A stretch of DNA of 64,000 nt from Bacteroidales bacterium (GTDB taxonomy: Bacteria > Bacteroidota > Bacteroidia > Bacteroidales > UBA4417): positions 3,478-67,477 of the forward strand of contig JBBQSY010000004.1 in the NCBI GenBank assembly GCA_038213495.1. The letters are read 5' to 3'. The notes beneath the pieces are model-generated. The model was not told the DNA's origin and did no database searches. It was given only the letters and a program-made list of their open reading frames with translations. Shown in pieces: positions 1-64,000 of this stretch. Positions within the stretch are counted from its first letter, which is position 1. Each line of letters begins with the position of its first letter. A program made the position numbers and the translations under genes.

Positions 1-374
1 GTTGACAAATGATTGCGGAAAAGATGTGTCATTTCTGAAACAACAGTTCCCATGATACATTTCTCAAATGGACAAACCTGTTTTTCGTGCGGACAACTTA
101 TTACTTTAACCTGGCCTTCAATTGCTTCGTAAATTTGTAATAATGTAATCTGATCAGGTAGTGCATTCAGTTTAAATCCGCCTGATGGCCCACGGTTCGA
201 CAACAGAAATCCCTCTTTAACAAGCCGTTGCATGACCTTTGCAACATGATGACGCGATGAACCTGTTATGTCGGCTATTTTTTGAACATTAATAGTTTCC
301 CCGGCGCGGGCAATAAGCACCATACCATGCATGCCTATTGAGGCGGCTTCGGAGTATGAGACAATTTTGGCCAT
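1..374 (-). CDS. Rrf2 family transcriptional regulator (N-terminus complete, C-terminus cut by window edge)
   Basis: Absent from the ORF track because it runs off the 5' edge. My reverse-strand translation from the ATG (complement of 372-374) reads MAKIVSYSEAASIGMHGMVLIARAGETINVQKIADITGSSRHHVAKVMQRLVKEGFLLSNRGPSGGFKLN... with no stop to position 1. This is an Rrf2/IscR-type winged helix followed by the Cys cluster CPHEKQVCPFEKC. Confidence 0.8.
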   Translation of the reverse strand, partial: MAKIVSYSEAASIGMHGMVLIARAGETINVQKIADITGSSRHHVAKVMQRLVKEGFLLSNRGPSGGFKLNALPDQITLLQIYEAIEGQVKVISCPHEKQVCPFEKCIMGTVVSEMTHLFRNHLS

Positions 375-521
375 TCTGTTATATAAGTATTTAATTGCTC
401 AAATGTCGGTATTTTTTTTTCAGTTCATCTACTTGTTATGTAATTTGAAGCTATTCTAAATAAGCCTTCTGGAATGGTTTTTGATCAAAGCAAGCTACAC
501 CTTAATTATATATCCGGAATT

Positions 522-1127
522 ATGTCGAACAAAAAAGTATTTATTGTCCTTGCAGGTTTTGTTGCTTTTCTTACTTCCTGCGATGTGCTTAACCAGGTAA
601 CGCAGGTAAGCAATCTCACCAAATGTGAATTCAGGCTCGAGTCGGTTCAGCAATTGAATCTGGCCGGAATAAATGTACAGAATGTAAAAAAAATGTCGGA
701 CCTCACTATGTTTGATGCAGCTAAACTTGCTTCAGCAGTAGCATCCCAGCAATTCCCGCTGGATTTTACATTGAATATAGAAGCAAAAAACCCGAATACA
801 GCAACTGCGGGAATGACACGTATTGACTGGATTCTTTTAATTGATGACATTGAAATGACCCGCGGAATTCTGGATAAGCAAATTACAATACCGGCCAATA
901 ACGGAATAGCAGTTATTCCCATGCAAATGCATGTTGACCTGCAAAAAGCATTGTCTGGTAAAAGTGCTGATGCTATTCTCAACTTTGGCATGAACCTGGC
1001 AGGAACCGGCAATACACCTACCCGCTTTACGGTACAGATGAAACCTACAATTACTGTAAATGGTTTCCCGATTACCTACCCGGGTTACCTGAATGTAAAA
1101 ACCGAGTACAGTGGTCAATCAAAATAA
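522..1127 (+). CDS. hypothetical lipoprotein
   Basis: The ORF is 474..1127. The internal ATG at 522 gives MSNKKVFIVLAGFVAFLTSC, a signal peptide plus lipobox Cys. No catalytic motif recognised; a LEA-2-like fold is only a weak impression. Confidence 0.6.
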   Translation: MSNKKVFIVLAGFVAFLTSCDVLNQVTQVSNLTKCEFRLESVQQLNLAGINVQNVKKMSDLTMFDAAKLASAVASQQFPLDFTLNIEAKNPNTATAGMTRIDWILLIDDIEMTRGILDKQITIPANNGIAVIPMQMHVDLQKALSGKSADAILNFGMNLAGTGNTPTRFTVQMKPTITVNGFPITYPGYLNVKTEYSGQSK

Positions 1128-1146
1128 TTCGTTATAATCCTGTTAC

Positions 1147-1506
1147 ATGCGCTTTAAAAAAATACTTCGTTATATTGCTTTAATACTTGGTTTCCAGGCC
1201 TCTGCTTTTTTTCTGTTTTTTCTGATTGCGGAAGGAGGCGCTGATCTTATAGAAGGCAAATTCAGGGTTATTCCCATCATGCTTATGATGATTTTATCTG
1301 TTGCTGGTTTTATCTGGGCAGTACCAAAACCCTTAAAAGGGAGCCTGGTTATGATAGCCGGGGGAGCGATTATGGTCATTTACCTTATGATCCTGGGAGG
1401 TATCAGTGAAATAACAATGGCATTGATGTATGGATTACCTTTTATAATTCCCGGATTACTGTTTTATTACGCTGCTGCCGGAATTACTGTGTCAGGAAGG
1501 AAATAA
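1147..1506 (+). CDS. small integral membrane protein, unknown function
   Basis: 119 aa and almost entirely hydrophobic, with about four helix-length segments. It starts 19 bp after the upstream lipoprotein gene. Confidence 0.55.
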   Translation: MRFKKILRYIALILGFQASAFFLFFLIAEGGADLIEGKFRVIPIMLMMILSVAGFIWAVPKPLKGSLVMIAGGAIMVIYLMILGGISEITMALMYGLPFIIPGLLFYYAAAGITVSGRK

Positions 1507-1554
1507 GTCAGGCTTTTACTTATTGGGCTGCCGTGGACGGCATAACCTGACTTA
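1504..1554 (+). terminator. nested hairpin overlapping the stop codon of the membrane-protein gene
   Basis: Perfect 9-bp inverted repeat TAAGTCAGG (1504-1512) / CCTGACTTA (1546-1554). It encloses an inner 5-bp stem TGCCG (1529-1533) / CGGCA (1538-1542). No clear T-tail. Confidence 0.35.
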
Positions 1555-1946
1555 CTTATCTGAACCATTTTCTGGATGCTTTTTTTTGCTCCCAACATAC
1601 TGTGGTCAAGCAAAGAAGAGCTGAAATCGTAGTTTAATCAATATAAAGACACCTCAAAACCGACTTTGCTAAGTTCATAAAACGGTAAAAAAAATCTGAA
1701 CTTTCTATATCCTATTTCCAACTATATGTTTACTTTCACCGCTTGAAACAAGGGACGGACCTTTGTGATTTGTAGTTGGTGATTTTATAATTCAAAAGAT
1801 TTATAAATATTTTAACTACTTGTTTTACAGGTTCAAATATGGAAAATTCATGTATTTTCCGGAATTTTCAGGAATTGCAGAGCTGAGTTCCTTAAAGTGA
1901 TAAAGAAAAATCAGGAATAGATTTTCACCTTTAAATAATAATAGAA

Positions 1947-3530
1947 ATGAGTAACAGTAGTACGGCCACCACACAACCCGGAGTTAATTTTGAACTAACA
2001 GATGTGGAAGGGTTAATGAGCCGGTTCCATTACACCGATGAAACCAAAGAGATAATACGCAACGAAAATCTTCTGCCTACTGGTGTTTTAGGCAGGCTGC
2101 ATAAAACATTCCCTCAGCATTCGGGATTAAAGGAAAAGGAAGAATTCCATTTCAACGACAAAAAACAATATGTCGGAATTGATGGTTTCAGAGAAATCAC
2201 AGCTATTCTCGACGCAAACGGGATTCATATCGGGCATTACGAGGAACGTGAACTTTTTATTCATATATACAGGTTCATGGCTACAAAACATGTATTGAAT
2301 ACAATCAAATGGGCTGATTTCCAAAAGGATTCGGTTTTTCAGTTGGTATTTCCACAACCAGGAATGGTACGCCCCGATGTTGCAAAAGCGTATCTTTCGG
2401 CAACTTCAGTTGAAGAAAAGGAAAGAATTGTCAGGGATTATATGATAGAGACTAATCCGCACGACGGGAAGCAGCAACTTAATAAGCCAACATTTATCAA
2501 TTCAAAAGGGGAGACGGAAATCCTGGAAGGAAGCCAGCACAAATATCCTCAATGCCAATTGATTTTTGATTCCCAGACTCAGAACTGTTTTGCTTTTTGC
2601 AACTATTGTTTCCGTCATGCACAGGTTCGCGGCGATGAGGATATGTTCATTCAGAAAGATATTAACCAGGTTCACGAATACCTCAAAAAACACAAAGAGA
2701 TTAGTGATGTACTGATAACGGGTGGTGATGCAGGATATCTGAAAGCTGAACGGTTCGAAGAGTACATAGTGCCTATTATTGAAGATCCTGAACTTTCGCA
2801 TATTAAAACCATCCGTATTGGTACACGTGTTCTTACTTTCAATCCTGAAATGGTTCTTTTGCCTTCATATGACCGTATGCTTGGTTTATTCAGGAAATTG
2901 AACGAAAATGGCATTCAACTGGTGTTTATGTCGCATTTTTCGACCCCGCGCGAACTTATGAATCCAAGTACAATAGCAGCCACACGCAGGCTGAAAGCCC
3001 ATGGGGTAACTTTAAAAAGTCAGAGTCCCATCATGAATCACATAAGTCTTTTTACTTATGATAACGGGCAGGTTGACATTGACCGTTCGGCACAAAACTG
3101 GATTGACCTTGGCAACCTGTTTGCCATGTTAGGTATTGGATTTCACTCCATGTATTGTGCCCGCCCAACGGGTGAACACCATTATTTCACACAACCGCTT
3201 GCCCAGATAAACAAAGTTTTCAGTAAAGTGTACCGCTCCCTGGCATCAATTAACAGACCGTCGAGGTATATTACCATGACTTCTTCGGCGGGTAAAATTT
3301 CGATGTTGGGTGAAGTTGAGCTTAACGGGGAAAAATTGTTTGCATTGAAGTTCAATGAATCCCGTAATATGGAATGGATGGACAAAGTATACCTGGCGAA
3401 ATACGACGAAACCCAGAATACTATTGCAAACCTGGTTCCATTTGGAACTGAAAAATACTTCTACGAAGATGAATTGGATGAAATCGAAAACAAATTGCAT
3501 TCCTCCATTGAATCGACCCGCATTAAATAG
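1947..3530 (+). CDS. KamA-family radical SAM / PLP 2,3-aminomutase homologue (substrate unknown)
   Basis: CFAFCNYC is the CxxxCxxC radical-SAM motif. The surrounding blocks align by eye to lysine 2,3-aminomutase: GSQHKYPQCQLIF..., LITGGDAG, IRIGTRV, MSHFSTPRE and SSAGK at the position of the PLP-lysine GGGGK block. Confidence 0.8.
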   Translation: MSNSSTATTQPGVNFELTDVEGLMSRFHYTDETKEIIRNENLLPTGVLGRLHKTFPQHSGLKEKEEFHFNDKKQYVGIDGFREITAILDANGIHIGHYEERELFIHIYRFMATKHVLNTIKWADFQKDSVFQLVFPQPGMVRPDVAKAYLSATSVEEKERIVRDYMIETNPHDGKQQLNKPTFINSKGETEILEGSQHKYPQCQLIFDSQTQNCFAFCNYCFRHAQVRGDEDMFIQKDINQVHEYLKKHKEISDVLITGGDAGYLKAERFEEYIVPIIEDPELSHIKTIRIGTRVLTFNPEMVLLPSYDRMLGLFRKLNENGIQLVFMSHFSTPRELMNPSTIAATRRLKAHGVTLKSQSPIMNHISLFTYDNGQVDIDRSAQNWIDLGNLFAMLGIGFHSMYCARPTGEHHYFTQPLAQINKVFSKVYRSLASINRPSRYITMTSSAGKISMLGEVELNGEKLFALKFNESRNMEWMDKVYLAKYDETQNTIANLVPFGTEKYFYEDELDEIENKLHSSIESTRIK

Positions 3531-3548
3531 CAGCAAGTTACTGTACAG

Positions 3549-4265
3549 ATGATAAATAAAATAGTTAATTCTGCCCGTGAAGCAGTTGCCGGTATCTCTG
3601 ATGGATCGTCCATACTCATAGGCGGGTTTGGTGAAGCCGGAAGCCCTATTGAACTCATACACGCTTTGATCGATCACGGTGCGAAGGACTTAACCGTCAT
3701 CAGCAATAATACAGGTAACGGTCATATCGGCCTTGCAGCGCTCATAGAAAACAGGCAGGTAAAAAAAATGGTTTGTTCTTTCCCACGCACAGCCAATTCT
3801 ATTGTTTTCCCGGAACTTTTCCGCAAAAGGGAAATCGAGCTCGAACTGGTTCCACAGGGCACCCTGGCAGAACGTATCAGGGCTGGTGGTGCTGGTATTC
3901 CGGCTTTTTACACACCCACTTCTGTTAATACCCCCCTTGCTGAGAATAAAGAAGTCAGGGCTTTCGATGGGAAATCCTTCGTGATGGAATATGGCATTAA
4001 GGCTGATTTCGCATTGGTAAAATGCAAAGTGGCTGACAGGTATGGAAACCTGCTTTATTACAAAACTGCCCGTAATTTTGGTCCGGTAATGTGTATGGCT
4101 GCGCGGACAACAATTGTTCAAACAAGCCAGCTTGTGGAATTGGGGGAAATTGATCCTGAAATTGTGATCACCCCCGGCATATTTGTAAACAAGGTTGTTC
4201 TGATAGAAGAACCAATAAGCGAGAATCAACTGATACGTGAGAACAGGAGGTATCCATGGGTATAA
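3549..4265 (+). CDS. 3-oxoacid CoA-transferase subunit A
   Basis: Blocks MINKIV...GGFGEAGSPIELI...VISNN...CSFPR...PQGTLAERIRAGGAGIPAFYTPT resemble ScoA/PcaI-type alpha subunits as I recall them. It starts 18 bp after the aminomutase gene. Confidence 0.88.
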   Translation: MINKIVNSAREAVAGISDGSSILIGGFGEAGSPIELIHALIDHGAKDLTVISNNTGNGHIGLAALIENRQVKKMVCSFPRTANSIVFPELFRKREIELELVPQGTLAERIRAGGAGIPAFYTPTSVNTPLAENKEVRAFDGKSFVMEYGIKADFALVKCKVADRYGNLLYYKTARNFGPVMCMAARTTIVQTSQLVELGEIDPEIVITPGIFVNKVVLIEEPISENQLIRENRRYPWV

Positions 4266-4909
4266 CAGAAGTAAAAGGCTGGAATAAAGAACAGATAGCT
4301 CAGAAAATAGCTTCAGATATTCCGGATGGTTCGTATGTAAACCTGGGTATCGGGTTACCTGAACTGGTTGCCAATTTTATTCCGGTTGACACTGAAGTTA
4401 TTTTTCACACTGAAAATGGATTGCTGGGCGTAGGGCCGTCGCCGTCGAAAGAAATGGAAGACGATGAGCTTATTAATGCAGGTAAGAAACCGGTAACAGC
4501 AATAAAAGGAGCCAGTTTTTTTCATCATGCCGACAGCTTTGCCATGGTGCGCGGCGGACATATAGATATTTGTGTGCTTGGAGCTTTTCAGGTTTCCGAA
4601 ACGGGTGATCTGGCTAACTGGTCCACCGGGGAAGCGAATGCTATTCCTGCCGTTGGAGGTGCTATGGACCTGGTACAGGGAGTAAAAACCATTGTTATCT
4701 TTACTCAGCATACAACTAAAAACGGAGAACCCAAAATCGTAAAGGCATGTACTTATCCGTTAACAGGTAAAAGCGTTGTGAGTTTTATTTATACCGATTA
4801 TGCTATTATTGACGTTAAACCTGAAGGCTTATTTGTACGTGAAATGGCTCCCGGTATCGACTTAGATTTCCTCAAAGCATGTACTGAAGCTGAATTGCAT
4901 TTATATTAA
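4256..4909 (+). CDS. 3-oxoacid CoA-transferase subunit B
   Basis: FHTENGLLG carries the (S/T)ENG catalytic-glutamate motif of family I CoA-transferase beta subunits. It overlaps subunit A by 10 bp. Confidence 0.88.
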   Translation: MGITEVKGWNKEQIAQKIASDIPDGSYVNLGIGLPELVANFIPVDTEVIFHTENGLLGVGPSPSKEMEDDELINAGKKPVTAIKGASFFHHADSFAMVRGGHIDICVLGAFQVSETGDLANWSTGEANAIPAVGGAMDLVQGVKTIVIFTQHTTKNGEPKIVKACTYPLTGKSVVSFIYTDYAIIDVKPEGLFVREMAPGIDLDFLKACTEAELHLY

Positions 4910-4929
4910 ACAAATTCTACTCAAAAATT

Positions 4930-6270
4930 ATGTCGTATACAAAATTTCCGGAAGGAAAAGAAAAGAACGAGGAGCAGCTACATGCGATGGCATGCGAGGT
5001 TTTACCAGGTGGAATAAGTCGCAATGTCATTTTTCGTAAACCACATCCTTATTATGTTTCCGAAGCTTCCGGAGCTTATGTTACGGATATTCATGGGGTA
5101 AAACGCGTTGATTTTGCAAATAATATTGCTTCGCTTATCCATGGCCATGCACATCCTAAAATTGTTGAAGCCGTATGTGAACAAATCAGGAAGGGTACTG
5201 CTTATACCCTGGGCACTGAAGTGGAAATTGAGCATGCCCGGCTTTTGTGCGACAGAGTTCCCGGATTTGATAAAATACGTTTCGTGAATTCAGGTACCGA
5301 AGCTGTTATGGCAATGATCAAAACCGCGAGGGCTTTTACCGGTAAATCTAAGATTGCAAAAGCCGAAGGAGGATATCACGGCAGTTTCGATACGGCCGAA
5401 GTGAGCCAGAGCTCAAGCCCTGCCACATGGGGTAATATCGACCATCCCAATAGTGTTCCTCATGTAAAAGGAACTCCTCAGGCTGTTCTTGATAATGTAG
5501 TAATTTATCCATACAACGACGTTGAGCGAACCATAAACATACTTAATGAGCATGCCGGTGAAATTGCCTGCGTACTCATCGATCCGGTCCCTCACCGCAT
5601 CGGAATGGTTCAGGCAAGTGAAGAGTTTGTTGAAGCGGTTTATAACTGGACCCGGGAAAACAATGCCTTGTTGTGTTTCGATGAGGTTATCTGTTTCAGG
5701 GTTGGGTATGAAGGAGCACAATCGAGTTATAAGGTTAAACCTGATCTTACTTCATTAGGTAAAATTATAGGAGGAGGATTCCCTGTAGGTGCTTTTGCCG
5801 GAAGGCAGGATATCATGAATATTCTGGATCCAGGAGGCAGCGATTTCAGATTTGCACTTTCCGGTACGTTCTCGGCAAACCCGGTTTCGATGATTGCCGG
5901 TAAGGTTGCAATGGAAATGTTCGATCGTGAAGCTGTGAAAAAAATAAACCAGGTTTCACAAACAGCTATCAGTCAGATTTATGAAGCAGGCAAACTGGCC
6001 GGAATTCCTCTAAGTATAACAGGAAAAGGATCCATGTTCAAGGTGCATTTCAGGGAAACTCCGCCGGTTACTTATCGCGATTGCTACGAAGACGCCGGAG
6101 TTAAGAGTATAATGAATCGTTTCCTCGATTCTATGTACGAAGAAGGTGTAATTATGATCAACTCGTGTTCGAGTGTTGTATCTACAGTAATTACTCAAAA
6201 AGAGGTTGATATACTTAGCGAGGCCATGCTGAAAAGTTTCAGGGTTATTAAACCATATCTTAATCATTAA
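4930..6270 (+). CDS. class-III (GSA-aminomutase-like) PLP aminotransferase
   Basis: SGTEAVM, GGYHGSFD, FDEVICFRVGYEGAQ and PDLTSLGKIIGGGFPVGAFAGR (PLP-lysine in LGK) are the HemL-like class-III signature. Confidence 0.85.
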   Translation: MSYTKFPEGKEKNEEQLHAMACEVLPGGISRNVIFRKPHPYYVSEASGAYVTDIHGVKRVDFANNIASLIHGHAHPKIVEAVCEQIRKGTAYTLGTEVEIEHARLLCDRVPGFDKIRFVNSGTEAVMAMIKTARAFTGKSKIAKAEGGYHGSFDTAEVSQSSSPATWGNIDHPNSVPHVKGTPQAVLDNVVIYPYNDVERTINILNEHAGEIACVLIDPVPHRIGMVQASEEFVEAVYNWTRENNALLCFDEVICFRVGYEGAQSSYKVKPDLTSLGKIIGGGFPVGAFAGRQDIMNILDPGGSDFRFALSGTFSANPVSMIAGKVAMEMFDREAVKKINQVSQTAISQIYEAGKLAGIPLSITGKGSMFKVHFRETPPVTYRDCYEDAGVKSIMNRFLDSMYEEGVIMINSCSSVVSTVITQKEVDILSEAMLKSFRVIKPYLNH

Positions 6271-6279
6271 AATTGATTT

Positions 6280-7482
6280 ATGAATGAAGTTTTTATTTGC
6301 GACGCTATACGTACTCCCATCGGCAGGTATGCGGGAACTTTGTCTTCGGTACGAACCGATGACCTGGCTGCCAAACCGATCCGGGCTTTACTTGAACGCA
6401 ATCCGGGGATCAGGGCTGCAGATATTGATGATGTAATTCTTGGATGTGCCAACCAGGCAGGCGAAGATAACCGGAATGTAGCCAGAATGGCTTTACTGCT
6501 GGCAGGTTTGCCAGACTCGGTTTCAGGAATGACTGTGAACCGCTTGTGCGGTTCCGGAATGGAAGCTGTTGGTGCAGCCGCAAGAGCGATAAAAAGCGGT
6601 GAATTGCAACTGGTATTTGCAGGAGGCGTCGAAAGCATGTCGAGAGCTCCTTTCGTTATGGCAAAAGCGACTGAGCCTTTTGCCCGCCAGGCTGAAATAT
6701 ATGATACAACTATTGGATGGCGCTTTATAAACAGGAAACTCCAGCAGCTTTACGGGGCTGATTCAATGATCGAAACTGCTGAAAACCTGGCAGAAGAGTA
6801 TAAAATCAGTCGCGAAGACCAGGACTTGTTCGCATACCGGAGCCAGTTAAAAGCAAAACAAGCTCAGGAGAACGGATGGTTTGACAAGGAAATTTTGCCT
6901 GTTGATGTTCAACTTTCCAAATCCGAGTCAGTCAGGTTTGAGCGCGATGAACATCCCCGTTTATCTGCACCCGAAAAGCTCGCGACATTAAAAGTTATTT
7001 CGAGGCCCGGAGGCACAGTAACTGCAGGCAATGCTTCAGGTGTAAATGATGGTGCAGCCGCTCTTATCATTGCTTCCGAAGCTGCTGTAAAAGCATACAA
7101 TCTGAAGCCACTGGCAAGGATTTTGGGTATGCAAAGTGCAGGCGTGCCACCACGGATTATGGGCATAGGGCCTGTGCCGGCAACCAATAAATTATTGGCT
7201 TTAACAGGGCTTACACTCGATCAGTTTGATATTATTGAACTTAATGAGGCCTTTGCAGCCCAATCGCTTGCATGTACCAGGATGCTGAAAATTGCCGACA
7301 ACGATCCGCGACTGAATCCGCAGGGGGGAGCAATTGCACTGGGTCATCCGCTGGGGATGAGTGGTGCCCGCCTTATAACAACGGCCGTTCATCAGCTTCA
7401 ACGTAATAAACTCAACAAGGCCCTATGTACCATGTGTATCGGGGTTGGACAAGGTATTGCAATGGCCATCGAAAGGGTTTGA
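6280..7482 (+). CDS. acetyl-CoA C-acyltransferase (thiolase), PaaJ/PcaF-like
   Basis: NRLCGSGMEA holds the nucleophilic Cys. NEAFAAQ, GHPLGMSGARL and CIGVGQGIA are thiolase signatures. The N-terminus EVFICDAIRTPIGRYAGTLSSVRTDDLAA...ILGCANQAGEDNRNVARMA closely resembles 3-oxoadipyl-CoA thiolases as I recall them. Confidence 0.9.
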   Translation: MNEVFICDAIRTPIGRYAGTLSSVRTDDLAAKPIRALLERNPGIRAADIDDVILGCANQAGEDNRNVARMALLLAGLPDSVSGMTVNRLCGSGMEAVGAAARAIKSGELQLVFAGGVESMSRAPFVMAKATEPFARQAEIYDTTIGWRFINRKLQQLYGADSMIETAENLAEEYKISREDQDLFAYRSQLKAKQAQENGWFDKEILPVDVQLSKSESVRFERDEHPRLSAPEKLATLKVISRPGGTVTAGNASGVNDGAAALIIASEAAVKAYNLKPLARILGMQSAGVPPRIMGIGPVPATNKLLALTGLTLDQFDIIELNEAFAAQSLACTRMLKIADNDPRLNPQGGAIALGHPLGMSGARLITTAVHQLQRNKLNKALCTMCIGVGQGIAMAIERV

Positions 7483-7616
7483 TATAGACTTCTTCCATAG
7501 AACCTCTGGGTCCTTAAATTCCATCCTAAAACACTTTTTTGTGATTTATACTGCAAGTCTGAGTAGACGCGATTTGCAGAGTCTATCTTTGGGCACTCTC
7601 CTTTTTTTTATTTTCT

Positions 7617-7624
7617 TAACTTTG
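7617..7624 (+). promoter_or_regulatory. candidate Bacteroidota -7 box (TAACTTTG) upstream of the nucleotidyltransferase gene
   Basis: Matches TAnnTTTG and lies 25 nt before the ATG at 7649. The nearest upstream TTTG (7588-7591) is spaced 25 nt away, longer than the usual ~19-21 nt. Confidence 0.3.
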
Positions 7625-7648
7625 CAGGTCAAAATTGTAACCTAAGGT

Positions 7649-9082
7649 ATGGAATTCGAATTATTGAGTAAGGGTATTACCGGAAAGCTGTTGAAAGTGA
7701 TTTCCGATTCTGCCATGCAGTTGGAAACGGAGGCATTTGTGATAGGAGGTTTTGTTCGTGATTCCCTGATGGGCCGTACTTGTAAGGATGTAGATATAGT
7801 AACTACAGGGAATGGAATATTGCTTGCCCAGAAGGCAGCAGAGATTCTTGGCATTAAGAAAGTCAGTGTTTTTAAAACGTATGGTACCGCCATGTTTATG
7901 TACCACGATTTACAGGTTGAATTTGTCGGTGCCAGAAAAGAATCCTACAGTGCAGATTCACGCAACCCGGATGTATCGCCCGGGAGTATCGAGGATGATC
8001 AGAACCGGCGCGATTTTACCATAAACGCCATGGCAATAAGTCTGCAAAAAGCTGATTATGGAAAACTGATTGACCCGTTCAACGGCGTTGATGATCTGAA
8101 TCAAAAACTTATCCGGACTCCGCTTGATCCGGATGTAACATTCGCCGACGATCCGCTTCGCATGATGCGCGCCATACGCTTTGCAACCCAGCTTAATTTC
8201 CGTATTTTGCCCGAAACGCTCGATGCAATTACACGAAATGCGTCGCGTATCAGTATCATTTCGATGGAACGCATCAGTGATGAACTGAATAAGATAGTAA
8301 TGACGGAGAAACCTTCCGTTGGTTTTTACCTGTTGGACGAAACGGGTTTACTCGAACTGATTTTACCTGTTTTTACAGCACTCAAAGGTGCTGAATTTGT
8401 TGACGGGAAAGGACATAAGGATAATTTTAAGCATACGCTGGAGGTACTCGACAGGATAGCACCCAACACGGACAATCTATGGTTACGGTGGTCTGCACTG
8501 CTACACGACATTGCAAAGCCGGTGACACGCCGGTTCGATCCACAAACAGGATGGACCTTTCACGGACATGAGTTTAAAGGAATGAAAATGATACCTTCGG
8601 TATTCAGTCATTTACGTTTGCCGCTTAATGAGAAAATGAAATACGTGCAGAAAATGGTACAGCTTCATTTAAGGCCGATTGTGCTGGCCGAAGATGTGGT
8701 AACCGACTCTGCAATACGCCGGCTGCTGATGGATGCCGGCGATGATATCGATGATTTAATGACACTCTGTGAAGCCGACATTACCTCGAAGAACCAGGCG
8801 AAAGTAAAACGTTATTTGGCTAATTTTGAGCTCGTCAGGCACAAGTTAAAAGAAATAGAAGCAAAAGATAATCTGCGTAACTGGCAGCCTCCGGTTTCGG
8901 GTGAGCAAATTATGGAAGTATTCGGACTTGAACCTTGCCGTCAGGTTGGCATCATAAAATCAGTCATCAGGGAAGCCATTCTTGAAGGTTCAATTCAAAA
9001 TAATTATGAGGAAGCCTGCCAGTTGATGCTGCAGGAAGGATTAAAAATGGGGTTAACAATTGTAGAACAGCCTCTTATCTGA
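7649..9082 (+). CDS. CCA-adding tRNA nucleotidyltransferase / poly(A) polymerase family protein with HD domain
   Basis: GGFVRDSLMGRTCKDVDIV is the GGxVRD...DxD nucleotidyltransferase head. RRDFTINAM is present, followed by the HD-domain block LLHDIAKP. Confidence 0.85.
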   Translation: MEFELLSKGITGKLLKVISDSAMQLETEAFVIGGFVRDSLMGRTCKDVDIVTTGNGILLAQKAAEILGIKKVSVFKTYGTAMFMYHDLQVEFVGARKESYSADSRNPDVSPGSIEDDQNRRDFTINAMAISLQKADYGKLIDPFNGVDDLNQKLIRTPLDPDVTFADDPLRMMRAIRFATQLNFRILPETLDAITRNASRISIISMERISDELNKIVMTEKPSVGFYLLDETGLLELILPVFTALKGAEFVDGKGHKDNFKHTLEVLDRIAPNTDNLWLRWSALLHDIAKPVTRRFDPQTGWTFHGHEFKGMKMIPSVFSHLRLPLNEKMKYVQKMVQLHLRPIVLAEDVVTDSAIRRLLMDAGDDIDDLMTLCEADITSKNQAKVKRYLANFELVRHKLKEIEAKDNLRNWQPPVSGEQIMEVFGLEPCRQVGIIKSVIREAILEGSIQNNYEEACQLMLQEGLKMGLTIVEQPLI

Positions 9083-9167
9083 GAGGGGCAAAATCTTCGT
9101 TTGCTGATAAGCAAATTCATAAATAAATTCATACCTTTACGCTATCAAAACTACAATACCAATTACT

Positions 9168-9752
9168 ATGCAAGTATATCGTTTCAGGCTTTTGTATGAA
9201 GAACAGGATGATTTTCTGCGCGACATTGAAATTAAGCCTGGGCAGACCTTTAAAGATTTTCATGATAGCATCCTTCAATCGGTCGACATTGAAGGCAAAG
9301 AACTTGCCTCATTTTTTATCTGTGATCCGCAATGGAACAAGCAGCGTGAAGTCACATTGATCGACATGGGATTAAAGATTCCCGATACTGATGTAGACGA
9401 TGATGACAGGAAGCCTATAAAAGTTCCGATTCCTGTAATGATTATGGCGGAAGTGAAAATACGGGAAGTGATTGAGGATCCACACCAACGTATATTGTTC
9501 GAATATAATTTCCTGAATCCGGTTACATTTTTTATTGAATTAATGAAAATTGTTGACGGAGACCCTAAAAAAACGTATCCGTTGTGTGTGAAAAAGGAAG
9601 GAACTCTGGCTCCGTCAACTGCACCAAATTTCCTCTCATTTCTGGACGATCCGGACGAGGACGCTATGCTTGGCGAATTGAATAAAATGATTGAAAGCGG
9701 CGATCTCGAAGAAGAAATTGATGAAAACTACACTACGGAACCTGAGTGGTAG
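9168..9752 (+). CDS. hypothetical protein with strongly acidic C-terminus
   Basis: 194-aa ORF between the nucleotidyltransferase gene and miaA. The N-terminal part (VYRFRLLYEE...FKDFHDSILQSV) is faintly reminiscent of MM3350/pRiA4b-ORF3-like domains. The tail is Asp/Glu-rich. Confidence 0.6.
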   Translation: MQVYRFRLLYEEQDDFLRDIEIKPGQTFKDFHDSILQSVDIEGKELASFFICDPQWNKQREVTLIDMGLKIPDTDVDDDDRKPIKVPIPVMIMAEVKIREVIEDPHQRILFEYNFLNPVTFFIELMKIVDGDPKKTYPLCVKKEGTLAPSTAPNFLSFLDDPDEDAMLGELNKMIESGDLEEEIDENYTTEPEW

Positions 9753-9798
9753 GCGTTATTCGCGTTGTATTTCCTGTTAATTCCATAAACTTGTCTGA

Positions 9799-10722
9799 TT
9801 GCATACTCCGTTGATAAATTCCGGAAAATACCTTGTTGTGATTGCCGGGCCTACTGCAGTGGGTAAGACTGGTGTTGCCATTGAACTCGCGAAAGCGTGG
9901 AACAGCGAGATTATTTCTGCCGATTCACGGCAGTTTTACAGGGAAATGTCTATTGGTACTGCAAAGCCTGATGAAAATCAGCTTAATAAAATTAAGCACC
10001 ATTTTGTGGGGCAATTATCGGTTCATCATTATTATAATGTCTCAAAATTCGAAAATGAGGCACTGAATTTGTTGAAAGGCCTCTTTACTAAACATGATGT
10101 TGTATTTTTGGTCGGAGGCTCAGGCCTATATATTGATGCCGTTTGCAAAGGAATAGATGACTTTCCTGATCCCGCACCCGAACTCCGGAACTATCTTAAA
10201 GGCATTTACCTCGACGAAGGCATAACCAGATTGCAGGAAATGTTATTACAAAAGGATCCGGAGTATTTTGAAACGGTTGACATAAACAACCCGAATCGCC
10301 TGCTTCGGGCTCTCGAAGTATGCCACACCACGGGAAAAAAGTTTTCGGAACAACGCTCAAATAAATTGAAACCACGTGATTTTCAAATCATTAAAATAGG
10401 ATTAAACCTTCTACGCCCCGAACTTTTTAGCCGGATCGGGATGCGTGTGGATCAAATGATTGAAAATGGCCTGGTTGATGAGGTAAAAAGCCTGCTCCCT
10501 TTCCGCCATCTCAATGCACTTAATACAGTTGGTTATAAAGAAATATTCGATTTTATGGATTCGAAAATTACGCTTCACCAGGCAATCATGAATATAAAAA
10601 CCAATACACGAAGGTATGCCAAGCGGCAGCTTACCTGGTTTAACCGGACTGATGAGTATACCTGGTACGAGCCTTCACAAATAAATGAAATAACCAGCTA
10701 CCTGGCAAATATCTGCAGATAG
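9799..10722 (+). CDS. miaA: tRNA dimethylallyltransferase
   Basis: P-loop GPTAVGKTG, SADSRQFYREMSIGTAKP and YAKRQLTWF are typical MiaA blocks. No in-frame ATG precedes the P-loop, so a TTG start is inferred and the exact start is uncertain. Confidence 0.9.
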   Translation: MHTPLINSGKYLVVIAGPTAVGKTGVAIELAKAWNSEIISADSRQFYREMSIGTAKPDENQLNKIKHHFVGQLSVHHYYNVSKFENEALNLLKGLFTKHDVVFLVGGSGLYIDAVCKGIDDFPDPAPELRNYLKGIYLDEGITRLQEMLLQKDPEYFETVDINNPNRLLRALEVCHTTGKKFSEQRSNKLKPRDFQIIKIGLNLLRPELFSRIGMRVDQMIENGLVDEVKSLLPFRHLNALNTVGYKEIFDFMDSKITLHQAIMNIKTNTRRYAKRQLTWFNRTDEYTWYEPSQINEITSYLANICR

Positions 10723-10751
10723 CTGGTTACCTCAGCCGGAAAGAATTCCGG
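10691..10751. terminator. two hairpins between convergent miaA and the S9 peptidase gene
   Basis: Perfect 10-bp inverted repeat TAACCAGCTA (10691-10700) / TAGCTGGTTA (10720-10729) that includes the miaA stop codon. It is followed by CCGGAA-AGAA-TTCCGG (10736-10751). Confidence 0.45.
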
Positions 10752-10761
10752 TACTATTCGC

Positions 10762-12810
10762 TTACTTTTTCAGATACTCATCAAGCCAGCGGAAGAATTC
10801 CCTTTGCCATAGCACACTGTTTTGTGGCCGCAATACCCAATGACTTTCTTCAGGAAAATGCAGATACCTGGCCGGAATACCAAGGAGTTTGGCTGCATTG
10901 TATGCCGCCAATCCTTGTGTATATGGAATCCGGAAATCATTTTCGCCTTCAATAATCATGATGGGCGTATCCCATTTGTCAACAAACTTATGGGGAGAAT
11001 TTGCATACGAATGGTCAACTTTAGGATTTCCTTTTTCCCAATAAGGTCCGCCCAGATCCCAGTTCACAAACCACATTTCTTCTGTTGTAAGATATTGATC
11101 ATCAAGGTTAAACATGCCGCAATGTGAAATAAAAACTTTGAAACGTTTTTCGTGATGCCCTGCCAGCCAAAGCACTGAAAATCCTCCGTAACTGGCACCT
11201 ACTGCACCCATTCTGTCTTTATCAACAAAGGGTTCCTTAGCCATTTCATCAACGGCTGTAAGGTAATCCTTCATGTTTTGTCCGCCGTAATCGCCGCTGA
11301 TCTGATCGTTCCACTCCTGGCCGAATCCTGGTAATCCCCTGCGATTCGGGGCAATAACAATATAATCATTGGCTGCCATCATCTGGAAATTCCATCGGTA
11401 GGAGAAAAACTGGCTTACCATACTCTGCGGCCCACCTTCGCAGAACAACAGGGTTGGATATTTCTTCGCCGGGTTAAAATCAGGAGGATAAATTACCCAG
11501 ACAAGCATCTTTTTATTATCGGTGGTAGTCATCCAGCGCTCTTCCACTTTGGCTGATGTAACATCCTTCAGAATTTCTTTATTGGTAAAAGATAGCTGGG
11601 TTTCTTTTCCGGCAGCATCGATTTTGAATATTTCAGTCGGATCAGTCATCGATTGTTTCGAAGTAATAAAATCTTTACCCGCGAGGCAAATGGATAAATA
11701 ATCCCACTGTCCCTGGCTAATCTGCTTTATTTCTTTGGTAGCCAATATAATTGAATAGATTTGAACCGTTCCATGAATTGAGCTTAGGAAGTAAATTGTT
11801 TTCCCATCGGCCGACCATGTAAAATTATTTGCGCCCTGGTCAAATTTTTCAGAAAAGTCGCTGTATTTAGCGGTAGCAAAATCATAAATCATAATTCGGT
11901 CTTTATCTGCTTCGAAGCCGTTTCGTGCCATGCTTCTCCAAACCAATTTGCTACCATCCGGCGAGAAAACAGGATCCTGATCATAGCCGGCTATGCCGTT
12001 TGATACATTTGTTTCAATGCCTTTTTTTATATCATAAACATAAATTTCGGAATTGGTGCTTAACGAATATTCGAGTCCCGTGAGTTTTTTGCATGTATAA
12101 GCGATTTTATCACTTTTCGGACTCCAGTTCATTTGCTCCATTCCTCCCCAGGGCGCCATAGGCGATTCGAAACGCTGATTTTCCATAATATCTTTGCTGC
12201 GTTCAATTTTTCCGTCGGTGTAAGACGCGATAAAAATATGGCTGTAGCTGAAATCGGACCAACTGTCCCAATGACGGTACATCAGATCATCCTCAATGCG
12301 GGCATTGGCTTTTGGAAGGTCAGGATACATATCGTTAGCCGTTTTATCAAGTTTAACACGCTGTGTATAAAGTATATGCTTCATATCCGGTGAATAGCTG
12401 AAACCGGTAATATCGCCATTGGTATTGCTAAGCCGGGTAGGAGCGGAGCCATCCGGATTTGCCTCCCAAATCTGCATTGAACCTGATTCAGCCGACAGGA
12501 ATGCAATTTTCTTGCCATCCGGGCGATATATTCCATTGCCTTCGCTACCTTTAAAAGAAGTAATTTTTACAGCCTTGCCGCCGCTAACGGGAAGTGAATA
12601 CAAGTCGCGGTTTCCTTTATTTTCGTCCAGGTTGTACCAGCTTACGCCATACAAAATGGTTTTATTGTCAGGCGAAACCTGCACGTCGCTTACCCGGCCG
12701 AGTTTCCATAATAATTCAGGTGTGTATCTGTTTGGAGCTACGCTTTGCTGGGCAAAAAGTACTGATGTTACAGCTATCAGTAACGAAAATGTTATAATCT
12801 GCTTTTTCAT
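10762..12810 (-). CDS. S9 family serine peptidase (prolyl oligopeptidase / acylaminoacyl-peptidase type) with N-terminal beta-propeller
   Basis: Signal peptide MKKQIITFSLLIAVTSVLFA. Repeated TolB-like segments (SPDNKTILY, RPDGKKIAF, SPDGSKLVW, SADGKTIYF). Nucleophile elbow GASYGGFS. Confidence 0.88.
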   Translation of the reverse strand: MKKQIITFSLLIAVTSVLFAQQSVAPNRYTPELLWKLGRVSDVQVSPDNKTILYGVSWYNLDENKGNRDLYSLPVSGGKAVKITSFKGSEGNGIYRPDGKKIAFLSAESGSMQIWEANPDGSAPTRLSNTNGDITGFSYSPDMKHILYTQRVKLDKTANDMYPDLPKANARIEDDLMYRHWDSWSDFSYSHIFIASYTDGKIERSKDIMENQRFESPMAPWGGMEQMNWSPKSDKIAYTCKKLTGLEYSLSTNSEIYVYDIKKGIETNVSNGIAGYDQDPVFSPDGSKLVWRSMARNGFEADKDRIMIYDFATAKYSDFSEKFDQGANNFTWSADGKTIYFLSSIHGTVQIYSIILATKEIKQISQGQWDYLSICLAGKDFITSKQSMTDPTEIFKIDAAGKETQLSFTNKEILKDVTSAKVEERWMTTTDNKKMLVWVIYPPDFNPAKKYPTLLFCEGGPQSMVSQFFSYRWNFQMMAANDYIVIAPNRRGLPGFGQEWNDQISGDYGGQNMKDYLTAVDEMAKEPFVDKDRMGAVGASYGGFSVLWLAGHHEKRFKVFISHCGMFNLDDQYLTTEEMWFVNWDLGGPYWEKGNPKVDHSYANSPHKFVDKWDTPIMIIEGENDFRIPYTQGLAAYNAAKLLGIPARYLHFPEESHWVLRPQNSVLWQREFFRWLDEYLKK

Positions 12811-13186
12811 TAAAATGGTTTTTGCTTTGTTATTTTGCTGCGAAAGTAGAAAAGATAATTCAAATTTTATAAACCAATTTTGAACACTATACTCATATGT
12901 GCTTACAGAAAATCAATATGCAGGCATTTCGAAGTGGAATTATCCGGAATTTTATCCGCAAACCCATCAAACAAAGCCCTGATTTCTTATTTTTACATTT
13001 TGTAATATACCTGATCCTGAAATAAAATAAAGGAACTTTCAACCAGAAAATGTTAACAGCGATTATTTTCATCCAAATTCAACAAACCGGATATTACCCT
13101 TGTTAATCATGTTCTATTAAAGTCAGTTAGTTTGAACCGGACCAATTGCAACAGTTTTAAATAGATAAAATTAAGAGAACTTCTGA

Positions 13187-15238
<2,052 letters not shown>

Positions 15239-15252
15239 TTTGCAAGCTTGGA

Positions 15253-15272
15253 TTGCTTTTTGTAGAAAGCAA
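15253..15272 (+). terminator. hairpin downstream of ligA
   Basis: TTGCTTT (15253-15259) / AAAGCAA (15266-15272) form a 7-bp stem with a 6-nt loop, 15 nt after the ligA stop. No T-tail. Confidence 0.3.
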
Positions 15273-15358
15273 AGAAGGAATATGATGTTTTCCCGTTTAT
15301 GCTGTACCAGCCGGAATGATTGAATTACATTTATTATTCCTTCATTAAAGTAATTCTT

Positions 15359-17578
15359 ATGGCAATTCCATTAACTGAAATAGAGAGTACTTTTTCCAAC
15401 TTATGCAACCTTGTGTATGCTAACCGCCTAAAGGAAGCGTTGAATCAACTCAGGGTTCTGATGGAAGGAATGCATGTTGCTGATTTTACCTTACAGTACG
15501 AAGATCTTAATCAGACATATCGCATGCTCCTTGAATATAATTTCAGGGGAGTTCCTGATCCTCAGCGGGATACGATTTTTGAAAAACTTAAAGTATCCCT
15601 GCTCGAATTGTCTGATAAAGTCCGCCAACACGCATTTGCCCAGACCGGTATGCATATTTACCAGCTAAAATCGCGTATTGAAACAGAGAAAGAGATCGCA
15701 AAGGAAGAAGCAACAAGGAGGATAGATAATTATTCGTTCGAACTGGAATTTGCCAAACTGCTAAGTGATACTGATTTATCCACGCATAAAGCGGATGGTG
15801 AAACTCTTCCGTCCATTTCGCCAAAACTGTTCCAGTTGATGTGGCTCACGGATAAGTACACCGAAACAGACCTTTTGCTCATAAAAGCCATACGCGAATC
15901 GGTTTCGCTGCCATGGTACGAAAAATCCCTGGCTGTAAGTGCTATTACGCTGAGCCTGATCAACTGTTTTGATAAAGAGAAGTTCACGGTTCTTTGCGAA
16001 TTTTATAACGACCGTCAGCCGCAGGTGTGGCAACGTGCCTTCTCCGGGCTTATTACAGCAGTATTCATTTACAATAAAAGGCTTGAGCTTTATCCCACCT
16101 TACACGAACAGTTTTTGAAATATTCGGCTGACGAGACTTTTGTGACCGATCTGAATAATTTTCTCATTCAAATCCTGAAGGCACTTGAAACGGAAAATAT
16201 CACCCGAAAGTTCCGTGAAGAAATTCTGCCTGATGTTCAGAAATTCGAATCCAAGATCCGTGAAAAACTCGACATTGATAATATCATCACTAATGACATT
16301 ATTGAAGATAAAAACCCCGACTGGGAGCAGATTTTTGAGGATAGTCCCGATTTGCTGAATAAGATTGAAAAGATGTCGGAAATGCAAATGGAGGGTCTTG
16401 ATTTGTTTATGGGCACATTTGCTATGCTTAAGAATTTCGATTTTTTCAGGGAGATATCCAACTGGTTCCGACCGTTTTATAAGGAAAATGATACAGCTCA
16501 GAATTCAATAGGTGATGAGATTCAGGGGAAATGGGATTACCTCGCTGCCCTCGAAGATTCCTTTTATATGTGTAATTCCGATAAATATTCCTTCTGTTTC
16601 AACATAAAGCATTTGCCTGATGAACAAGGGCGTAATATTATAAGCCTGTTCAATATGGAAGCGGAAAGCTTGCGTGAAATAACAAATGAGGACGGGCTGC
16701 TTAATAAGCCGGGAAAGGATACATTCATTTTTACGCAGTATATCCAGGATATGTACAGGTTTTTTAAATTGCATCCTTTCCGGGCCGACTTTCGCGATAT
16801 ATTCAGCCTGCCCTGGGATATTTCCGATAACTGGCTGGTGAAAAATCTTTCTGACGATAAACTTATTCTCCGCAATGCCGCTGAATTTCTTTTTATAAAG
16901 ATGCATTATCCGGAGGCTTCCGCAATGTTTCTGGTTCTGGCCACAAAACCAGATCCTGACCAGGCAGTATTCGAAAAATTAGCCTATTGCTACCAGATGA
17001 TGGGAAATTACACTGCCGCCCTCGAAAATTATAAAAAGGCTGAATTATTTGATACCAACCGCCTTTGGAGTTTGAAAAAGATAATATTCTGTTACAGGAA
17101 ACTGGGCGACAACAAGGCTGCATTAAAGTGGAGCCTCGAGGCAGCATCCCTCGATCCTGAAGATGCATATATACAAACTATGCTCGGTAATTGCTACCTC
17201 GATCTTCACCGGTTCGATACGGCCCTGGAGCACTATTTTAAAGTTGAGATTCTTGCGCCGGAAAATAAGAAAGTGCTGCGTCCGATTGCCTGGTGTTGTT
17301 TTGTGCTTGGCAAACTGGATCTGGCCCAAAACTACTTTCAGCGTATTATCGCCGAAGGTTCAACAGCAAATGACCTGATCAATGCCGGCCATGTTGAATT
17401 ATGCCTGGGAAGCAAACCTAAAGCGATGGAAAGTTACATGGCTGCTCTTGCTTCCGGCGGAATAAACCTGGCTCAGTTTACCGAAACACTTGATTTTGAT
17501 AAGAAATATCTTTTTACCAATGGGATAGATTCATCAGAAATACAACTTATTACCGATTATATCCGGTTCAGGGATTGA
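15359..17578 (+). CDS. TPR repeat-containing protein
   Basis: The ORF from 15320 has a TTG start; the first ATG is at 15359. The C-terminal third has tandem TPR-like repeats (AYCYQMMGNYTAALENYKKAE, IFCYRKLGDNKAALKWSLEAA, GNCYLDLHRFDTALEHYFKVE). Confidence 0.75.
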   Translation: MAIPLTEIESTFSNLCNLVYANRLKEALNQLRVLMEGMHVADFTLQYEDLNQTYRMLLEYNFRGVPDPQRDTIFEKLKVSLLELSDKVRQHAFAQTGMHIYQLKSRIETEKEIAKEEATRRIDNYSFELEFAKLLSDTDLSTHKADGETLPSISPKLFQLMWLTDKYTETDLLLIKAIRESVSLPWYEKSLAVSAITLSLINCFDKEKFTVLCEFYNDRQPQVWQRAFSGLITAVFIYNKRLELYPTLHEQFLKYSADETFVTDLNNFLIQILKALETENITRKFREEILPDVQKFESKIREKLDIDNIITNDIIEDKNPDWEQIFEDSPDLLNKIEKMSEMQMEGLDLFMGTFAMLKNFDFFREISNWFRPFYKENDTAQNSIGDEIQGKWDYLAALEDSFYMCNSDKYSFCFNIKHLPDEQGRNIISLFNMEAESLREITNEDGLLNKPGKDTFIFTQYIQDMYRFFKLHPFRADFRDIFSLPWDISDNWLVKNLSDDKLILRNAAEFLFIKMHYPEASAMFLVLATKPDPDQAVFEKLAYCYQMMGNYTAALENYKKAELFDTNRLWSLKKIIFCYRKLGDNKAALKWSLEAASLDPEDAYIQTMLGNCYLDLHRFDTALEHYFKVEILAPENKKVLRPIAWCCFVLGKLDLAQNYFQRIIAEGSTANDLINAGHVELCLGSKPKAMESYMAALASGGINLAQFTETLDFDKKYLFTNGIDSSEIQLITDYIRFRD

Positions 17579-17727
17579 TTTTAATTGACTTGTGCACAAA
17601 GTGAGTTATTTTTAAAAAAAATGCTTGTATGCCTATTACTTTTCTTAAATGTTAATATTAATTAATAAGGAAAAGCCTTTTTCTTATTTGGCTCACTTTT
17701 TGAACATGTTTAATTAAAGTAGAAACT

Positions 17728-18123
17728 ATGAAAAAAATATTTTTACTCTTTGCCATTGTAACATCTGTTTTTGCCGCCTCTGCCCAATACTCCCGTGTTG
17801 GAAACGAAAATATGACTGGTAAAAATTCACAGATTTCAACTTCCGTGGCTTCATCCGAAGGATTAATTGAAAATATTACCGTTTATCCAAACCCTGTTGT
17901 AGATGTATTGAAAATAGCTTTCAAAGGCAACGGAAGTGGTTTAACAGTGATTTCCCTGTTTAATAACATCGGGAAGCAGGTTTACAGCCAGCAATCGGAA
18001 GTTACGCCCGGAAATAATATATTTTCCATTGATATCAGAAGCAAAGCCATCGAGCCAGGAATCTATTTTGTAAAATGTGCAGCCGATGACCAGATTATTA
18101 CACGCAAACTGATTGTTAAGTAA
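17728..18123 (+). CDS. small secreted protein consisting essentially of a T9SS C-terminal sorting domain
   Basis: Signal peptide MKKIFLLFAIVTSVFAASAQ, then a ~35-aa linker, then ITVYPNPVVDVLKIAF...GIYFVKC...RKLIVK, a type-A Por secretion tail. Confidence 0.75.
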   Translation: MKKIFLLFAIVTSVFAASAQYSRVGNENMTGKNSQISTSVASSEGLIENITVYPNPVVDVLKIAFKGNGSGLTVISLFNNIGKQVYSQQSEVTPGNNIFSIDIRSKAIEPGIYFVKCAADDQIITRKLIVK

Positions 18124-18205
18124 AGGAGCGTGCTTTACAGTGCCATTTGATTTTCTTTTTGATAATGCGTCGAACATTACCCGGGCTACGATGTTTACTT
18201 TACAA

Positions 18206-18213
18206 TAATTTTG
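18206..18213 (+). promoter_or_regulatory. candidate -7 box (TAATTTTG) upstream of the small membrane protein / TonB receptor pair
   Basis: Exact TAnnTTTG match 25 nt before the ATG at 18238. I found no good -33 TTTG. Confidence 0.3.
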
Positions 18214-18237
18214 CAAGGTAAATTTGGTACTTAATTT

Positions 18238-18585
18238 ATGAATGGGTCTGCAATTTTTTCGGGGATGGTTAAACATAAATCAATAATAGCTGTAGCGGCT
18301 GTTATGTTTTATTTACTGCCTAACCTTTTGCATGATGTTCATCGCATTTATGGACACACCTATTCTGATCACACTTTCGAGGCTGACGCAGAGAAAAATG
18401 TTCATCAGTATTCCGAAAAATGCCTGGTTTGTGTTTATGCGTTTTATTCTTCTGACGAAATCCCTGCTGTTTTTTTTACAGTCTCCCCTGTATCCTGTAA
18501 CTTCATTTTTTTCGATAACACAAGCTGTCAGACCTCTATAAAGGTTTTTGATTTTTCTCGTTTACGAGCTCCTCCCGTTTCCTGA
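18238..18585 (+). CDS. small membrane-anchored His/Cys-containing protein, unknown function
   Basis: One TM segment (IIAVAAVMFYLLPNLL), then HDVHRIYGHTYSDH, a CLVC pair and the C-terminal ...RLRAPPVS. It sits 75 bp upstream of the TonB-dependent receptor. The start could also be the internal Met (MVKHKS). Confidence 0.5.
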   Translation: MNGSAIFSGMVKHKSIIAVAAVMFYLLPNLLHDVHRIYGHTYSDHTFEADAEKNVHQYSEKCLVCVYAFYSSDEIPAVFFTVSPVSCNFIFFDNTSCQTSIKVFDFSRLRAPPVS

Positions 18586-18660
18586 TTTTTTACTGTTTTG
18601 ATTCTCAAGGTTGAAATTGCTTTCAATCATGTTTTGTAAATTGTATTAAATCAGATTACA

Positions 18661-21099
18661 TTGAAAAAAATAATTTTCATCACTATAATAATATTGCTAT
18701 CAATCAGCACGATAGCAAAATCCGACAATTTAATAATTGAAAAAGCCAGTTTATCAGGAAAAATAATTGATAGTAAAACAGGTGAATCATTACCCGGAGT
18801 TGCCGTTTATCTCCCTGATTTAAAAATCGGTACAATCTCAGCAGCTGACGGAACTTATAAACTGGATAATCTACCTAAAACCAGGGTATTGGTTCAGGTT
18901 ACTTTTATCGGTTATAAGCTCATAGCCGAGACAATTGATTTGAGCCTGACATCAAACAGGGATTTTGAAATGGAAGTATCAGTAACAGAGCTTAACGAAG
19001 TAGTTGTAACCGGTATGTCGAAGGCTGCCGAAAGAAACCGCACACCGACTCCCATATCAATCATCCCTGCTCTCCAACTGCTTCAGGGAACTTCATCAAA
19101 TATAATTGATGCCATTGCAAAACAACCAGGTATAACGCAGATATCCACAGGGCCGGGAATTTCAAAACCGGTAATCCGCGGTCTTGGTTATAACCGGATT
19201 ATTACCCTGATCGACGGTATCAGGCAGGAAGGACAGCAGTGGGGCGATGAGCATGGCATTGAAATAGATGAATTTTCGGTGAGTAAGGTTGAAATATTAA
19301 AAGGTCCGGCCAGTTTATCCTATGGATCTGATGCCATGGCAGGAGTTATTAATTTTATTGCCCAACCGACTTTGCCTGAAGGCTTAATTGAAGGAAAAAT
19401 AGTATCCGAATACCAGACTAATAACGGTTTATTTGGAGCCTCAGTCAATGTTGCAGGAAATAAAAAGGGTTTTATCTGGGATATACGTTTCAGTAATAAA
19501 TTGGCACATGCTTATCAGAACAATTACGACAGGTACGTCTTCAATTCCGGTTACAAAGAAAATTCCGGTACTGCAATTATCGGGATAAATAAATCCTGGG
19601 GATACTCACATCTTCATCTTAGCATGTATAACATGAAACCTGGTATTGTTGAGGGTGAGCGCGACAGTATTTCAGGCCGTTTCATAAAGCCGGTTATTCT
19701 AGGTAGTAATGAAGCCGGTTATGTTCCGGCAACAAATAATGATTTCCTGTCCTATAATGCTACTATTCCGTACCAGGAAATAAGTCATTATAAAGCTGTT
19801 ATAAATAATAGTTTTATTATGGGCAATTCCACCCTGAAGGCTACCCTGGGTTGGCAACAGAACCGGCGGAAAGAGTTTGGGGATATTTTATCACCCGATC
19901 AGTATGGCTTGTACTTTTATCTGAATACCATCAATTATGATCTTCGCTTAATACTCCCTGATTATAATGGATTAAATATTTCCTTTGGGGTGAATGGAAT
20001 GCAGCAGAACTCACGGAATAAAGGGACCGAATTCCTGGTGCCGGCATACAAGCTCTTTGATGCTGGAATATTTGCCATTGCCCGTAAATCATACGATAAA
20101 TTTGAAATCAGCGGTGGCTTACGTTATGATTTGCGGTTTGAAAAAGGTGAAGATCTTTTTCTGGATGCAAATGGTATTCCTACCGAAAATCCTCTCGATA
20201 ACTCAATTCACAGGTTTGCAGCATTTAATGCAACGTATTCCGGTTTTTCGGGAAGCCTGGGCGCGACTTACCAGTTTTCGGAAAAACTTTTCACTAAAGT
20301 GAATATTTCCCGTGGTTACCGCGCTCCGAATATCGGAGAAATTGGCTCTAACGGGGTACATGAAGGCACGCTGAGATACGAATCGGGCGATCCGGCCTTG
20401 AAACCTGAAAATAGCCTTCAGCTGGATTATGCTTTGGGATTTAATTCTGAACATATCTCAGCAGGATTGGATCTGTTTTCCAACAATATACAGAACTATA
20501 TATATCTGCATAAAGCTGAAAGTATTTCGGGTGGTGATTCCATTCGTGACGGATACAGTGTTTTTAAATTTACCTCGGGAAATGCCATTCTCAACGGTGG
20601 AGAACTTACTATTGATATCCATCCTCACCCTCTGGACTGGCTCCATTTCGAGAATTCATTTTCATATGTTAATTCAGTGTTGAAAAATCAGCCGGATTCG
20701 TCAAAATACCTTCCACTGACACCACCTGCAAAACTATCATCCGAAATAAAAGCGATATCCGGCCACCTGGGTAAGCACCTGGCAAATGCATTTATAAAAT
20801 TCGGGCTGGAATACTACTTCAGGCAGAACAGGTTTTATTCTGCAAATGCCACAGAAACAGCGACTCCGGGTTATACTCTTCTGAATGCTGGTATAGGAGC
20901 AGATATAATAAAAGGCAATAAAACATTATTTTCCTTGTATGCGAGCGCTGATAATTTACTCGATGTTTCGTACCAGAGCCACTTAAGCAGGCTGAAATAT
21001 GCGCCTGAAAATAATTTTACCGGCAGAAACGGGGTTTTCAATATGGGCCGAAATTTTAGTTTTAAAGTTATAGTTCCGGTTGGAATATCGAAAAAATAA
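18661..21099 (+). CDS. TonB-dependent receptor with N-terminal CarboxypepD_reg-like domain
   Basis: TTG start with signal peptide MKKIIFITIIILLSISTIAKS. LSGKIIDSKTGESLPGVAVYL...GTYKLDNLP is the carboxypeptidase-regulatory-like domain. Plug blocks EVVVTG and DGIRQEGQQWGDEHG follow, then a long beta-barrel region with a terminal aromatic-rich strand. Confidence 0.88.
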   Translation: MKKIIFITIIILLSISTIAKSDNLIIEKASLSGKIIDSKTGESLPGVAVYLPDLKIGTISAADGTYKLDNLPKTRVLVQVTFIGYKLIAETIDLSLTSNRDFEMEVSVTELNEVVVTGMSKAAERNRTPTPISIIPALQLLQGTSSNIIDAIAKQPGITQISTGPGISKPVIRGLGYNRIITLIDGIRQEGQQWGDEHGIEIDEFSVSKVEILKGPASLSYGSDAMAGVINFIAQPTLPEGLIEGKIVSEYQTNNGLFGASVNVAGNKKGFIWDIRFSNKLAHAYQNNYDRYVFNSGYKENSGTAIIGINKSWGYSHLHLSMYNMKPGIVEGERDSISGRFIKPVILGSNEAGYVPATNNDFLSYNATIPYQEISHYKAVINNSFIMGNSTLKATLGWQQNRRKEFGDILSPDQYGLYFYLNTINYDLRLILPDYNGLNISFGVNGMQQNSRNKGTEFLVPAYKLFDAGIFAIARKSYDKFEISGGLRYDLRFEKGEDLFLDANGIPTENPLDNSIHRFAAFNATYSGFSGSLGATYQFSEKLFTKVNISRGYRAPNIGEIGSNGVHEGTLRYESGDPALKPENSLQLDYALGFNSEHISAGLDLFSNNIQNYIYLHKAESISGGDSIRDGYSVFKFTSGNAILNGGELTIDIHPHPLDWLHFENSFSYVNSVLKNQPDSSKYLPLTPPAKLSSEIKAISGHLGKHLANAFIKFGLEYYFRQNRFYSANATETATPGYTLLNAGIGADIIKGNKTLFSLYASADNLLDVSYQSHLSRLKYAPENNFTGRNGVFNMGRNFSFKVIVPVGISKK

Positions 21100-21153
21100 T
21101 CCAAAAGTAAGGGCATTTAAATGATACAAAAACATGTTACGATATCCCTGAAA

Positions 21154-22845
21154 TCATTTATTCCGGATCACCTGGATTTTTTTATTCAGGATACTGCCTT
21201 TAACTTCAATCTGAAAAAAATAATTGCCTGAAGGCCAGTTACAATCAACACTTGTTTGACTTGTCAATGGAGTTAAGGTAGTCACTACCCTGCCTGTTAT
21301 ATCTTTAACTATGATTTTTTGAATCAGGTCATCTGATTTAACAGTTACCTGTTCGTTTATAGCCGGATTGGGATAAACCGAAATTTCTGATTGTTTTTTG
21401 AAACCTGTACCCAAGGTACCAGTGTTCAGTCGCACATTCAGCACAGTAGTTTGTTTATCAGCTACCTGAACGGCAAATGATTTAGGAAGATGACCATTCG
21501 CAGAATATGTTACTGTATAATTATCGCTTTTAAGCAGCCGGTGGTAATCTCCAACCTGCGCATCTGTGTACACATGGGAACTGTCTTTATCAAAACCCGA
21601 AATATATACTTTTGCATACAAAGGTTCACCTGTCAGCGAGTCGGTCACAAGTCCGTGCAGGCCATACCCTGCCTGTTCGATATAATTAAGGAGGGAGCGG
21701 TAATTGTAATTCCAGTATGCAAGCAGTTGATTTTCAGGCAATATCTTGGTATTCGATAACTCAATAGTGACTTCGCGGCAATAGCGGTAGTAGCTCATAT
21801 AATCCTGTCTTCCGCCGGTAACCGTGTACCAGGCATATCCGTCGGTGATCCCGTTATTCAGATAAGTCATATAACCTGCAGGCGAATTAGCATGTACAGT
21901 ATCGGCATATGCACGACTGGTATAATACCACCAGGCATTATCTGCTGTAAGCCTCGACCATGTATCCCAGGGATAGTTTACCACTTCGGCGCCCCCGTGA
22001 AAATTAGCTCCCATGGTAAAAGTATTCTGCTTTGCAAAATCCATAAATGCCACTGTTTCAGACTGCCATGCATTGCCATCAGGATGTAATCCGGCAGCGG
22101 GATCAGGATAGTTCCGATTCAGGTCTATATTGTTGGCATTAGATCGGGTTGCTCCGTTTACGTTATTGTTTCCACCTTTGTAAGTGCCGTCGGGATTGGC
22201 CAGGGGACAGATTACAACATCAAAATTATTGACAAGTTTTGTTATCCTCTTATCTGTACCGTAACCATTTAATATATAATCAGCAAGATGAAGCATCAAG
22301 ATGTAGCCGGTAACTTCATCGCCATGCATCGTTGATGAATACAGGAACTCAGGCTCGTTTTCCTCAACACCGGGGTTATCTGAAATACGTAAGGCAAGAA
22401 TCTTTCGACCGCTAGCGAGTGTTGTAATTGTGATGAGTTTACAAATATCAGGGTGGTCGGATGCAAATTGTTGCATCAGGTTTTCGTATGCCGAATAGGT
22501 TGGATAATAATTCCAGGTGAGAACCTGTCTGGGATCATTGGTCATCTGAACCGTGTTGAGTTCAGAGGGTGCTGTGAGAACCCTGTAATCTGTTACCTGC
22601 TTCGTAAATTCAGAAAATTCATTTTGGTTGGCATACGCAAAAACGGTATTGCCCTCTATGGAACTAATGGAAATTGTTTTAGAGAGGGATACGATTTGAC
22701 CGGGGTCATTTAATTGAAAGCTAAAGTAAACTTCTCCCCGCCGGAAAAGTTCCTGCTGTGCCTGGCTTTTTTGCTTTAATTCGGACTGTGCTGAACAAAT
22801 TCTGAATGCAGAAATTAAAGAAATAAGAAGTAATAATTTTTTCAT
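21154..22845 (-). CDS. M14 family zinc carboxypeptidase with T9SS C-terminal sorting domain
   Basis: Signal peptide. STMHGDEVTG holds the HxxE zinc ligands, followed by DLNRNYPDP. The C-terminal ISVYPNPAINEQVTV...GNYFFQIEV...KIQVIRNK is a T9SS tail. Confidence 0.88.
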   Translation of the reverse strand: MKKLLLLISLISAFRICSAQSELKQKSQAQQELFRRGEVYFSFQLNDPGQIVSLSKTISISSIEGNTVFAYANQNEFSEFTKQVTDYRVLTAPSELNTVQMTNDPRQVLTWNYYPTYSAYENLMQQFASDHPDICKLITITTLASGRKILALRISDNPGVEENEPEFLYSSTMHGDEVTGYILMLHLADYILNGYGTDKRITKLVNNFDVVICPLANPDGTYKGGNNNVNGATRSNANNIDLNRNYPDPAAGLHPDGNAWQSETVAFMDFAKQNTFTMGANFHGGAEVVNYPWDTWSRLTADNAWWYYTSRAYADTVHANSPAGYMTYLNNGITDGYAWYTVTGGRQDYMSYYRYCREVTIELSNTKILPENQLLAYWNYNYRSLLNYIEQAGYGLHGLVTDSLTGEPLYAKVYISGFDKDSSHVYTDAQVGDYHRLLKSDNYTVTYSANGHLPKSFAVQVADKQTTVLNVRLNTGTLGTGFKKQSEISVYPNPAINEQVTVKSDDLIQKIIVKDITGRVVTTLTPLTSQTSVDCNWPSGNYFFQIEVKGSILNKKIQVIRNK

Positions 22846-22862
22846 GCATTCAGGGCTTGTGT

Positions 22863-23759
22863 TTATTTCTGAAGAGTCGGCTCAAGTTCAGCCATGATAG
22901 CTGCCAACTGGTTGAAATGTGCTTTTTCGATCTTTACCAATGGCAAACGCAGGTTATTGGATATTATTTCTTTAATTTCCAAAGCTGCCTTGATGCCTGA
23001 CGGATTGCCATCTGCAAAAACAGATCGTATGAAATCCGATAATTTATAATGGATTTCGCGGGCTTTCTTCATTTCGCCTTTCAAGCCGAGAGCTACCATT
23101 TCGGAAAACATCTTCGGATAGGCGTTGCCGATAACGGAAATCACTCCGTCGGCACCCATGCCCAGCAGTGGCAAGGTGAGCAGGTCATCGCCTGATATTA
23201 CAAGGAAGTCTTTGGGCTTATTCCGGATAATATCCATAATTTGCTCAATGTTTCCTGAAGCTTCTTTAATACCGATAATATTATCAAAATCATTTGCCAG
23301 TTGCAGGGTGATTTCGGGTTTCATATTCACGGCAGTGCGGCCCGGAACATTGTACATAATTATAGGAAGCGGACTTACCGTGGCGATGTTTTTATAATGC
23401 AGATAGATACCGCGTTGCTGCGGTTTGATATAGTAAGGTGTTACCGAAAGGATTGCATCATACCCTTCGAGCGAATGCATCCGGATATTATTTATCACAT
23501 CCTGGGTGTTATTGCCTCCCATACCTAATACAAGGGGTACCCTCTTATTTGTGATCTCAACAACAAATTCAGCGAGCGCATGTTTCTCATCCCTGCTTAA
23601 TGTAGCAGTTTCGGCAGTTGTGCCCTGTACCACAAGGTAATTCACTCCTCCGGCTATCAAATGTTCAATAAGGCGCTCGAGTGCAGTAAAATCGATCGTA
23701 CCTTGTTTATGAAACGGAGTAATCATGGCTACTCCTGTGCCTCTGAATTTAATGCTCAT
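22863..23759 (-). CDS. dapA: 4-hydroxy-tetrahydrodipicolinate synthase
   Basis: GTGVAMITPF, VVQGTTAETATLS, YNVPGRT and IIGIKEASG (catalytic Lys) are DapA blocks. Confidence 0.93.
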   Translation of the reverse strand: MSIKFRGTGVAMITPFHKQGTIDFTALERLIEHLIAGGVNYLVVQGTTAETATLSRDEKHALAEFVVEITNKRVPLVLGMGGNNTQDVINNIRMHSLEGYDAILSVTPYYIKPQQRGIYLHYKNIATVSPLPIIMYNVPGRTAVNMKPEITLQLANDFDNIIGIKEASGNIEQIMDIIRNKPKDFLVISGDDLLTLPLLGMGADGVISVIGNAYPKMFSEMVALGLKGEMKKAREIHYKLSDFIRSVFADGNPSGIKAALEIKEIISNNLRLPLVKIEKAHFNQLAAIMAELEPTLQK

Positions 23760-23763
23760 AATG

Positions 23764-24309
23764 TTAGTTATTTATTCTGCTTAAATAATGAATTACCTGG
23801 GCGGCAAATGAATCAAGGGTTTCGTCCGGCACAGCATGTATCATCAGGTCATAATACAATTGATGATCTTCCTGGAACCTGCCGACTTTCAGTCCGGCCT
23901 TTGACAAAGCGGCGCAATAAAGCAAAGGCAAATGGTCGTTTAAACTCAGGTCTATCAAAATGTCGTACTCAGTATCTATAAATTCTTTTACAAAAGCCTT
24001 TTGCGGTTGGTACAGCAGATTAACATCTTTGACTGTAATGATATCCTGCGAGATTTTCGGTATGAAAAAATGAGGTACAGTTTTCAAATCAGTATAACAT
24101 ACCACTTTTACTTTGAGATTCATCTTAGTGAGTCGGCTCAAAATAGTTTCCATATCCCTGTATATAGCTTCATCGGGAAGATAATACAGCAATGCTACCG
24201 TTTTGGCATTAAGCAGATTAATCTGTTTCTGCTGCCTGTCCATTTCATTTATTTGCTTAAGCAGAAACGACTTAGCAAATTTTTCGCGTATATTTTTGAA
24301 TAGTTTCAA
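23764..24309 (-). CDS. hypothetical protein (conserved Bacteroidota-type, co-transcribed with dapA)
   Basis: 181-aa ORF ending 4 bp before the dapA start. No motif recognised. Confidence 0.6.
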   Translation of the reverse strand: MKLFKNIREKFAKSFLLKQINEMDRQQKQINLLNAKTVALLYYLPDEAIYRDMETILSRLTKMNLKVKVVCYTDLKTVPHFFIPKISQDIITVKDVNLLYQPQKAFVKEFIDTEYDILIDLSLNDHLPLLYCAALSKAGLKVGRFQEDHQLYYDLMIHAVPDETLDSFAAQVIHYLSRINN

Positions 24310-24471
24310 TGAAATTCATTTATTGACCCGGATAGTACCGACAATACGGCTACTATTGCTTGTAACGTGCTAAAATACTTATTTTTTTATCTCAAGCGCT
24401 ATTTATTTGTAAAAAGCTGATTCACAAAAAAAAATAAGGTAGCCGAAATTTAAACTATGGTTTCCGTAAGC

Positions 24472-24990
24472 CTACCTGTAATTATCATAGCAGGATATAA
24501 TTTCACCGATATACATCCTGTGAAAGTCCTTTTTGGGGTAATTGGCATTAATTCTTTCGACCATGAAATTTTCAGGAATTATATCCGAAAAGTACAGTTT
24601 ACGGCATTCAATCATAAGTTTTGCCTGCTCGAAAAAGACAGATCCCTTTGGTGATTCTATTGGTTTGAGTCCCGTCGCCTTCATTTTATCTGTCTGACGT
24701 CCTGATACTTTTCCACATAAATTTAACGCATCACGATAAATCTCATCAAAAAAGCTCATGGTAAAAAACTCATTCGACTCCATAAATTTATAGGTATAAC
24801 GCTGCGGCCTGACGAAACAAAATACGACGGGCTTGTTCCACAGTATACCCATCCCGCCCCAACTTGCGGTCATGGTATTAAAGGCATCCTTGTTTCCCGC
24901 TGTGAGCAGAAACCAATCATTATCGATGAGGGTAAAAGGATTCTGTTGGATATCCTGAGGTTCAATTTTATTTAAATCTTTATACGTCAT
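24472..24990 (-). CDS. flavin reductase family protein (flavoredoxin-like)
   Basis: NTMTASWGGMGILWNKPVVFCFVRPQRYT is the typical flavin-reductase-like FMN-binding split-barrel block. Confidence 0.8.
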   Translation of the reverse strand: MTYKDLNKIEPQDIQQNPFTLIDNDWFLLTAGNKDAFNTMTASWGGMGILWNKPVVFCFVRPQRYTYKFMESNEFFTMSFFDEIYRDALNLCGKVSGRQTDKMKATGLKPIESPKGSVFFEQAKLMIECRKLYFSDIIPENFMVERINANYPKKDFHRMYIGEIISCYDNYR

Positions 24991-26630
24991 TTTGTTTTCT
25001 TTACTTGTTTCAGATTAAGGAGATTTAACGGGTTTGAACTTAAGCCGGAAATATTCTTCCGGCTGAATCGCAGCACTTCATCATAGTAAAGCACAACCAC
25101 CGGAGCTTGTTCCATCAACAGTTTGTCCATTCGCATATAGATTGTCCCCCTGATAGAGTCATTCGTTTCGGTGTTGCTTTTTACATATAATTGATCAAAT
25201 TCAGGTGAGCTAAAATGTGTGTAGTTCGGTCCGGCCGGGCAAAAATTAGGAGAATAAAACAAAGAAAGATAATTTTCGGCATCCGGGTAGTCAGCTATCC
25301 AGGAGCCTCTGAAGAAATTCGCTTTCGACTGTGCAATCATTTCCCGTAAGGTTGCCGGAGGAGTAACGTCAATTTTCAGGTCAATACCAATTTCACCCAG
25401 CTGACTTTGAATAAATTTACATAGGTCAAGGTAGGAAGCGTTTGTTGTAAGGGTTATTGAAGGAAGGCCTTTTCCGCCCGGGAAACCAGCTTTGCCAAGC
25501 AATTGAATTGCTTTGGCTGGATCATAATGATATCCGCCGATCCTGCTCTGATCGAACCAGGGTATGCCTGCCGGGACAAAACCTGCAGTTCCGGCTCTCC
25601 CGATATTATTCCGGAGATAGCGCATCATCTTTACCCGGTCGAATCCATAATTGACAGCCTGCCTGATGAGTTTGTTTTTAAGCGGGCTTACGGCTGCGGC
25701 TGAAAAACTGGTATCAATTAAAATGCCGAGATATTCGGTGTTCAGGTAAGGTTGTTTGGTTAAGTTGATCAGGTTGGAATATTTCGGACGCAATTCCCCG
25801 CTACCGGTCAACAGTTCATCCTTATAGCTCACATCAATCCCCGAAATAAAATCAAGATTGCCTTTTATAAATTCGAGGAAAGCTGATTGTTTATCTACAA
25901 TAAATGTAACTGCGACAGCATCAAGATAGGGCAGAGGACCATCCTCACCTTTTTCAAAATAATGATCATTTTTAAGCATTACCAGTTTTACGCCTTCTTT
26001 CCACATGCCCAGCCGAAAAGGACCGGTTCCGACCGGATGACGCCTGAAATCAGCACCATATTTTTCAACCACTTCCCGGGGTACAACCGAACAATATTGC
26101 ATGCTTAATAGTCCAAGGAACGGAGGAAATGCAGCTTTAAGACTGATAATCAGTGTGCTGTCGTCAGGAGCTTTAAACGGATTCTCTTTATTTGGATTTC
26201 CGGCTTTTTCGAGCACCCAGGCACCCGGCGATGCAAGTCCGGGATTCAGTAAACGATTGAAACTATAGATGAAATCATCAGCTACAACTTTTCTTCCTTT
26301 GTTTCCCCCGAAAGCTGCATCAGGAATAAAAAATACATCGCCCCTTAAGTGAAAGGTATATTCCATGCCATCCGGCGATATTTCCCAGCTTCGAGCAATG
26401 CAAGGTTTAACTTTCAAATTATCATCCAGTTGCACCAAACCGTTAAATAATTGATTCGTGGCCCAGATGTTGGCCTGGTCCCGTGCAAAGGCAGGATCAA
26501 GAGATGTAATTCCTGCCGACTCATTATACCGGAATACTGTTCTTCCGTCATTTTCAAAACGCCCTGATTTACAAGCTGAGAGCAGCAGTGCTGATATGAG
26601 TGAGAGAAAGTACAACGATAAAAGCTTCAT
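24987..26630 (-). CDS. ABC transporter substrate-binding protein, family 5 (peptide/nickel type), lipoprotein
   Basis: MKLLSLYFLSLISALLLSAC is a lipobox. The length and blocks (ESAGITSLDPAFARD, LVQLDDNLKVKPCIARSWE, YNPNFCPAGPNYTHF) are typical of SBP_bac_5. Confidence 0.8.
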   Translation of the reverse strand: MKLLSLYFLSLISALLLSACKSGRFENDGRTVFRYNESAGITSLDPAFARDQANIWATNQLFNGLVQLDDNLKVKPCIARSWEISPDGMEYTFHLRGDVFFIPDAAFGGNKGRKVVADDFIYSFNRLLNPGLASPGAWVLEKAGNPNKENPFKAPDDSTLIISLKAAFPPFLGLLSMQYCSVVPREVVEKYGADFRRHPVGTGPFRLGMWKEGVKLVMLKNDHYFEKGEDGPLPYLDAVAVTFIVDKQSAFLEFIKGNLDFISGIDVSYKDELLTGSGELRPKYSNLINLTKQPYLNTEYLGILIDTSFSAAAVSPLKNKLIRQAVNYGFDRVKMMRYLRNNIGRAGTAGFVPAGIPWFDQSRIGGYHYDPAKAIQLLGKAGFPGGKGLPSITLTTNASYLDLCKFIQSQLGEIGIDLKIDVTPPATLREMIAQSKANFFRGSWIADYPDAENYLSLFYSPNFCPAGPNYTHFSSPEFDQLYVKSNTETNDSIRGTIYMRMDKLLMEQAPVVVLYYDEVLRFSRKNISGLSSNPLNLLNLKQVKKTK

Positions 26631-26651
26631 CAGAACGGATTAATGAATCTT

Positions 26652-26659
26652 CAAAATTA
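26652..26659 (-). promoter_or_regulatory. candidate -7 box (TAATTTTG on minus strand) for the substrate-binding-protein gene
   Basis: Plus-strand CAAAATTA is the reverse complement of TAATTTTG and lies 21 nt upstream of the start at 26630. I saw no matching -33 element. Confidence 0.3.
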
Positions 26660-26814
26660 CGGGTTTAGCTGATACACGAGATGTTGAATCATTAAATTAG
26701 TTCGATCACAATTTGATTTATGCCAAAATCGAATATTTGAGCCAGCAATTGAGTGTTTTCCACTGTTATTGACATTACCAGGATGACGAATTTTGTAAAC
26801 CATGACGACAGAGC

Positions 26815-26842
26815 AAAAAAAAACCGGTATTTCTCCGGTTTT
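26815..26842 (-). terminator. Rho-independent terminator of lon
   Basis: The minus strand reads AAAACCGG-agaaata-CCGGTTTT followed by further T residues (complement of the A-run 26815-26823), about 20 nt after the lon stop. Confidence 0.75.
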
Positions 26843-26861
26843 CTTTTGTTGAGCAACGACT

Positions 26862-29294
26862 TTAATTTTTCTTTATCAGCGCCAGGTCAAGAACATCAAT
26901 CATATCTCTCAGGTAATGAAATGTTAGTCCTTTAATATATGCGGGTTTTATTTCCATAATATCCCGTTTATTTTCCTCTGACAATATAATATCGGTAATC
27001 TTAGCCCTCTTGGCAGCAAGTATCTTTTCTTTCACGCCACCCACCGGCAGAATGCGCCCCCTGAGGGTAATCTCGCCTGACATGGCTAGTTTTTCATTCA
27101 CGGGTTGTTTCGTGAATGCGGAAGCAAGTGCTGTAAACATGGTGATGCCTGCCGAAGGACCATCCTTGGGTGTGGCGCCTTCGGGAACATGTATATGCAC
27201 ATTCCATTTTTCGAATACTTCATTCTCGAGTTTCAACAGGTTTGCATGCGATTTGAGGTATTCGTAGGCCAGCGATGCTGATTCTTTCATCACATCACCC
27301 AGGTTTCCGGTTACTGCCAGATTGCCTTTTCCGGGGCTCAGGCTTACTTCAACAAAAAGAATTTCGCCACCTACAGCTGTCCAGGCAAGGCCTGTAGCTA
27401 CCCCAGGCGTTTTTCCCGAGTAACTTTTTTCGTTATTGAATGGCGCCGGCCCAAGTATTTTCTCCAGGTCAGTAGTTGTAAGATCAGAAGAAATTTCCTC
27501 ATCCATTGCTATGTAACGTGCGCGGTTGCGTATTACTTTGGCAATCGTTTTTTCAAGTAAACGTACACCTGATTCCCTTGTGAAATTCTCGATAATTGAC
27601 TGAAGAACAGGCTTGCTAAAGGTTATCTTCTTTTTGTCAACGCCGTGTTCTTTCAATTGTTTTGGGACAAGGTGCCTGCGAGCAATTTCTATCTTTTCTT
27701 CAATAAGGTAACCGCTCAGATCAATGACCTCCATCCTGTCGCGCAAGGCCGGATGAACTGAATTAAGCGAGTTAGCGGTAGCAATAAACATTACTTTGGA
27801 TAAATCGTATTCTACTTCGAGGAAATTGTCGTAAAATGAACTGTTCTGTTCGGGATCAAGTACTTCGAGCAAAGCTGCCGAAGGGTCGCCGTTCACTGTC
27901 ATACCCGAAACTTTGTCGATTTCATCCAGCACAAAGACGGGATTAGATGATTTTGCCTTGCGGATACTCTGTACAATACGGCCGGGCATTGCACCGATAT
28001 AGGTGCGGCGATGTCCGCGTATTTCAGCTTCATCGTGCAAACCGCCCAGTGACATACGGATATAATTCCGCCCTATTGCCCGGGCAATCGATTTGCCGAG
28101 TGAGGTTTTGCCAACTCCCGGAGGGCCTACAAGGCATAAAATTGGTGATTTCATGTCACCCTTGAGTTTTAGAACGGCTAAGTACTCTATAATTCGTTCT
28201 TTAACTTTCTCCATACCATAATGGTCTTTGTCGAGGACCTTCTGTGCCCGGTGCAAATCAAAATTATCTGCTGTAAAAGTATCCCAGGGCAGATCAACCA
28301 TTACTTCGAGATAGTTAACCTGCATACCGAACTCCATGGCCATAGGGTTCATGCGTTGAAGCTTTGCAATTTCTTTTTCAAATACTTTAAAAGCAACTTC
28401 AGGCCATTTTCTGGAATATGCTTTTGCCTTTATTTCATTGATTTGTTGATCGTTAGGATTGTTGCCAAGCTCTTCCTGTATCTGTTTCAACTGCTGATTC
28501 AACAAATAATCGCGCTGTTGTTTGTCCATATCCACCTTCACCTTATTCTGAATCTGGTTTTTCAGATCAAGCATCTGTAACTCCTTGGTAAGCAAACCCA
28601 GAACCCTGTTGGCACGCTCTTCGAGGTCAAGAATACCTAACAAATTTTGCTTTTCATTGATTTCAACATTCAGGTTCGAAGCTACAAAATTGACCAGGAA
28701 AACCGGGCTTTCAATGTTTTTTATTGCAAAAGCGGCTTCACTTGGGAGGTTAGGAGACTGATTTATAATTTGAATCGACAGATCCTTGATGGATGCAATC
28801 AATGCTTCGAAACGTTTGTCATTATTTTTAACAAAAACATTTTGATCAACAGCATGCACTTCGGCCTTAAAATAAGGTTCCGATTGCAGCATGGCTCCAA
28901 GTTCGAAACGCTTTTTGCCTTGTATAATGGCAGTCGTGTTTCCATCAGGCAATTGAAGGATTTTAATGATATAAGCAACAGTGCCAATCTTGTTCAGGTC
29001 TTCAAAACCGGGATCTTCAATATCACCATCTACCTGCGAAACCACCCCGATAATACGTTCCCCTTTATAGAACTCCTTTATCAGTCGGATGGATTTATCA
29101 CGGCCAACAGTGATTGGTATAACCACGCCGGGGAATAAAACTGTGTTACGCAAGGGAAGTATAGGCAGAACCGGTGGAACATCTTCAGCATTAATTAATT
29201 CTTCATCTTCTGCCGAAAGCAATGGGATGAATTCAGTTTCATCTTCAAGTACATTTGAAAGATGGAGATCGGCTATATTAATATTATTGTCCAT
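26862..29294 (-). CDS. lon: ATP-dependent endopeptidase La (Lon protease)
   Basis: N-terminal LON domain, Walker A GPPGVGKTS, FVLDEIDK and catalytic-serine block PKDGPSAGITMFTAL. Confidence 0.96.
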   Translation of the reverse strand: MDNNINIADLHLSNVLEDETEFIPLLSAEDEELINAEDVPPVLPILPLRNTVLFPGVVIPITVGRDKSIRLIKEFYKGERIIGVVSQVDGDIEDPGFEDLNKIGTVAYIIKILQLPDGNTTAIIQGKKRFELGAMLQSEPYFKAEVHAVDQNVFVKNNDKRFEALIASIKDLSIQIINQSPNLPSEAAFAIKNIESPVFLVNFVASNLNVEINEKQNLLGILDLEERANRVLGLLTKELQMLDLKNQIQNKVKVDMDKQQRDYLLNQQLKQIQEELGNNPNDQQINEIKAKAYSRKWPEVAFKVFEKEIAKLQRMNPMAMEFGMQVNYLEVMVDLPWDTFTADNFDLHRAQKVLDKDHYGMEKVKERIIEYLAVLKLKGDMKSPILCLVGPPGVGKTSLGKSIARAIGRNYIRMSLGGLHDEAEIRGHRRTYIGAMPGRIVQSIRKAKSSNPVFVLDEIDKVSGMTVNGDPSAALLEVLDPEQNSSFYDNFLEVEYDLSKVMFIATANSLNSVHPALRDRMEVIDLSGYLIEEKIEIARRHLVPKQLKEHGVDKKKITFSKPVLQSIIENFTRESGVRLLEKTIAKVIRNRARYIAMDEEISSDLTTTDLEKILGPAPFNNEKSYSGKTPGVATGLAWTAVGGEILFVEVSLSPGKGNLAVTGNLGDVMKESASLAYEYLKSHANLLKLENEVFEKWNVHIHVPEGATPKDGPSAGITMFTALASAFTKQPVNEKLAMSGEITLRGRILPVGGVKEKILAAKRAKITDIILSEENKRDIMEIKPAYIKGLTFHYLRDMIDVLDLALIKKN

Positions 29295-29637
29295 AAAAGT
29301 AATTGTGACAGTTTGGCATGCATGCTGCCGGAATATTTTTGATCGTTAATTATTCAATAACCATGCCAGTAGTAAAACAATGCTGCTTTGTGTAAGTTCA
29401 AATTAAATAAATCTACAATACCTGATCGGGCATTTAAACGGTCTGTTTGATTTAAGGCCAAACCTTGATTGTATAAACGGGAATTTGATTAATTTTATTT
29501 CGGTTACCTGAAACTGTTTCCTGATTTTAACTCAGATCAACTGTAGAAAATCTTTAAAAATGCTCCAAATAAAACAAGTTTGCACGATGATTTAATTTAA
29601 GATTAAGTAACTATTCAGCCCTTAAATAATCTGTTTT

Positions 29638-29749
29638 GCCACAGATTTTACAGATTTGAGCAGATTTAGAACTGCTTTTAGCAGTATTCATAACAAAAAA
29701 AAGACCACAGGCATTTATACTTATCTGTGTAATCAGCGTAATCAGTGGC
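29638..29749. repeat. short-repeat / inverted-repeat element (CAGATTT family)
   Basis: CAGATTT occurs three times at 29642, 29651 and 29661. A hairpin ACTGCT-ttt-AGCAGT lies at 29671-29685 and an A8 run at 29695-29702. In opposite orientation there are ATCTGTG (29723-29729) and GTAATCAG twice (29729-29736, 29738-29745). The termini GCCACAG (29638-29644) and CAGTGGC (29743-29749) are inverted with one mismatch. Confidence 0.6.
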
Positions 29750-29804
29750 TTGTATAAATCCCTCATTGCATCGAACAGGTTGATAAATTACAAAAATTAT
29801 TCTT

Positions 29805-30992
29805 TTATAAAAACCTGTTCCCGCTTGTAAGCTCAAATACAGACTTAAAAATAATTTCTTCAATAGTATCAAAAGGCAGGCTGCGTCGTGCATAAACAGC
29901 TTTTGCGGTTTCCATCGCTTCGCTGAGTTTATGTTCGCGGAAACCAGAAACACCACCCCACATAAAAGATGGAATAAAATTACGTTGGTAACCGGCTCCG
30001 AAAATATTTGAACAAACTCCGGTTGTAGTACCCGAATTGAACATAGAACTTATTCCGGTTTTACAATGATCGCCCATCACCAGACCGCAAAATTGGAACC
30101 CGGTACTTACGAACCTGTTTGACCCATAACTCCATTGTTTTACAGGCTCATAATTATTTTTTAAGTTGCTCACCGTGGTTCCTGCACCCAGGTTGCACCA
30201 TTCGGCAATCACCGAATCGCCCATAAAGCCATCATGGGCCTTGCTCGAATAGCCAAATAATACACTGTTGCTGATTTCACCACCAACTTTACACCATGGC
30301 CCCAAAGTAACACCCTGGTATACAAGGGTTCCCATTTTTAATAAGGAATGTTCGCACAATGCAACCGGGCCTTCGATATGGCAGCCTGGCATTATTTCGG
30401 CATGCTTCCCTATATAAACGGGACCTTTTAGCGTGTTAACCGAAGAACACTCAATGGATACGCCTTCCTCAACAAATAAATCGTTTCCTGAAACCTGATT
30501 GGTAGGTGATATTTCAGCCGATTTCCGGTTATGGGTTAAAAGTCTAAAATCGTCGGTAATGGCTTTTTTGTTGTTTCCGAATATTTCCCAGGTTTGGCTG
30601 ATTTTTATGAAACTGGACTTTGTTTCACGGGTTTTAAGATCAGGAGCAATTCCCTGCCTGAAATGCTTCAGGTTTTCAGCTGTAAGATGGATTGCTATAA
30701 TAGTATTTCCGGCCATTAATGAAGTATCATCATCAAGGGAAAGGATCTCGGTGATAAGATCCTGGCTGGGTAATATCGATCCATTAATAAGAACATTGTC
30801 ATGACCAACTATAACAGGAAATTTCTCCTGCAGGTATTCCTCAGTGAGAAAGGAAACCGTTGAATTCAGATGTTTCTCCCACTTTTCATAAATAGTCAAA
30901 ATGCCAATCCGGATTGCGCTTACCGGCCTGAAAAATGTAAGCGGACGCAGCGAAATGCGGCTGTCATCATCGAAAAGTATAAAATTTTTCAT
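29805..30992 (-). CDS. putative sugar nucleotidyltransferase with left-handed beta-helix (GlmU-like)
   Basis: The N-terminal MKNFILFDDDSRISLRPLTFFRPVSAIRIGILT resembles the Bacteroidota GlmU-family proteins. The C-terminal hexapeptide-repeat region includes GDSVIAEWCNLGAGTTVSNLKNNY. Confidence 0.7.
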   Translation of the reverse strand: MKNFILFDDDSRISLRPLTFFRPVSAIRIGILTIYEKWEKHLNSTVSFLTEEYLQEKFPVIVGHDNVLINGSILPSQDLITEILSLDDDTSLMAGNTIIAIHLTAENLKHFRQGIAPDLKTRETKSSFIKISQTWEIFGNNKKAITDDFRLLTHNRKSAEISPTNQVSGNDLFVEEGVSIECSSVNTLKGPVYIGKHAEIMPGCHIEGPVALCEHSLLKMGTLVYQGVTLGPWCKVGGEISNSVLFGYSSKAHDGFMGDSVIAEWCNLGAGTTVSNLKNNYEPVKQWSYGSNRFVSTGFQFCGLVMGDHCKTGISSMFNSGTTTGVCSNIFGAGYQRNFIPSFMWGGVSGFREHKLSEAMETAKAVYARRSLPFDTIEEIIFKSVFELTSGNRFL

Positions 30993-31090
30993 TTGGTTTT
31001 ATAATAGCTGTATGCAGGCAATAAAGATACAAGCATAAGTTTATACAACAATGGTTTGCGACAAACTTTAGTTAAATTGTAGCGAAAGGC

Positions 31091-31119
31091 AAAAAAAAAG
31101 CTACCCGGACCGGATAGCT
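31091..31119 (-). terminator. Rho-independent terminator of the L31 gene
   Basis: Hairpin AGCTAcCCG-gac-CGGaTAGCT (31099-31119), followed on the minus strand by a T-run (complement of the A-run 31091-31098). It lies 29 nt after the stop at 31148. Confidence 0.6.
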
Positions 31120-31147
31120 CTAGTATTTTTGATGGTTAAACCAGGCA

Positions 31148-31420
31148 TTACTGAGTCTTCGACTTCATTTGTGCAGATTTTTCCATTTTCTGACGGAACT
31201 TGTCAACGCGACCTGTGGTATCAACCAATTTGATTTTTCCGGTGTAAAATGGATGCGAAGTGTTCGAGATTTCCAGTTTTACAAGCGGATATTCTTTACC
31301 ATCTTCCCATGTAGTACTCTCTTTTGTACTAACAGTGGAACGTGTGATAAACGAAAAATCGTTCGATATATCTTTAAAAACTACCAGGCGGTATTCCTTA
31401 GGGTGAATGTCTTTTCTCAT
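31148..31420 (-). CDS. rpmE: 50S ribosomal protein L31, type B
   Basis: [17 protein letters not shown]...SHPFYTGK...[10 protein letters not shown]. The CxxC zinc motif is absent, which indicates type B. Confidence 0.92.
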
Positions 31421-31448
31421 GATGCTTTCAGCTTAAATTTCAGGGCTG

Positions 31449-31479
31449 CAAAATTATACATTTTTTCCTCACAAACAAA
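31449..31479 (-). promoter_or_regulatory. candidate Bacteroidota promoter of rpmE (-33 TTTG / -7 TAATTTTG)
   Basis: On the minus strand, TTTG (complement of 31476-31479) is followed by a 19-nt spacer and TAATTTTG (complement of 31449-31456). This is 28 nt upstream of the ATG at 31420. It matches the published TTTG-N19-21-TAnnTTTG consensus. Confidence 0.5.
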
Positions 31480-31535
31480 TATTCGGGACTTTTTATTTAA
31501 CAATATTTTGTTGACTTGTTTTTTGGCCCCGGTAT

Positions 31536-32609
31536 TTACAGATTGATAAGGAACTTTATAGTATCAATCCCATCCGCATAGTCTTTTAATCCGGGACTTT
31601 GTGTGCTACCCAGGGGTACTGTTTTTTTACCTGTAAATGCATCAGTAGCAATGCATTGAATATGTTCATCATCGAGCAGAAACTTTTTACGTAAATCATC
31701 TGCATCTTTGTAGAATTCGTAGAAAAGCACAGGAATAGGAGAGGAGTATTTTTCGGATTCGGTTAGAATAAATACATCATTATCCAGGTGCGGAGTAGTG
31801 ATCAGTAAATAAATTGAATGGTGATAACTGTAATTATTCATGTATTTGAAATGATCGTTGAGGATCATTTTATAGGGTTCGATCGCGACGAAAAGTTTTT
31901 CGGGAGCAAAACCTTCAGGAATGAAAACTTTGGAAACATTGCGGCAACCTAGTCCGTAATACATGCAGATGTCGTTTCCAAGCATACGGAGCGATTCTTC
32001 AGTTTCATTACCATTAAGAACAGCTACGCCATTTCTGTTTTTACGGATTATATGGGGGTATTTCGAAAAATAGTATTCAAAATACCGGGCCGTATTATTG
32101 CTTCCAGTCGCAATTATTGCATCAAAATGTTTAAGGGTGCTATCGGTAAAGCTGATCATCTCCTTAAATGCTGGCTCTATCCGGCAAAGAACATCTGCAA
32201 GAGCCGGCAGCAGTATTTTATCATCTGTCGAAAGTTTACCTATAAAGTTGTGTCCTGCCATTAAGGTGCAGAAAAAATCGTGGAAACCAACAAGCGGGAT
32301 ATTGCCGGCCATAATTACCGCAACTATTTTTGGTGAGTGGTTTTCTTCACTTACAGCGTATTCCTGAATCCATGAGCTGATTTCATCTGCTGTTAACTTT
32401 TCGCTCCAGGCATTTAAAGAATATGAAATGTTGGCTTGGGTGAACCAGGGATTGTAGTGACTGGCACTCTTGAGCGATTCATGTAATTCAGGATACTGAT
32501 CAACAAAATCCTTATCAGGTCGGTCAAGACTCCGTGCTGCATAGCCCATGACTTTCCCAAGTCCGGCAAATGCCATAATTCGCGAATGAAGTGAGGAAGG
32601 CTGAATCAT
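31536..32609 (-). CDS. LuxC-like acyl-CoA reductase family protein
   Basis: The ORF extends to 32756. Family members I recall are ~350 aa and begin near the ...RIMAFAGLGKVM block, so the ATG at 32609 (MIQPSSLHSRIMAFAGLG) is the likelier start. An ALDH-like core with YYGLGCRNVSK is present. Confidence 0.6.
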   Translation of the reverse strand: MIQPSSLHSRIMAFAGLGKVMGYAARSLDRPDKDFVDQYPELHESLKSASHYNPWFTQANISYSLNAWSEKLTADEISSWIQEYAVSEENHSPKIVAVIMAGNIPLVGFHDFFCTLMAGHNFIGKLSTDDKILLPALADVLCRIEPAFKEMISFTDSTLKHFDAIIATGSNNTARYFEYYFSKYPHIIRKNRNGVAVLNGNETEESLRMLGNDICMYYGLGCRNVSKVFIPEGFAPEKLFVAIEPYKMILNDHFKYMNNYSYHHSIYLLITTPHLDNDVFILTESEKYSSPIPVLFYEFYKDADDLRKKFLLDDEHIQCIATDAFTGKKTVPLGSTQSPGLKDYADGIDTIKFLINL

Positions 32610-32712
32610 ACTTTTTAGAAAATCTGACGTTATAAGAGAATAATCAACGGCGAAATTACCCGTAAAAATTATACTTTTGTCATTTAATCTAACTTTTTTG
32701 TTGAAATTCAGG

Positions 32713-33597
32713 ATGAAATTTTTAATTCTATCTTCAATACTTACTTTCTTTTTCATTACTGATTGTGCATATTCACAACCGGCTGGCTCTTATCCGGGGC
32801 TTCAGGATTCATTAAGCAGCTTAAGTTCTCTCATCTGGAAACAAAAAACTGATTCGGCAAGGCTTATTGCAAATGAGATATTCTTCAAAAAGTTTCAGTC
32901 CGTTCTTAAATCCGGGAAAACAGCCGGTTATACTTTCGATTCGATCTATGGAATTACAAGGATTGCTTCGGAAAACGGGAACCTACGGATATTTACCTGG
33001 AACGTGCCGCTGGCCGATGGTACAAACAAGTATTTTGGTTTCGTTCAATTCATACAGGATTCTGTTAAACTTGCTCCTTTAAAATCAGTTAAAGACTATC
33101 CGGCTGATATTGAATCGAAGCAATTGACGCATGAATCGTGGTATGGTGCGATATATTATAAGATTATCGACACAAAAATAGGCGAACAAAAAACATATAC
33201 GCTACTTGGCTGGGATGGGTATACTTCGACTTCAAACCGTAAAATAATCGATATTATCTATCAGGATCCATCTGGTAATATTGTATTGGGCATGCCAGTC
33301 TTTAAAACGGATCAGGGTATAAAATCGCGCGTGGTTAAAGAATATTCGGAAAAAGCCAATATGCTCCTCAGGTATGATTACCAGGCTATTATGGTTAAAA
33401 AAAAGAAAAAGATCAAAAAAGAAGAAACCTGGCTTATAGTAATGGATCGGCTCATACCCATGGACCCTTCGCTGAAAGGAATGCCTAAATATTACGTGGC
33501 TGCTGGCGATATCTATGATGGATTTATTTTCAGAAACGGTTACTGGGTTCTGGTTGAAGATATTGATGTGGTAAACCGGGAGAAAGCATTAAAATAA
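32713..33597 (+). CDS. hypothetical secreted protein
   Basis: The ATG at 32713 gives the signal peptide MKFLILSSILTFFFITDCAYSQ. The ORF-track start at 32677 adds 12 non-signal residues. An internal KKKKKIKKEE tract is present. Confidence 0.6.
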   Translation: MKFLILSSILTFFFITDCAYSQPAGSYPGLQDSLSSLSSLIWKQKTDSARLIANEIFFKKFQSVLKSGKTAGYTFDSIYGITRIASENGNLRIFTWNVPLADGTNKYFGFVQFIQDSVKLAPLKSVKDYPADIESKQLTHESWYGAIYYKIIDTKIGEQKTYTLLGWDGYTSTSNRKIIDIIYQDPSGNIVLGMPVFKTDQGIKSRVVKEYSEKANMLLRYDYQAIMVKKKKKIKKEETWLIVMDRLIPMDPSLKGMPKYYVAAGDIYDGFIFRNGYWVLVEDIDVVNREKALK

Positions 33598-33616
33598 GCC
33601 TGGGATAAAATCATTT

Positions 33617-33640
33617 GCCTCTGTCGTGGAGGCATTTTTA
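33617..33640 (+). terminator. Rho-independent terminator after the secreted-protein gene
   Basis: GCCTC-tgtcgtg-GAGGC (33617-33633) followed by ATTTTTA, 20 nt after the stop at 33597. Confidence 0.6.
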
Positions 33641-33864
33641 GTTTTGTACGGTACACTGAGCCTCCGGTATAATAGCTTCCTTGTATAAGATGGCATCCCA
33701 AAGCTTTATAGAATTTAGTATCTTTCATCATATTTCATTTAGATGATAGATTATTAATATTCCTGTTGACATCCTTACGTGAAATTGATAATATTTAAAT
33801 AGCTAAATCCTTAGATATAAGATTAAATTCATGTAGAAAAAGTACAATTAAATTCTTATTTTTT

Positions 33865-33896
33865 TTTGCCTGCTCCGTAATAATTTTATAATTTTG
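33865..33896 (+). promoter_or_regulatory. candidate promoter of serC-serA (-33 TTTG / -7 TAATTTTG)
   Basis: TTTG (33865-33868), a 20-nt spacer, then TAATTTTG (33889-33896). This lies ~95 nt upstream of the serC ATG. Confidence 0.45.
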
Positions 33897-33991
33897 CATA
33901 AATTCATGATCATGCTCATTTGTCCAGAACAAAGTTGATTGTTAATTATAAAATTCAGCAAATCAATGTATTAATATAATTCCTTTACGAA

Positions 33992-35062
33992 ATGAAAAAA
34001 TATAACTTTAATGCCGGTCCATCAATTCTTCCCCGGGTTGCAATTGAAAATACAGCTAAGGCCATTCTCGACCTGAATGGTATCGGTTTATCGATTCTTG
34101 AAATTTCTCACCGGAGTAAAGAGTTCCAGGCAATAATGGACGAAGCTGTATCCTTATTTAAGGAAGTGCTTGATGTGCCCGAAGGGTATCAGGTCCTTTT
34201 TCTTGGAGGCGGAGCAAGTTTACAGTTTTGCATGATCCCGTTCAACCTTATGAATAAAAAGGCCGCTTACCTCGAAACCGGAGTGTGGGCCAAAAAAGCA
34301 ATTAAGGAAGCAAAATTATTCGGAGAAGTTGCTGTAATCGGATCTTCGGCTGATAAAAACTTCAATTACATTCCATCGGGCTGGGAAATCCCATCCGATG
34401 CCGATTATTTCCACATTACAACAAACAACACCATTTATGGCACCGAAATCAGGGAAGATTACAGCAGCCCTGTACCGATGATTGCCGATATGTCGAGTGA
34501 TATACTCAGCCGGCCTGTAGATGTATCAAAATATGCTATGATCTATGGCGGGGCACAGAAAAATGCAGGCCCGGCCGGTGTTACCTTTGTTATTATCCGC
34601 GAGGATATTCTGGGCAAAGTGGAGCGGGCTATTCCATCAATGCTCGACTACCGGATTCATATAAAGGAAGGATCCATGTTTAATACCCCTCCCTGCTTAA
34701 GTATTTTCACCTTAAAAGAAACACTCAAATGGGTAAAGGAAATGGGTGGCGTGAAAAAAATGGAGGAAATGAATATTGTAAAAGCCAAACTTCTTTATGA
34801 TGCCATCGATATCAGCAAAATATTTGAAGGGACCGCAGCGCTTGATGCACGCTCGCTGATGAACATTTGTTTTGTGATGAAGGAGCAGTATAAAGACAAA
34901 GAAGATGCCTTTATGGAATTTGCCAAATCGCAGGGAATGATCGGTATAAAAGGACACCGTTCGGTAGGTGGTTTCAGGGCTTCGACTTACAATGCCCTCC
35001 CGATTGAAAGCGTGCAGGCTCTTGTGAATTGCATGAATGAGTTTGAAAAAACAAACAGCTAG
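33992..35062 (+). CDS. serC: 3-phosphoserine/phosphohydroxythreonine aminotransferase
   Basis: [30 protein letters not shown] and [20 protein letters not shown] (PLP-lysine in AQKN). Confidence 0.95.
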
Positions 35063-35101
35063 CTTTCCGGATTAACATTTTAATTTTCAAATCGAAATCA
35101 C

Positions 35102-36025
35102 ATGAAAAAAATACTGATAGCCACTGATAAGCCATTTGCTAAAGCAGCAGTGGAAGGGATAAGAAAAATTGTTGAAGAAGCAGGGTTTAAACTGGCACTG
35201 CTCGAAAATTATACCCAAAAGGAACAACTAATGCAAGCAGCTGCTGATGCTCATGCAATAATTATCAGGAGTGATATAATTGACAGCGAGGTGATTGAAT
35301 CCACAAAAAACCTTAAGATAGTTGTAAGAGCAGGGGCGGGGTACGATAACATTGATCTGGTCGCTGCAACTGCCAAAGGGATTGTTGCCATGAATACCCC
35401 GGGCCAGAACTCAAATGCGGTAGCTGAGCTTACTGTAGGTATGATGGTGTATGCAGCCCGAAATAATTTCAACGGATCGTCAGGAACTGAACTTAAAGGG
35501 AAAAAGCTTGGATTACACGCTTTTGGTTTTGTAGGAAAAGCAGTTGCAACCATCGCACATGGATTCGGAATGGAAATTTATGCATTCGATCCTTTTGTTG
35601 ACAGGAAAACTATTGAAGATGAAGGAATTAACTATCTTGATAATGTACAGGATCTGTATAAAACCTGCCAGTATGTTTCGCTGCATATGCCGGCAAATGC
35701 CCAAACAAAAAAATCAATAAATTACGATTTGCTGTCGTTGATGCCAAAAGGCGCAACTCTGATTAATACGGCCCGTAAAGAAGTTGTTGATGAAGAAGGA
35801 TTAATTCAGATGTTCGGCAGCAGAGATGATTTTAAATATATTTCGGATGTTGAGCCTGATTGTAAAGTGCTGATTGCAGAAAAATATTCAGGCAGATTTT
35901 ACTTCACACCCAAGAAAATGGGCGCACAGACTTCCGAAGCCAACAACAATGCCGGAGTAGCAGCTGCCAGGCAAATTGTAGATTTTTTCACCAATGGAGT
36001 AACAAAATACCAGGTAAATAAATAG
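35102..36025 (+). CDS. serA: D-3-phosphoglycerate dehydrogenase (short form, D-2-hydroxyacid dehydrogenase family)
   Basis: LGLHAFGFVGKAVA is a GxGxxG motif. VSLHMPA and the INTARKEVVDEE block are present. It starts 39 bp after serC. Confidence 0.8.
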   Translation: MKKILIATDKPFAKAAVEGIRKIVEEAGFKLALLENYTQKEQLMQAAADAHAIIIRSDIIDSEVIESTKNLKIVVRAGAGYDNIDLVAATAKGIVAMNTPGQNSNAVAELTVGMMVYAARNNFNGSSGTELKGKKLGLHAFGFVGKAVATIAHGFGMEIYAFDPFVDRKTIEDEGINYLDNVQDLYKTCQYVSLHMPANAQTKKSINYDLLSLMPKGATLINTARKEVVDEEGLIQMFGSRDDFKYISDVEPDCKVLIAEKYSGRFYFTPKKMGAQTSEANNNAGVAAARQIVDFFTNGVTKYQVNK

Positions 36026-36262
36026 CAGTACCGGATTATAATCCTTGGCTGAAGCCCTTGAGGAAAGGTTCTTATCGAACGGATTTGAATCTTTAATTTA
36101 ATAATCTGAATCCTGATGAATGAACTAAAGTAAAAAAGACTGGCACTGTCAAACAACTTTCTTGTTTTTATGTTTGTATCGTTGTATATTAGCTGAAAAT
36201 TTCTGAAGTTGCAAGTATATTCTTAGTACCAGTATATTTTCAAAACCAAAAACCACATACTA

Positions 36263-36673
36263 ATGGAAACTGAACTCGACAAAACTGCTACTTTTTTTCG
36301 TTTCGAGGACTTAAGGATATACCTCAAAGCTCTTGATTATATTGATTGGGTCTATACAAAGGTGAACAAATTCCCCGAAACCGGCTCAATATCGTTGGCT
36401 TCTCATTTTTATAATTCTGCGCAGGCTATAGCTCTTCATATTGCTGAAGGATCTGCGCGTAACAAGGCCCAGTTTATCCATTATTTGAAAATGGCTAAAA
36501 GCAGTGTTCGTGAATGTGTTGTCCATAGTTCGATGGCTTCAAAGCAGAAGTTTTTTACCAATGAAGATCTGGACGAATCCCGTAACCAGTTGATGGAAAT
36601 GACTAAAATGCTGGGTGCTTTAATAGGTTCTCTTCAGCGTTCTGCCGGAATTGTTGATAATGATGATGATTGA
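36263..36673 (+). CDS. four-helix bundle protein (23S rRNA intervening-sequence protein / Avd-like family)
   Basis: HIAEGSARNKAQFIHYLKMAKSSVRECVVH matches the IAEG...R...F..fL..A.gS..E hallmark of this family. It is 136 aa long. Confidence 0.8.
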   Translation: METELDKTATFFRFEDLRIYLKALDYIDWVYTKVNKFPETGSISLASHFYNSAQAIALHIAEGSARNKAQFIHYLKMAKSSVRECVVHSSMASKQKFFTNEDLDESRNQLMEMTKMLGALIGSLQRSAGIVDNDDD

Positions 36674-36765
36674 TAAATTTACTTTTCGTATTCATTTCTA
36701 TCCTGGTATTGTTCAATGATCCTGCTTATCATTGATTTTCTCTTTTTTAATTCTATCATACAAAT

Positions 36766-36784
36766 GCACAACACAATGTTGTGC
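36766..36784 (+). terminator. hairpin between the four-helix-bundle gene and the DUF1015 gene
   Basis: GCACAAC-acaat-GTTGTGC forms a 7-bp perfect stem. It is followed by TGATAATTTGTT, a weak U-tract. Confidence 0.4.
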
Positions 36785-36827
36785 TGATAATTTGTTAAAA
36801 AGCTCACCTGAAATTAAATCACAACCC

Positions 36828-38078
36828 ATGGCAATTCTTAAAGCATTTAAAGGTTTACGGCCACCTGTTAATATTGTAAAGCAATTAGCATCAAGGCCTT
36901 ATGATGTGTTAAACTCTGAAGAAGCCCGGCAGGAAGCGAAAGACAATCCTTATTCGTTACTCAGGGTTACGAAAGCTGAAATTGATCTGCCCAAAGATGT
37001 TGACGTTCATGGAGAAGAAGTTTACAATAAAGTGGTTGAGAACTTTTCCGCCTTTATTGACAAAAAATGGCTGGTTCAGGATAGTGATGAAAAATTATAC
37101 ATCTATGCCCAGACCATGGATGGCCGCACACAATATGGAATTGTTGGTTGTACCAGTATCGAAGATTATTTTAATAACAAAATCAAAAAGCATGAATTAA
37201 CACGAAAGGACAAAGAAGAAGACCGGATGATTCATGTGCGGATTACCAATGCCAATGTCGAACCCGTTTTTTTTTCCTATCCTGCAAATAAAAGTATTGA
37301 CGAAATTGTTTCAAAAATTGTTACCCATAATAAACCTATGTACGATTTTGTAGCCGATGATGGATTTGGTCATCATTTCTGGACAATTGACGACAAGGTT
37401 ACTATCAATAGAATTATTGAAATATTTGATCAGGAAATACCAAGCCTGTATGTTGCTGACGGCCATCATCGTACTGCAGCTGCGGCATTGGTAGGCAAGG
37501 AAAAACGTAAGAATAATCCCAACCATACCGGAAAAGAGGAATACAATTATTTTATGTCGGTACTTTTTCCAGATAATCAACTGAAGATTATCGATTATAA
37601 TCGGCTGGTAAAAGATTTGAATAACTTCAGTAGCAAGGAATTTTTGCAGGAACTTAATAAAGTTTTTATTGTCGAAGGTAAAGGCGATGAATTATATACC
37701 CCTTCTTCCTTACACAATTTTGCAATGTACTTTGAAGGAGAATGGTATTCGTTAACGGCAAAAGAAGGAACGTTTAACGACAATGACCCTATCGGCCTAC
37801 TTGACGTTACAATACTCTCCAGCCTGGTGTTGGATAATATCCTGGATATTAAAGACCTGCGCACTTCCACCCGGGTTGATTTTGTTGGGGGTATCCGTGG
37901 TTTAGGCGAACTTAAAAAGAGAGTGGATAGTGGAGAAATGAAAGCTGCTTTTGCTCTTTTTCCTGTATCGATGAAACAATTAATCGATATTGCTGATACC
38001 GGTAATATTATGCCTCCCAAAACAACATGGTTTGAACCTAAATTGCGCAGTGGCCTGGTGATGCATCTGCTCACCTAG
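36828..38078 (+). CDS. DUF1015 domain-containing protein
   Basis: MAILKAFKGLRP... is the typical N-terminus and the ADGHHRTAAA hallmark is present. The ORF-track start at 36732 adds a Cys-rich extension that overlaps the hairpin above, so the ATG at 36828 is preferred. Confidence 0.82.
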   Translation: MAILKAFKGLRPPVNIVKQLASRPYDVLNSEEARQEAKDNPYSLLRVTKAEIDLPKDVDVHGEEVYNKVVENFSAFIDKKWLVQDSDEKLYIYAQTMDGRTQYGIVGCTSIEDYFNNKIKKHELTRKDKEEDRMIHVRITNANVEPVFFSYPANKSIDEIVSKIVTHNKPMYDFVADDGFGHHFWTIDDKVTINRIIEIFDQEIPSLYVADGHHRTAAAALVGKEKRKNNPNHTGKEEYNYFMSVLFPDNQLKIIDYNRLVKDLNNFSSKEFLQELNKVFIVEGKGDELYTPSSLHNFAMYFEGEWYSLTAKEGTFNDNDPIGLLDVTILSSLVLDNILDIKDLRTSTRVDFVGGIRGLGELKKRVDSGEMKAAFALFPVSMKQLIDIADTGNIMPPKTTWFEPKLRSGLVMHLLT

Positions 38079-38101
38079 GGCATTTGAATTCCGATCAGGA
38101 A

Positions 38102-40906
38102 TTAATCCTCGTGTTGAAGATATTTATCCAGTAAAGGAATCAGGGAATCGGTCCGGATAGGTTTTGGTATAAAATCAACAAATCCTGCAGTAAGACTCTT
38201 TTCCCTTTCGTGTGGCAAGGCAAAAGCCGTATAGCTCAATACCGGTATATCGGGCCTGATTTCCAGTATTTCTTTTAAAGCCTCATACCCGGTTTTTACA
38301 GGTAATTGTATGTCCATTAAAATTAAGTCGATATCTTGTTCTGATTTCACGGTATCAATGGCAATCTGACCATTTATTGCATGCAGCAATCTCACTTCGC
38401 TTCGTTTAAGTAAAGCCTCCATAAGCAAATAATTCTGCATCATATCCTCTGCAATCAATATAGTTTTTCCTCTCCAGTTTATATTCTGCAGATCAGTTAT
38501 AATGTTTTTAACTGGCTGAAGTTTAACGGGTTTGTATGGAATTGTAAAATGGAATGATGAACCTTTTCCCGGATTCGATTCCATACCTATGTTCCCGCCC
38601 ATCAGGTCAACCAGGTTTTTTGAAATTGCCAGTCCCAAACCGGTTCCGCCATATTTACGGGTGGTACTGGGATCTAACTGGCTGAAGCGTTGAAATAAGA
38701 GCTTTTGCTTGCTCCGAAGTATGCCTATTCCACTGTCTTTTACAAAAAATGATAATGTTTCATTTTCAAGAGTATAGCCAAATTCAATAGTGCCAAATTC
38801 AGTAAATTTAAGTGCATTGCTCAGCAGATTAGTTAGAATTTGCTGCAACCTGATTGGGTCCGTCATTGATCTGATATGGTTTTCCTTATCGGGCAACATC
38901 AAATCCAGACTGATACCTTTTTTCCCTGAAACATTTTTTAACTCCTCGAAAGTACCACGTAAATCAATTAGAATCTGGTCAATGTCGCTTGACGATTCCG
39001 ATACTTTAAGTTGCCCCGCTTCAATTTTTGCAATATCGATGATGTCATTTATCAGGGCCATTAATGACCGGCCTGAGTTTTTAATTTTTGAAATGAAATC
39101 AACTTTATCTTCCGGGGTCAGGTCATCTTCTGCAAGTAAATCGGAAAATCCGATAATCGCATTCATAGGAGTCCTGATTTCGTGGCTCATATTGGCCAGA
39201 AAAGCAGTTTTAAGCCTGTCGGATTCCTCTGCTTTTTCTTTTGCGAGTATTAATCTCTGCCGGGTTTCTTCCATCTCAGTAATATCCCTGCTGATCCCTA
39301 TAATTCCCAAAAAGTTATTATCAGAATCGAAATAAGGAGTTTTAAGAGTATAATAAAGATATTTCTGGCCATTCGGATATTCAATCCATGTAGTACTTCT
39401 TTCAGGCTCAAGAGTTTGAATTATCAGCTTGTCGGATTTCAGGTATCCCGAAGCTTCTCTTTTTTGAAACAAGTCAAATTCAGACAATCCTATAATTTCA
39501 TCTGATTTTTTATTGATATATTTTTCAAATGCCTTATTACAGCCCAGAAACTTACTTTCGACATCTTTAAAGAAGATAAGATCCGGAATTGCATCGATCA
39601 TATATCTCAGGCGTGATTTTTCTGCCGAGAGTACTGCTTTCATCTTCTCTCTTTCATTAATCATATGGTTTGCAGCCTGCGCCAGGGTATCAAATTCCGA
39701 AAAAGCAAGTTTGGTCGAATCAATGAATTGCATGCCCTGTGCAGCTCTTTTAAAGAAATGGAGAAACGTCAGGATATTCGATTTAGCTTTCTGTGCATAG
39801 TAGCGCATTGTCAAATATGCTCCGAAAGTCAGTATTACCAGGAAGACAAAAAATCTGATCAGGTTTAAGAGGATATCTCTCCATAATTCTGCATACATTG
39901 CATTAATCACCGGATTTATATCGCTGGTAAAGAAACCTGTGCCAATAATCCAGTTCCAATCATTAATTCCGGAAAAGTAGGACGTTTTTTCGGCTCGCTC
40001 AAATTCAGGCTGATTACGCCAGAAATAAGTATAATAGCCACCTTCGCTGGTTTTAGAAAATTCGAGTTCTTTTACAAAAATATCTTTCCAGTTGGTCGCT
40101 TTGGAATTAAGGATGTTAATTGGTGGTGTCTGTCGTGTTCCTTTTGCCAGCATGGCAAAACCCTCATATGAATTGATGATTACATATTCATCGTTGCTGT
40201 ATTTAACCTTCGACAGTGAATCTAAAACCAGGTCCTGCAATATCAATTTACCCTGGTCCGTCTGGAATGTAATTCCGATCTGGTAATCTGACTTTGATGA
40301 ACTTTTAATAAGTAGATGAGTTACCTGAGATGATTTATTAACAGAGGATTTTCGGATCAGATTATAAACTTCATCAATATTTTCAATTTTATACAGTTTG
40401 CCAAACAGAGTGGAGGCTATGCCGGCTTTTTCATTTACAAAAGGGGATACCGGAAAAATAACCTCATTATCCTTGTTAAGAATGACGACTTTATTGACTG
40501 AGTACTTATTTAATTTGTCAAGTGAATCAACGAAAGCAACGGGCAAAGATCCTTTGCTGAAATGATTTGTATCGGAATATTTTACTAAAAGACTATCGGT
40601 ACTGCTGATCCTTTTTACTAATTGCTGTTTTATGTGTTCCTCAGGATGTGATTTAACCCAGTATATATAATCTTTAAGTACTAAAATTTTGGATTTTAAT
40701 TCATTGCGTTGTTTAATGGGGAACTCAGTTTTTAACTTTTCGACCTGCTGGTTGTATTTATGGATCTGTAGCCAGGAATAGTAGGCAATTATCGTACACA
40801 GACCAACCAGAAAGAATGCGATGGGATAGATATATAATATTTTAATCAGGCTGAGTTTTTTTTGCCTGTGTGCTTTACTTCCTATAATATTCTTTAATTT
40901 TTCCAT
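38102..40906 (-). CDS. hybrid sensor histidine kinase / response regulator with periplasmic sensor and PAS domain
   Basis: TM - large extracytoplasmic region - TM. A PAS-like segment (IPDLIFFKD...GIIGISRDITE) follows. H-box FLANMSHEIRTPMNAI, G-boxes GTGLGLAISK and a receiver domain (ILIAEDMM..., DLILMDIQLP) are present. The ORF track starts at a TTG (40927); the first ATG is at 40906. Confidence 0.9.
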   Translation of the reverse strand: MEKLKNIIGSKAHRQKKLSLIKILYIYPIAFFLVGLCTIIAYYSWLQIHKYNQQVEKLKTEFPIKQRNELKSKILVLKDYIYWVKSHPEEHIKQQLVKRISSTDSLLVKYSDTNHFSKGSLPVAFVDSLDKLNKYSVNKVVILNKDNEVIFPVSPFVNEKAGIASTLFGKLYKIENIDEVYNLIRKSSVNKSSQVTHLLIKSSSKSDYQIGITFQTDQGKLILQDLVLDSLSKVKYSNDEYVIINSYEGFAMLAKGTRQTPPINILNSKATNWKDIFVKELEFSKTSEGGYYTYFWRNQPEFERAEKTSYFSGINDWNWIIGTGFFTSDINPVINAMYAELWRDILLNLIRFFVFLVILTFGAYLTMRYYAQKAKSNILTFLHFFKRAAQGMQFIDSTKLAFSEFDTLAQAANHMINEREKMKAVLSAEKSRLRYMIDAIPDLIFFKDVESKFLGCNKAFEKYINKKSDEIIGLSEFDLFQKREASGYLKSDKLIIQTLEPERSTTWIEYPNGQKYLYYTLKTPYFDSDNNFLGIIGISRDITEMEETRQRLILAKEKAEESDRLKTAFLANMSHEIRTPMNAIIGFSDLLAEDDLTPEDKVDFISKIKNSGRSLMALINDIIDIAKIEAGQLKVSESSSDIDQILIDLRGTFEELKNVSGKKGISLDLMLPDKENHIRSMTDPIRLQQILTNLLSNALKFTEFGTIEFGYTLENETLSFFVKDSGIGILRSKQKLLFQRFSQLDPSTTRKYGGTGLGLAISKNLVDLMGGNIGMESNPGKGSSFHFTIPYKPVKLQPVKNIITDLQNINWRGKTILIAEDMMQNYLLMEALLKRSEVRLLHAINGQIAIDTVKSEQDIDLILMDIQLPVKTGYEALKEILEIRPDIPVLSYTAFALPHEREKSLTAGFVDFIPKPIRTDSLIPLLDKYLQHED

Positions 40907-41350
40907 TCTGTTCTGTATACACCCCAAATCGGGTAGTTTTCTTTAAATGGATAGTAATCAGTAGTTTGTATATTTCTACCGAGGTATTAGTTTGATTACG
41001 CGGTCAAAAATGATTGTTAAAGGAAAGAATTATTCTTTTTAGAACCGCAATTTATGTGTATAACTATCCTTATATTAATCCGGAATTTAATAAAATGTAA
41101 TACATCTTTTTCTGAAAAACAGAATCTTTTTTTTAGTACGTAAAATGTATTTATTTTAAAGTCTTAACTGCCAGTCTGATATACGATTGCAACTAAAATA
41201 AAGGGTAAATTTATTTTTCTATTTCATATGCCCCAAGTCTATGAGATATTTAAAATTCAGTAGGAATCTTCATTTCAGGCGATATTAATAGCATATCGTA
41301 TTGCCGGTTTTGTTATTTCAACTAAGTTTGTGGTTCTGAAAAATATTTCA

Positions 41351-42016
41351 ATGAAACCTGCAGATCATTTGTATGAGATCAAATCACTGGTTCCGGCCAG
41401 CGTTAAAATTGTTGCTGTGTCCAAAACCAAACCGGCCAGTGTAATAGAGGAACTTTATCAGGATTCGGGCCATAGGATTTTCGGCGAAAACAGAGTTCAG
41501 GAACTTGATGAAAAACAAAAGATTTTACCCCGGGATATTGAATGGCACCTTATCGGCCATTTGCAAACAAACAAAATCAAATATATTGCATCATATGTTA
41601 GTCTGATACAAAGTGTTGATAGTTTCAGGTTATTACGGGAGATTAACAAAGAAGCATTAAAATGCAACAGGATTATCCCATGCCTGCTACAGTTTCATAT
41701 CGCCCGTGAAGAAGAAAAATATGGTTTTACATTCGATGAGGCAAACCGTATGCTTGATGACAATCAATTCTATCAATTATCAAATATTTCGATAAGAGGA
41801 ATAATGGGAATTGCTACATATACAGATGATATTCAGCAGATATCATCGGAATTTAACGGATTAACCAGGAATTATAATTCATTGAAATCAAAGTATTTTG
41901 AAGCACAACCTGATTTTTGTGAGATATCAATGGGAATGACCAACGATTACTTATTGGCTGTTGACCAGGGAAGCACTATCGTCCGGATAGGTTCAGGTAT
42001 TTTTGGTAAGAGATAG
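41351..42016 (+). CDS. YggS family pyridoxal phosphate homeostasis protein
   Basis: VAVSKTKP holds the PLP-lysine. FGENRVQE, HLIGHLQTNK and SMGMTNDY are present. The ATG at 41351 is preferred over the GTG at 41330. Confidence 0.9.
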   Translation: MKPADHLYEIKSLVPASVKIVAVSKTKPASVIEELYQDSGHRIFGENRVQELDEKQKILPRDIEWHLIGHLQTNKIKYIASYVSLIQSVDSFRLLREINKEALKCNRIIPCLLQFHIAREEEKYGFTFDEANRMLDDNQFYQLSNISIRGIMGIATYTDDIQQISSEFNGLTRNYNSLKSKYFEAQPDFCEISMGMTNDYLLAVDQGSTIVRIGSGIFGKR

Positions 42017-42065
42017 CTTGGTAACCTGAATAAGCAAATGAATAAGTTATTATATCGTTTTCAGC

Positions 42066-43112
42066 CTAGTTCCAGCCATACCATCTGAAAGCATAATAAA
42101 CCAAAGCCGCAATCACCATCGATACGGGAATGGTCAGGATCCAGGCATACAAGAGATTTATAGTTACACCCCAGCGGACTGCGGTCACCCGTTTGGTAAG
42201 TCCGGTGCCCATAATAGCACCTGTAATAGTATGCGTTGTGCTTACCGGGATGCCAAATGCATCTGTTCCAAATAAAAGGATTGCTCCAGCAGTTTCAGCC
42301 GTTACCCCTTCGAAAGGAGTAAGTTTGGTTATTTTGGTCCCCATAGTTTTTACAATTCTCCATCCGCCCGACAGTGTTCCTGCACCAATAGCAACATAAC
42401 ATCCGAATACGACCCAATGGGGAATGGCATGGATTTGCCCTGCATCATTTAGTGTGATATGTGCCCAAGAAGGAATAGCAGAAGGATCTACACCATGAAA
42501 ATATACCATTAAAGTTGCTGCGATTATACCCATAACTTTCTGCGCATCATTTCCACCATGGCCCAGGCTGAATAAAGCAGATGACAGTAATTGAAGTTGC
42601 TTAAAGTATTTATCCAGAATATGAGGGTTTCCTTTCCGTAATAGGTTCAGTAACAGCACTGAAATAAAATAGGAAATAATCATTCCGAGAATCGGAGCAA
42701 GGAAAATAAAAGCAGCTATTTTAATGATTTTTTCCGAATGAACCACTCCCCAACCTGCATGAGCAATGGCCGCTCCTGCAAACCCACCTACAAGTGTATG
42801 CGACGAACTCGAAGGTATACCCAGGTACCATGTGAGAAGATTCCATAAAATTGCAGCAATTATGCCGGCAAGAATTACGTGGAGGGTAATGACATTGGTA
42901 TCAACAACTTTAGCTATTGTATCGGCAATCTTTAATTCGAAAATAGCATAGGCCAGAAAATTAAAAAATGCAGCCCACAAAACAGCCTGAAACGGTGTCA
43001 GAACTTTGGTTGAAACAATGGTTGCAATGGAATTTGCAGCGTCGTGAAAACCATTAATGAAATCGAACAGAAAAGCGAGTGAGATTATAACAATAAGGAG
43101 AGTAAAGTTCAT
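42066..43112 (-). CDS. inorganic phosphate transporter, PiT family
   Basis: GFHDAANSIAT and the second repeat GHGGNDAQK are the paired PHO4 signature motifs. The protein is polytopic. Confidence 0.9.
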   Translation of the reverse strand: MNFTLLIVIISLAFLFDFINGFHDAANSIATIVSTKVLTPFQAVLWAAFFNFLAYAIFELKIADTIAKVVDTNVITLHVILAGIIAAILWNLLTWYLGIPSSSSHTLVGGFAGAAIAHAGWGVVHSEKIIKIAAFIFLAPILGMIISYFISVLLLNLLRKGNPHILDKYFKQLQLLSSALFSLGHGGNDAQKVMGIIAATLMVYFHGVDPSAIPSWAHITLNDAGQIHAIPHWVVFGCYVAIGAGTLSGGWRIVKTMGTKITKLTPFEGVTAETAGAILLFGTDAFGIPVSTTHTITGAIMGTGLTKRVTAVRWGVTINLLYAWILTIPVSMVIAALVYYAFRWYGWN

Positions 43113-43214
43113 CTGCGTGGAATTAATCGGTAAAAATATTCTGATTACAGTAAAGTAACAATTGGTTTTCTGATAACTATCGACTTCTGATTATTAACCT
43201 ATAACGAATTTTGA

Positions 43215-43862
43215 TTACCCCATTTTTACTGCCAATGTTGAAAATACATTAGCAACATCATCACATTTATCAATTGCTTTCTCCAGTGCGGTCAAAATAT
43301 CGCGTTTCTTGATCAGATCAATTGCATTGATTTCATGCTCAAAGAGATTGGCAAGATACGACTGGTATATATCATCAACCTGGCTTTCCATGTCGCTGAT
43401 TTTTTCACAGGAGGCTGCATAATCCTTAAAATCATTTACATTTTTAACGCTTCTCAGTACAAACTGAATTTCCTTATTGGCCTGGTGTATAATATCGGCT
43501 ATCTGGACAAATTCTTCAGGAAATACGGCAAGTTTAAAAAAATCGATTCTCTTGGACGCTGCGTTAATGTAGTCCACAACCCCATCCATCTTGCTTACTA
43601 ACTCATGAATATCTTCCCTGTCGAAAGGTGTAATGAAGGTCCCGTTCAGTTCATCCATAAGTTTATGAGTCAGATCGTCACCGACATGTTCTGCATCTTT
43701 TATGGCTTTCATATAATCCTGTCTTTTATCCAGATCAGATTCTCTGATAAGTTTGATTAAAAGTTCAGAAGCCATAACAAGATTATCGGCAGCTTCGTTA
43801 AAAAGCGGGAAAAATTTGCGGTCCTTGGGAACCAGGAAACCAAATATTTTGTCTAGTTTCAT
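43215..43862 (-). CDS. DUF47 / PhoU-like phosphate transport regulator
   Basis: About 215 aa of helical protein with EHVGDDLTHKL and ALEKAIDKCDDVANV blocks. It lies immediately upstream of PiT, which is the classic pairing. Confidence 0.85.
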   Translation of the reverse strand: MKLDKIFGFLVPKDRKFFPLFNEAADNLVMASELLIKLIRESDLDKRQDYMKAIKDAEHVGDDLTHKLMDELNGTFITPFDREDIHELVSKMDGVVDYINAASKRIDFFKLAVFPEEFVQIADIIHQANKEIQFVLRSVKNVNDFKDYAASCEKISDMESQVDDIYQSYLANLFEHEINAIDLIKKRDILTALEKAIDKCDDVANVFSTLAVKMG

Positions 43863-44108
43863 TATAATTCAGAGATTAGTTTATGGATTTTAAAAGCTGC
43901 GAAATTAAAGAAAATTATGCTTTTTACATTGGTTAACTGAAAATGTTTTAAACATACAAACAAGTAAATAAAATCTGTATAAAATATATGGTAAATATAT
44001 AGATAAGCAGGTAATGCATGCTGTTTTGTTGGAATGGTTATTTTATAAAACGATAATTTTTTTATTTAATTTAACCTTCAGAATGATCAAAATCACTCTC
44101 CTGGAATT

Positions 44109-44127
44109 AATCCAAATAATTTGGATT
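44109..44127. promoter_or_regulatory. perfect 19-nt palindrome AATCCAAAT-A-ATTTGGATT (candidate operator)
   Basis: Verified base by base (9-1-9). A related half-site ATCTGGATT recurs at 44626-44634, next to AATCAGAT. Confidence 0.4.
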
Positions 44128-44359
44128 GTATATGGGTAGTAATATCTATATAATCCTGAACATATAATTTAAAACTGTATCTTTATTGAAAAATTGATCG
44201 GTTTTGGAACATGGAGTACTTTATTGGGAATAAATTGTAATTTGTTGCAAAAAGAGGACAGTTGTACCAAAATAAGAAAATCGATGTGCTAGGTTAGCGG
44301 CATAATAATACTGTTGTACATAGATTTACGTTTTATGGTACATTTATTGCTTTTCGCAG

Positions 44360-44376
44360 CGTAAACAATGTTTACG
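44360..44376. promoter_or_regulatory. perfect 17-nt palindrome CGTAAACA-A-TGTTTACG (candidate operator)
   Basis: Verified base by base (8-1-8). The 1-nt centre rules out a stable hairpin, which favours a dimeric-protein binding site. Confidence 0.4.
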
Positions 44377-45044
44377 GGAAACTGTTGTTTTAGTGTCTGA
44401 TTTAAATTTCGAAGTATTCTAAGCATAAAATAAAAGTTGGTATTGGAACAAATCACATGAACATCTTAAAATGTTTTTTGTTGGGAGAAATAACTCTTCC
44501 TGAAAATAATGATGCTTATTATGAAATTTATTTCAAATAAAAGATTGTCTGTTTCAGAACAAATTTAATTTTGTAAGAAGTATTGTATCTATGGCAAGAA
44601 AATATTGATAATCAGATGATTTGTAATCTGGATTGAAAATGTTTTTTTTGTTGGTTTTTTTATTCAGCGAAGTATCTTACTTTACATTGAAATAATATAT
44701 CATTTTATTAGTTACAATTTGATTATTTAAGGATTAATTATTTAAAAAGCAGCTTATTTAATCAATCATCACATTCTGACTAAATGTGACTGAGAAAGCG
44801 AAGCTGTATAAGTATTTAAAATAATAGTTGTAATATAATCGTTTAATTATACAAATTCAATTATGATGTTTATGGAAAAATCTCAATTTTATATATAATT
44901 CATTGAATGGCAGGTAGCCAGGATTCTTGCTTAGAGATTCATTTTAAAATTGATAGTAAATTACTAAAAATCAAAGCCAAATCAGAATAGTAGAATAATA
45001 GTTACATCAAGAACTCAAAATAAAACATCAAATACTCAGATAAC

Positions 45045-45827
45045 ATGTCACATATCAAAAAACACCTGAATTCAATTCTTGCAGTAATGCTACTTACCTT
45101 TTTAACTGGTTGTGTTACTCAAAGTGACCTGGAGTATATGCAGGTTAAAGATAATAACCTTAGGGCATACAACGAGGCGGATATAGCGGATTACAAGCTA
45201 AAAGTCAATGACGAGCTGTATATTCAAATTACGAGCCTGGACGAGGCGGCCAGTAATATCTTCTCAAATATGGGAGGGCAGCAGTCTATTAGTTCTGGTA
45301 CAATGCAACCTTACGGAGCTTCACTGATCTCTTATACAATTAATAAGAAAGGTGAATTGTTACTGCCGGTTATCGGCAATATAAATGTTGTGGATAAAAC
45401 AATAACACAGGTAAAACAGTTGATCAGAGATTCGCTGAATAATATCCTCAATCTGCCAATTGTAACAGTTAAGTTAGTCAACCGATACATATCCGTTCTC
45501 GGAGAAGTCAGAAATGCAGGACATTTTGCCTACGCCCAGGAAAAGCTAACCGTGTATGATGCATTGGCATTAGCCGGAGATATGACCATTTACAGTAACC
45601 GCAAAGAGGTTATACTGGCACGGAATGAAAAAGGTAAAAATATGCTTATCAAGTTAGATCTTACCAAGCCGGAAATACTTCAGTCGGAATATTATTACCT
45701 AAGGCCTAATGATATGGTTTATGTAAAGCCACTTCCAAAAAGGGTATGGGGAATGAGCCAATTCCCGTTTGCTTTATTCTTGTCCACCATATCAACTGCA
45801 TTATTGGTTTATACTGTTATTAAATAG
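45045..45827 (+). CDS. polysaccharide export outer-membrane lipoprotein (Wza/BexD family)
   Basis: Lipobox LTFLTGC. YKLKVNDELYIQI is the Poly_export motif. An SLBB-like segment follows (VSVLGEVRNAGHFAY...LTVYDALALAGD). Confidence 0.85.
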   Translation: MSHIKKHLNSILAVMLLTFLTGCVTQSDLEYMQVKDNNLRAYNEADIADYKLKVNDELYIQITSLDEAASNIFSNMGGQQSISSGTMQPYGASLISYTINKKGELLLPVIGNINVVDKTITQVKQLIRDSLNNILNLPIVTVKLVNRYISVLGEVRNAGHFAYAQEKLTVYDALALAGDMTIYSNRKEVILARNEKGKNMLIKLDLTKPEILQSEYYYLRPNDMVYVKPLPKRVWGMSQFPFALFLSTISTALLVYTVIK

Positions 45828-45853
45828 TTTCCTGGTTCCTTAATTTTACTACA

Positions 45854-48208
45854 ATGTCACAAAAGCAAAATGTTAACTTACAAGACGATAACGATCTGAA
45901 AAGAGCGTTAGAGCTGGTTGTCAGGAACTATAAATTATTCATTTTCAGTGTAATAGTTTGTCTGGGATTGGCCGTGCTTACTAACTATTTTTCGAAACCT
46001 GTTTACCAGATAACTTCTTCGATCTTAATTAAAGAGGATGGAACGAAGACCAGAAGCAATATGAATGATTTTCTCAATAGTAGTTTATTTGGCGAAAATC
46101 AGAATTTCCAAAACGAACTCTGGGTATTAAAATCTGTTCCAGTTATTCAGCAAACCATACAGAATTTAGATCTGGATGTAACCTATTACAAGGAACACCG
46201 GTTTAAAAATGTTGATGCATACAAAATAGCTCCATTCAGGGTTTTATTCTCAAAAGACCATGTTCAGCCTTTAAATGTTGAATTTAATATCACATTTCTG
46301 AAAGATGGTAGCTATCAATTGAAATCCGAAGGTAAAGATGTTAATTTTTATAACTTTCTGACAGAAGAATATAAATATAAGAAAGAGAACTGGTCGTTTG
46401 ATGGGTTTGGCAAAATTGGTAAATTAATCAAAAACAACGATCTGGCGTTCATAGTACAATTTGACAGTACACAGGTAATGCCACCGGAAGAAGCCAATCT
46501 GTATAGCTTTACATTTTCGTCTATTTCTACCTTAACCAACCAGTATAAAAACAGTTTCGATTTTAAAATTGTAGATAAAAAAGCTACCGTTATTGAAATA
46601 AATCTGTTTTCCGAATCAACCAGCAAAGGGAAAGATTTAGTTAATGAGTTGATGAGGGTTTATTCTCAACGTAATCTGGATCGCAAAAATCATATAGCAA
46701 AAATTACAATTGATTATATCGAAAAACAATTGAGTGAGATATCCGATTCATTAAGCATGACAGAAGATAATTTACAGCGGTTTCGATCATCAAACCAGTT
46801 GTTGGATGTTTCACAGCAGGCGGAGGGAATTTCGGTTCAATATATGAACCTGGGGAACCAAAGAGCCGAATTAGTGGCAAAAAAACGATATTATGATTAT
46901 GTTGCTGATTACCTGGCTAAAAATAACGAATTCGATCAAATAATGGTTCCAGCTTCAATGGGAATTAATGATCAGATATTGACAACACTTATGTCAGGAC
47001 TGATAGCTGCCCAGGCTCAACGGTCGAACCTGATTGCAAATAATCAGGAAAGAAATCCGCTTATTAAAAAACTCGATATTCAGATAGAAAACACCAAGAA
47101 AACCATTACAGAGAATATCTCATCAGTCAGACAAACTACCGAGATTTCGATTGACGAAATGAACAAACGAATTTCCAAAATCGAGGCACAAATCAGTAAT
47201 ATCCCCAAAACAGAAAGACAACTAGGCGGAATTGAACGTAAATATCGTTTAAATGATGCAATCTATAACTACTTATTAGAAAAACGTGCTGAAGCAAAAA
47301 TAACAAAGGCCTCTAATCTTCCTGATGATGATATACTTGAAGATGCAAGTGTTTCCGGGCCTGTTTCGCCGAATCCGGTAAAGAATTATTTAATTGCTCT
47401 GGTTTTAGGGATTGGTCTTCCTTTTGGGTTCATTTTATTTAAGAAAGCATTAAATACTAAAATTGAATCGCAGGATGCTATAGAAAGGATTACTGAATAC
47501 CCGGTTCTTGGTAAGATCCTTCACAACTATAAAAAAACGGATAATGTTGTTTTTGAATTCCCTTTATCTACTATAGCTGAATCGTACCGGACCCTTAGAA
47601 CAAATCTGGATTACTACATCAAAGGGGGAGGCCACAATAAGGTTATAATGGTAACTTCAAGTATTCAGGGGGAAGGGAAATCATTTAATTCGTTGAATAT
47701 AGCTATGAGCTATGCTCAACTTGGGCGGAAAACAATATTACTTGATTTCGATTTAAGAAAGAAGACCAACTATTTTAACAATAATGATGAACAACTGGTT
47801 GGGATGAGTTCGTTTCTTACCCATAAAGCTACACTTGAAGAAATAATTAAGAAATCTCCGCACGAGAAACTAGATTACATAAGTTCGGGACCGGTTCCGC
47901 ATAATCCGGCTGAATTGCTTGCCCTTGATGAAACCCAGGAAATGATAAAATTATTAAAGGGTAAGTATGATTATGTAATTCTGGATACTCCGCCTTTGGC
48001 CCAGGTTACTGATGGCTTTTTGATTATGGAAAATGCTGATCTTAAGGTTATTGTCGCAAGATATAACTATTCAAAAAAATCCGTCTTATCAATAGTTATG
48101 AAAGATTTGAAACAGAAGAACACTGATAACGTGTGTATCGTCTTGAATGACAACCGTATAAGCCGTGATCAGTACGGATACGGATATGGTTACAATAAGA
48201 AAAAGTAG
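45854..48208 (+). CDS. polysaccharide co-polymerase / tyrosine autokinase (Wzc/GumC type)
   Basis: Wzz-like N-terminal domain with two TM segments and coiled coils. Walker A SSIQGEGKS, Walker A' ILLDFDLRK and Walker B VILDTPP are present. The C-terminal Tyr cluster is QYGYGYGYNKKK. Confidence 0.9.
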   Translation: MSQKQNVNLQDDNDLKRALELVVRNYKLFIFSVIVCLGLAVLTNYFSKPVYQITSSILIKEDGTKTRSNMNDFLNSSLFGENQNFQNELWVLKSVPVIQQTIQNLDLDVTYYKEHRFKNVDAYKIAPFRVLFSKDHVQPLNVEFNITFLKDGSYQLKSEGKDVNFYNFLTEEYKYKKENWSFDGFGKIGKLIKNNDLAFIVQFDSTQVMPPEEANLYSFTFSSISTLTNQYKNSFDFKIVDKKATVIEINLFSESTSKGKDLVNELMRVYSQRNLDRKNHIAKITIDYIEKQLSEISDSLSMTEDNLQRFRSSNQLLDVSQQAEGISVQYMNLGNQRAELVAKKRYYDYVADYLAKNNEFDQIMVPASMGINDQILTTLMSGLIAAQAQRSNLIANNQERNPLIKKLDIQIENTKKTITENISSVRQTTEISIDEMNKRISKIEAQISNIPKTERQLGGIERKYRLNDAIYNYLLEKRAEAKITKASNLPDDDILEDASVSGPVSPNPVKNYLIALVLGIGLPFGFILFKKALNTKIESQDAIERITEYPVLGKILHNYKKTDNVVFEFPLSTIAESYRTLRTNLDYYIKGGGHNKVIMVTSSIQGEGKSFNSLNIAMSYAQLGRKTILLDFDLRKKTNYFNNNDEQLVGMSSFLTHKATLEEIIKKSPHEKLDYISSGPVPHNPAELLALDETQEMIKLLKGKYDYVILDTPPLAQVTDGFLIMENADLKVIVARYNYSKKSVLSIVMKDLKQKNTDNVCIVLNDNRISRDQYGYGYGYNKKK

Positions 48209-48225
48209 ATTCAACAAGTATGATT

Positions 48226-48250
48226 AATCAGAGTAAAATAATCTGATTTT
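48226..48250 (+). terminator. AT-rich hairpin after the tyrosine autokinase gene
   Basis: AATCAGA-gtaaaataa-TCTGATT followed by TT, 18 nt after the stop. The stem is weak. Confidence 0.3.
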
Positions 48251-48358
48251 CTAAGAGATTGAAGTGCAAATTGTTATATACTGTAAGTGAGCATATAACC
48301 AAGACGTATTAAAAGCATACATAATCCACAATACATACTATATTAAAAGAAATAAATA

Positions 48359-49219
48359 ATGTCGAATAAAGAGAGTGAATGGGATATTGTTATTGAACCA
48401 AAGGCGAGCCTGCTAAGACTTAATTTAAAAGAGGTCTGGCAATACAAGGACTTGCTGGAGATGTATATAAAACGTGAGATTGTAACCTTTTATAAACAAA
48501 CCATACTTGGGCCTTTATGGTTTTTCATCCAACCCATATTTACAACTATTGTTTTTATGTTTGTATTTGGTGGTTTGGCCGGTATTTCAACAGATGGCAT
48601 CCCACAACCCTTATTTTATCTTTCAGGCATTTGCCTGTGGAACTATTTTTCCGATTCATTATTAAAAACATCTGATACATTTTTCACTAACCAGGCAGTA
48701 TTTGGCAAAGTTTATTTTCCCAGGTTAATTGTCCCGCTTGCAGTAACGATGTCTGGTTTGCTCAAGATGCTTATTCAGTTTTTGCTTTTTGCAGGAGTTT
48801 ACTTTTATTATGTTTCCAAAGGTTCAACTGTTGCCTTAAACAGTTATGCATTGTTATTCCCTGTCTTGATCTTTATTCTGGCAGGATTGGGATTAGGATT
48901 TGGTATAATTATTTCCTCCATGACAACAAAGTATCGGGATTTGAAATTCCTTGTTGCTTTTGCAATTCAGTTATGGATGTATTTCACTCCCGTTATTTAT
49001 CCACTTTCGGTGATGGAAGGCAATTACAAAAAATATATGTGGCTTATCCAGGCAAACCCTTTAACTGCTGTACTTGAGACATTTAAATACGGTTTTCTCG
49101 GCAAAGGATCGTTCTCATGGTTTTCTTTAGGCTATAGTCTCACTTTTACATTTGTCATCCTGTTGGTTGGAACCTGGATCTTTAACAAAGTAGAACGGTC
49201 ATTTATGGATGTTGTCTGA
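48359..49219 (+). CDS. ABC-2 type polysaccharide/O-antigen export permease (Wzm-like)
   Basis: REIVTFYKQTILGPLWFFIQP is the N-terminal ABC-2 block. Six hydrophobic segments are present and it sits adjacent to the Wzt-like ATPase. Confidence 0.85.
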   Translation: MSNKESEWDIVIEPKASLLRLNLKEVWQYKDLLEMYIKREIVTFYKQTILGPLWFFIQPIFTTIVFMFVFGGLAGISTDGIPQPLFYLSGICLWNYFSDSLLKTSDTFFTNQAVFGKVYFPRLIVPLAVTMSGLLKMLIQFLLFAGVYFYYVSKGSTVALNSYALLFPVLIFILAGLGLGFGIIISSMTTKYRDLKFLVAFAIQLWMYFTPVIYPLSVMEGNYKKYMWLIQANPLTAVLETFKYGFLGKGSFSWFSLGYSLTFTFVILLVGTWIFNKVERSFMDVV

Positions 49220-49336
49220 TTTCGAAAACAAAGGAATCGATTTTTATTAACAAAGAAAAATATACCCAAAACATACTTAAAATTGATCAGAATATATTGA
49301 TTTTCAGTATCGTGACTAAAAAAGAATTTTGAATAA

Positions 49337-50644
49337 ATGAATGATACAGCAATAAAGTTTGAAAATATTTCAAAACAATACAGGCTTGGAACTATCGGAA
49401 CCGGTACTATAAGTCACGATCTGAACCGATGGTGGATAACGAATGTACTAAGAAAAGAAGATCCGTACATAAAGATTGGACAGGTTAATGACAGGGAGTC
49501 GAAATCAACCGGCGATTATGTGTGGGCACTAAAAGATATTGATTTTGAAGTAAAAAAAGGCGAGGTATTAGGAATAATCGGGAAAAACGGAGCGGGAAAA
49601 TCAACACTGCTTAAAATTTTGTCACATGTAACAACGCCTACCACCGGCAGAATTATGGCTAAGGGGCGGATTGCATCATTATTGGAAGTTGGCACAGGAT
49701 TTCATCCGGAGATGACCGGAAGGGAAAATGTATATATGAATGGATCAATTATGGGAATGACGAAAAGCGAAATTTCCCGGAAACTGGACGAAATTGTTGA
49801 TTTCGCCGGTGTTGAGAAATATCTTGATACTCCTGTTAAACGTTATTCAAGCGGAATGACTGTCCGGCTTGGGTTTTCGATTGCCGCACACCTCGAACCT
49901 GAAATTCTGGTTGTAGATGAAGTACTGGCGGTTGGGGATGCGGAATTTCAGAGAAAAGCTATTGGCAGGATGCAGGAAGTAAGCAATAATGACGGCAGAA
50001 CTGTTTTGTTTGTAAGTCATAATATGCAGGCGATCACCAATATGTGTACCAGGGCTATTTTGTTAAACAAAGGCACTATTGTAAACGACAGCAACCCGGC
50101 AGATGTAGTACGGAATTATTTAATGTACGAAACAACAAAAGATGGAGCGATTTATTGGGATAAAACCAACCAGCCGGGAGATTCAACGTTAAAACTGAAT
50201 GCAATAAAAATATTGGATCAGGATAATAATGTCCGAAATCATTTTTTCTCAAAATCACGAATAAAGATTCAACTCGACTTTCACATTTACGAAATGGAGC
50301 CCGACCTGGTTGTTGGTTTCGATTTAACAAATGATGATGGGATGACAGTTCTAAGGTCGTACCAAAATGATAGTCATCCTGAAAATTGGCCACAACTGAA
50401 AGTCGGGGACAATTCGATAGTCTGCGAAATACCAGCTGAGTTTTTAAATGCCGGTACATATTATATTAGTCCCAAAATCAGCTTGCATTTTAAAAAATGG
50501 ATAGTCAATTCCGATCCGTTATTGTCATTTGAAGTTGAGATTAATCATGGGATGTCTCCGTTTTGGAACCGTATAAGCAAAGTAAGCAGACCAGGCTCTT
50601 TAGCAATGATTTTACCTTGGGTTATCTCTGATTCTACGGGTTAA
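49337..50644 (+). CDS. polysaccharide ABC transporter ATP-binding protein (Wzt/TagH-like) with C-terminal extension
   Basis: Walker A GKNGAGKST, signature YSSGMTVRLGFS, Walker B ILVVDEVLAVGD and H-loop FVSHNM are present. About 190 further residues follow the NBD. Confidence 0.88.
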   Translation: MNDTAIKFENISKQYRLGTIGTGTISHDLNRWWITNVLRKEDPYIKIGQVNDRESKSTGDYVWALKDIDFEVKKGEVLGIIGKNGAGKSTLLKILSHVTTPTTGRIMAKGRIASLLEVGTGFHPEMTGRENVYMNGSIMGMTKSEISRKLDEIVDFAGVEKYLDTPVKRYSSGMTVRLGFSIAAHLEPEILVVDEVLAVGDAEFQRKAIGRMQEVSNNDGRTVLFVSHNMQAITNMCTRAILLNKGTIVNDSNPADVVRNYLMYETTKDGAIYWDKTNQPGDSTLKLNAIKILDQDNNVRNHFFSKSRIKIQLDFHIYEMEPDLVVGFDLTNDDGMTVLRSYQNDSHPENWPQLKVGDNSIVCEIPAEFLNAGTYYISPKISLHFKKWIVNSDPLLSFEVEINHGMSPFWNRISKVSRPGSLAMILPWVISDSTG

Positions 50645-50746
50645 TATTCATCAGTATTAGTAATCACAAAGTTTAAGTTAAAATATCCCCGTTTTTAAAC
50701 CGACTGCGTTCTTAAAGGGAAACAGGAATTTACATATTGGCACTAA

Positions 50747-51940
50747 ATGCAAAATGCTCTGATCTATTCTGCTGGATTTGAAGGTCACAGACAAGTATAT
50801 GTTTACATTTTAGCACATGTTTTAACCACTAACGGTTATACTGTTTTTATTGCCGGCAATCTGCATGGCAATAAACTTGACTCTTCATATATTGATGAAA
50901 TCAGGAAAGATAAACGGATAAAATTTATTGATACGAGTGTTTATGATGAAAATGGGTTAAATATTACTTTGAAAGAATTTGTGCAAATACAGCTGATTCA
51001 TGAAATTGATCTCACAATTTTTGCTGAAGCAGATCATCATCTGTCGCTGTTTACAACTCAGATTTATCAAAGGAATAATCGATTGGTTGGAAAAACGGTT
51101 GGCATTTTTTTAAGGCCATTCTTTTTTTATGAAAACCTAAACTTTATCGATAAACTAAAGTATCTGAAACGTCTTAAAGATAATTGGAGATATAACACGA
51201 GGTTGTTTCATAATGTAACTTTAAGGCGATTCAAGCTTCTTGATGTTTCGTGCTATATTGATGAATATTTTGTTTCAAAACACAAGCACACTGTCTGGTT
51301 ACCGGATGTTTTTCAGCAGTATGCCGAAGAACTTATAAAAGATGAAAAACCGACAGACCAAGTCTGGATTGGGATTTTGGATAAATTCGTTATCAAGAAT
51401 TCCAAAAGGTTCATTTTTCTTTATTTCGGTACCGCACAGCGCCGTAGAGGTTATGATATTCTTCTTCGGCTGGCAGTTGAAAATGATGCATGCTTCGTTC
51501 ATTGTGGACTAAAAAATGAAAATGAAAGTTTTGAAAATAAAATTGACGATCTGAGATCGGAACTGATCAATAAAGACAGACTATTGGAGACAAATCAATA
51601 TATCTCAGATCCGGTCTGCATTGAGCATTTTTTTAAGTCAGTAAGCCACCTGATACTCCCATACCGTAATTTTCTTGGTTCGAGCGGTGTAATGCTGCAG
51701 GCCTTGGAGTACGGTATTCCAGTCCTTGTACCCAATTCAGGAATAATTGGATACAGAGTACGGAAGCATAACCTGGGCAGCACGTATGAAACAAGTTTTG
51801 CGGCATTAAACGCAGAATTTAAAAAATTCGTCAAAATGCCCAAAGAACACTATTCAGAGTCAATTGAAAAATACATGCAATCACAATCAATTCATCAGTT
51901 GAAAACTGTATTGAATAGTATTTGTGAAACTGCTTCATGA
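50747..51940 (+). CDS. divergent GT-B-like protein, function unknown
   Basis: The C-terminal half has GT4-like blocks (FIFLYFGTAQRRRGYDILL; ILPYRNFLGSSGVMLQALEYGIPVLVP). The usual first Glu of the EX7E motif is replaced (SSG). Confidence 0.5.
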   Translation: MQNALIYSAGFEGHRQVYVYILAHVLTTNGYTVFIAGNLHGNKLDSSYIDEIRKDKRIKFIDTSVYDENGLNITLKEFVQIQLIHEIDLTIFAEADHHLSLFTTQIYQRNNRLVGKTVGIFLRPFFFYENLNFIDKLKYLKRLKDNWRYNTRLFHNVTLRRFKLLDVSCYIDEYFVSKHKHTVWLPDVFQQYAEELIKDEKPTDQVWIGILDKFVIKNSKRFIFLYFGTAQRRRGYDILLRLAVENDACFVHCGLKNENESFENKIDDLRSELINKDRLLETNQYISDPVCIEHFFKSVSHLILPYRNFLGSSGVMLQALEYGIPVLVPNSGIIGYRVRKHNLGSTYETSFAALNAEFKKFVKMPKEHYSESIEKYMQSQSIHQLKTVLNSICETAS

Positions 51941-51963
51941 TGCATAATCATACCGTGTAAAAT

Positions 51964-53349
51964 ATGATCAGCTTATTTATTAAAGTACTTCCGTATTTTT
52001 TTCTGTTGTATTTTATTTTGCGTTTTCTGAGGGAGCCTTTATATTTACTGGGCATTCCTTTTCTTTTGTTTTTGAGAAGCAGTATATTCTTCGAAAATAT
52101 CAAGATTTTTACAATACCAGGCAGATTTGGACCCGAGGTCTTGCTGTTGGTTTGGCTGGTAATTATTTGGTTATTGATCAGCTCAAAATCAAAGGCTCAA
52201 ATCATAGCCAAAAAGGAAAGTAGAATCAATATTACCAGATTATCTCTTCTCGATTATATAATGTTAATATTGATACTAATTTCAATAGTTGGTCTGGCTT
52301 TTGTACTGAAAGAAAACTACGTCATCGATGATGTACTGACTGAATTTATTACTCTTGTTTCGTTGTTTTTAGGATATTTTATTATTAAGAATATTATTCA
52401 ATACACCGATTTAGATGTATTGTCGGAGTTTCTTTACACCATTGTAATTATAAATACTATTGCATCCCTGCTCTATTTCGTTCATCAGGGCCTACACATA
52501 ACACTCTACACTTCAACTTCCAGCGACGAATATATGGAAGAATTTTTCCAGGGAGAGCTGATTACGAGAACTTTCTGGTTTATGCCTGTACTTTGGTTTT
52601 TTTCCATCTCCTATCTTTTGGTTTTTAAAAGAAACAAGCCAATTGAATTCGGTACTCTGTTGTCAATTAATTTATTGGCCATATTTATCTCATATACAAG
52701 GTCGTTCCTTATTATTTCAGTGTTATTGTTTGTTATTTATTTTTTATTTACCGGGTATAAACAAAAAGATATTGGAAACATTATTAAAAATCTTTTACTG
52801 ATTGGAGTAGCAGGTATATTATTATTTGTCGGGATATCCACTTTCCTGCCGGCAAGCAAGAATTATTTCCTCGAACGATTTAAAGAACTCGATAAGAATT
52901 CATCAGAAGGTGAATCAAATAACCTTATTTATAGATTTGAGAATACCGGAGATGTAATCAGTCAGATTGATGCAAATAAGGTTGTTATCGGGCATGGTCC
53001 GCTTACAGAGACCCAGATGCCTTTTGTAGCTATTATGAGGGCAACAACCGCTGATATGGCATGGACAGGAGTGATTTTTAGATGGGGGTATTTGGGTATG
53101 ATATTGTTTGTTTTGCTGTACATCGTATCGATAATCAAAGCATATTTTTTATTTATGCGAACCGAAGGAATAATTTCAAATATGGCTCTATTTTTATTGT
53201 TAATAGTAATATCACAATCAATTGAAAGTTTTACATCCTGGACATTCTTGTCGCCCAACCGATACGCCATGGGACTCTGGTATTTTGGCATGTTATCTGC
53301 CTTGTTGAAAATTAGTAAGGAACAAGATGTTTCAGTAATTAACGAATAA
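51964..53349 (+). CDS. O-antigen polymerase / ligase-like polytopic membrane protein (Wzy/WaaL family)
   Basis: At least 10 hydrophobic segments, with one larger loop (KELDKNSSEGESNNLIYRFENTGD...GHGP). This is the typical Wzy_C architecture. Confidence 0.65.
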   Translation: MISLFIKVLPYFFLLYFILRFLREPLYLLGIPFLLFLRSSIFFENIKIFTIPGRFGPEVLLLVWLVIIWLLISSKSKAQIIAKKESRINITRLSLLDYIMLILILISIVGLAFVLKENYVIDDVLTEFITLVSLFLGYFIIKNIIQYTDLDVLSEFLYTIVIINTIASLLYFVHQGLHITLYTSTSSDEYMEEFFQGELITRTFWFMPVLWFFSISYLLVFKRNKPIEFGTLLSINLLAIFISYTRSFLIISVLLFVIYFLFTGYKQKDIGNIIKNLLLIGVAGILLFVGISTFLPASKNYFLERFKELDKNSSEGESNNLIYRFENTGDVISQIDANKVVIGHGPLTETQMPFVAIMRATTADMAWTGVIFRWGYLGMILFVLLYIVSIIKAYFLFMRTEGIISNMALFLLLIVISQSIESFTSWTFLSPNRYAMGLWYFGMLSALLKISKEQDVSVINE

Positions 53350-53355
53350 AAGAAA

Positions 53356-54423
53356 ATGAAAGAAACGAATCCCAGAATTACGTTTGGAATTATAGTGTTG
53401 AACGGAGAACCATTTACCCGTTATTGCCTCCGTTCCATTTATCCGTATGCTTATGAGATTATAGTTGTTGAAGGTGGGCATGAAGACGCAAAATCTGTTT
53501 GTACACCCGATGGACATTCAGTTGATGGTACACTGGAATCTCTATATAAATTCAAAGAAGAAGAAGATCCGGAAAACAAACTTACAATAGTAACAAGGGA
53601 AGGTTTCTGGCCCAAAAAAGATGAACTGGGGAGAGACCGTACACCTCAGTCGCGGGCTTATGCCGAGCGGGCAAAAGGTGATTACCTCTGGCAAATTGAT
53701 ATTGATGAGTTTTACCGGGAAGAAGATATGGATAAAATACTCGCTATGCTGCGCCGGGATCCTTCAATAACTGCTGTTACTTTTCCTACATTAAACTTTT
53801 GGGGAGACATTATCTACAAGATTAACGGATGGAACCTGATGCGGGGTAGTCAATATTTCCATAGATTATTCAAGTGGGGTGAGGGATTCAGATATCTAAC
53901 CCATGAACCACCAACCATACTTAATAGCGAGGGGATTGACCTAAGAAAGATAAATTGGATTACGGGAAAAAGATTAAAACGGAAGAGGATATTCATGTAT
54001 CATTACTCTCATTTGTTTCCTTGGCAGGTTAAACAAAAAACAATGATATACAAAGATGAGAAACCAGATGGTTGTGCAGATATACTCGAATGGGCTGAAA
54101 ATAATTACTTTAAACTCTCAAATCCCTTTAATATTGAACGACATTATTGGTTGCCAAGTTGGCTCGAACGTTATACAGGCGATCATCCGGCAGAAGTAAT
54201 AAAAATGATGAAAGATGTTAGAGCCGGCTTATTCAGCAATATTGAACTACGCAAAAATTTTGATGCAGAAGCAATTCTGAACACGGCAAAATACCGGAAC
54301 AAGGTTGAATATATGAAAGTATTGAATTATTGGGACTATTATTCAAAATACTACCTTTTTCAGGCAAGCCGCATTAAAAATATCCCTGGAAGGATTAAAC
54401 GTAATCTTTATAAAAACAAGTAA
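53356..54423 (+). CDS. glycosyltransferase family 2-like protein
   Basis: ITFGIIVLNGEPF...EIIVVEGG and the DxD-like WQIDIDEF are present. It starts 6 bp after the upstream gene. Confidence 0.65.
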   Translation: MKETNPRITFGIIVLNGEPFTRYCLRSIYPYAYEIIVVEGGHEDAKSVCTPDGHSVDGTLESLYKFKEEEDPENKLTIVTREGFWPKKDELGRDRTPQSRAYAERAKGDYLWQIDIDEFYREEDMDKILAMLRRDPSITAVTFPTLNFWGDIIYKINGWNLMRGSQYFHRLFKWGEGFRYLTHEPPTILNSEGIDLRKINWITGKRLKRKRIFMYHYSHLFPWQVKQKTMIYKDEKPDGCADILEWAENNYFKLSNPFNIERHYWLPSWLERYTGDHPAEVIKMMKDVRAGLFSNIELRKNFDAEAILNTAKYRNKVEYMKVLNYWDYYSKYYLFQASRIKNIPGRIKRNLYKNK

Positions 54424-54531
54424 TCTTTCCTGGGTTTAAATACAAATGTTAAATATCTTCTTTAGGCTATTTTGCTTTACTGTAGTTTCCCCGCTAAGTA
54501 TTTTGTTTTTTAATACAAAGAAAAAACAATA

Positions 54532-55563
54532 ATGAAAATAGCCATACAAAAGAGGAAAAACTCTTATAGTGATGAGTGGATTAAATATTGCGAAAAAAAA
54601 AATATCCCCTTTAAAATAGTTGATTGCTATAAAAGCGATATTATAGCTCAATTGGAAGATTGTGACGCATTAATGTGGCATTTTCATCATAAAATTCCTA
54701 ATGATATACTTTGTGCGCGTCAATTGATGTTTTCACTTGAATCAGCAGGTAAATATGTTTTCCCTGATTTTAACACAATGTGGCATTTCGATGATAAAAT
54801 AGGTCAGAAATATCAATTGGAAGCAATAAATGCCCCCTTGGTGCCATCCTATGTATTTTATTCAAAAACTGAAGCATTAGATTGGATTAATACAATTGAA
54901 TACCCAATAGTATTTAAACTGCGGAATGGAGCAAGTTCATTTAATGTAAAGCTAGTCAGGACAGAAGCCGAAGCCAAACAGCTCGTCAAGCAGGCATTTG
55001 GTTCAGGTTTCAATAATCAGATGGACCCATTAATGTACCTGAAGGAATCTATCAGAAAATACCATATTGGAGAAACGAAAATAGGGGATATTCTCCGGGA
55101 AATATACCATTTGACCTATAGGACAGAATTTGAAAAATTCTATCACAAACAAAAGGGTTATATTTATTTTCAGGACTTTATCCCAAATAATGATTTTGAT
55201 ACCCGGATTGTGGTAGTTGACAAAAAAGCTTTTGGTGCCAGGCGTTTCGTGCGTAATAACGATTTCAGAGCTTCGGGAAGCCATGTGGCAAGTTATGATA
55301 CGGCATTAATTAGCCTAGAAGCTGTAAGGATTGCACTTGATGTTTCGAAAAAGTTAAAATTGCAATGTATGGCCTTTGACTTTGTGTTTAAGAATGGTAA
55401 GCCAATTCTTATTGAATATAGTTATGGAACAGACATAGCAGCCTATAAACCTTGCCCCGGCTTTTGGGATAGTGATTTAAATTTTCATGAACAAGAGTTT
55501 AACTTTTGTGAATGGATGGTTGATTGGGTTGTACGGGAAGTGAATAATAAAAGTAGTATTTAA
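54532..55563 (+). CDS. ATP-grasp domain protein
   Basis: The order of blocks fits a RimK/carboxylate-amine ligase fold: DKIGQKYQLEAINAPLVPSYVF, YPIVFKLRNGASSFNVKLV, IYFQDFIPNNDFDTRIVVVD, and FDFVFKNGKPILIEYSYG. Confidence 0.7.
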   Translation: MKIAIQKRKNSYSDEWIKYCEKKNIPFKIVDCYKSDIIAQLEDCDALMWHFHHKIPNDILCARQLMFSLESAGKYVFPDFNTMWHFDDKIGQKYQLEAINAPLVPSYVFYSKTEALDWINTIEYPIVFKLRNGASSFNVKLVRTEAEAKQLVKQAFGSGFNNQMDPLMYLKESIRKYHIGETKIGDILREIYHLTYRTEFEKFYHKQKGYIYFQDFIPNNDFDTRIVVVDKKAFGARRFVRNNDFRASGSHVASYDTALISLEAVRIALDVSKKLKLQCMAFDFVFKNGKPILIEYSYGTDIAAYKPCPGFWDSDLNFHEQEFNFCEWMVDWVVREVNNKSSI

Positions 55564-55677
55564 TTAGTATAGTCTAACTTAAAACTGTAATCATAGGTGC
55601 TTATCATTAAATTTGCGATGATCTAAGTACTTAATTATAAGTATTTTAATGTTTCGATTAATACATTAATTCTATTA

Positions 55678-56925
55678 TTGCATACAAATCAACAGTATCG
55701 GATAAATACTTACATAGGATTAGTGAATAGCAATGGGTTAATTGTAATTGGGTGTTTAAATTACCCCAGAGGAAGCGCCCCAAGTAACCGGGTTCACTTA
55801 TATTGTAAAGCATTTAAAGCTGAAAATGGTTTCCCATTGGTCATAAATTTAAAATCTACGTATACTCAGCAACAACCTACTTTTAATTATTTAAGTAGAT
55901 ACGACGGGGTCCCTTTTTATTATAGTCAGCAAACATCAATTAGGGAGAAGAAATTCGTAAAAAGAAATATTAATAAAATAAAAGGATTTTTAAATGCATT
56001 TATAGTTGTTCGCAGAATAAAAAAAACCAGAAATATTACTGTTCTGTTTTTTTCAATCCCATTATTATATGAATTTATTTTCTATTTATTTCTTAAATTT
56101 AATAATGTTCCTATTATCAGGGAATGGAATGAAGCTCCAGAATTTCTGAGGAATAAAAAAAAACATCCGGAAATGCGCTTTTTATTCATGAAGCACATCC
56201 GATTAAAAATGTATGATGGGATTATTGTGATATCAGATTACCTGAATAATTATTTTTCAAATATTTATCCCAGGAACAGGATTTTTCAGATTCCGATTCT
56301 TGTTGATATGCTTAGATTCGATGGCTTTTTGGTAAATGTCGATAAAAAAGATAAAATAGTTGCATATATTGGCGGAATGGGAGGAGATAAAGATGGTCTT
56401 GCCAATTTAATAGAGGCTTTCGCTATAGTCAGAAAAAATATCAAATCTATCCAATTACAACTTATCGGTTCAGCTCCGGAAGCTGATATTACTCGCTTGA
56501 AAAGAAAAATTGAGGATTTGGATTTAAATGACGCAGTGAAATTTTTGGGATCAAAGAGTAGTAAAGAAATTCCTCAATTCATGGCAAACGCTGATTTGTT
56601 AGTATTGGCAAGGCCAAATAATATCCAGGCTGAAGCAGGATTTCCAACAAAATTGGGCGAATATTTAGCTTCGGGGAAACCTGTTGTTATTACTAAAACC
56701 GGGGAAATTACAAAATATCTTACAGATCTTGAATCCGCCTACCTGGCTGAACCTGGAGATGTAACTGGTTTTGCAGAAAAAATTATCTTTGCAATTAAAG
56801 ATGTTAATTCTAACAAAATTGGAATTGCTGGATTTCAGGTAGCAAATGAGAATTTTAATTACAAGTTATTTCAGAATGAAATTTATGAGATTATTAGCAA
56901 AAAGATAAGATTAAATGATAATTAA
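55678..56925 (+). CDS. glycosyltransferase family 4
   Basis: The C-terminal NADLLVLARPNNIQAEAGFPTKLGEYLASGKPVVITKTGE is an EX7E-type block. The N-terminal YPRGSAPSNRVHLYCKAF motif is shared with the two downstream GT4 genes. A TTG start is inferred. Confidence 0.8.
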   Translation: MHTNQQYRINTYIGLVNSNGLIVIGCLNYPRGSAPSNRVHLYCKAFKAENGFPLVINLKSTYTQQQPTFNYLSRYDGVPFYYSQQTSIREKKFVKRNINKIKGFLNAFIVVRRIKKTRNITVLFFSIPLLYEFIFYLFLKFNNVPIIREWNEAPEFLRNKKKHPEMRFLFMKHIRLKMYDGIIVISDYLNNYFSNIYPRNRIFQIPILVDMLRFDGFLVNVDKKDKIVAYIGGMGGDKDGLANLIEAFAIVRKNIKSIQLQLIGSAPEADITRLKRKIEDLDLNDAVKFLGSKSSKEIPQFMANADLLVLARPNNIQAEAGFPTKLGEYLASGKPVVITKTGEITKYLTDLESAYLAEPGDVTGFAEKIIFAIKDVNSNKIGIAGFQVANENFNYKLFQNEIYEIISKKIRLNDN

Positions 56926-56965
56926 TGCACAGAATGAAGAATAAAAAAATAAATATCAATAAGCT

Positions 56966-57973
56966 ATGTTAGACAATAAAACACTCTTAATTACTGGTGG
57001 TACCGGATCATTTGGAAATGCAGTTTTAAAACGTTTTTTAAATACAAATATTAAGGAAATACGCATTTTTAGCCGCGACGAGAAGAAACAGGATGATATG
57101 CGCCAGTTTTATCGTAATGATAAAATTAAATATTATATAGGCGATACAAGGGATAAAAGGAGCGTAGATTCAGCCATGCATGGTGTTGATTATGTTTTTC
57201 AGGCTGCTGCTCTCAAACAGGTTCCTTCGTGTGAATTTTTTCCAATGGAAGCGGTGCGGACCAATGTTATGGGGTGCGAAAATGTATTGGATAGTGCTTT
57301 GGAGCATCACGTTAAAAATGTTATTGTATTGAGTACCGATAAGGCAGTTTACCCGATAAATGCTATGGGTATGTCCAAAGCACTTAGTGAGAAGGTAATG
57401 ATTGCCAAGAGCCGCAATCTGAATGGAACCGGCACCGTATTTTGTGGTACACGCTATGGGAATGTAATGGCCTCCAGAGGATCGGTTATACCTTTATTTA
57501 TTGATCAGATCAAAAAAGGAGAGCCGTTAACAATTACTGATCCGAGTATGACCCGCTTCATGATGACACTCGAAGATGCTGTTGAACTGGTAATGTTTGC
57601 TTTTGCCAATGGGCAACAGGGTGATATTTTTGTTCAGAAAGCGCCGGCTGCCACAATCCTAACCCTGACACACGCCCTCAAGGAATTGTATAATTCGGAT
57701 TCGGATATCAGGATAATAGGAACTCGTCATGGAGAGAAAAAATACGAAGTTCTCGTTAACAGGGAGGATATGGTTAAAGCAGAAGACATGGGTGATTTTT
57801 ATCGCATACCGGCTGATAACCGGAATCTGAATTATGAACTTTATTACTCAGAAGGTGAAGATGTATCGGAAATCGAAGAATACCACTCCGATAATACTGA
57901 ACGACTTGACGTTGAAGGAACTAAAAAGCTACTTCTTAAATTGGATATAGTAAGGAATGATCTTGGTCTTTAA
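56966..57973 (+). CDS. fnlA: UDP-N-acetylglucosamine 4,6-dehydratase/5-epimerase (FnlA/CapE type)
   Basis: LITGGTGSFG is the Rossmann motif and FSRDEKKQ is present. MGMSK is the MxxxK variant of the SDR YxxxK motif that I recall as characteristic of CapE/FnlA. Confidence 0.8.
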   Translation: MLDNKTLLITGGTGSFGNAVLKRFLNTNIKEIRIFSRDEKKQDDMRQFYRNDKIKYYIGDTRDKRSVDSAMHGVDYVFQAAALKQVPSCEFFPMEAVRTNVMGCENVLDSALEHHVKNVIVLSTDKAVYPINAMGMSKALSEKVMIAKSRNLNGTGTVFCGTRYGNVMASRGSVIPLFIDQIKKGEPLTITDPSMTRFMMTLEDAVELVMFAFANGQQGDIFVQKAPAATILTLTHALKELYNSDSDIRIIGTRHGEKKYEVLVNREDMVKAEDMGDFYRIPADNRNLNYELYYSEGEDVSEIEEYHSDNTERLDVEGTKKLLLKLDIVRNDLGL

Positions 57974-58022
57974 ATATCTTCTTTCAATTTTTAAAATATC
58001 AAGAAAAAAATCAAAAGAATAA

Positions 58023-59144
58023 ATGATTCGAATTGGAATTACCGGTCAGGCCGGGTTTGTTGGTACATATCTTTATAATTTCCTTGGATTGCAGGAAAGT
58101 GTTGAGCGTATAGCATTTTATGATTCATATTTTGAAGACGAACAATTGCTCCGGAAATTTACTGGACAATGTGATGTTATTGTTCACCTTGCTGCCATGA
58201 ACCGGCACCATGATCCGGAAGTATTATACAAAACGAATATCCTCCTGGTCGATAAACTGATTGGAGCGATGGAAGCAGAATCAGTGACACCATATGTCCT
58301 TTTTTCATCATCCACCCAGGAAGAACGCGATAATAAATACGGAAAATCAAAAAAAGAAGGCCGGGAACGGTTTTTGAATTGGGCAGATAAGAATAATGCC
58401 GGTTTCACAGGAATGGTTATACCTAACGTCTTCGGGCCTTTCGGGAATCCTTATTATAACTCAGTTGTCGCTACTTTCTCGCATCAGCTTACACATAATG
58501 AGCAACCTAAAATTGATGTCGACGGGAACCTGAAACTTATTTATGTTGGCGAACTGGTAGGTGAAATTTGGAAAATAATACAAAATAAAACGTTTGTACC
58601 CGAATATCAAGTTGAGTTTACTTCTGAGAAAAGAGTTTCAGAAATTTTGTCAAAACTTGAGGACTACAAACACCGGTATTTTGAGAATACAGTATTTCCG
58701 GAAATAAATAACAGGTTCGAGCTGAATCTTTTTAACACATTCCGTTCTTATATTGATCATTCTATCCATTTTCCTGTTGCATTAACAAAACATACCGATA
58801 ACAGAGGCAGCTTTGTCGAAATCGTTAAATCGGCAATCGGGGGACAATTCTCCTATTCCACAACACATTCAGGCATTACACGCGGGGAACATTTTCATAC
58901 CCGAAAGATAGAGCGATTTGCGGTAATCCAGGGAAAAGCCGCCATCGAATTACGTAAAATCGGCACTGATGAGGTGCTGCATTTTGAACTTGATGGTGAA
59001 AATCCTTCTTTTGTTGATATGCCGATATGGTATACCCATAATATCACTAATATTGGCTCAGAGGACTTATTGACTTTGTTCTGGATCAACGAATTTTTTG
59101 ACCCGGCTGATCCTGATACTTATTTTGAAAAAGTCAGACCTTAA
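58023..59144 (+). CDS. fnlB: FnlB/CapF-type bifunctional reductase/epimerase (SDR domain + C-terminal cupin)
   Basis: N-terminal IGITGQAGFVG Rossmann domain. C-terminal cupin-like block GITRGEHFHTRKIERF...WYTHNITN. It lies between the FnlA-like and 2-epimerase genes. Confidence 0.75.
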   Translation: MIRIGITGQAGFVGTYLYNFLGLQESVERIAFYDSYFEDEQLLRKFTGQCDVIVHLAAMNRHHDPEVLYKTNILLVDKLIGAMEAESVTPYVLFSSSTQEERDNKYGKSKKEGRERFLNWADKNNAGFTGMVIPNVFGPFGNPYYNSVVATFSHQLTHNEQPKIDVDGNLKLIYVGELVGEIWKIIQNKTFVPEYQVEFTSEKRVSEILSKLEDYKHRYFENTVFPEINNRFELNLFNTFRSYIDHSIHFPVALTKHTDNRGSFVEIVKSAIGGQFSYSTTHSGITRGEHFHTRKIERFAVIQGKAAIELRKIGTDEVLHFELDGENPSFVDMPIWYTHNITNIGSEDLLTLFWINEFFDPADPDTYFEKVRP

Positions 59145-59248
59145 CGACAAGTATCATATTGAAGTGATTTTCATTTATTGACTTTTCCTAAAATCAATAA
59201 AAAATAACCGGATTCTCAGAATCAAATTCAACGTATTATTCCTTATTT

Positions 59249-60382
59249 ATGATGCCAGCTAAATTAAAAATAGTAACGGTTGTAGGAACCAGACCAGAAA
59301 TAATCAGGTTGTCCCGGACCATGGCCTTGCTCGACAAATATGTTAACCAGATCATAGTACATACCGGTCAGAATTATGATTATGAATTGAACGAAGTGTT
59401 CTGGAGCGATTTGGAATTAAGGAAACCGGATCATTTTCTGGGTATTGATACCGCTACGCTTGGATCGGCTGTTGGTGATATACTGCGTAAAACCGAAGAT
59501 ATACTGAAGAAAGAAAAACCAGATGGACTTATTGTATTAGGAGATACAAACTCCTGTCTTTCGGCTTATATGGCTAAAAGAATGCACATACCGGTATTTC
59601 ATATGGAAGCTGGTAACCGCAGTTTCGACTTTAATGTTCCGGAGGAGACCAACCGCAGAATAATTGACCATATTGCTGATTATAATCTGGTGTACACCGA
59701 GCATGCCCGCCGACATCTTTTAAGTGAGGGTTTACAGCATCGCAGGATTTATCTTTCCGGATCCCCGATGCGTGAAGTGCTTGACTATTATCGTCCTAAG
59801 ATCAATAATTCCGAAATACTGGCTCAACTCGGACTCGAAAAAAATAAGTATTTTGTTATTTCGACCCACCGTGAAGAAAATGTTGATAATCCGGAAAACC
59901 TCACAAAAATATTAAAGGTACTTGATGAGTTGGCTAAAACTTATAAGTTACCTGTTATTGTCAGTACGCATCCACGAACCCGGAAGCGTATAGAGCAATT
60001 GGGTGAAACACTGCACAATGAAAAGATTCAGTTTTTAAAACCATTTGGGTTTCTTGATTATGTTCATCTTCAGCAACATGCGTTATGTACCTTGTCGGAT
60101 AGCGGAACGATAAGTGAAGAATCATCCATCTTGGGGTTTCCTGCAATTTCATTGCGTCAATCCATGGAAAGGCCCGAAGCCCAGGATACCGGCTCAATAA
60201 TACTAACCGGATTTGATCCTGATGTTATTCTCAATTCAATTGAATTGGTAATAAACGAAACAAAGGAAAGAAATTCATTCAGCATTCCTGGTGATTATCA
60301 GATTGCGGACACTTCCTGGAGGGTTGTAAAACTGATACTGGGTAATTGTAAATTGAGTAATCTTTGGAATGGGATAAATTAA
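59249..60382 (+). CDS. fnlC: UDP-N-acetylglucosamine 2-epimerase, non-hydrolysing (FnlC/CapG/WecB family)
   Basis: VVGTRPEIIRLS, VLGDTNS, HMEAGNRSFD, PEETNRRIIDH and LSDSGTISEE are family blocks. Confidence 0.88.
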   Translation: MMPAKLKIVTVVGTRPEIIRLSRTMALLDKYVNQIIVHTGQNYDYELNEVFWSDLELRKPDHFLGIDTATLGSAVGDILRKTEDILKKEKPDGLIVLGDTNSCLSAYMAKRMHIPVFHMEAGNRSFDFNVPEETNRRIIDHIADYNLVYTEHARRHLLSEGLQHRRIYLSGSPMREVLDYYRPKINNSEILAQLGLEKNKYFVISTHREENVDNPENLTKILKVLDELAKTYKLPVIVSTHPRTRKRIEQLGETLHNEKIQFLKPFGFLDYVHLQQHALCTLSDSGTISEESSILGFPAISLRQSMERPEAQDTGSIILTGFDPDVILNSIELVINETKERNSFSIPGDYQIADTSWRVVKLILGNCKLSNLWNGIN

Positions 60383-60536
60383 TTGTTGCCAATCAGGTTG
60401 GCTTATGTTATACAATCAGTAAAATAACCTGATGGTAATGCGTTTCCCAAGAAGTATTATATAAATGCATTCTGATGCCGGTTTTCATCTTTCATACCTA
60501 TGTAAATTCTAATCTGAAATATTTGTACAGATCACT

Positions 60537-61712
60537 ATGAGTTTTGTTATCCTTGGTGAGTTATTCACATTCCCGGAAGGAAATGCCGCAACAAACCGGG
60601 TATATAATTATGCCAAAGGCTTTATTGAAAACGGTATAAACTCCTATGTAATCTGCTTTCGCGATGAGTATACTCCTATAAAAATGGGTGTTTCCCAGGG
60701 AGTCAAATATTTTATTCCTTTTTCACCAGTAAAAAAAAGTGATTCATTTTTTTTAAAAGTATGGTTTAAGGTTTCAAAATACATCAATACAGCCAGAATT
60801 CTCAGGCAAATAAATAAAAAGGATCCTGTTATTGCTATAAATTGCTATTCCCGGTTATTTACCACACGATTGTTCAGCTATTTCCTTGCTAAATTATGCC
60901 GGGCAAAGCTGGTTTTCGAAAGCAGCGAACACCCTTTACAGTACGAAGACAGAAGCCATTTTTATAATCGGATCAAGGTCGATGTTGAACTGTTTATTGG
61001 ATTATACCTGGCGGACGGTATATTATGCATCTCAAATTATCTGGTTGAATTTTATAAAAACAGGGGTATAAAGCAAAAGAAACTTTGTATCGTTCCAAGT
61101 ACGGTTGACACAACAAGATTCATTAACAACGAACCGTCGCCACTGCCGTTTCAATATATAGTTTACTGCGGTGGTTTATCCATATTAAAAGATGGCGTAA
61201 ATGTGTTAATCAGATCATTCGCAGCAATTTCGCCCAGGTATCCGGACCTTTCTTTAGTATTGATCGGCAAAGGTGATTCTAAAAATGAAGAAGAAGTGTT
61301 GAAACAACTGGCTTTAAAATTACGAGTTGAAAAATCTGTGTTCTTCTTAGGTCAGATACCTCGAAATGATATTCCAAAATACCTGAATCATGCAAAAATT
61401 CTAGCTTTGGCCAGGCCTACAAGCATCATTGCCGACGCAGGATTCCCGTCAAAATTAACCGAATATCTGGCAACAGGAATTCCGGTGGTTGTTACAGAAG
61501 TAGGTGAAATACCCAATTACCTTTTTGATAACGAAACAGCCTTTTTATCAAAGCCAGACAGTAATATTGCTTTTGCTAATAAATTGGACGAGGTACTAGC
61601 GGATTATACACATGCCATGGAAGTAGGCCAGCGAGGGAAACAGTTAACCAACACTGTTTTTAATTATACCTATCAGGCAAAACAGGTTATCGAATTTATT
61701 AAATCTTTGTAA
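60537..61712 (+). CDS. glycosyltransferase family 4 (candidate L-FucNAc transferase, WbuB-like position)
   Basis: FPEGNAATNRVYNYAKGF is at the N-terminus. HAKILALARPTSIIADAGFPSKLTEYLATGIPVVVTEVGE is the EX7E region. Confidence 0.8.
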   Translation: MSFVILGELFTFPEGNAATNRVYNYAKGFIENGINSYVICFRDEYTPIKMGVSQGVKYFIPFSPVKKSDSFFLKVWFKVSKYINTARILRQINKKDPVIAINCYSRLFTTRLFSYFLAKLCRAKLVFESSEHPLQYEDRSHFYNRIKVDVELFIGLYLADGILCISNYLVEFYKNRGIKQKKLCIVPSTVDTTRFINNEPSPLPFQYIVYCGGLSILKDGVNVLIRSFAAISPRYPDLSLVLIGKGDSKNEEEVLKQLALKLRVEKSVFFLGQIPRNDIPKYLNHAKILALARPTSIIADAGFPSKLTEYLATGIPVVVTEVGEIPNYLFDNETAFLSKPDSNIAFANKLDEVLADYTHAMEVGQRGKQLTNTVFNYTYQAKQVIEFIKSL

Positions 61713-61824
61713 CACTTATGTTGTCAGCATATTATTCGGGATCTATCAAAAATGCGGTTCTATATTCATGGCCTGGGTATAACACTCATGAGAAGTCAAT
61801 AAATCAGCTAACTAACACTGGCGT

Positions 61825-62997
61825 ATGACTTATTTGATTTTTGGCGACACTTTTACATTCCCGGAAGGATCAGCAGCTACAAATCGGGTATACAATTATG
61901 CGAAAGGATTTATAAAAAATGATGTAAATATCGAAATCCTTTGTTTCAACAATTCATATTCAGGCAATAAATCAGGAACAATAGAGGGGATAAACTATTA
62001 CAGTGCTTTTGAACAGACACATAGAAGCAGATGGTTTGTCAAACGCAGGTGGTTTCAATTGGTTAAATACTATAATTCATATAAAATAATTAAAGCAATT
62101 AATCAGATGGATCATGTAAAAGTAATTCACTGTTATACATCTTTATTCAAAACACAGTTATTTGCATTTATTTTATCCCGCTTATTCGGAGCCAAACTGG
62201 TAATGGAACGTGGTGAGCATCCTATGCGAAACTTTACCGGTTCGACACTAAATAAAATCCAGGGTAAAATACGACTAACAATTGAGCCATTGTTAAGTGA
62301 TGGTATTTTCTGCATATCGCAATTTCTGATAGATTTTTACCTGGATAGAGGCGTTAACAAGAAAAAGTTGTTTCTGAGTCCAAGTACTGTTGATAACGAA
62401 AGATTTCAGAATGCATATAGTGTGCCTTTTCCCTTTGAGTATATTTTATATTGTGGCAACTTATCCGCGCAAAAGGATGGAATTCCTATACTTATTGAAA
62501 GTTTTTCGAGGCTCGCTGAGAAATATCCGTTTGTAAAACTGGTATTAGTTGGTAGTTCGGATACCAAACAAGAAGAAGATTCTTTTAAGGATATTGTAAA
62601 TGAATTAAATATTGATGAACGTGTAGTATTTGTAGGACAGGTACCACGTATTGAAGTACCCGCTTATATGTGTCATGCGAAAATCCTTGCCCTGGCACGA
62701 CCGGATAGTATAGTTGCCGAAGCCGGATTTCCATCGAAATTAACGGAATACCTGGCAACCGGAAACCCGGTTTTAGTTACTGAAGTGGGCGATATACCGA
62801 TTTATTTACACGATAAGGAAAATGCTTTTATTGCATTGCCTGATAATGTTGACTCCTTTACAGGAAAACTTGATTTTATCCTAAGTAATTATGAGTTTGC
62901 CAAGCAGGTCGGGCTGAAAGGCAAGGAATTATCCGGTTCTGTTTTTAACTACGCGTATCAATCAAATAGAATTATTAACTATATCAGCTCATTATAA
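61825..62997 (+). CDS. glycosyltransferase family 4, tandem paralogue of the preceding gene
   Basis: Collinear with 60537..61712, roughly half of positions identical by eye. Shared blocks are FPEGSAATNRVYNYAKGF and HAKILALARPDSIVAEAGFPSKLTEYLATGNPVLVTEVGD. Confidence 0.8.
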   Translation: MTYLIFGDTFTFPEGSAATNRVYNYAKGFIKNDVNIEILCFNNSYSGNKSGTIEGINYYSAFEQTHRSRWFVKRRWFQLVKYYNSYKIIKAINQMDHVKVIHCYTSLFKTQLFAFILSRLFGAKLVMERGEHPMRNFTGSTLNKIQGKIRLTIEPLLSDGIFCISQFLIDFYLDRGVNKKKLFLSPSTVDNERFQNAYSVPFPFEYILYCGNLSAQKDGIPILIESFSRLAEKYPFVKLVLVGSSDTKQEEDSFKDIVNELNIDERVVFVGQVPRIEVPAYMCHAKILALARPDSIVAEAGFPSKLTEYLATGNPVLVTEVGDIPIYLHDKENAFIALPDNVDSFTGKLDFILSNYEFAKQVGLKGKELSGSVFNYAYQSNRIINYISSL

Positions 62998-63181
62998 ACC
63001 CGGAGTGTTTTCTTGCATACCCCAAATTCATCAACCTTTTGGTTTGCAAAGGATTCATGCAAGTACTCTTTAACCCATTCAATTTGTAAATGCTTTATCA
63101 ATAGCAGTAATCTTAAATTGCAATATTGGCAATTCTATCAGATTCGTTTTTAGTGAGCCAGAGTTTTAACAATACAATTTA

Positions 63182-64000
63182 ATGCAGGCAGTTTTTACAT
63201 ATAAATTAGATGATGATGAAATCCGAAACATACATAAGTTTTGCGAATCGGCAGAAAGCTGTTCCATAGAACAGTGTCCGGACTGGAAGAAGTTATTTCC
63301 GGAGACAAAATTTTGTTATTTTTATTTATACGATGAATCAGGAATTAAAAGTTATAGCCAGATAATTGAATCACATAGGTTGGCGCAAATCAATTATGGT
63401 CCGGTTTGCCCCGATAAAGATGATATGGTCGATTCAATAAGTGAGATTATTGAATATTACAGAAAGAAGCATTTTCTTTTTTTAAGCATTCAGTTATACT
63501 TCAAATCAGGATATGAAACTGATTATGTTGAATACAAACTAAATAAAAAATACAAAATAAAATATATTTTCGACAATGCAAATACCAAATCATCCATTGA
63601 GATTGATCTTGAAAACAATATGGATGACATCTTCAGGAATTTCTCAAAAGGACATAAAAGTGACGTAAAGAAGGCGAAAAAATTAGGCATAACCACTGAG
63701 ACTATAAATAATTTATCCGACCTGGGTGTATTTAATGAAATTTACACGAAAATGTGTGAAGTGCGTAATATCGACAGGGGTGAGCTCCGGGCTGATGCCA
63801 TTTTTGAGCTATACGACTTACTGAAATCTAAAAACAGAGGAAAAATACTTATTGCAAGAGATAAGTCCAGGCAAATTGTAGGCGGAGTGATCCTGGTAGC
63901 ACAGGGAAATACAATCCGATATTTTAAAGCCGCCACTGATCTCGAAATGCGAAGTCTGCCTATTACTCACCTGTTGATTTTTGAGGCAATTAAACAGGCA
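63182..64000 (+). CDS. FemAB-like / GNAT-fold aminoacyltransferase family protein (3' end beyond window)
   Basis: Absent from the ORF track because there is no stop in the window. My translation from the ATG at 63182 is open for 273 codons: MQAVFTYKLDDDEIRNIHKFCE...FRNFSKGHKSDVKKAKKLGIT...ILIARDKSRQIVGGVILVAQGNTIRYFKAATDLEMRSLPITHLLIFEAIKQA. The KGH+S..KKA.K.G and 'G..l.....t..Y..aa.d....l.....L..e.i' pattern is what I recall for FemAB/Acetyltransf_6 proteins. Confidence 0.6.
   Translation, partial: MQAVFTYKLDDDEIRNIHKFCESAESCSIEQCPDWKKLFPETKFCYFYLYDESGIKSYSQIIESHRLAQINYGPVCPDKDDMVDSISEIIEYYRKKHFLFLSIQLYFKSGYETDYVEYKLNKKYKIKYIFDNANTKSSIEIDLENNMDDIFRNFSKGHKSDVKKAKKLGITTETINNLSDLGVFNEIYTKMCEVRNIDRGELRADAIFELYDLLKSKNRGKILIARDKSRQIVGGVILVAQGNTIRYFKAATDLEMRSLPITHLLIFEAIKQA

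Follow-up and report, generated by a model that had tools for sequence, protein, structure and literature searches.

Positions 1947-7482 of the 64-kb window (the whole stretch of DNA that was analysed) hold five plus-strand open reading frames that form one operon, and we tentatively propose, with a confidence somewhat short of even, that this operon would encode an undescribed oxygen-free route for 2-aminoadipate that runs through 3-aminoadipate, 3-oxoadipate and 3-oxoadipyl-CoA and ends in succinyl-CoA plus acetyl-CoA. The features are as follows.

1507..1946, plus strand: upstream leader, the 440-bp gap between the open reading frames 1147-1506 and 1947-3530
1947..3530, plus strand: AM, 527 aa, radical-SAM, PLP-type 2,3-aminomutase homologue of the KamA superfamily
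3549..4265, plus strand: CtA, 238 aa, 3-oxoacid CoA-transferase subunit A of the PcaI/ScoA type
4256..4909, plus strand: CtB, 217 aa, 3-oxoacid CoA-transferase subunit B of the PcaJ/ScoB type
4930..6270, plus strand: AT, 446 aa, class-III (GSA-aminomutase-like) aminotransferase, predicted β-amino-acid:2-oxoacid transaminase
6280..7482, plus strand: Thl, 400 aa, 3-oxoadipyl-CoA (PcaF/PaaJ-type) thiolase

Operon structure and conservation

The listing of open reading frames gives junctions of +18, -10, +20 and +9 bp, with a 10-nt overlap between CtA and CtB, in exact agreement with the five same-strand genes of the initial annotation, and a 166-bp gap follows the operon on its 3' side. The leader presumably contains the promoter and regulatory region. 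It has no match in Rfam at E ≤ 1, and scans for sigma-70 promoters and terminators, which do not cover Bacteroidota promoters, returned chance-level results. At the leader position, a gene for an XRE-cupin (PuuR-like) regulator is found in 16 other loci, and a divergent LysR gene in Gammaproteobacteria and SAR324.

The gene order, whose conservation the initial annotation had left to be checked, is kept in several phyla. Among 63 informative reference-genome loci, defined by at least 4.2 kb of sequence downstream of the aminomutase gene, 55 contain the complete colinear set with AM as the first gene, and these come from Bacteroidota, Ignavibacteriota, Acidobacteriota (Aminicenantes), Krumholzibacteriota and Gammaproteobacteria. 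Every gene with room to fit is there in all 17 truncated loci; those of Cloacimonadota and SAR324 are truncated and likewise carry all the genes that fit. The flanks vary from locus to locus, any further gene family recurs in at most 16 of 81 loci, and the five-gene association exceeds chance. We read the five genes as one operon because the junctions are operon-like and the same order persists in the 55 loci despite differing flanks. In seven Colwellia and Litorilituus loci the AM gene lies apart from the other four, an observation that counts against the 2-aminoadipate model. The cluster occurs in anaerobes that degrade amino acids and in bacteria of sediments or the sea; cultured strains that carry it include Shewanella schlegeliana JCM 11561, S. 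corallii DSM 21332 and S. atlantica HAW-EB5. A search of the library literature found no paper describing the five-gene cluster, in keeping with the earlier impression that this set was not a described pathway.

The aminomutase homologue

AM is a remote member of the KamA superfamily. It scores 75 bits on TIGR00238 (cutoff 199) and 56-68 bits on the models for AblA, EpmB and the glutamate and arginine 2,3-aminomutases (cutoffs 369-650), it is below all NCBIfam cutoffs, and its relatives form a single cluster of their own at 50% identity. By model scores and clustering it falls outside every characterised group, including AblA and EpmB, to which the initial annotation had allowed that it might belong. 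KamA (2A5H) is its sole sequence match in the PDB, and a Foldseek search with the AF2 model of AM (pLDDT 80.6, pTM 0.83) returned 2A5H as the only significant match (E 1.8e-13 over about 430 columns), the two proteins being about 16-17% identical. In a bridged alignment, C125/129/132 of KamA correspond to C214/218/221 of AM, within the CFAFCNYC motif (aa 214-221) already recognized in the initial annotation, R134 to R223, and K337 to K450, the last residue of a SAGK motif (aa 447-450); a TGGD motif lies at aa 258-261. We take R134, and hence R223, to bind the α-carboxylate and K337, and hence K450, to be the PLP lysine. Since the fold match to KamA is unique and the Fe-S motif, R223 and K450 are kept, AM is predicted from its sequence and model to have an aminomutase-like build. 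We place it in a new KamA-superfamily subfamily. It resembles KamA/AblA (2A5H), EpmB, BlsG and glutamate 2,3-aminomutase in the fold, the CxxxCxxC motif, the SAM-binding GGD, the α-carboxylate Arg and the PLP Lys, whereas its gene context differs: AM lies with catabolic β-ketoacid enzymes and its known relatives with kamDE, ablB, efp or antibiotic genes.

The departure that bears on the substrate concerns D293 and D330 of KamA, which we take to be specificity residues, D293 holding the distal amine of the substrate, and which correspond to R406 and T443 in AM. Five 2,3-aminomutases for basic substrates have Asp in the 293 column, namely KamA, EpmB, two AblA proteins and BlsG, which acts on arginine, as against Arg throughout the AM family; the 330 column has Asp or Glu in the lysine enzymes versus Thr or Ser in AM. 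Inspection of these two positions, as the initial annotation had suggested, therefore disfavours lysine: with R406 in place of the distal-amine Asp, an acidic substrate would be favoured, and the predicted specificity of AM is for an acidic amino acid. We infer that 2-aminoadipate would be isosteric with lysine while presenting a distal end of opposite charge. Arg also occupies the 293 column in 25 of 42 sampled orphan cousins, whose functions are uncharacterised, and it may not be a specific 2-aminoadipate signature. Glutamate 2,3-aminomutase presumably has D293 swapped for a basic residue as well.

The aminotransferase, CoA-transferase and thiolase

AT scores 210 bits on Pfam Aminotran_3 and has the PLP-lysine motif SLGK at aa 275-278; it resembles HemL yet falls short of the hemL equivalog cutoff (357 versus 527). 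Its best solved relative is 6K8H, a Sphaerobacter thermophilus ω-transaminase for β-/γ-amino acids (352 bits), compared with 315 for ForI, about 240 for HemL, 197 for the β-transaminases 2YKU (Mesorhizobium) and 6IZ9, and 188 for 4AO9 (Variovorax). The 6K8H, 2YKU and 4AO9 enzymes turn free β-amino acids into β-keto acids; they were characterised as biocatalysts, chiefly with aromatic or aliphatic β-amino acids and in no defined pathway, whereas AT is predicted to act on a dicarboxylic one. The initial annotation had considered that AT might be a clear orthologue of Kat, the 3-aminobutyryl-CoA transaminase of the alternative lysine fermentation (Perret et al., 2011; PMC3149608). Against the Kat gene that the published primers identify, AT shows only 26% identity (130 bits), and it is not a Kat orthologue. 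Because 6K8H is the closest solved relative and the acyl-CoA transaminase Kat is distant, AT is predicted to act on a free β-amino acid. The two systems share β-amino removal by a HemL-like class-III enzyme, an adjoining thiolase gene and an occurrence in anaerobic-digester Bacteroidota and Cloacimonadota; however, Kat takes a CoA ester, its linked genes encode an acetoacetyl-CoA thiolase and AtoDA, and its pathway depends on KamA, KamDE, Kdd and Kce, whose genes are all missing from the surroundings of the five-gene operon. As first reported for the window, kamDE, kdd, kce and kal are all absent from its 64 kb, and none of them recurs in the flanks of 80 loci.

The remaining three proteins point to the lower β-ketoadipate pathway, of which pcaIJ-pcaF is the last segment. 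CtA scores 348.6 bits on TIGR02429 (pcaI_scoA; cutoff 128.5), a subfamily model unable to tell enzymes for 3-oxoadipate from those for acetoacetate, whereas the AtoD model gives it only 201, below the cutoff of 315, and its best PDB match is ScoA of B. subtilis (3CDK). CtB scores 302.4 bits on TIGR02428 (pcaJ_scoB; cutoff 243.55), and the TENG catalytic-Glu motif reported earlier is located at its aa 52-55. Thl passes both the TIGR02430 pcaF equivalog (661 versus 597) and PRK09050 (681 versus 605), while acetoacetyl-CoA thiolase models give about 309-361 bits; its best PDB match is the β-ketoadipyl-CoA thiolase 6PCA (546 bits, versus about 320 for acetoacetyl-CoA thiolases), and the catalytic motifs NRLCGSG, GHPLG and CIGVGQG are all there. 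CtA shares 61% identity with PcaI, CtB 55% with PcaJ and Thl 65% with PcaF, all three encoded by S. meliloti pRM41A, whose pcaHGCD-pcaIJF is a genuine protocatechuate cluster with the identical order of a two-subunit family-I CoA-transferase and then a PcaF thiolase; across the loci the ranges are 57-64%, 51-61% and 60-65%, respectively. What the initial annotation had proposed, an A subunit like ScoA/PcaI rather than AtoD and a thiolase like PaaJ/PcaF, is borne out by these scores and identities. The PcaF equivalog pass and the identities to PcaI, PcaJ and PcaF favour a C6 dicarboxylate substrate.

Proposed route and alternative substrates

We propose that AM would turn L-2-aminoadipate into 3-aminoadipate by a C2-to-C3 shift of its amino group, and that AT would hand this group on to a 2-oxoacid, with 2-oxoglutarate or pyruvate as the probable acceptor, leaving 3-oxoadipate. 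The PcaIJ-type CoA-transferase would then form 3-oxoadipyl-CoA with succinyl-CoA as the donor, and the PcaF-type thiolase would cleave this to acetyl-CoA and succinyl-CoA, the latter re-priming the transferase step. The net reaction would be the conversion of 2-aminoadipate, a 2-oxoacid and CoA to succinate, acetyl-CoA and an amino acid. We infer the catalytic steps, the position of the transaminase before the CoA-transferase and the identity of the amino acid from sequence comparison. The general chain of the initial annotation, from α-amino to β-amino to β-keto acid and acyl-CoA cleavage, is supported by the families, the synteny and the residues. Its four candidate substrates fared differently: the acidic ones stand, with 2-aminoadipate placed ahead of glutamate, whereas the charge reversal at the specificity position would disfavour lysine and leucine. 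In the library literature 3-aminoadipate is not known as a metabolite of any pathway, and genes that would supply 2-aminoadipate from lysine, such as those for saccharopine or lysine 6-dehydrogenase, LAT and AASA dehydrogenase, are linked neither in the 80 loci nor in the window; both observations count against 2-aminoadipate.

Beyond the five genes, the neighbours that recur encode regulators and transporters of the amino-acid type, which fits catabolism of an imported amino acid. An SSS symporter is a neighbour in seven loci, a polar-amino-acid ABC system (GlnPQ-like) adjoins the cluster in locus L052, and a near-GadC glutamate/GABA antiporter adjoins it in L066, the latter an observation against 2-aminoadipate. 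The main rival, which we regard as unlikely, is L-glutamate, which AM would convert to β-glutamate and AT to 3-oxoglutarate, followed either by 3-oxoglutaryl-CoA and its cleavage to malonyl-CoA and acetyl-CoA or by decarboxylation to acetoacetate, acetoacetyl-CoA and two acetyl-CoA. The charge reversal suits any acidic side chain, glutamate 2,3-aminomutase presumably has a basic residue at this position too, and glutamate agrees with both the L066 and L052 transporters and the amino-acid-degrading, sediment or marine carriers. Upstream enzymes are never linked, as expected for an abundant amino acid; being directly available, glutamate would explain the missing supply genes more simply than would 2-aminoadipate. 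However, the thiolase is of the PcaF rather than the acetoacetyl-CoA type, the equivalog model for glutamate 2,3-aminomutase gives AM only 66 bits (cutoff 650), malonyl-CoA as a product would need extra enzymes outside the cluster, and the library literature shows no natural catabolic route via β-glutamate.

We assign a low probability to another acidic amino acid, such as peptidoglycan 2,6-diaminopimelate (thiolysis of which would give acetyl-CoA and γ-glutamyl-CoA), 2-aminopimelate or a D-isomer. PcaF/PaaJ thiolases take C6-C8 dicarboxylyl-CoAs, which would accommodate these, as would a self-contained module, and in L052 the ABC components have further matches to transporter models of the cystine type, and a DadA-like D-amino-acid dehydrogenase lies alongside; yet this is purely speculative, with neighbours from a single locus and intermediates that have no precedent. 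It is similarly improbable that AM is a KamA scaffold for other radical chemistry and that the operon does not follow an α-to-β-to-keto course. AM's low identity to KamA, its scores under every family cutoff, the lack of the Zn-site cysteines of KamA, about 100 additional N-terminal residues, a 12-aa insertion and the uncharacterised status of all its cousins would suit such a divergence, but the SAM-cleavage residues, R223 and K450 (the latter in 41 of the 42 cousins) are all kept, and the invariant β-transaminase-like and β-ketoacid partners match what the product of a 2,3-aminomutase would need. Slighter still is the chance that the module serves β-amino acids from the environment, such as β-glutamate in sediments, which AT, the CoA-transferase and the thiolase would break down, while AM, run in reverse, would salvage them as α-amino acids, or else would make a β-amino-acid osmolyte. 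Aminomutases are reversible, the carriers include sediment and marine bacteria, and AM is unlinked in Colwellia; against this AM heads the operon in 55 of 63 loci, and sequence hardly separates this possibility from the 2-aminoadipate route. A split or partial copy of the (alternative) lysine fermentation, or its variant, the leucine β-keto pathway, is very improbable and largely refuted, the enzyme classes being only superficially like those of Perret et al. (2011; PMC3149608): AT has 26% identity to Kat and Thl 42% to the Kat-linked acetoacetyl-CoA thiolase of Cloacimonas, the transferase is PcaIJ/ScoAB-type rather than AtoDA and differs at its termini from AtoD and AtoA as published, AM shows Arg and Thr at the sites of Asp and Asp/Glu in the lysine enzymes, a positively charged pocket would fit leucine poorly, and kamDE, kdd and kce are never linked.

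In the 2-aminoadipate route that we favour, the module would be self-contained, redox-neutral and oxygen-independent and would give an acidic α-amino acid entry to the lower β-ketoadipate pathway, fed here by an aminomutase and a transaminase instead of the ring-cleavage enzymes (pcaHGBCD), and it is also found in strict anaerobes, where the oxygenase-dependent upper pathway cannot run. Should glutamate prove to be the substrate, the operon would represent a new route of glutamate fermentation.

Organization and distribution of the five-gene cluster

The cluster comprises five ORFs on the same strand, encoding a KamA-like radical-SAM protein (AM), CoA-transferase subunits A and B (CtA and CtB), a class-III aminotransferase (AT), and a PcaF-type thiolase (Thl).

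1947–3530, + strand: AM, ORF of 527 aa
3549–4265, + strand: CtA, ORF of 238 aa
4256–4909, + strand: CtB, ORF of 217 aa
4930–6270, + strand: AT, ORF of 446 aa
6280–7482, + strand: Thl, ORF of 400 aa

The ORF listing of the window gives junctions of +18, -10, +20, and +9 bp, precisely those read in the initial annotation, and the motifs quoted there were both located, CFAFCNYC at residues 214–221 of AM and the catalytic-Glu motif TENG at residues 52–55 of CtB. Intergenic gaps of 440 bp upstream and 166 bp downstream surround the cluster. Rfam elements were found neither in positions 1–9000 of the window nor, at the 13 loci scanned, in the vicinity of the cluster, and scans for terminators and for sigma-70 promoters, whose models do not cover Bacteroidota promoters, gave hits at chance level.

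The remainder of the window holds housekeeping genes (for a CCA-adding-like enzyme, MiaA, an S9 peptidase, LigA, DapA, Lon, and SerC- and SerA-like proteins) together with a hybrid sensor kinase and an M14 peptidase with a T9SS tail, a mark of the Bacteroidota. A PRiA4_ORF3-like protein is encoded between the CCA-adding-like gene and miaA (9168–9752), and a DUF1015 protein adjoins the SerC- and SerA-like genes (36732–38078). A low-GC (0.32–0.36) polysaccharide export and biosynthesis locus lies at 45045–62997; it contains Wza-, Wzc-, Wzm-, and Wzt-like genes, GT1 glycosyltransferases, epimerases, and three consecutive ORFs without a Pfam match (50747–54423), which are followed by an ATP-grasp protein (54532–55563). 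The 64-kb window encodes no kamDE, kdd, kce, kal, or lysine-to-aminoadipate enzymes, and this survey of its remaining genes confirms the earlier statement that the canonical KamDE, Kdd, Kce, and Kal steps are absent from it.

Searching one genome per species yielded 158 relatives of AM. The best 80 loci were fetched and scored for gene order by tblastn with the five window proteins, those in which 4.2 kb or more follows AM on its downstream side being counted as informative. The order AM-CtA-CtB-AT-Thl is kept in 55 of these 63 loci, and in the 17 truncated loci every gene that fits is present (17/17), so that conservation of the synteny, which had been put forward as a check on the initial reading, holds across several phyla. 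The carriers include Bacteroidales (Lentimicrobiaceae, Salinivirgaceae, and others) among the Bacteroidota, Ignavibacteriae, Melioribacteraceae, Cloacimonadota, SAR324, Aminicenantes, and Krumholzibacteriia, as well as cultured Gammaproteobacteria (Shewanella, Pseudoalteromonas, and Vibrionaceae). The order is broken in L023, a Bacteroidales locus that lacks the thiolase, and in seven loci of Colwellia and Litorilituus, where AM stands alone beside a LysR gene. In one of the latter, from Colwellia psychrerythraea ND2E (L076), the homologues of AT and Thl are on the strand opposite to AM, at a distance of about 8 kb (19219–21509, minus), and the expected position of the CoA-transferase genes is beyond the fetched flank.

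When the flanking ORFs were clustered, every further family was confined to at most 16 of the 81 loci. Those that recur are an XRE-cupin (PuuR-like) regulator, divergent LysR regulators, an SSS-family symporter, and housekeeping genes; kamDE, kdd, and kce do not recur in the flanks of the cluster loci. Several neighbors occur at single loci or in a single genus. In Shewanella schlegeliana (L066) a protein close to the GadC glutamate/GABA antiporter (661.8 bits; cutoff, 673.5) is encoded at 16062–17543, about 450 bp 3' of the thiolase gene of the cluster. In a SAR324 MAG (L052, 3070–7462) a DadA-like D-amino-acid dehydrogenase and a four-gene polar-amino-acid ABC transporter, the components of which match glutamine-, cystine-, and Lys/Arg/Orn-type models, adjoin a LysR gene divergent from the cluster. 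A hotdog-fold (PaaI-like) thioesterase gene is found directly 3' of the thiolase in a Krumholzibacteriia MAG (L060, 15116–15523), and two to three tandem genes, assigned by eye as UspA-like (universal stress protein-like) with no matching NCBIfam model, flank the cluster in Shewanella loci (L056, 6525–8351; L066, 7388–8327; L079, 7323–8350 and 15994–16425). An Acido-Lenti-1 sRNA (RF01687, 42.7 bits) is located in a Salinivirgaceae MAG (L039, 19623–19669) about 4 kb downstream of the cluster, the thiolase of which ends at about 15718. Taking the conserved order together with the recurrent and single-locus flanking genes, the five genes appear to behave like a catabolic module that is self-contained and horizontally mobile, with an imported amino acid as its substrate.

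Family, fold, and active site of the aminomutase-like protein

AM scores 75.4 bits on the curated family model TIGR00238, below its threshold of 199.2, and 56–68 bits on the AblA, EpmB, and glutamate and arginine 2,3-aminomutase equivalogs, the cutoffs of which are 369–650 (AblA, 67.8 versus 525.4; EpmB, 55.8 versus 369.3; glutamate 2,3-aminomutase TIGR04368, 66 versus 650). Its orthologues are at least 59% identical across phyla, and a search of 1.8 billion representatives placed the whole family in one 50%-identity cluster (P0121). Judged from these scores, AM is a remote and separate subfamily of the KamA superfamily, and the possibility that it would group with the non-catabolic members AblA or EpmB is not borne out. 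Around it lies an orphan clade of KamA-superfamily proteins of about 400–480 aa with the motif PYYMFxxRD-TG (P0124–P0270; an example locus is L089, 8001–9248), which gave 1971 matches at E<1e-3, none reaching any NCBIfam cutoff. The genomic contexts of three of these cousins (P0124, P0137, and P0129) were uninformative, and none is a macrolactam or IdnL4-type cluster.

PDB sequence searches with AM, by phmmer and with the family profile, returned KamA (2A5H) alone and within it the radical-SAM core only. The AlphaFold (AF2) model of AM (pLDDT 80.6, pTM 0.83) was matched by Foldseek to 2A5H over about 430 columns (E 1.8e-13, target-normalized TM 0.66), versus E >1e-3 for all other radical-SAM folds, and AM is therefore predicted by the model to share the three-dimensional fold of KamA, the C-terminal domain included. 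The C-terminal register given by a global hhalign alignment with KamA had zero confidence and was rejected. The register was set instead through 42 bridging orphan relatives and validated with the genuine E. coli EpmB, two annotated AblA enzymes, and the arginine 2,3-aminomutase BlsG. The KamA reference sequence was checked in three ways: its length is correct with 11 landmark residues on the right amino acids, a 160-residue stretch is identical to the PDB sequence, and it is 82% identical to a real Acetoanaerobium gene.

In this alignment C214, C218, and C221 of AM correspond to C125, C129, and C132 of KamA, the CxxxCxxC motif being invariant in sets of 18 and 30 members of the family, and TGGD at 258–261 corresponds to SGGD of KamA. 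In the bridged alignment R223 falls in the column of KamA R134, which we take to be the arginine that binds the α-carboxylate, and K450 falls in that of K337, presumably the PLP-binding lysine, which is Lys in 41 of 42 sampled cousins. The situation is reversed at the distal end of the substrate. KamA D293 and D330 reportedly bind the ε-ammonium group of lysine, and their equivalents in glutamate 2,3-aminomutase are said to be Lys and Asn; no annotated sequence of the latter enzyme was found in the plasmid collection. The D293 column is Asp in all five basic-substrate enzymes, and the lysine enzymes have D/D (KamA and both AblA) or D/E (EpmB) at the two positions. In AM, the acidic residues of the lysine site are replaced by R406, which is invariant in the AM family and is Arg in 25 of 42 sampled orphan cousins, and by T443, a position that is Thr/Ser across the family.

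We propose that AM keeps the catalytic machinery of an aminomutase with a charge-reversed site for the distal group, and this reversal points to an acidic side chain and speaks against lysine and, with less force, against leucine. The four candidate substrates of the initial annotation are thereby narrowed: the acidic ones stand, and lysine and, to a lesser extent, leucine are disfavored. AM does not appear to be a lysine 2,3-aminomutase. Public databases name it "hypothetical protein" (NCBI) or "L-lysine 2,3-aminomutase" (JGI), and the residue analysis contradicts the JGI label.

Transaminase, CoA-transferase, and thiolase

AT is an Aminotran_3 protein (PF00202, 210 bits) with the PLP-lysine motif SLGK at residues 275–278. 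The models of HemL, glutamate-1-semialdehyde 2,1-aminomutase, are the closest, yet AT lies below all their cutoffs (TIGR00713, 357 bits versus 527; PRK00062, 358.8 versus 398), and this identity was rejected. Its solved relatives are as follows.

Solved relatives of AT
6K8H (closest): 352 bits
ForI: 315 bits
HemL enzymes: about 240 bits
β-transaminases 2YKU and 6IZ9: 197 bits

The closest of these, 6K8H, is an ω-transaminase of Sphaerobacter thermophilus with free β- and γ-amino acids as substrates (PMC10589169), and AT fits the class-III β-amino-acid transaminases of the GSA-AM-like subgroup as a predicted member.

The described system nearest in logic to the five-gene cluster is alternative lysine fermentation, in which a HemL-like enzyme, Kat, transaminates 3-aminobutyryl-CoA and is encoded beside a thiolase gene (PMC3149608). 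The Kat (CLOAM0809) locus was recovered from metagenomes with the published primer, and the termini of the recovered gene (L082, 2741–3985) match the paper. In this Cloacimonas-type locus (1170–3985) the thiolase and Kat genes are followed by CTP synthase, with no aminomutase or CoA-transferase adjoining. AT and Kat share 26% identity (130 bits), Thl and the Kat-linked thiolase share 42%, and the published AtoD/AtoA termini differ from those of CtA and CtB. AT is therefore not a clear Kat orthologue, a finding that would have spoken for a split copy of the known pathway. With kamDE, kdd, and kce neither in the window nor recurring in the flanks, Kat orthology was rejected and alternative lysine fermentation is very improbable. 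More probably, AT acts on a free β-amino acid rather than on its CoA ester.

The remaining proteins resemble the lower half of the β-ketoadipate pathway. CtA passes TIGR02429 (PcaI/ScoA; 348.6 bits versus 128.5) and CtB passes TIGR02428 (PcaJ/ScoB; 302.4 versus 243.55), and both are below the AtoD model cutoff, in agreement with the earlier impression that the A subunit is ScoA/PcaI-like and not AtoD-like. They score 227 and 204 bits against ScoAB structures, and the curated models do not separate PcaIJ from ScoAB specificity, nor do the identities and PDB scores. Thl passes both TIGR02430 (PcaF; 661 bits versus 597) and PRK09050 (681 versus 605), scores 546 bits against the β-ketoadipyl-CoA thiolase 6PCA of P. 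putida versus about 320 against acetoacetyl-CoA thiolases, and contains NRLCGSG, GHPLG, and CIGVGQG with the catalytic Cys, His, and Cys. The best plasmid relatives of CtA include the protocatechuate cluster of S. meliloti pRM41A (pcaHGCD, an IclR regulator, pcaIJ, and pcaF), the PcaI, PcaJ, and PcaF of which are 61%, 55%, and 65% identical to CtA, CtB, and Thl, respectively; for the cluster-linked homologues of the 80 loci the corresponding values are 57–64%, 51–61%, and 60–65%. The PcaF-like character first ascribed to the thiolase is thus upheld, and by sequence Thl falls clearly within the dicarboxylyl-CoA (PcaF/PaaJ) thiolase clade.

A hypothetical pathway, its substrate, and its significance

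Based on these data we put forward a hypothetical four-step pathway, which agrees with the overall sequence of α-amino acid, β-amino acid, β-keto acid, and thiolysis read in the initial annotation. AM would convert an acidic α-amino acid to the β-amino acid (2-aminoadipate to 3-aminoadipate) and AT would convert this to the β-keto acid (3-oxoadipate). CtAB would then form the β-ketoacyl-CoA (3-oxoadipyl-CoA), and Thl would cleave it to acetyl-CoA and a shortened acyl-CoA (succinyl-CoA). With succinyl-CoA as the CoA donor of the transferase, the five genes would be sufficient and the route would be redox-neutral and oxygen-independent. We tentatively favor 2-aminoadipate as the substrate, a reading to which we give serious weight but which falls somewhat short of probable. 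It is favored because Thl is PcaF-like and CtAB is PcaIJ-like, because 2-aminoadipate is isosteric with lysine and carries the opposite distal charge, mirroring the change of D293 to Arg, and because the module is self-sufficient. It is disfavored because a lysine-to-2-aminoadipate route is never linked to the cluster, because one neighbor is a GadC-like transporter, and because glutamate is far more abundant.

Glutamate, reacting via β-glutamate, is an unlikely substrate that nevertheless deserves mention: the near-GadC antiporter in S. schlegeliana is a single-locus hint towards a glutamate-like compound, but AM is far below the cutoff of the glutamate 2,3-aminomutase model (66 versus 650 bits). 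A different acidic amino acid (diaminopimelate or 2-aminopimelate, for example) is less likely still. We regard it as equally improbable that AM is not an aminomutase, as the cluster cysteines, R223, and the PLP lysine K450 are all retained. Salvage of a β-amino acid, or operation in the reverse direction, is slightly more doubtful, and a lysine, leucine, or Kat-type pathway is very improbable, with R406 and T443 in the columns of the acidic D293 and D330.

A full-text literature search found no description of the five-gene cluster, of a 3-aminoadipate pathway, or of a natural catabolic β-glutamate route, which accords with the earlier remark that this gene set is not known as a pathway. Returning to the 2-aminoadipate reading, it is conceivable, and a little less than an even prospect in our view, that AM founds a dedicated family of 2,3-aminomutases for 2-aminoadipate or another acidic amino acid and that the operon is an unrecognized, oxygen-independent entry to the lower β-ketoadipate pathway. 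What would be new is the aminomutase subfamily with its specificity and an upper branch that leads into a known lower pathway; with all four enzyme types drawn from known families, the whole would not be categorically new. The pathway hypothesis appears mechanistically coherent and the cluster is widely distributed; the catalytic steps, like the substrate, are inferred. The hypothesis is directly testable because the carriers include cultured strains of Shewanella, Colwellia, and Pseudoalteromonas.

Radical-SAM 2,3-aminomutases are a small set, so far acting on lysine, arginine, and glutamate, and PcaIJF-type genes are classically tied to oxygen-dependent aromatic degradation. If the proposal is correct, it would add a new substrate class to the former and explain the presence of the latter in strict anaerobes. 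It would also provide natural enzymes for the conversion of 2-aminoadipate to 3-oxoadipate, with 3-aminoadipate as a new metabolite; a passage in one account of lysine-to-adipate metabolic engineering notes that 2-aminoadipate-deaminating enzymes are unknown (PMC7241714). The cluster would then encode a new pathway of amino-acid catabolism shared by anaerobic and sediment bacteria of several phyla. Strict anaerobes and bacteria of marine sediments could use it to turn 2-aminoadipate, and through it lysine, into succinate and acetyl-CoA in a redox-neutral manner.
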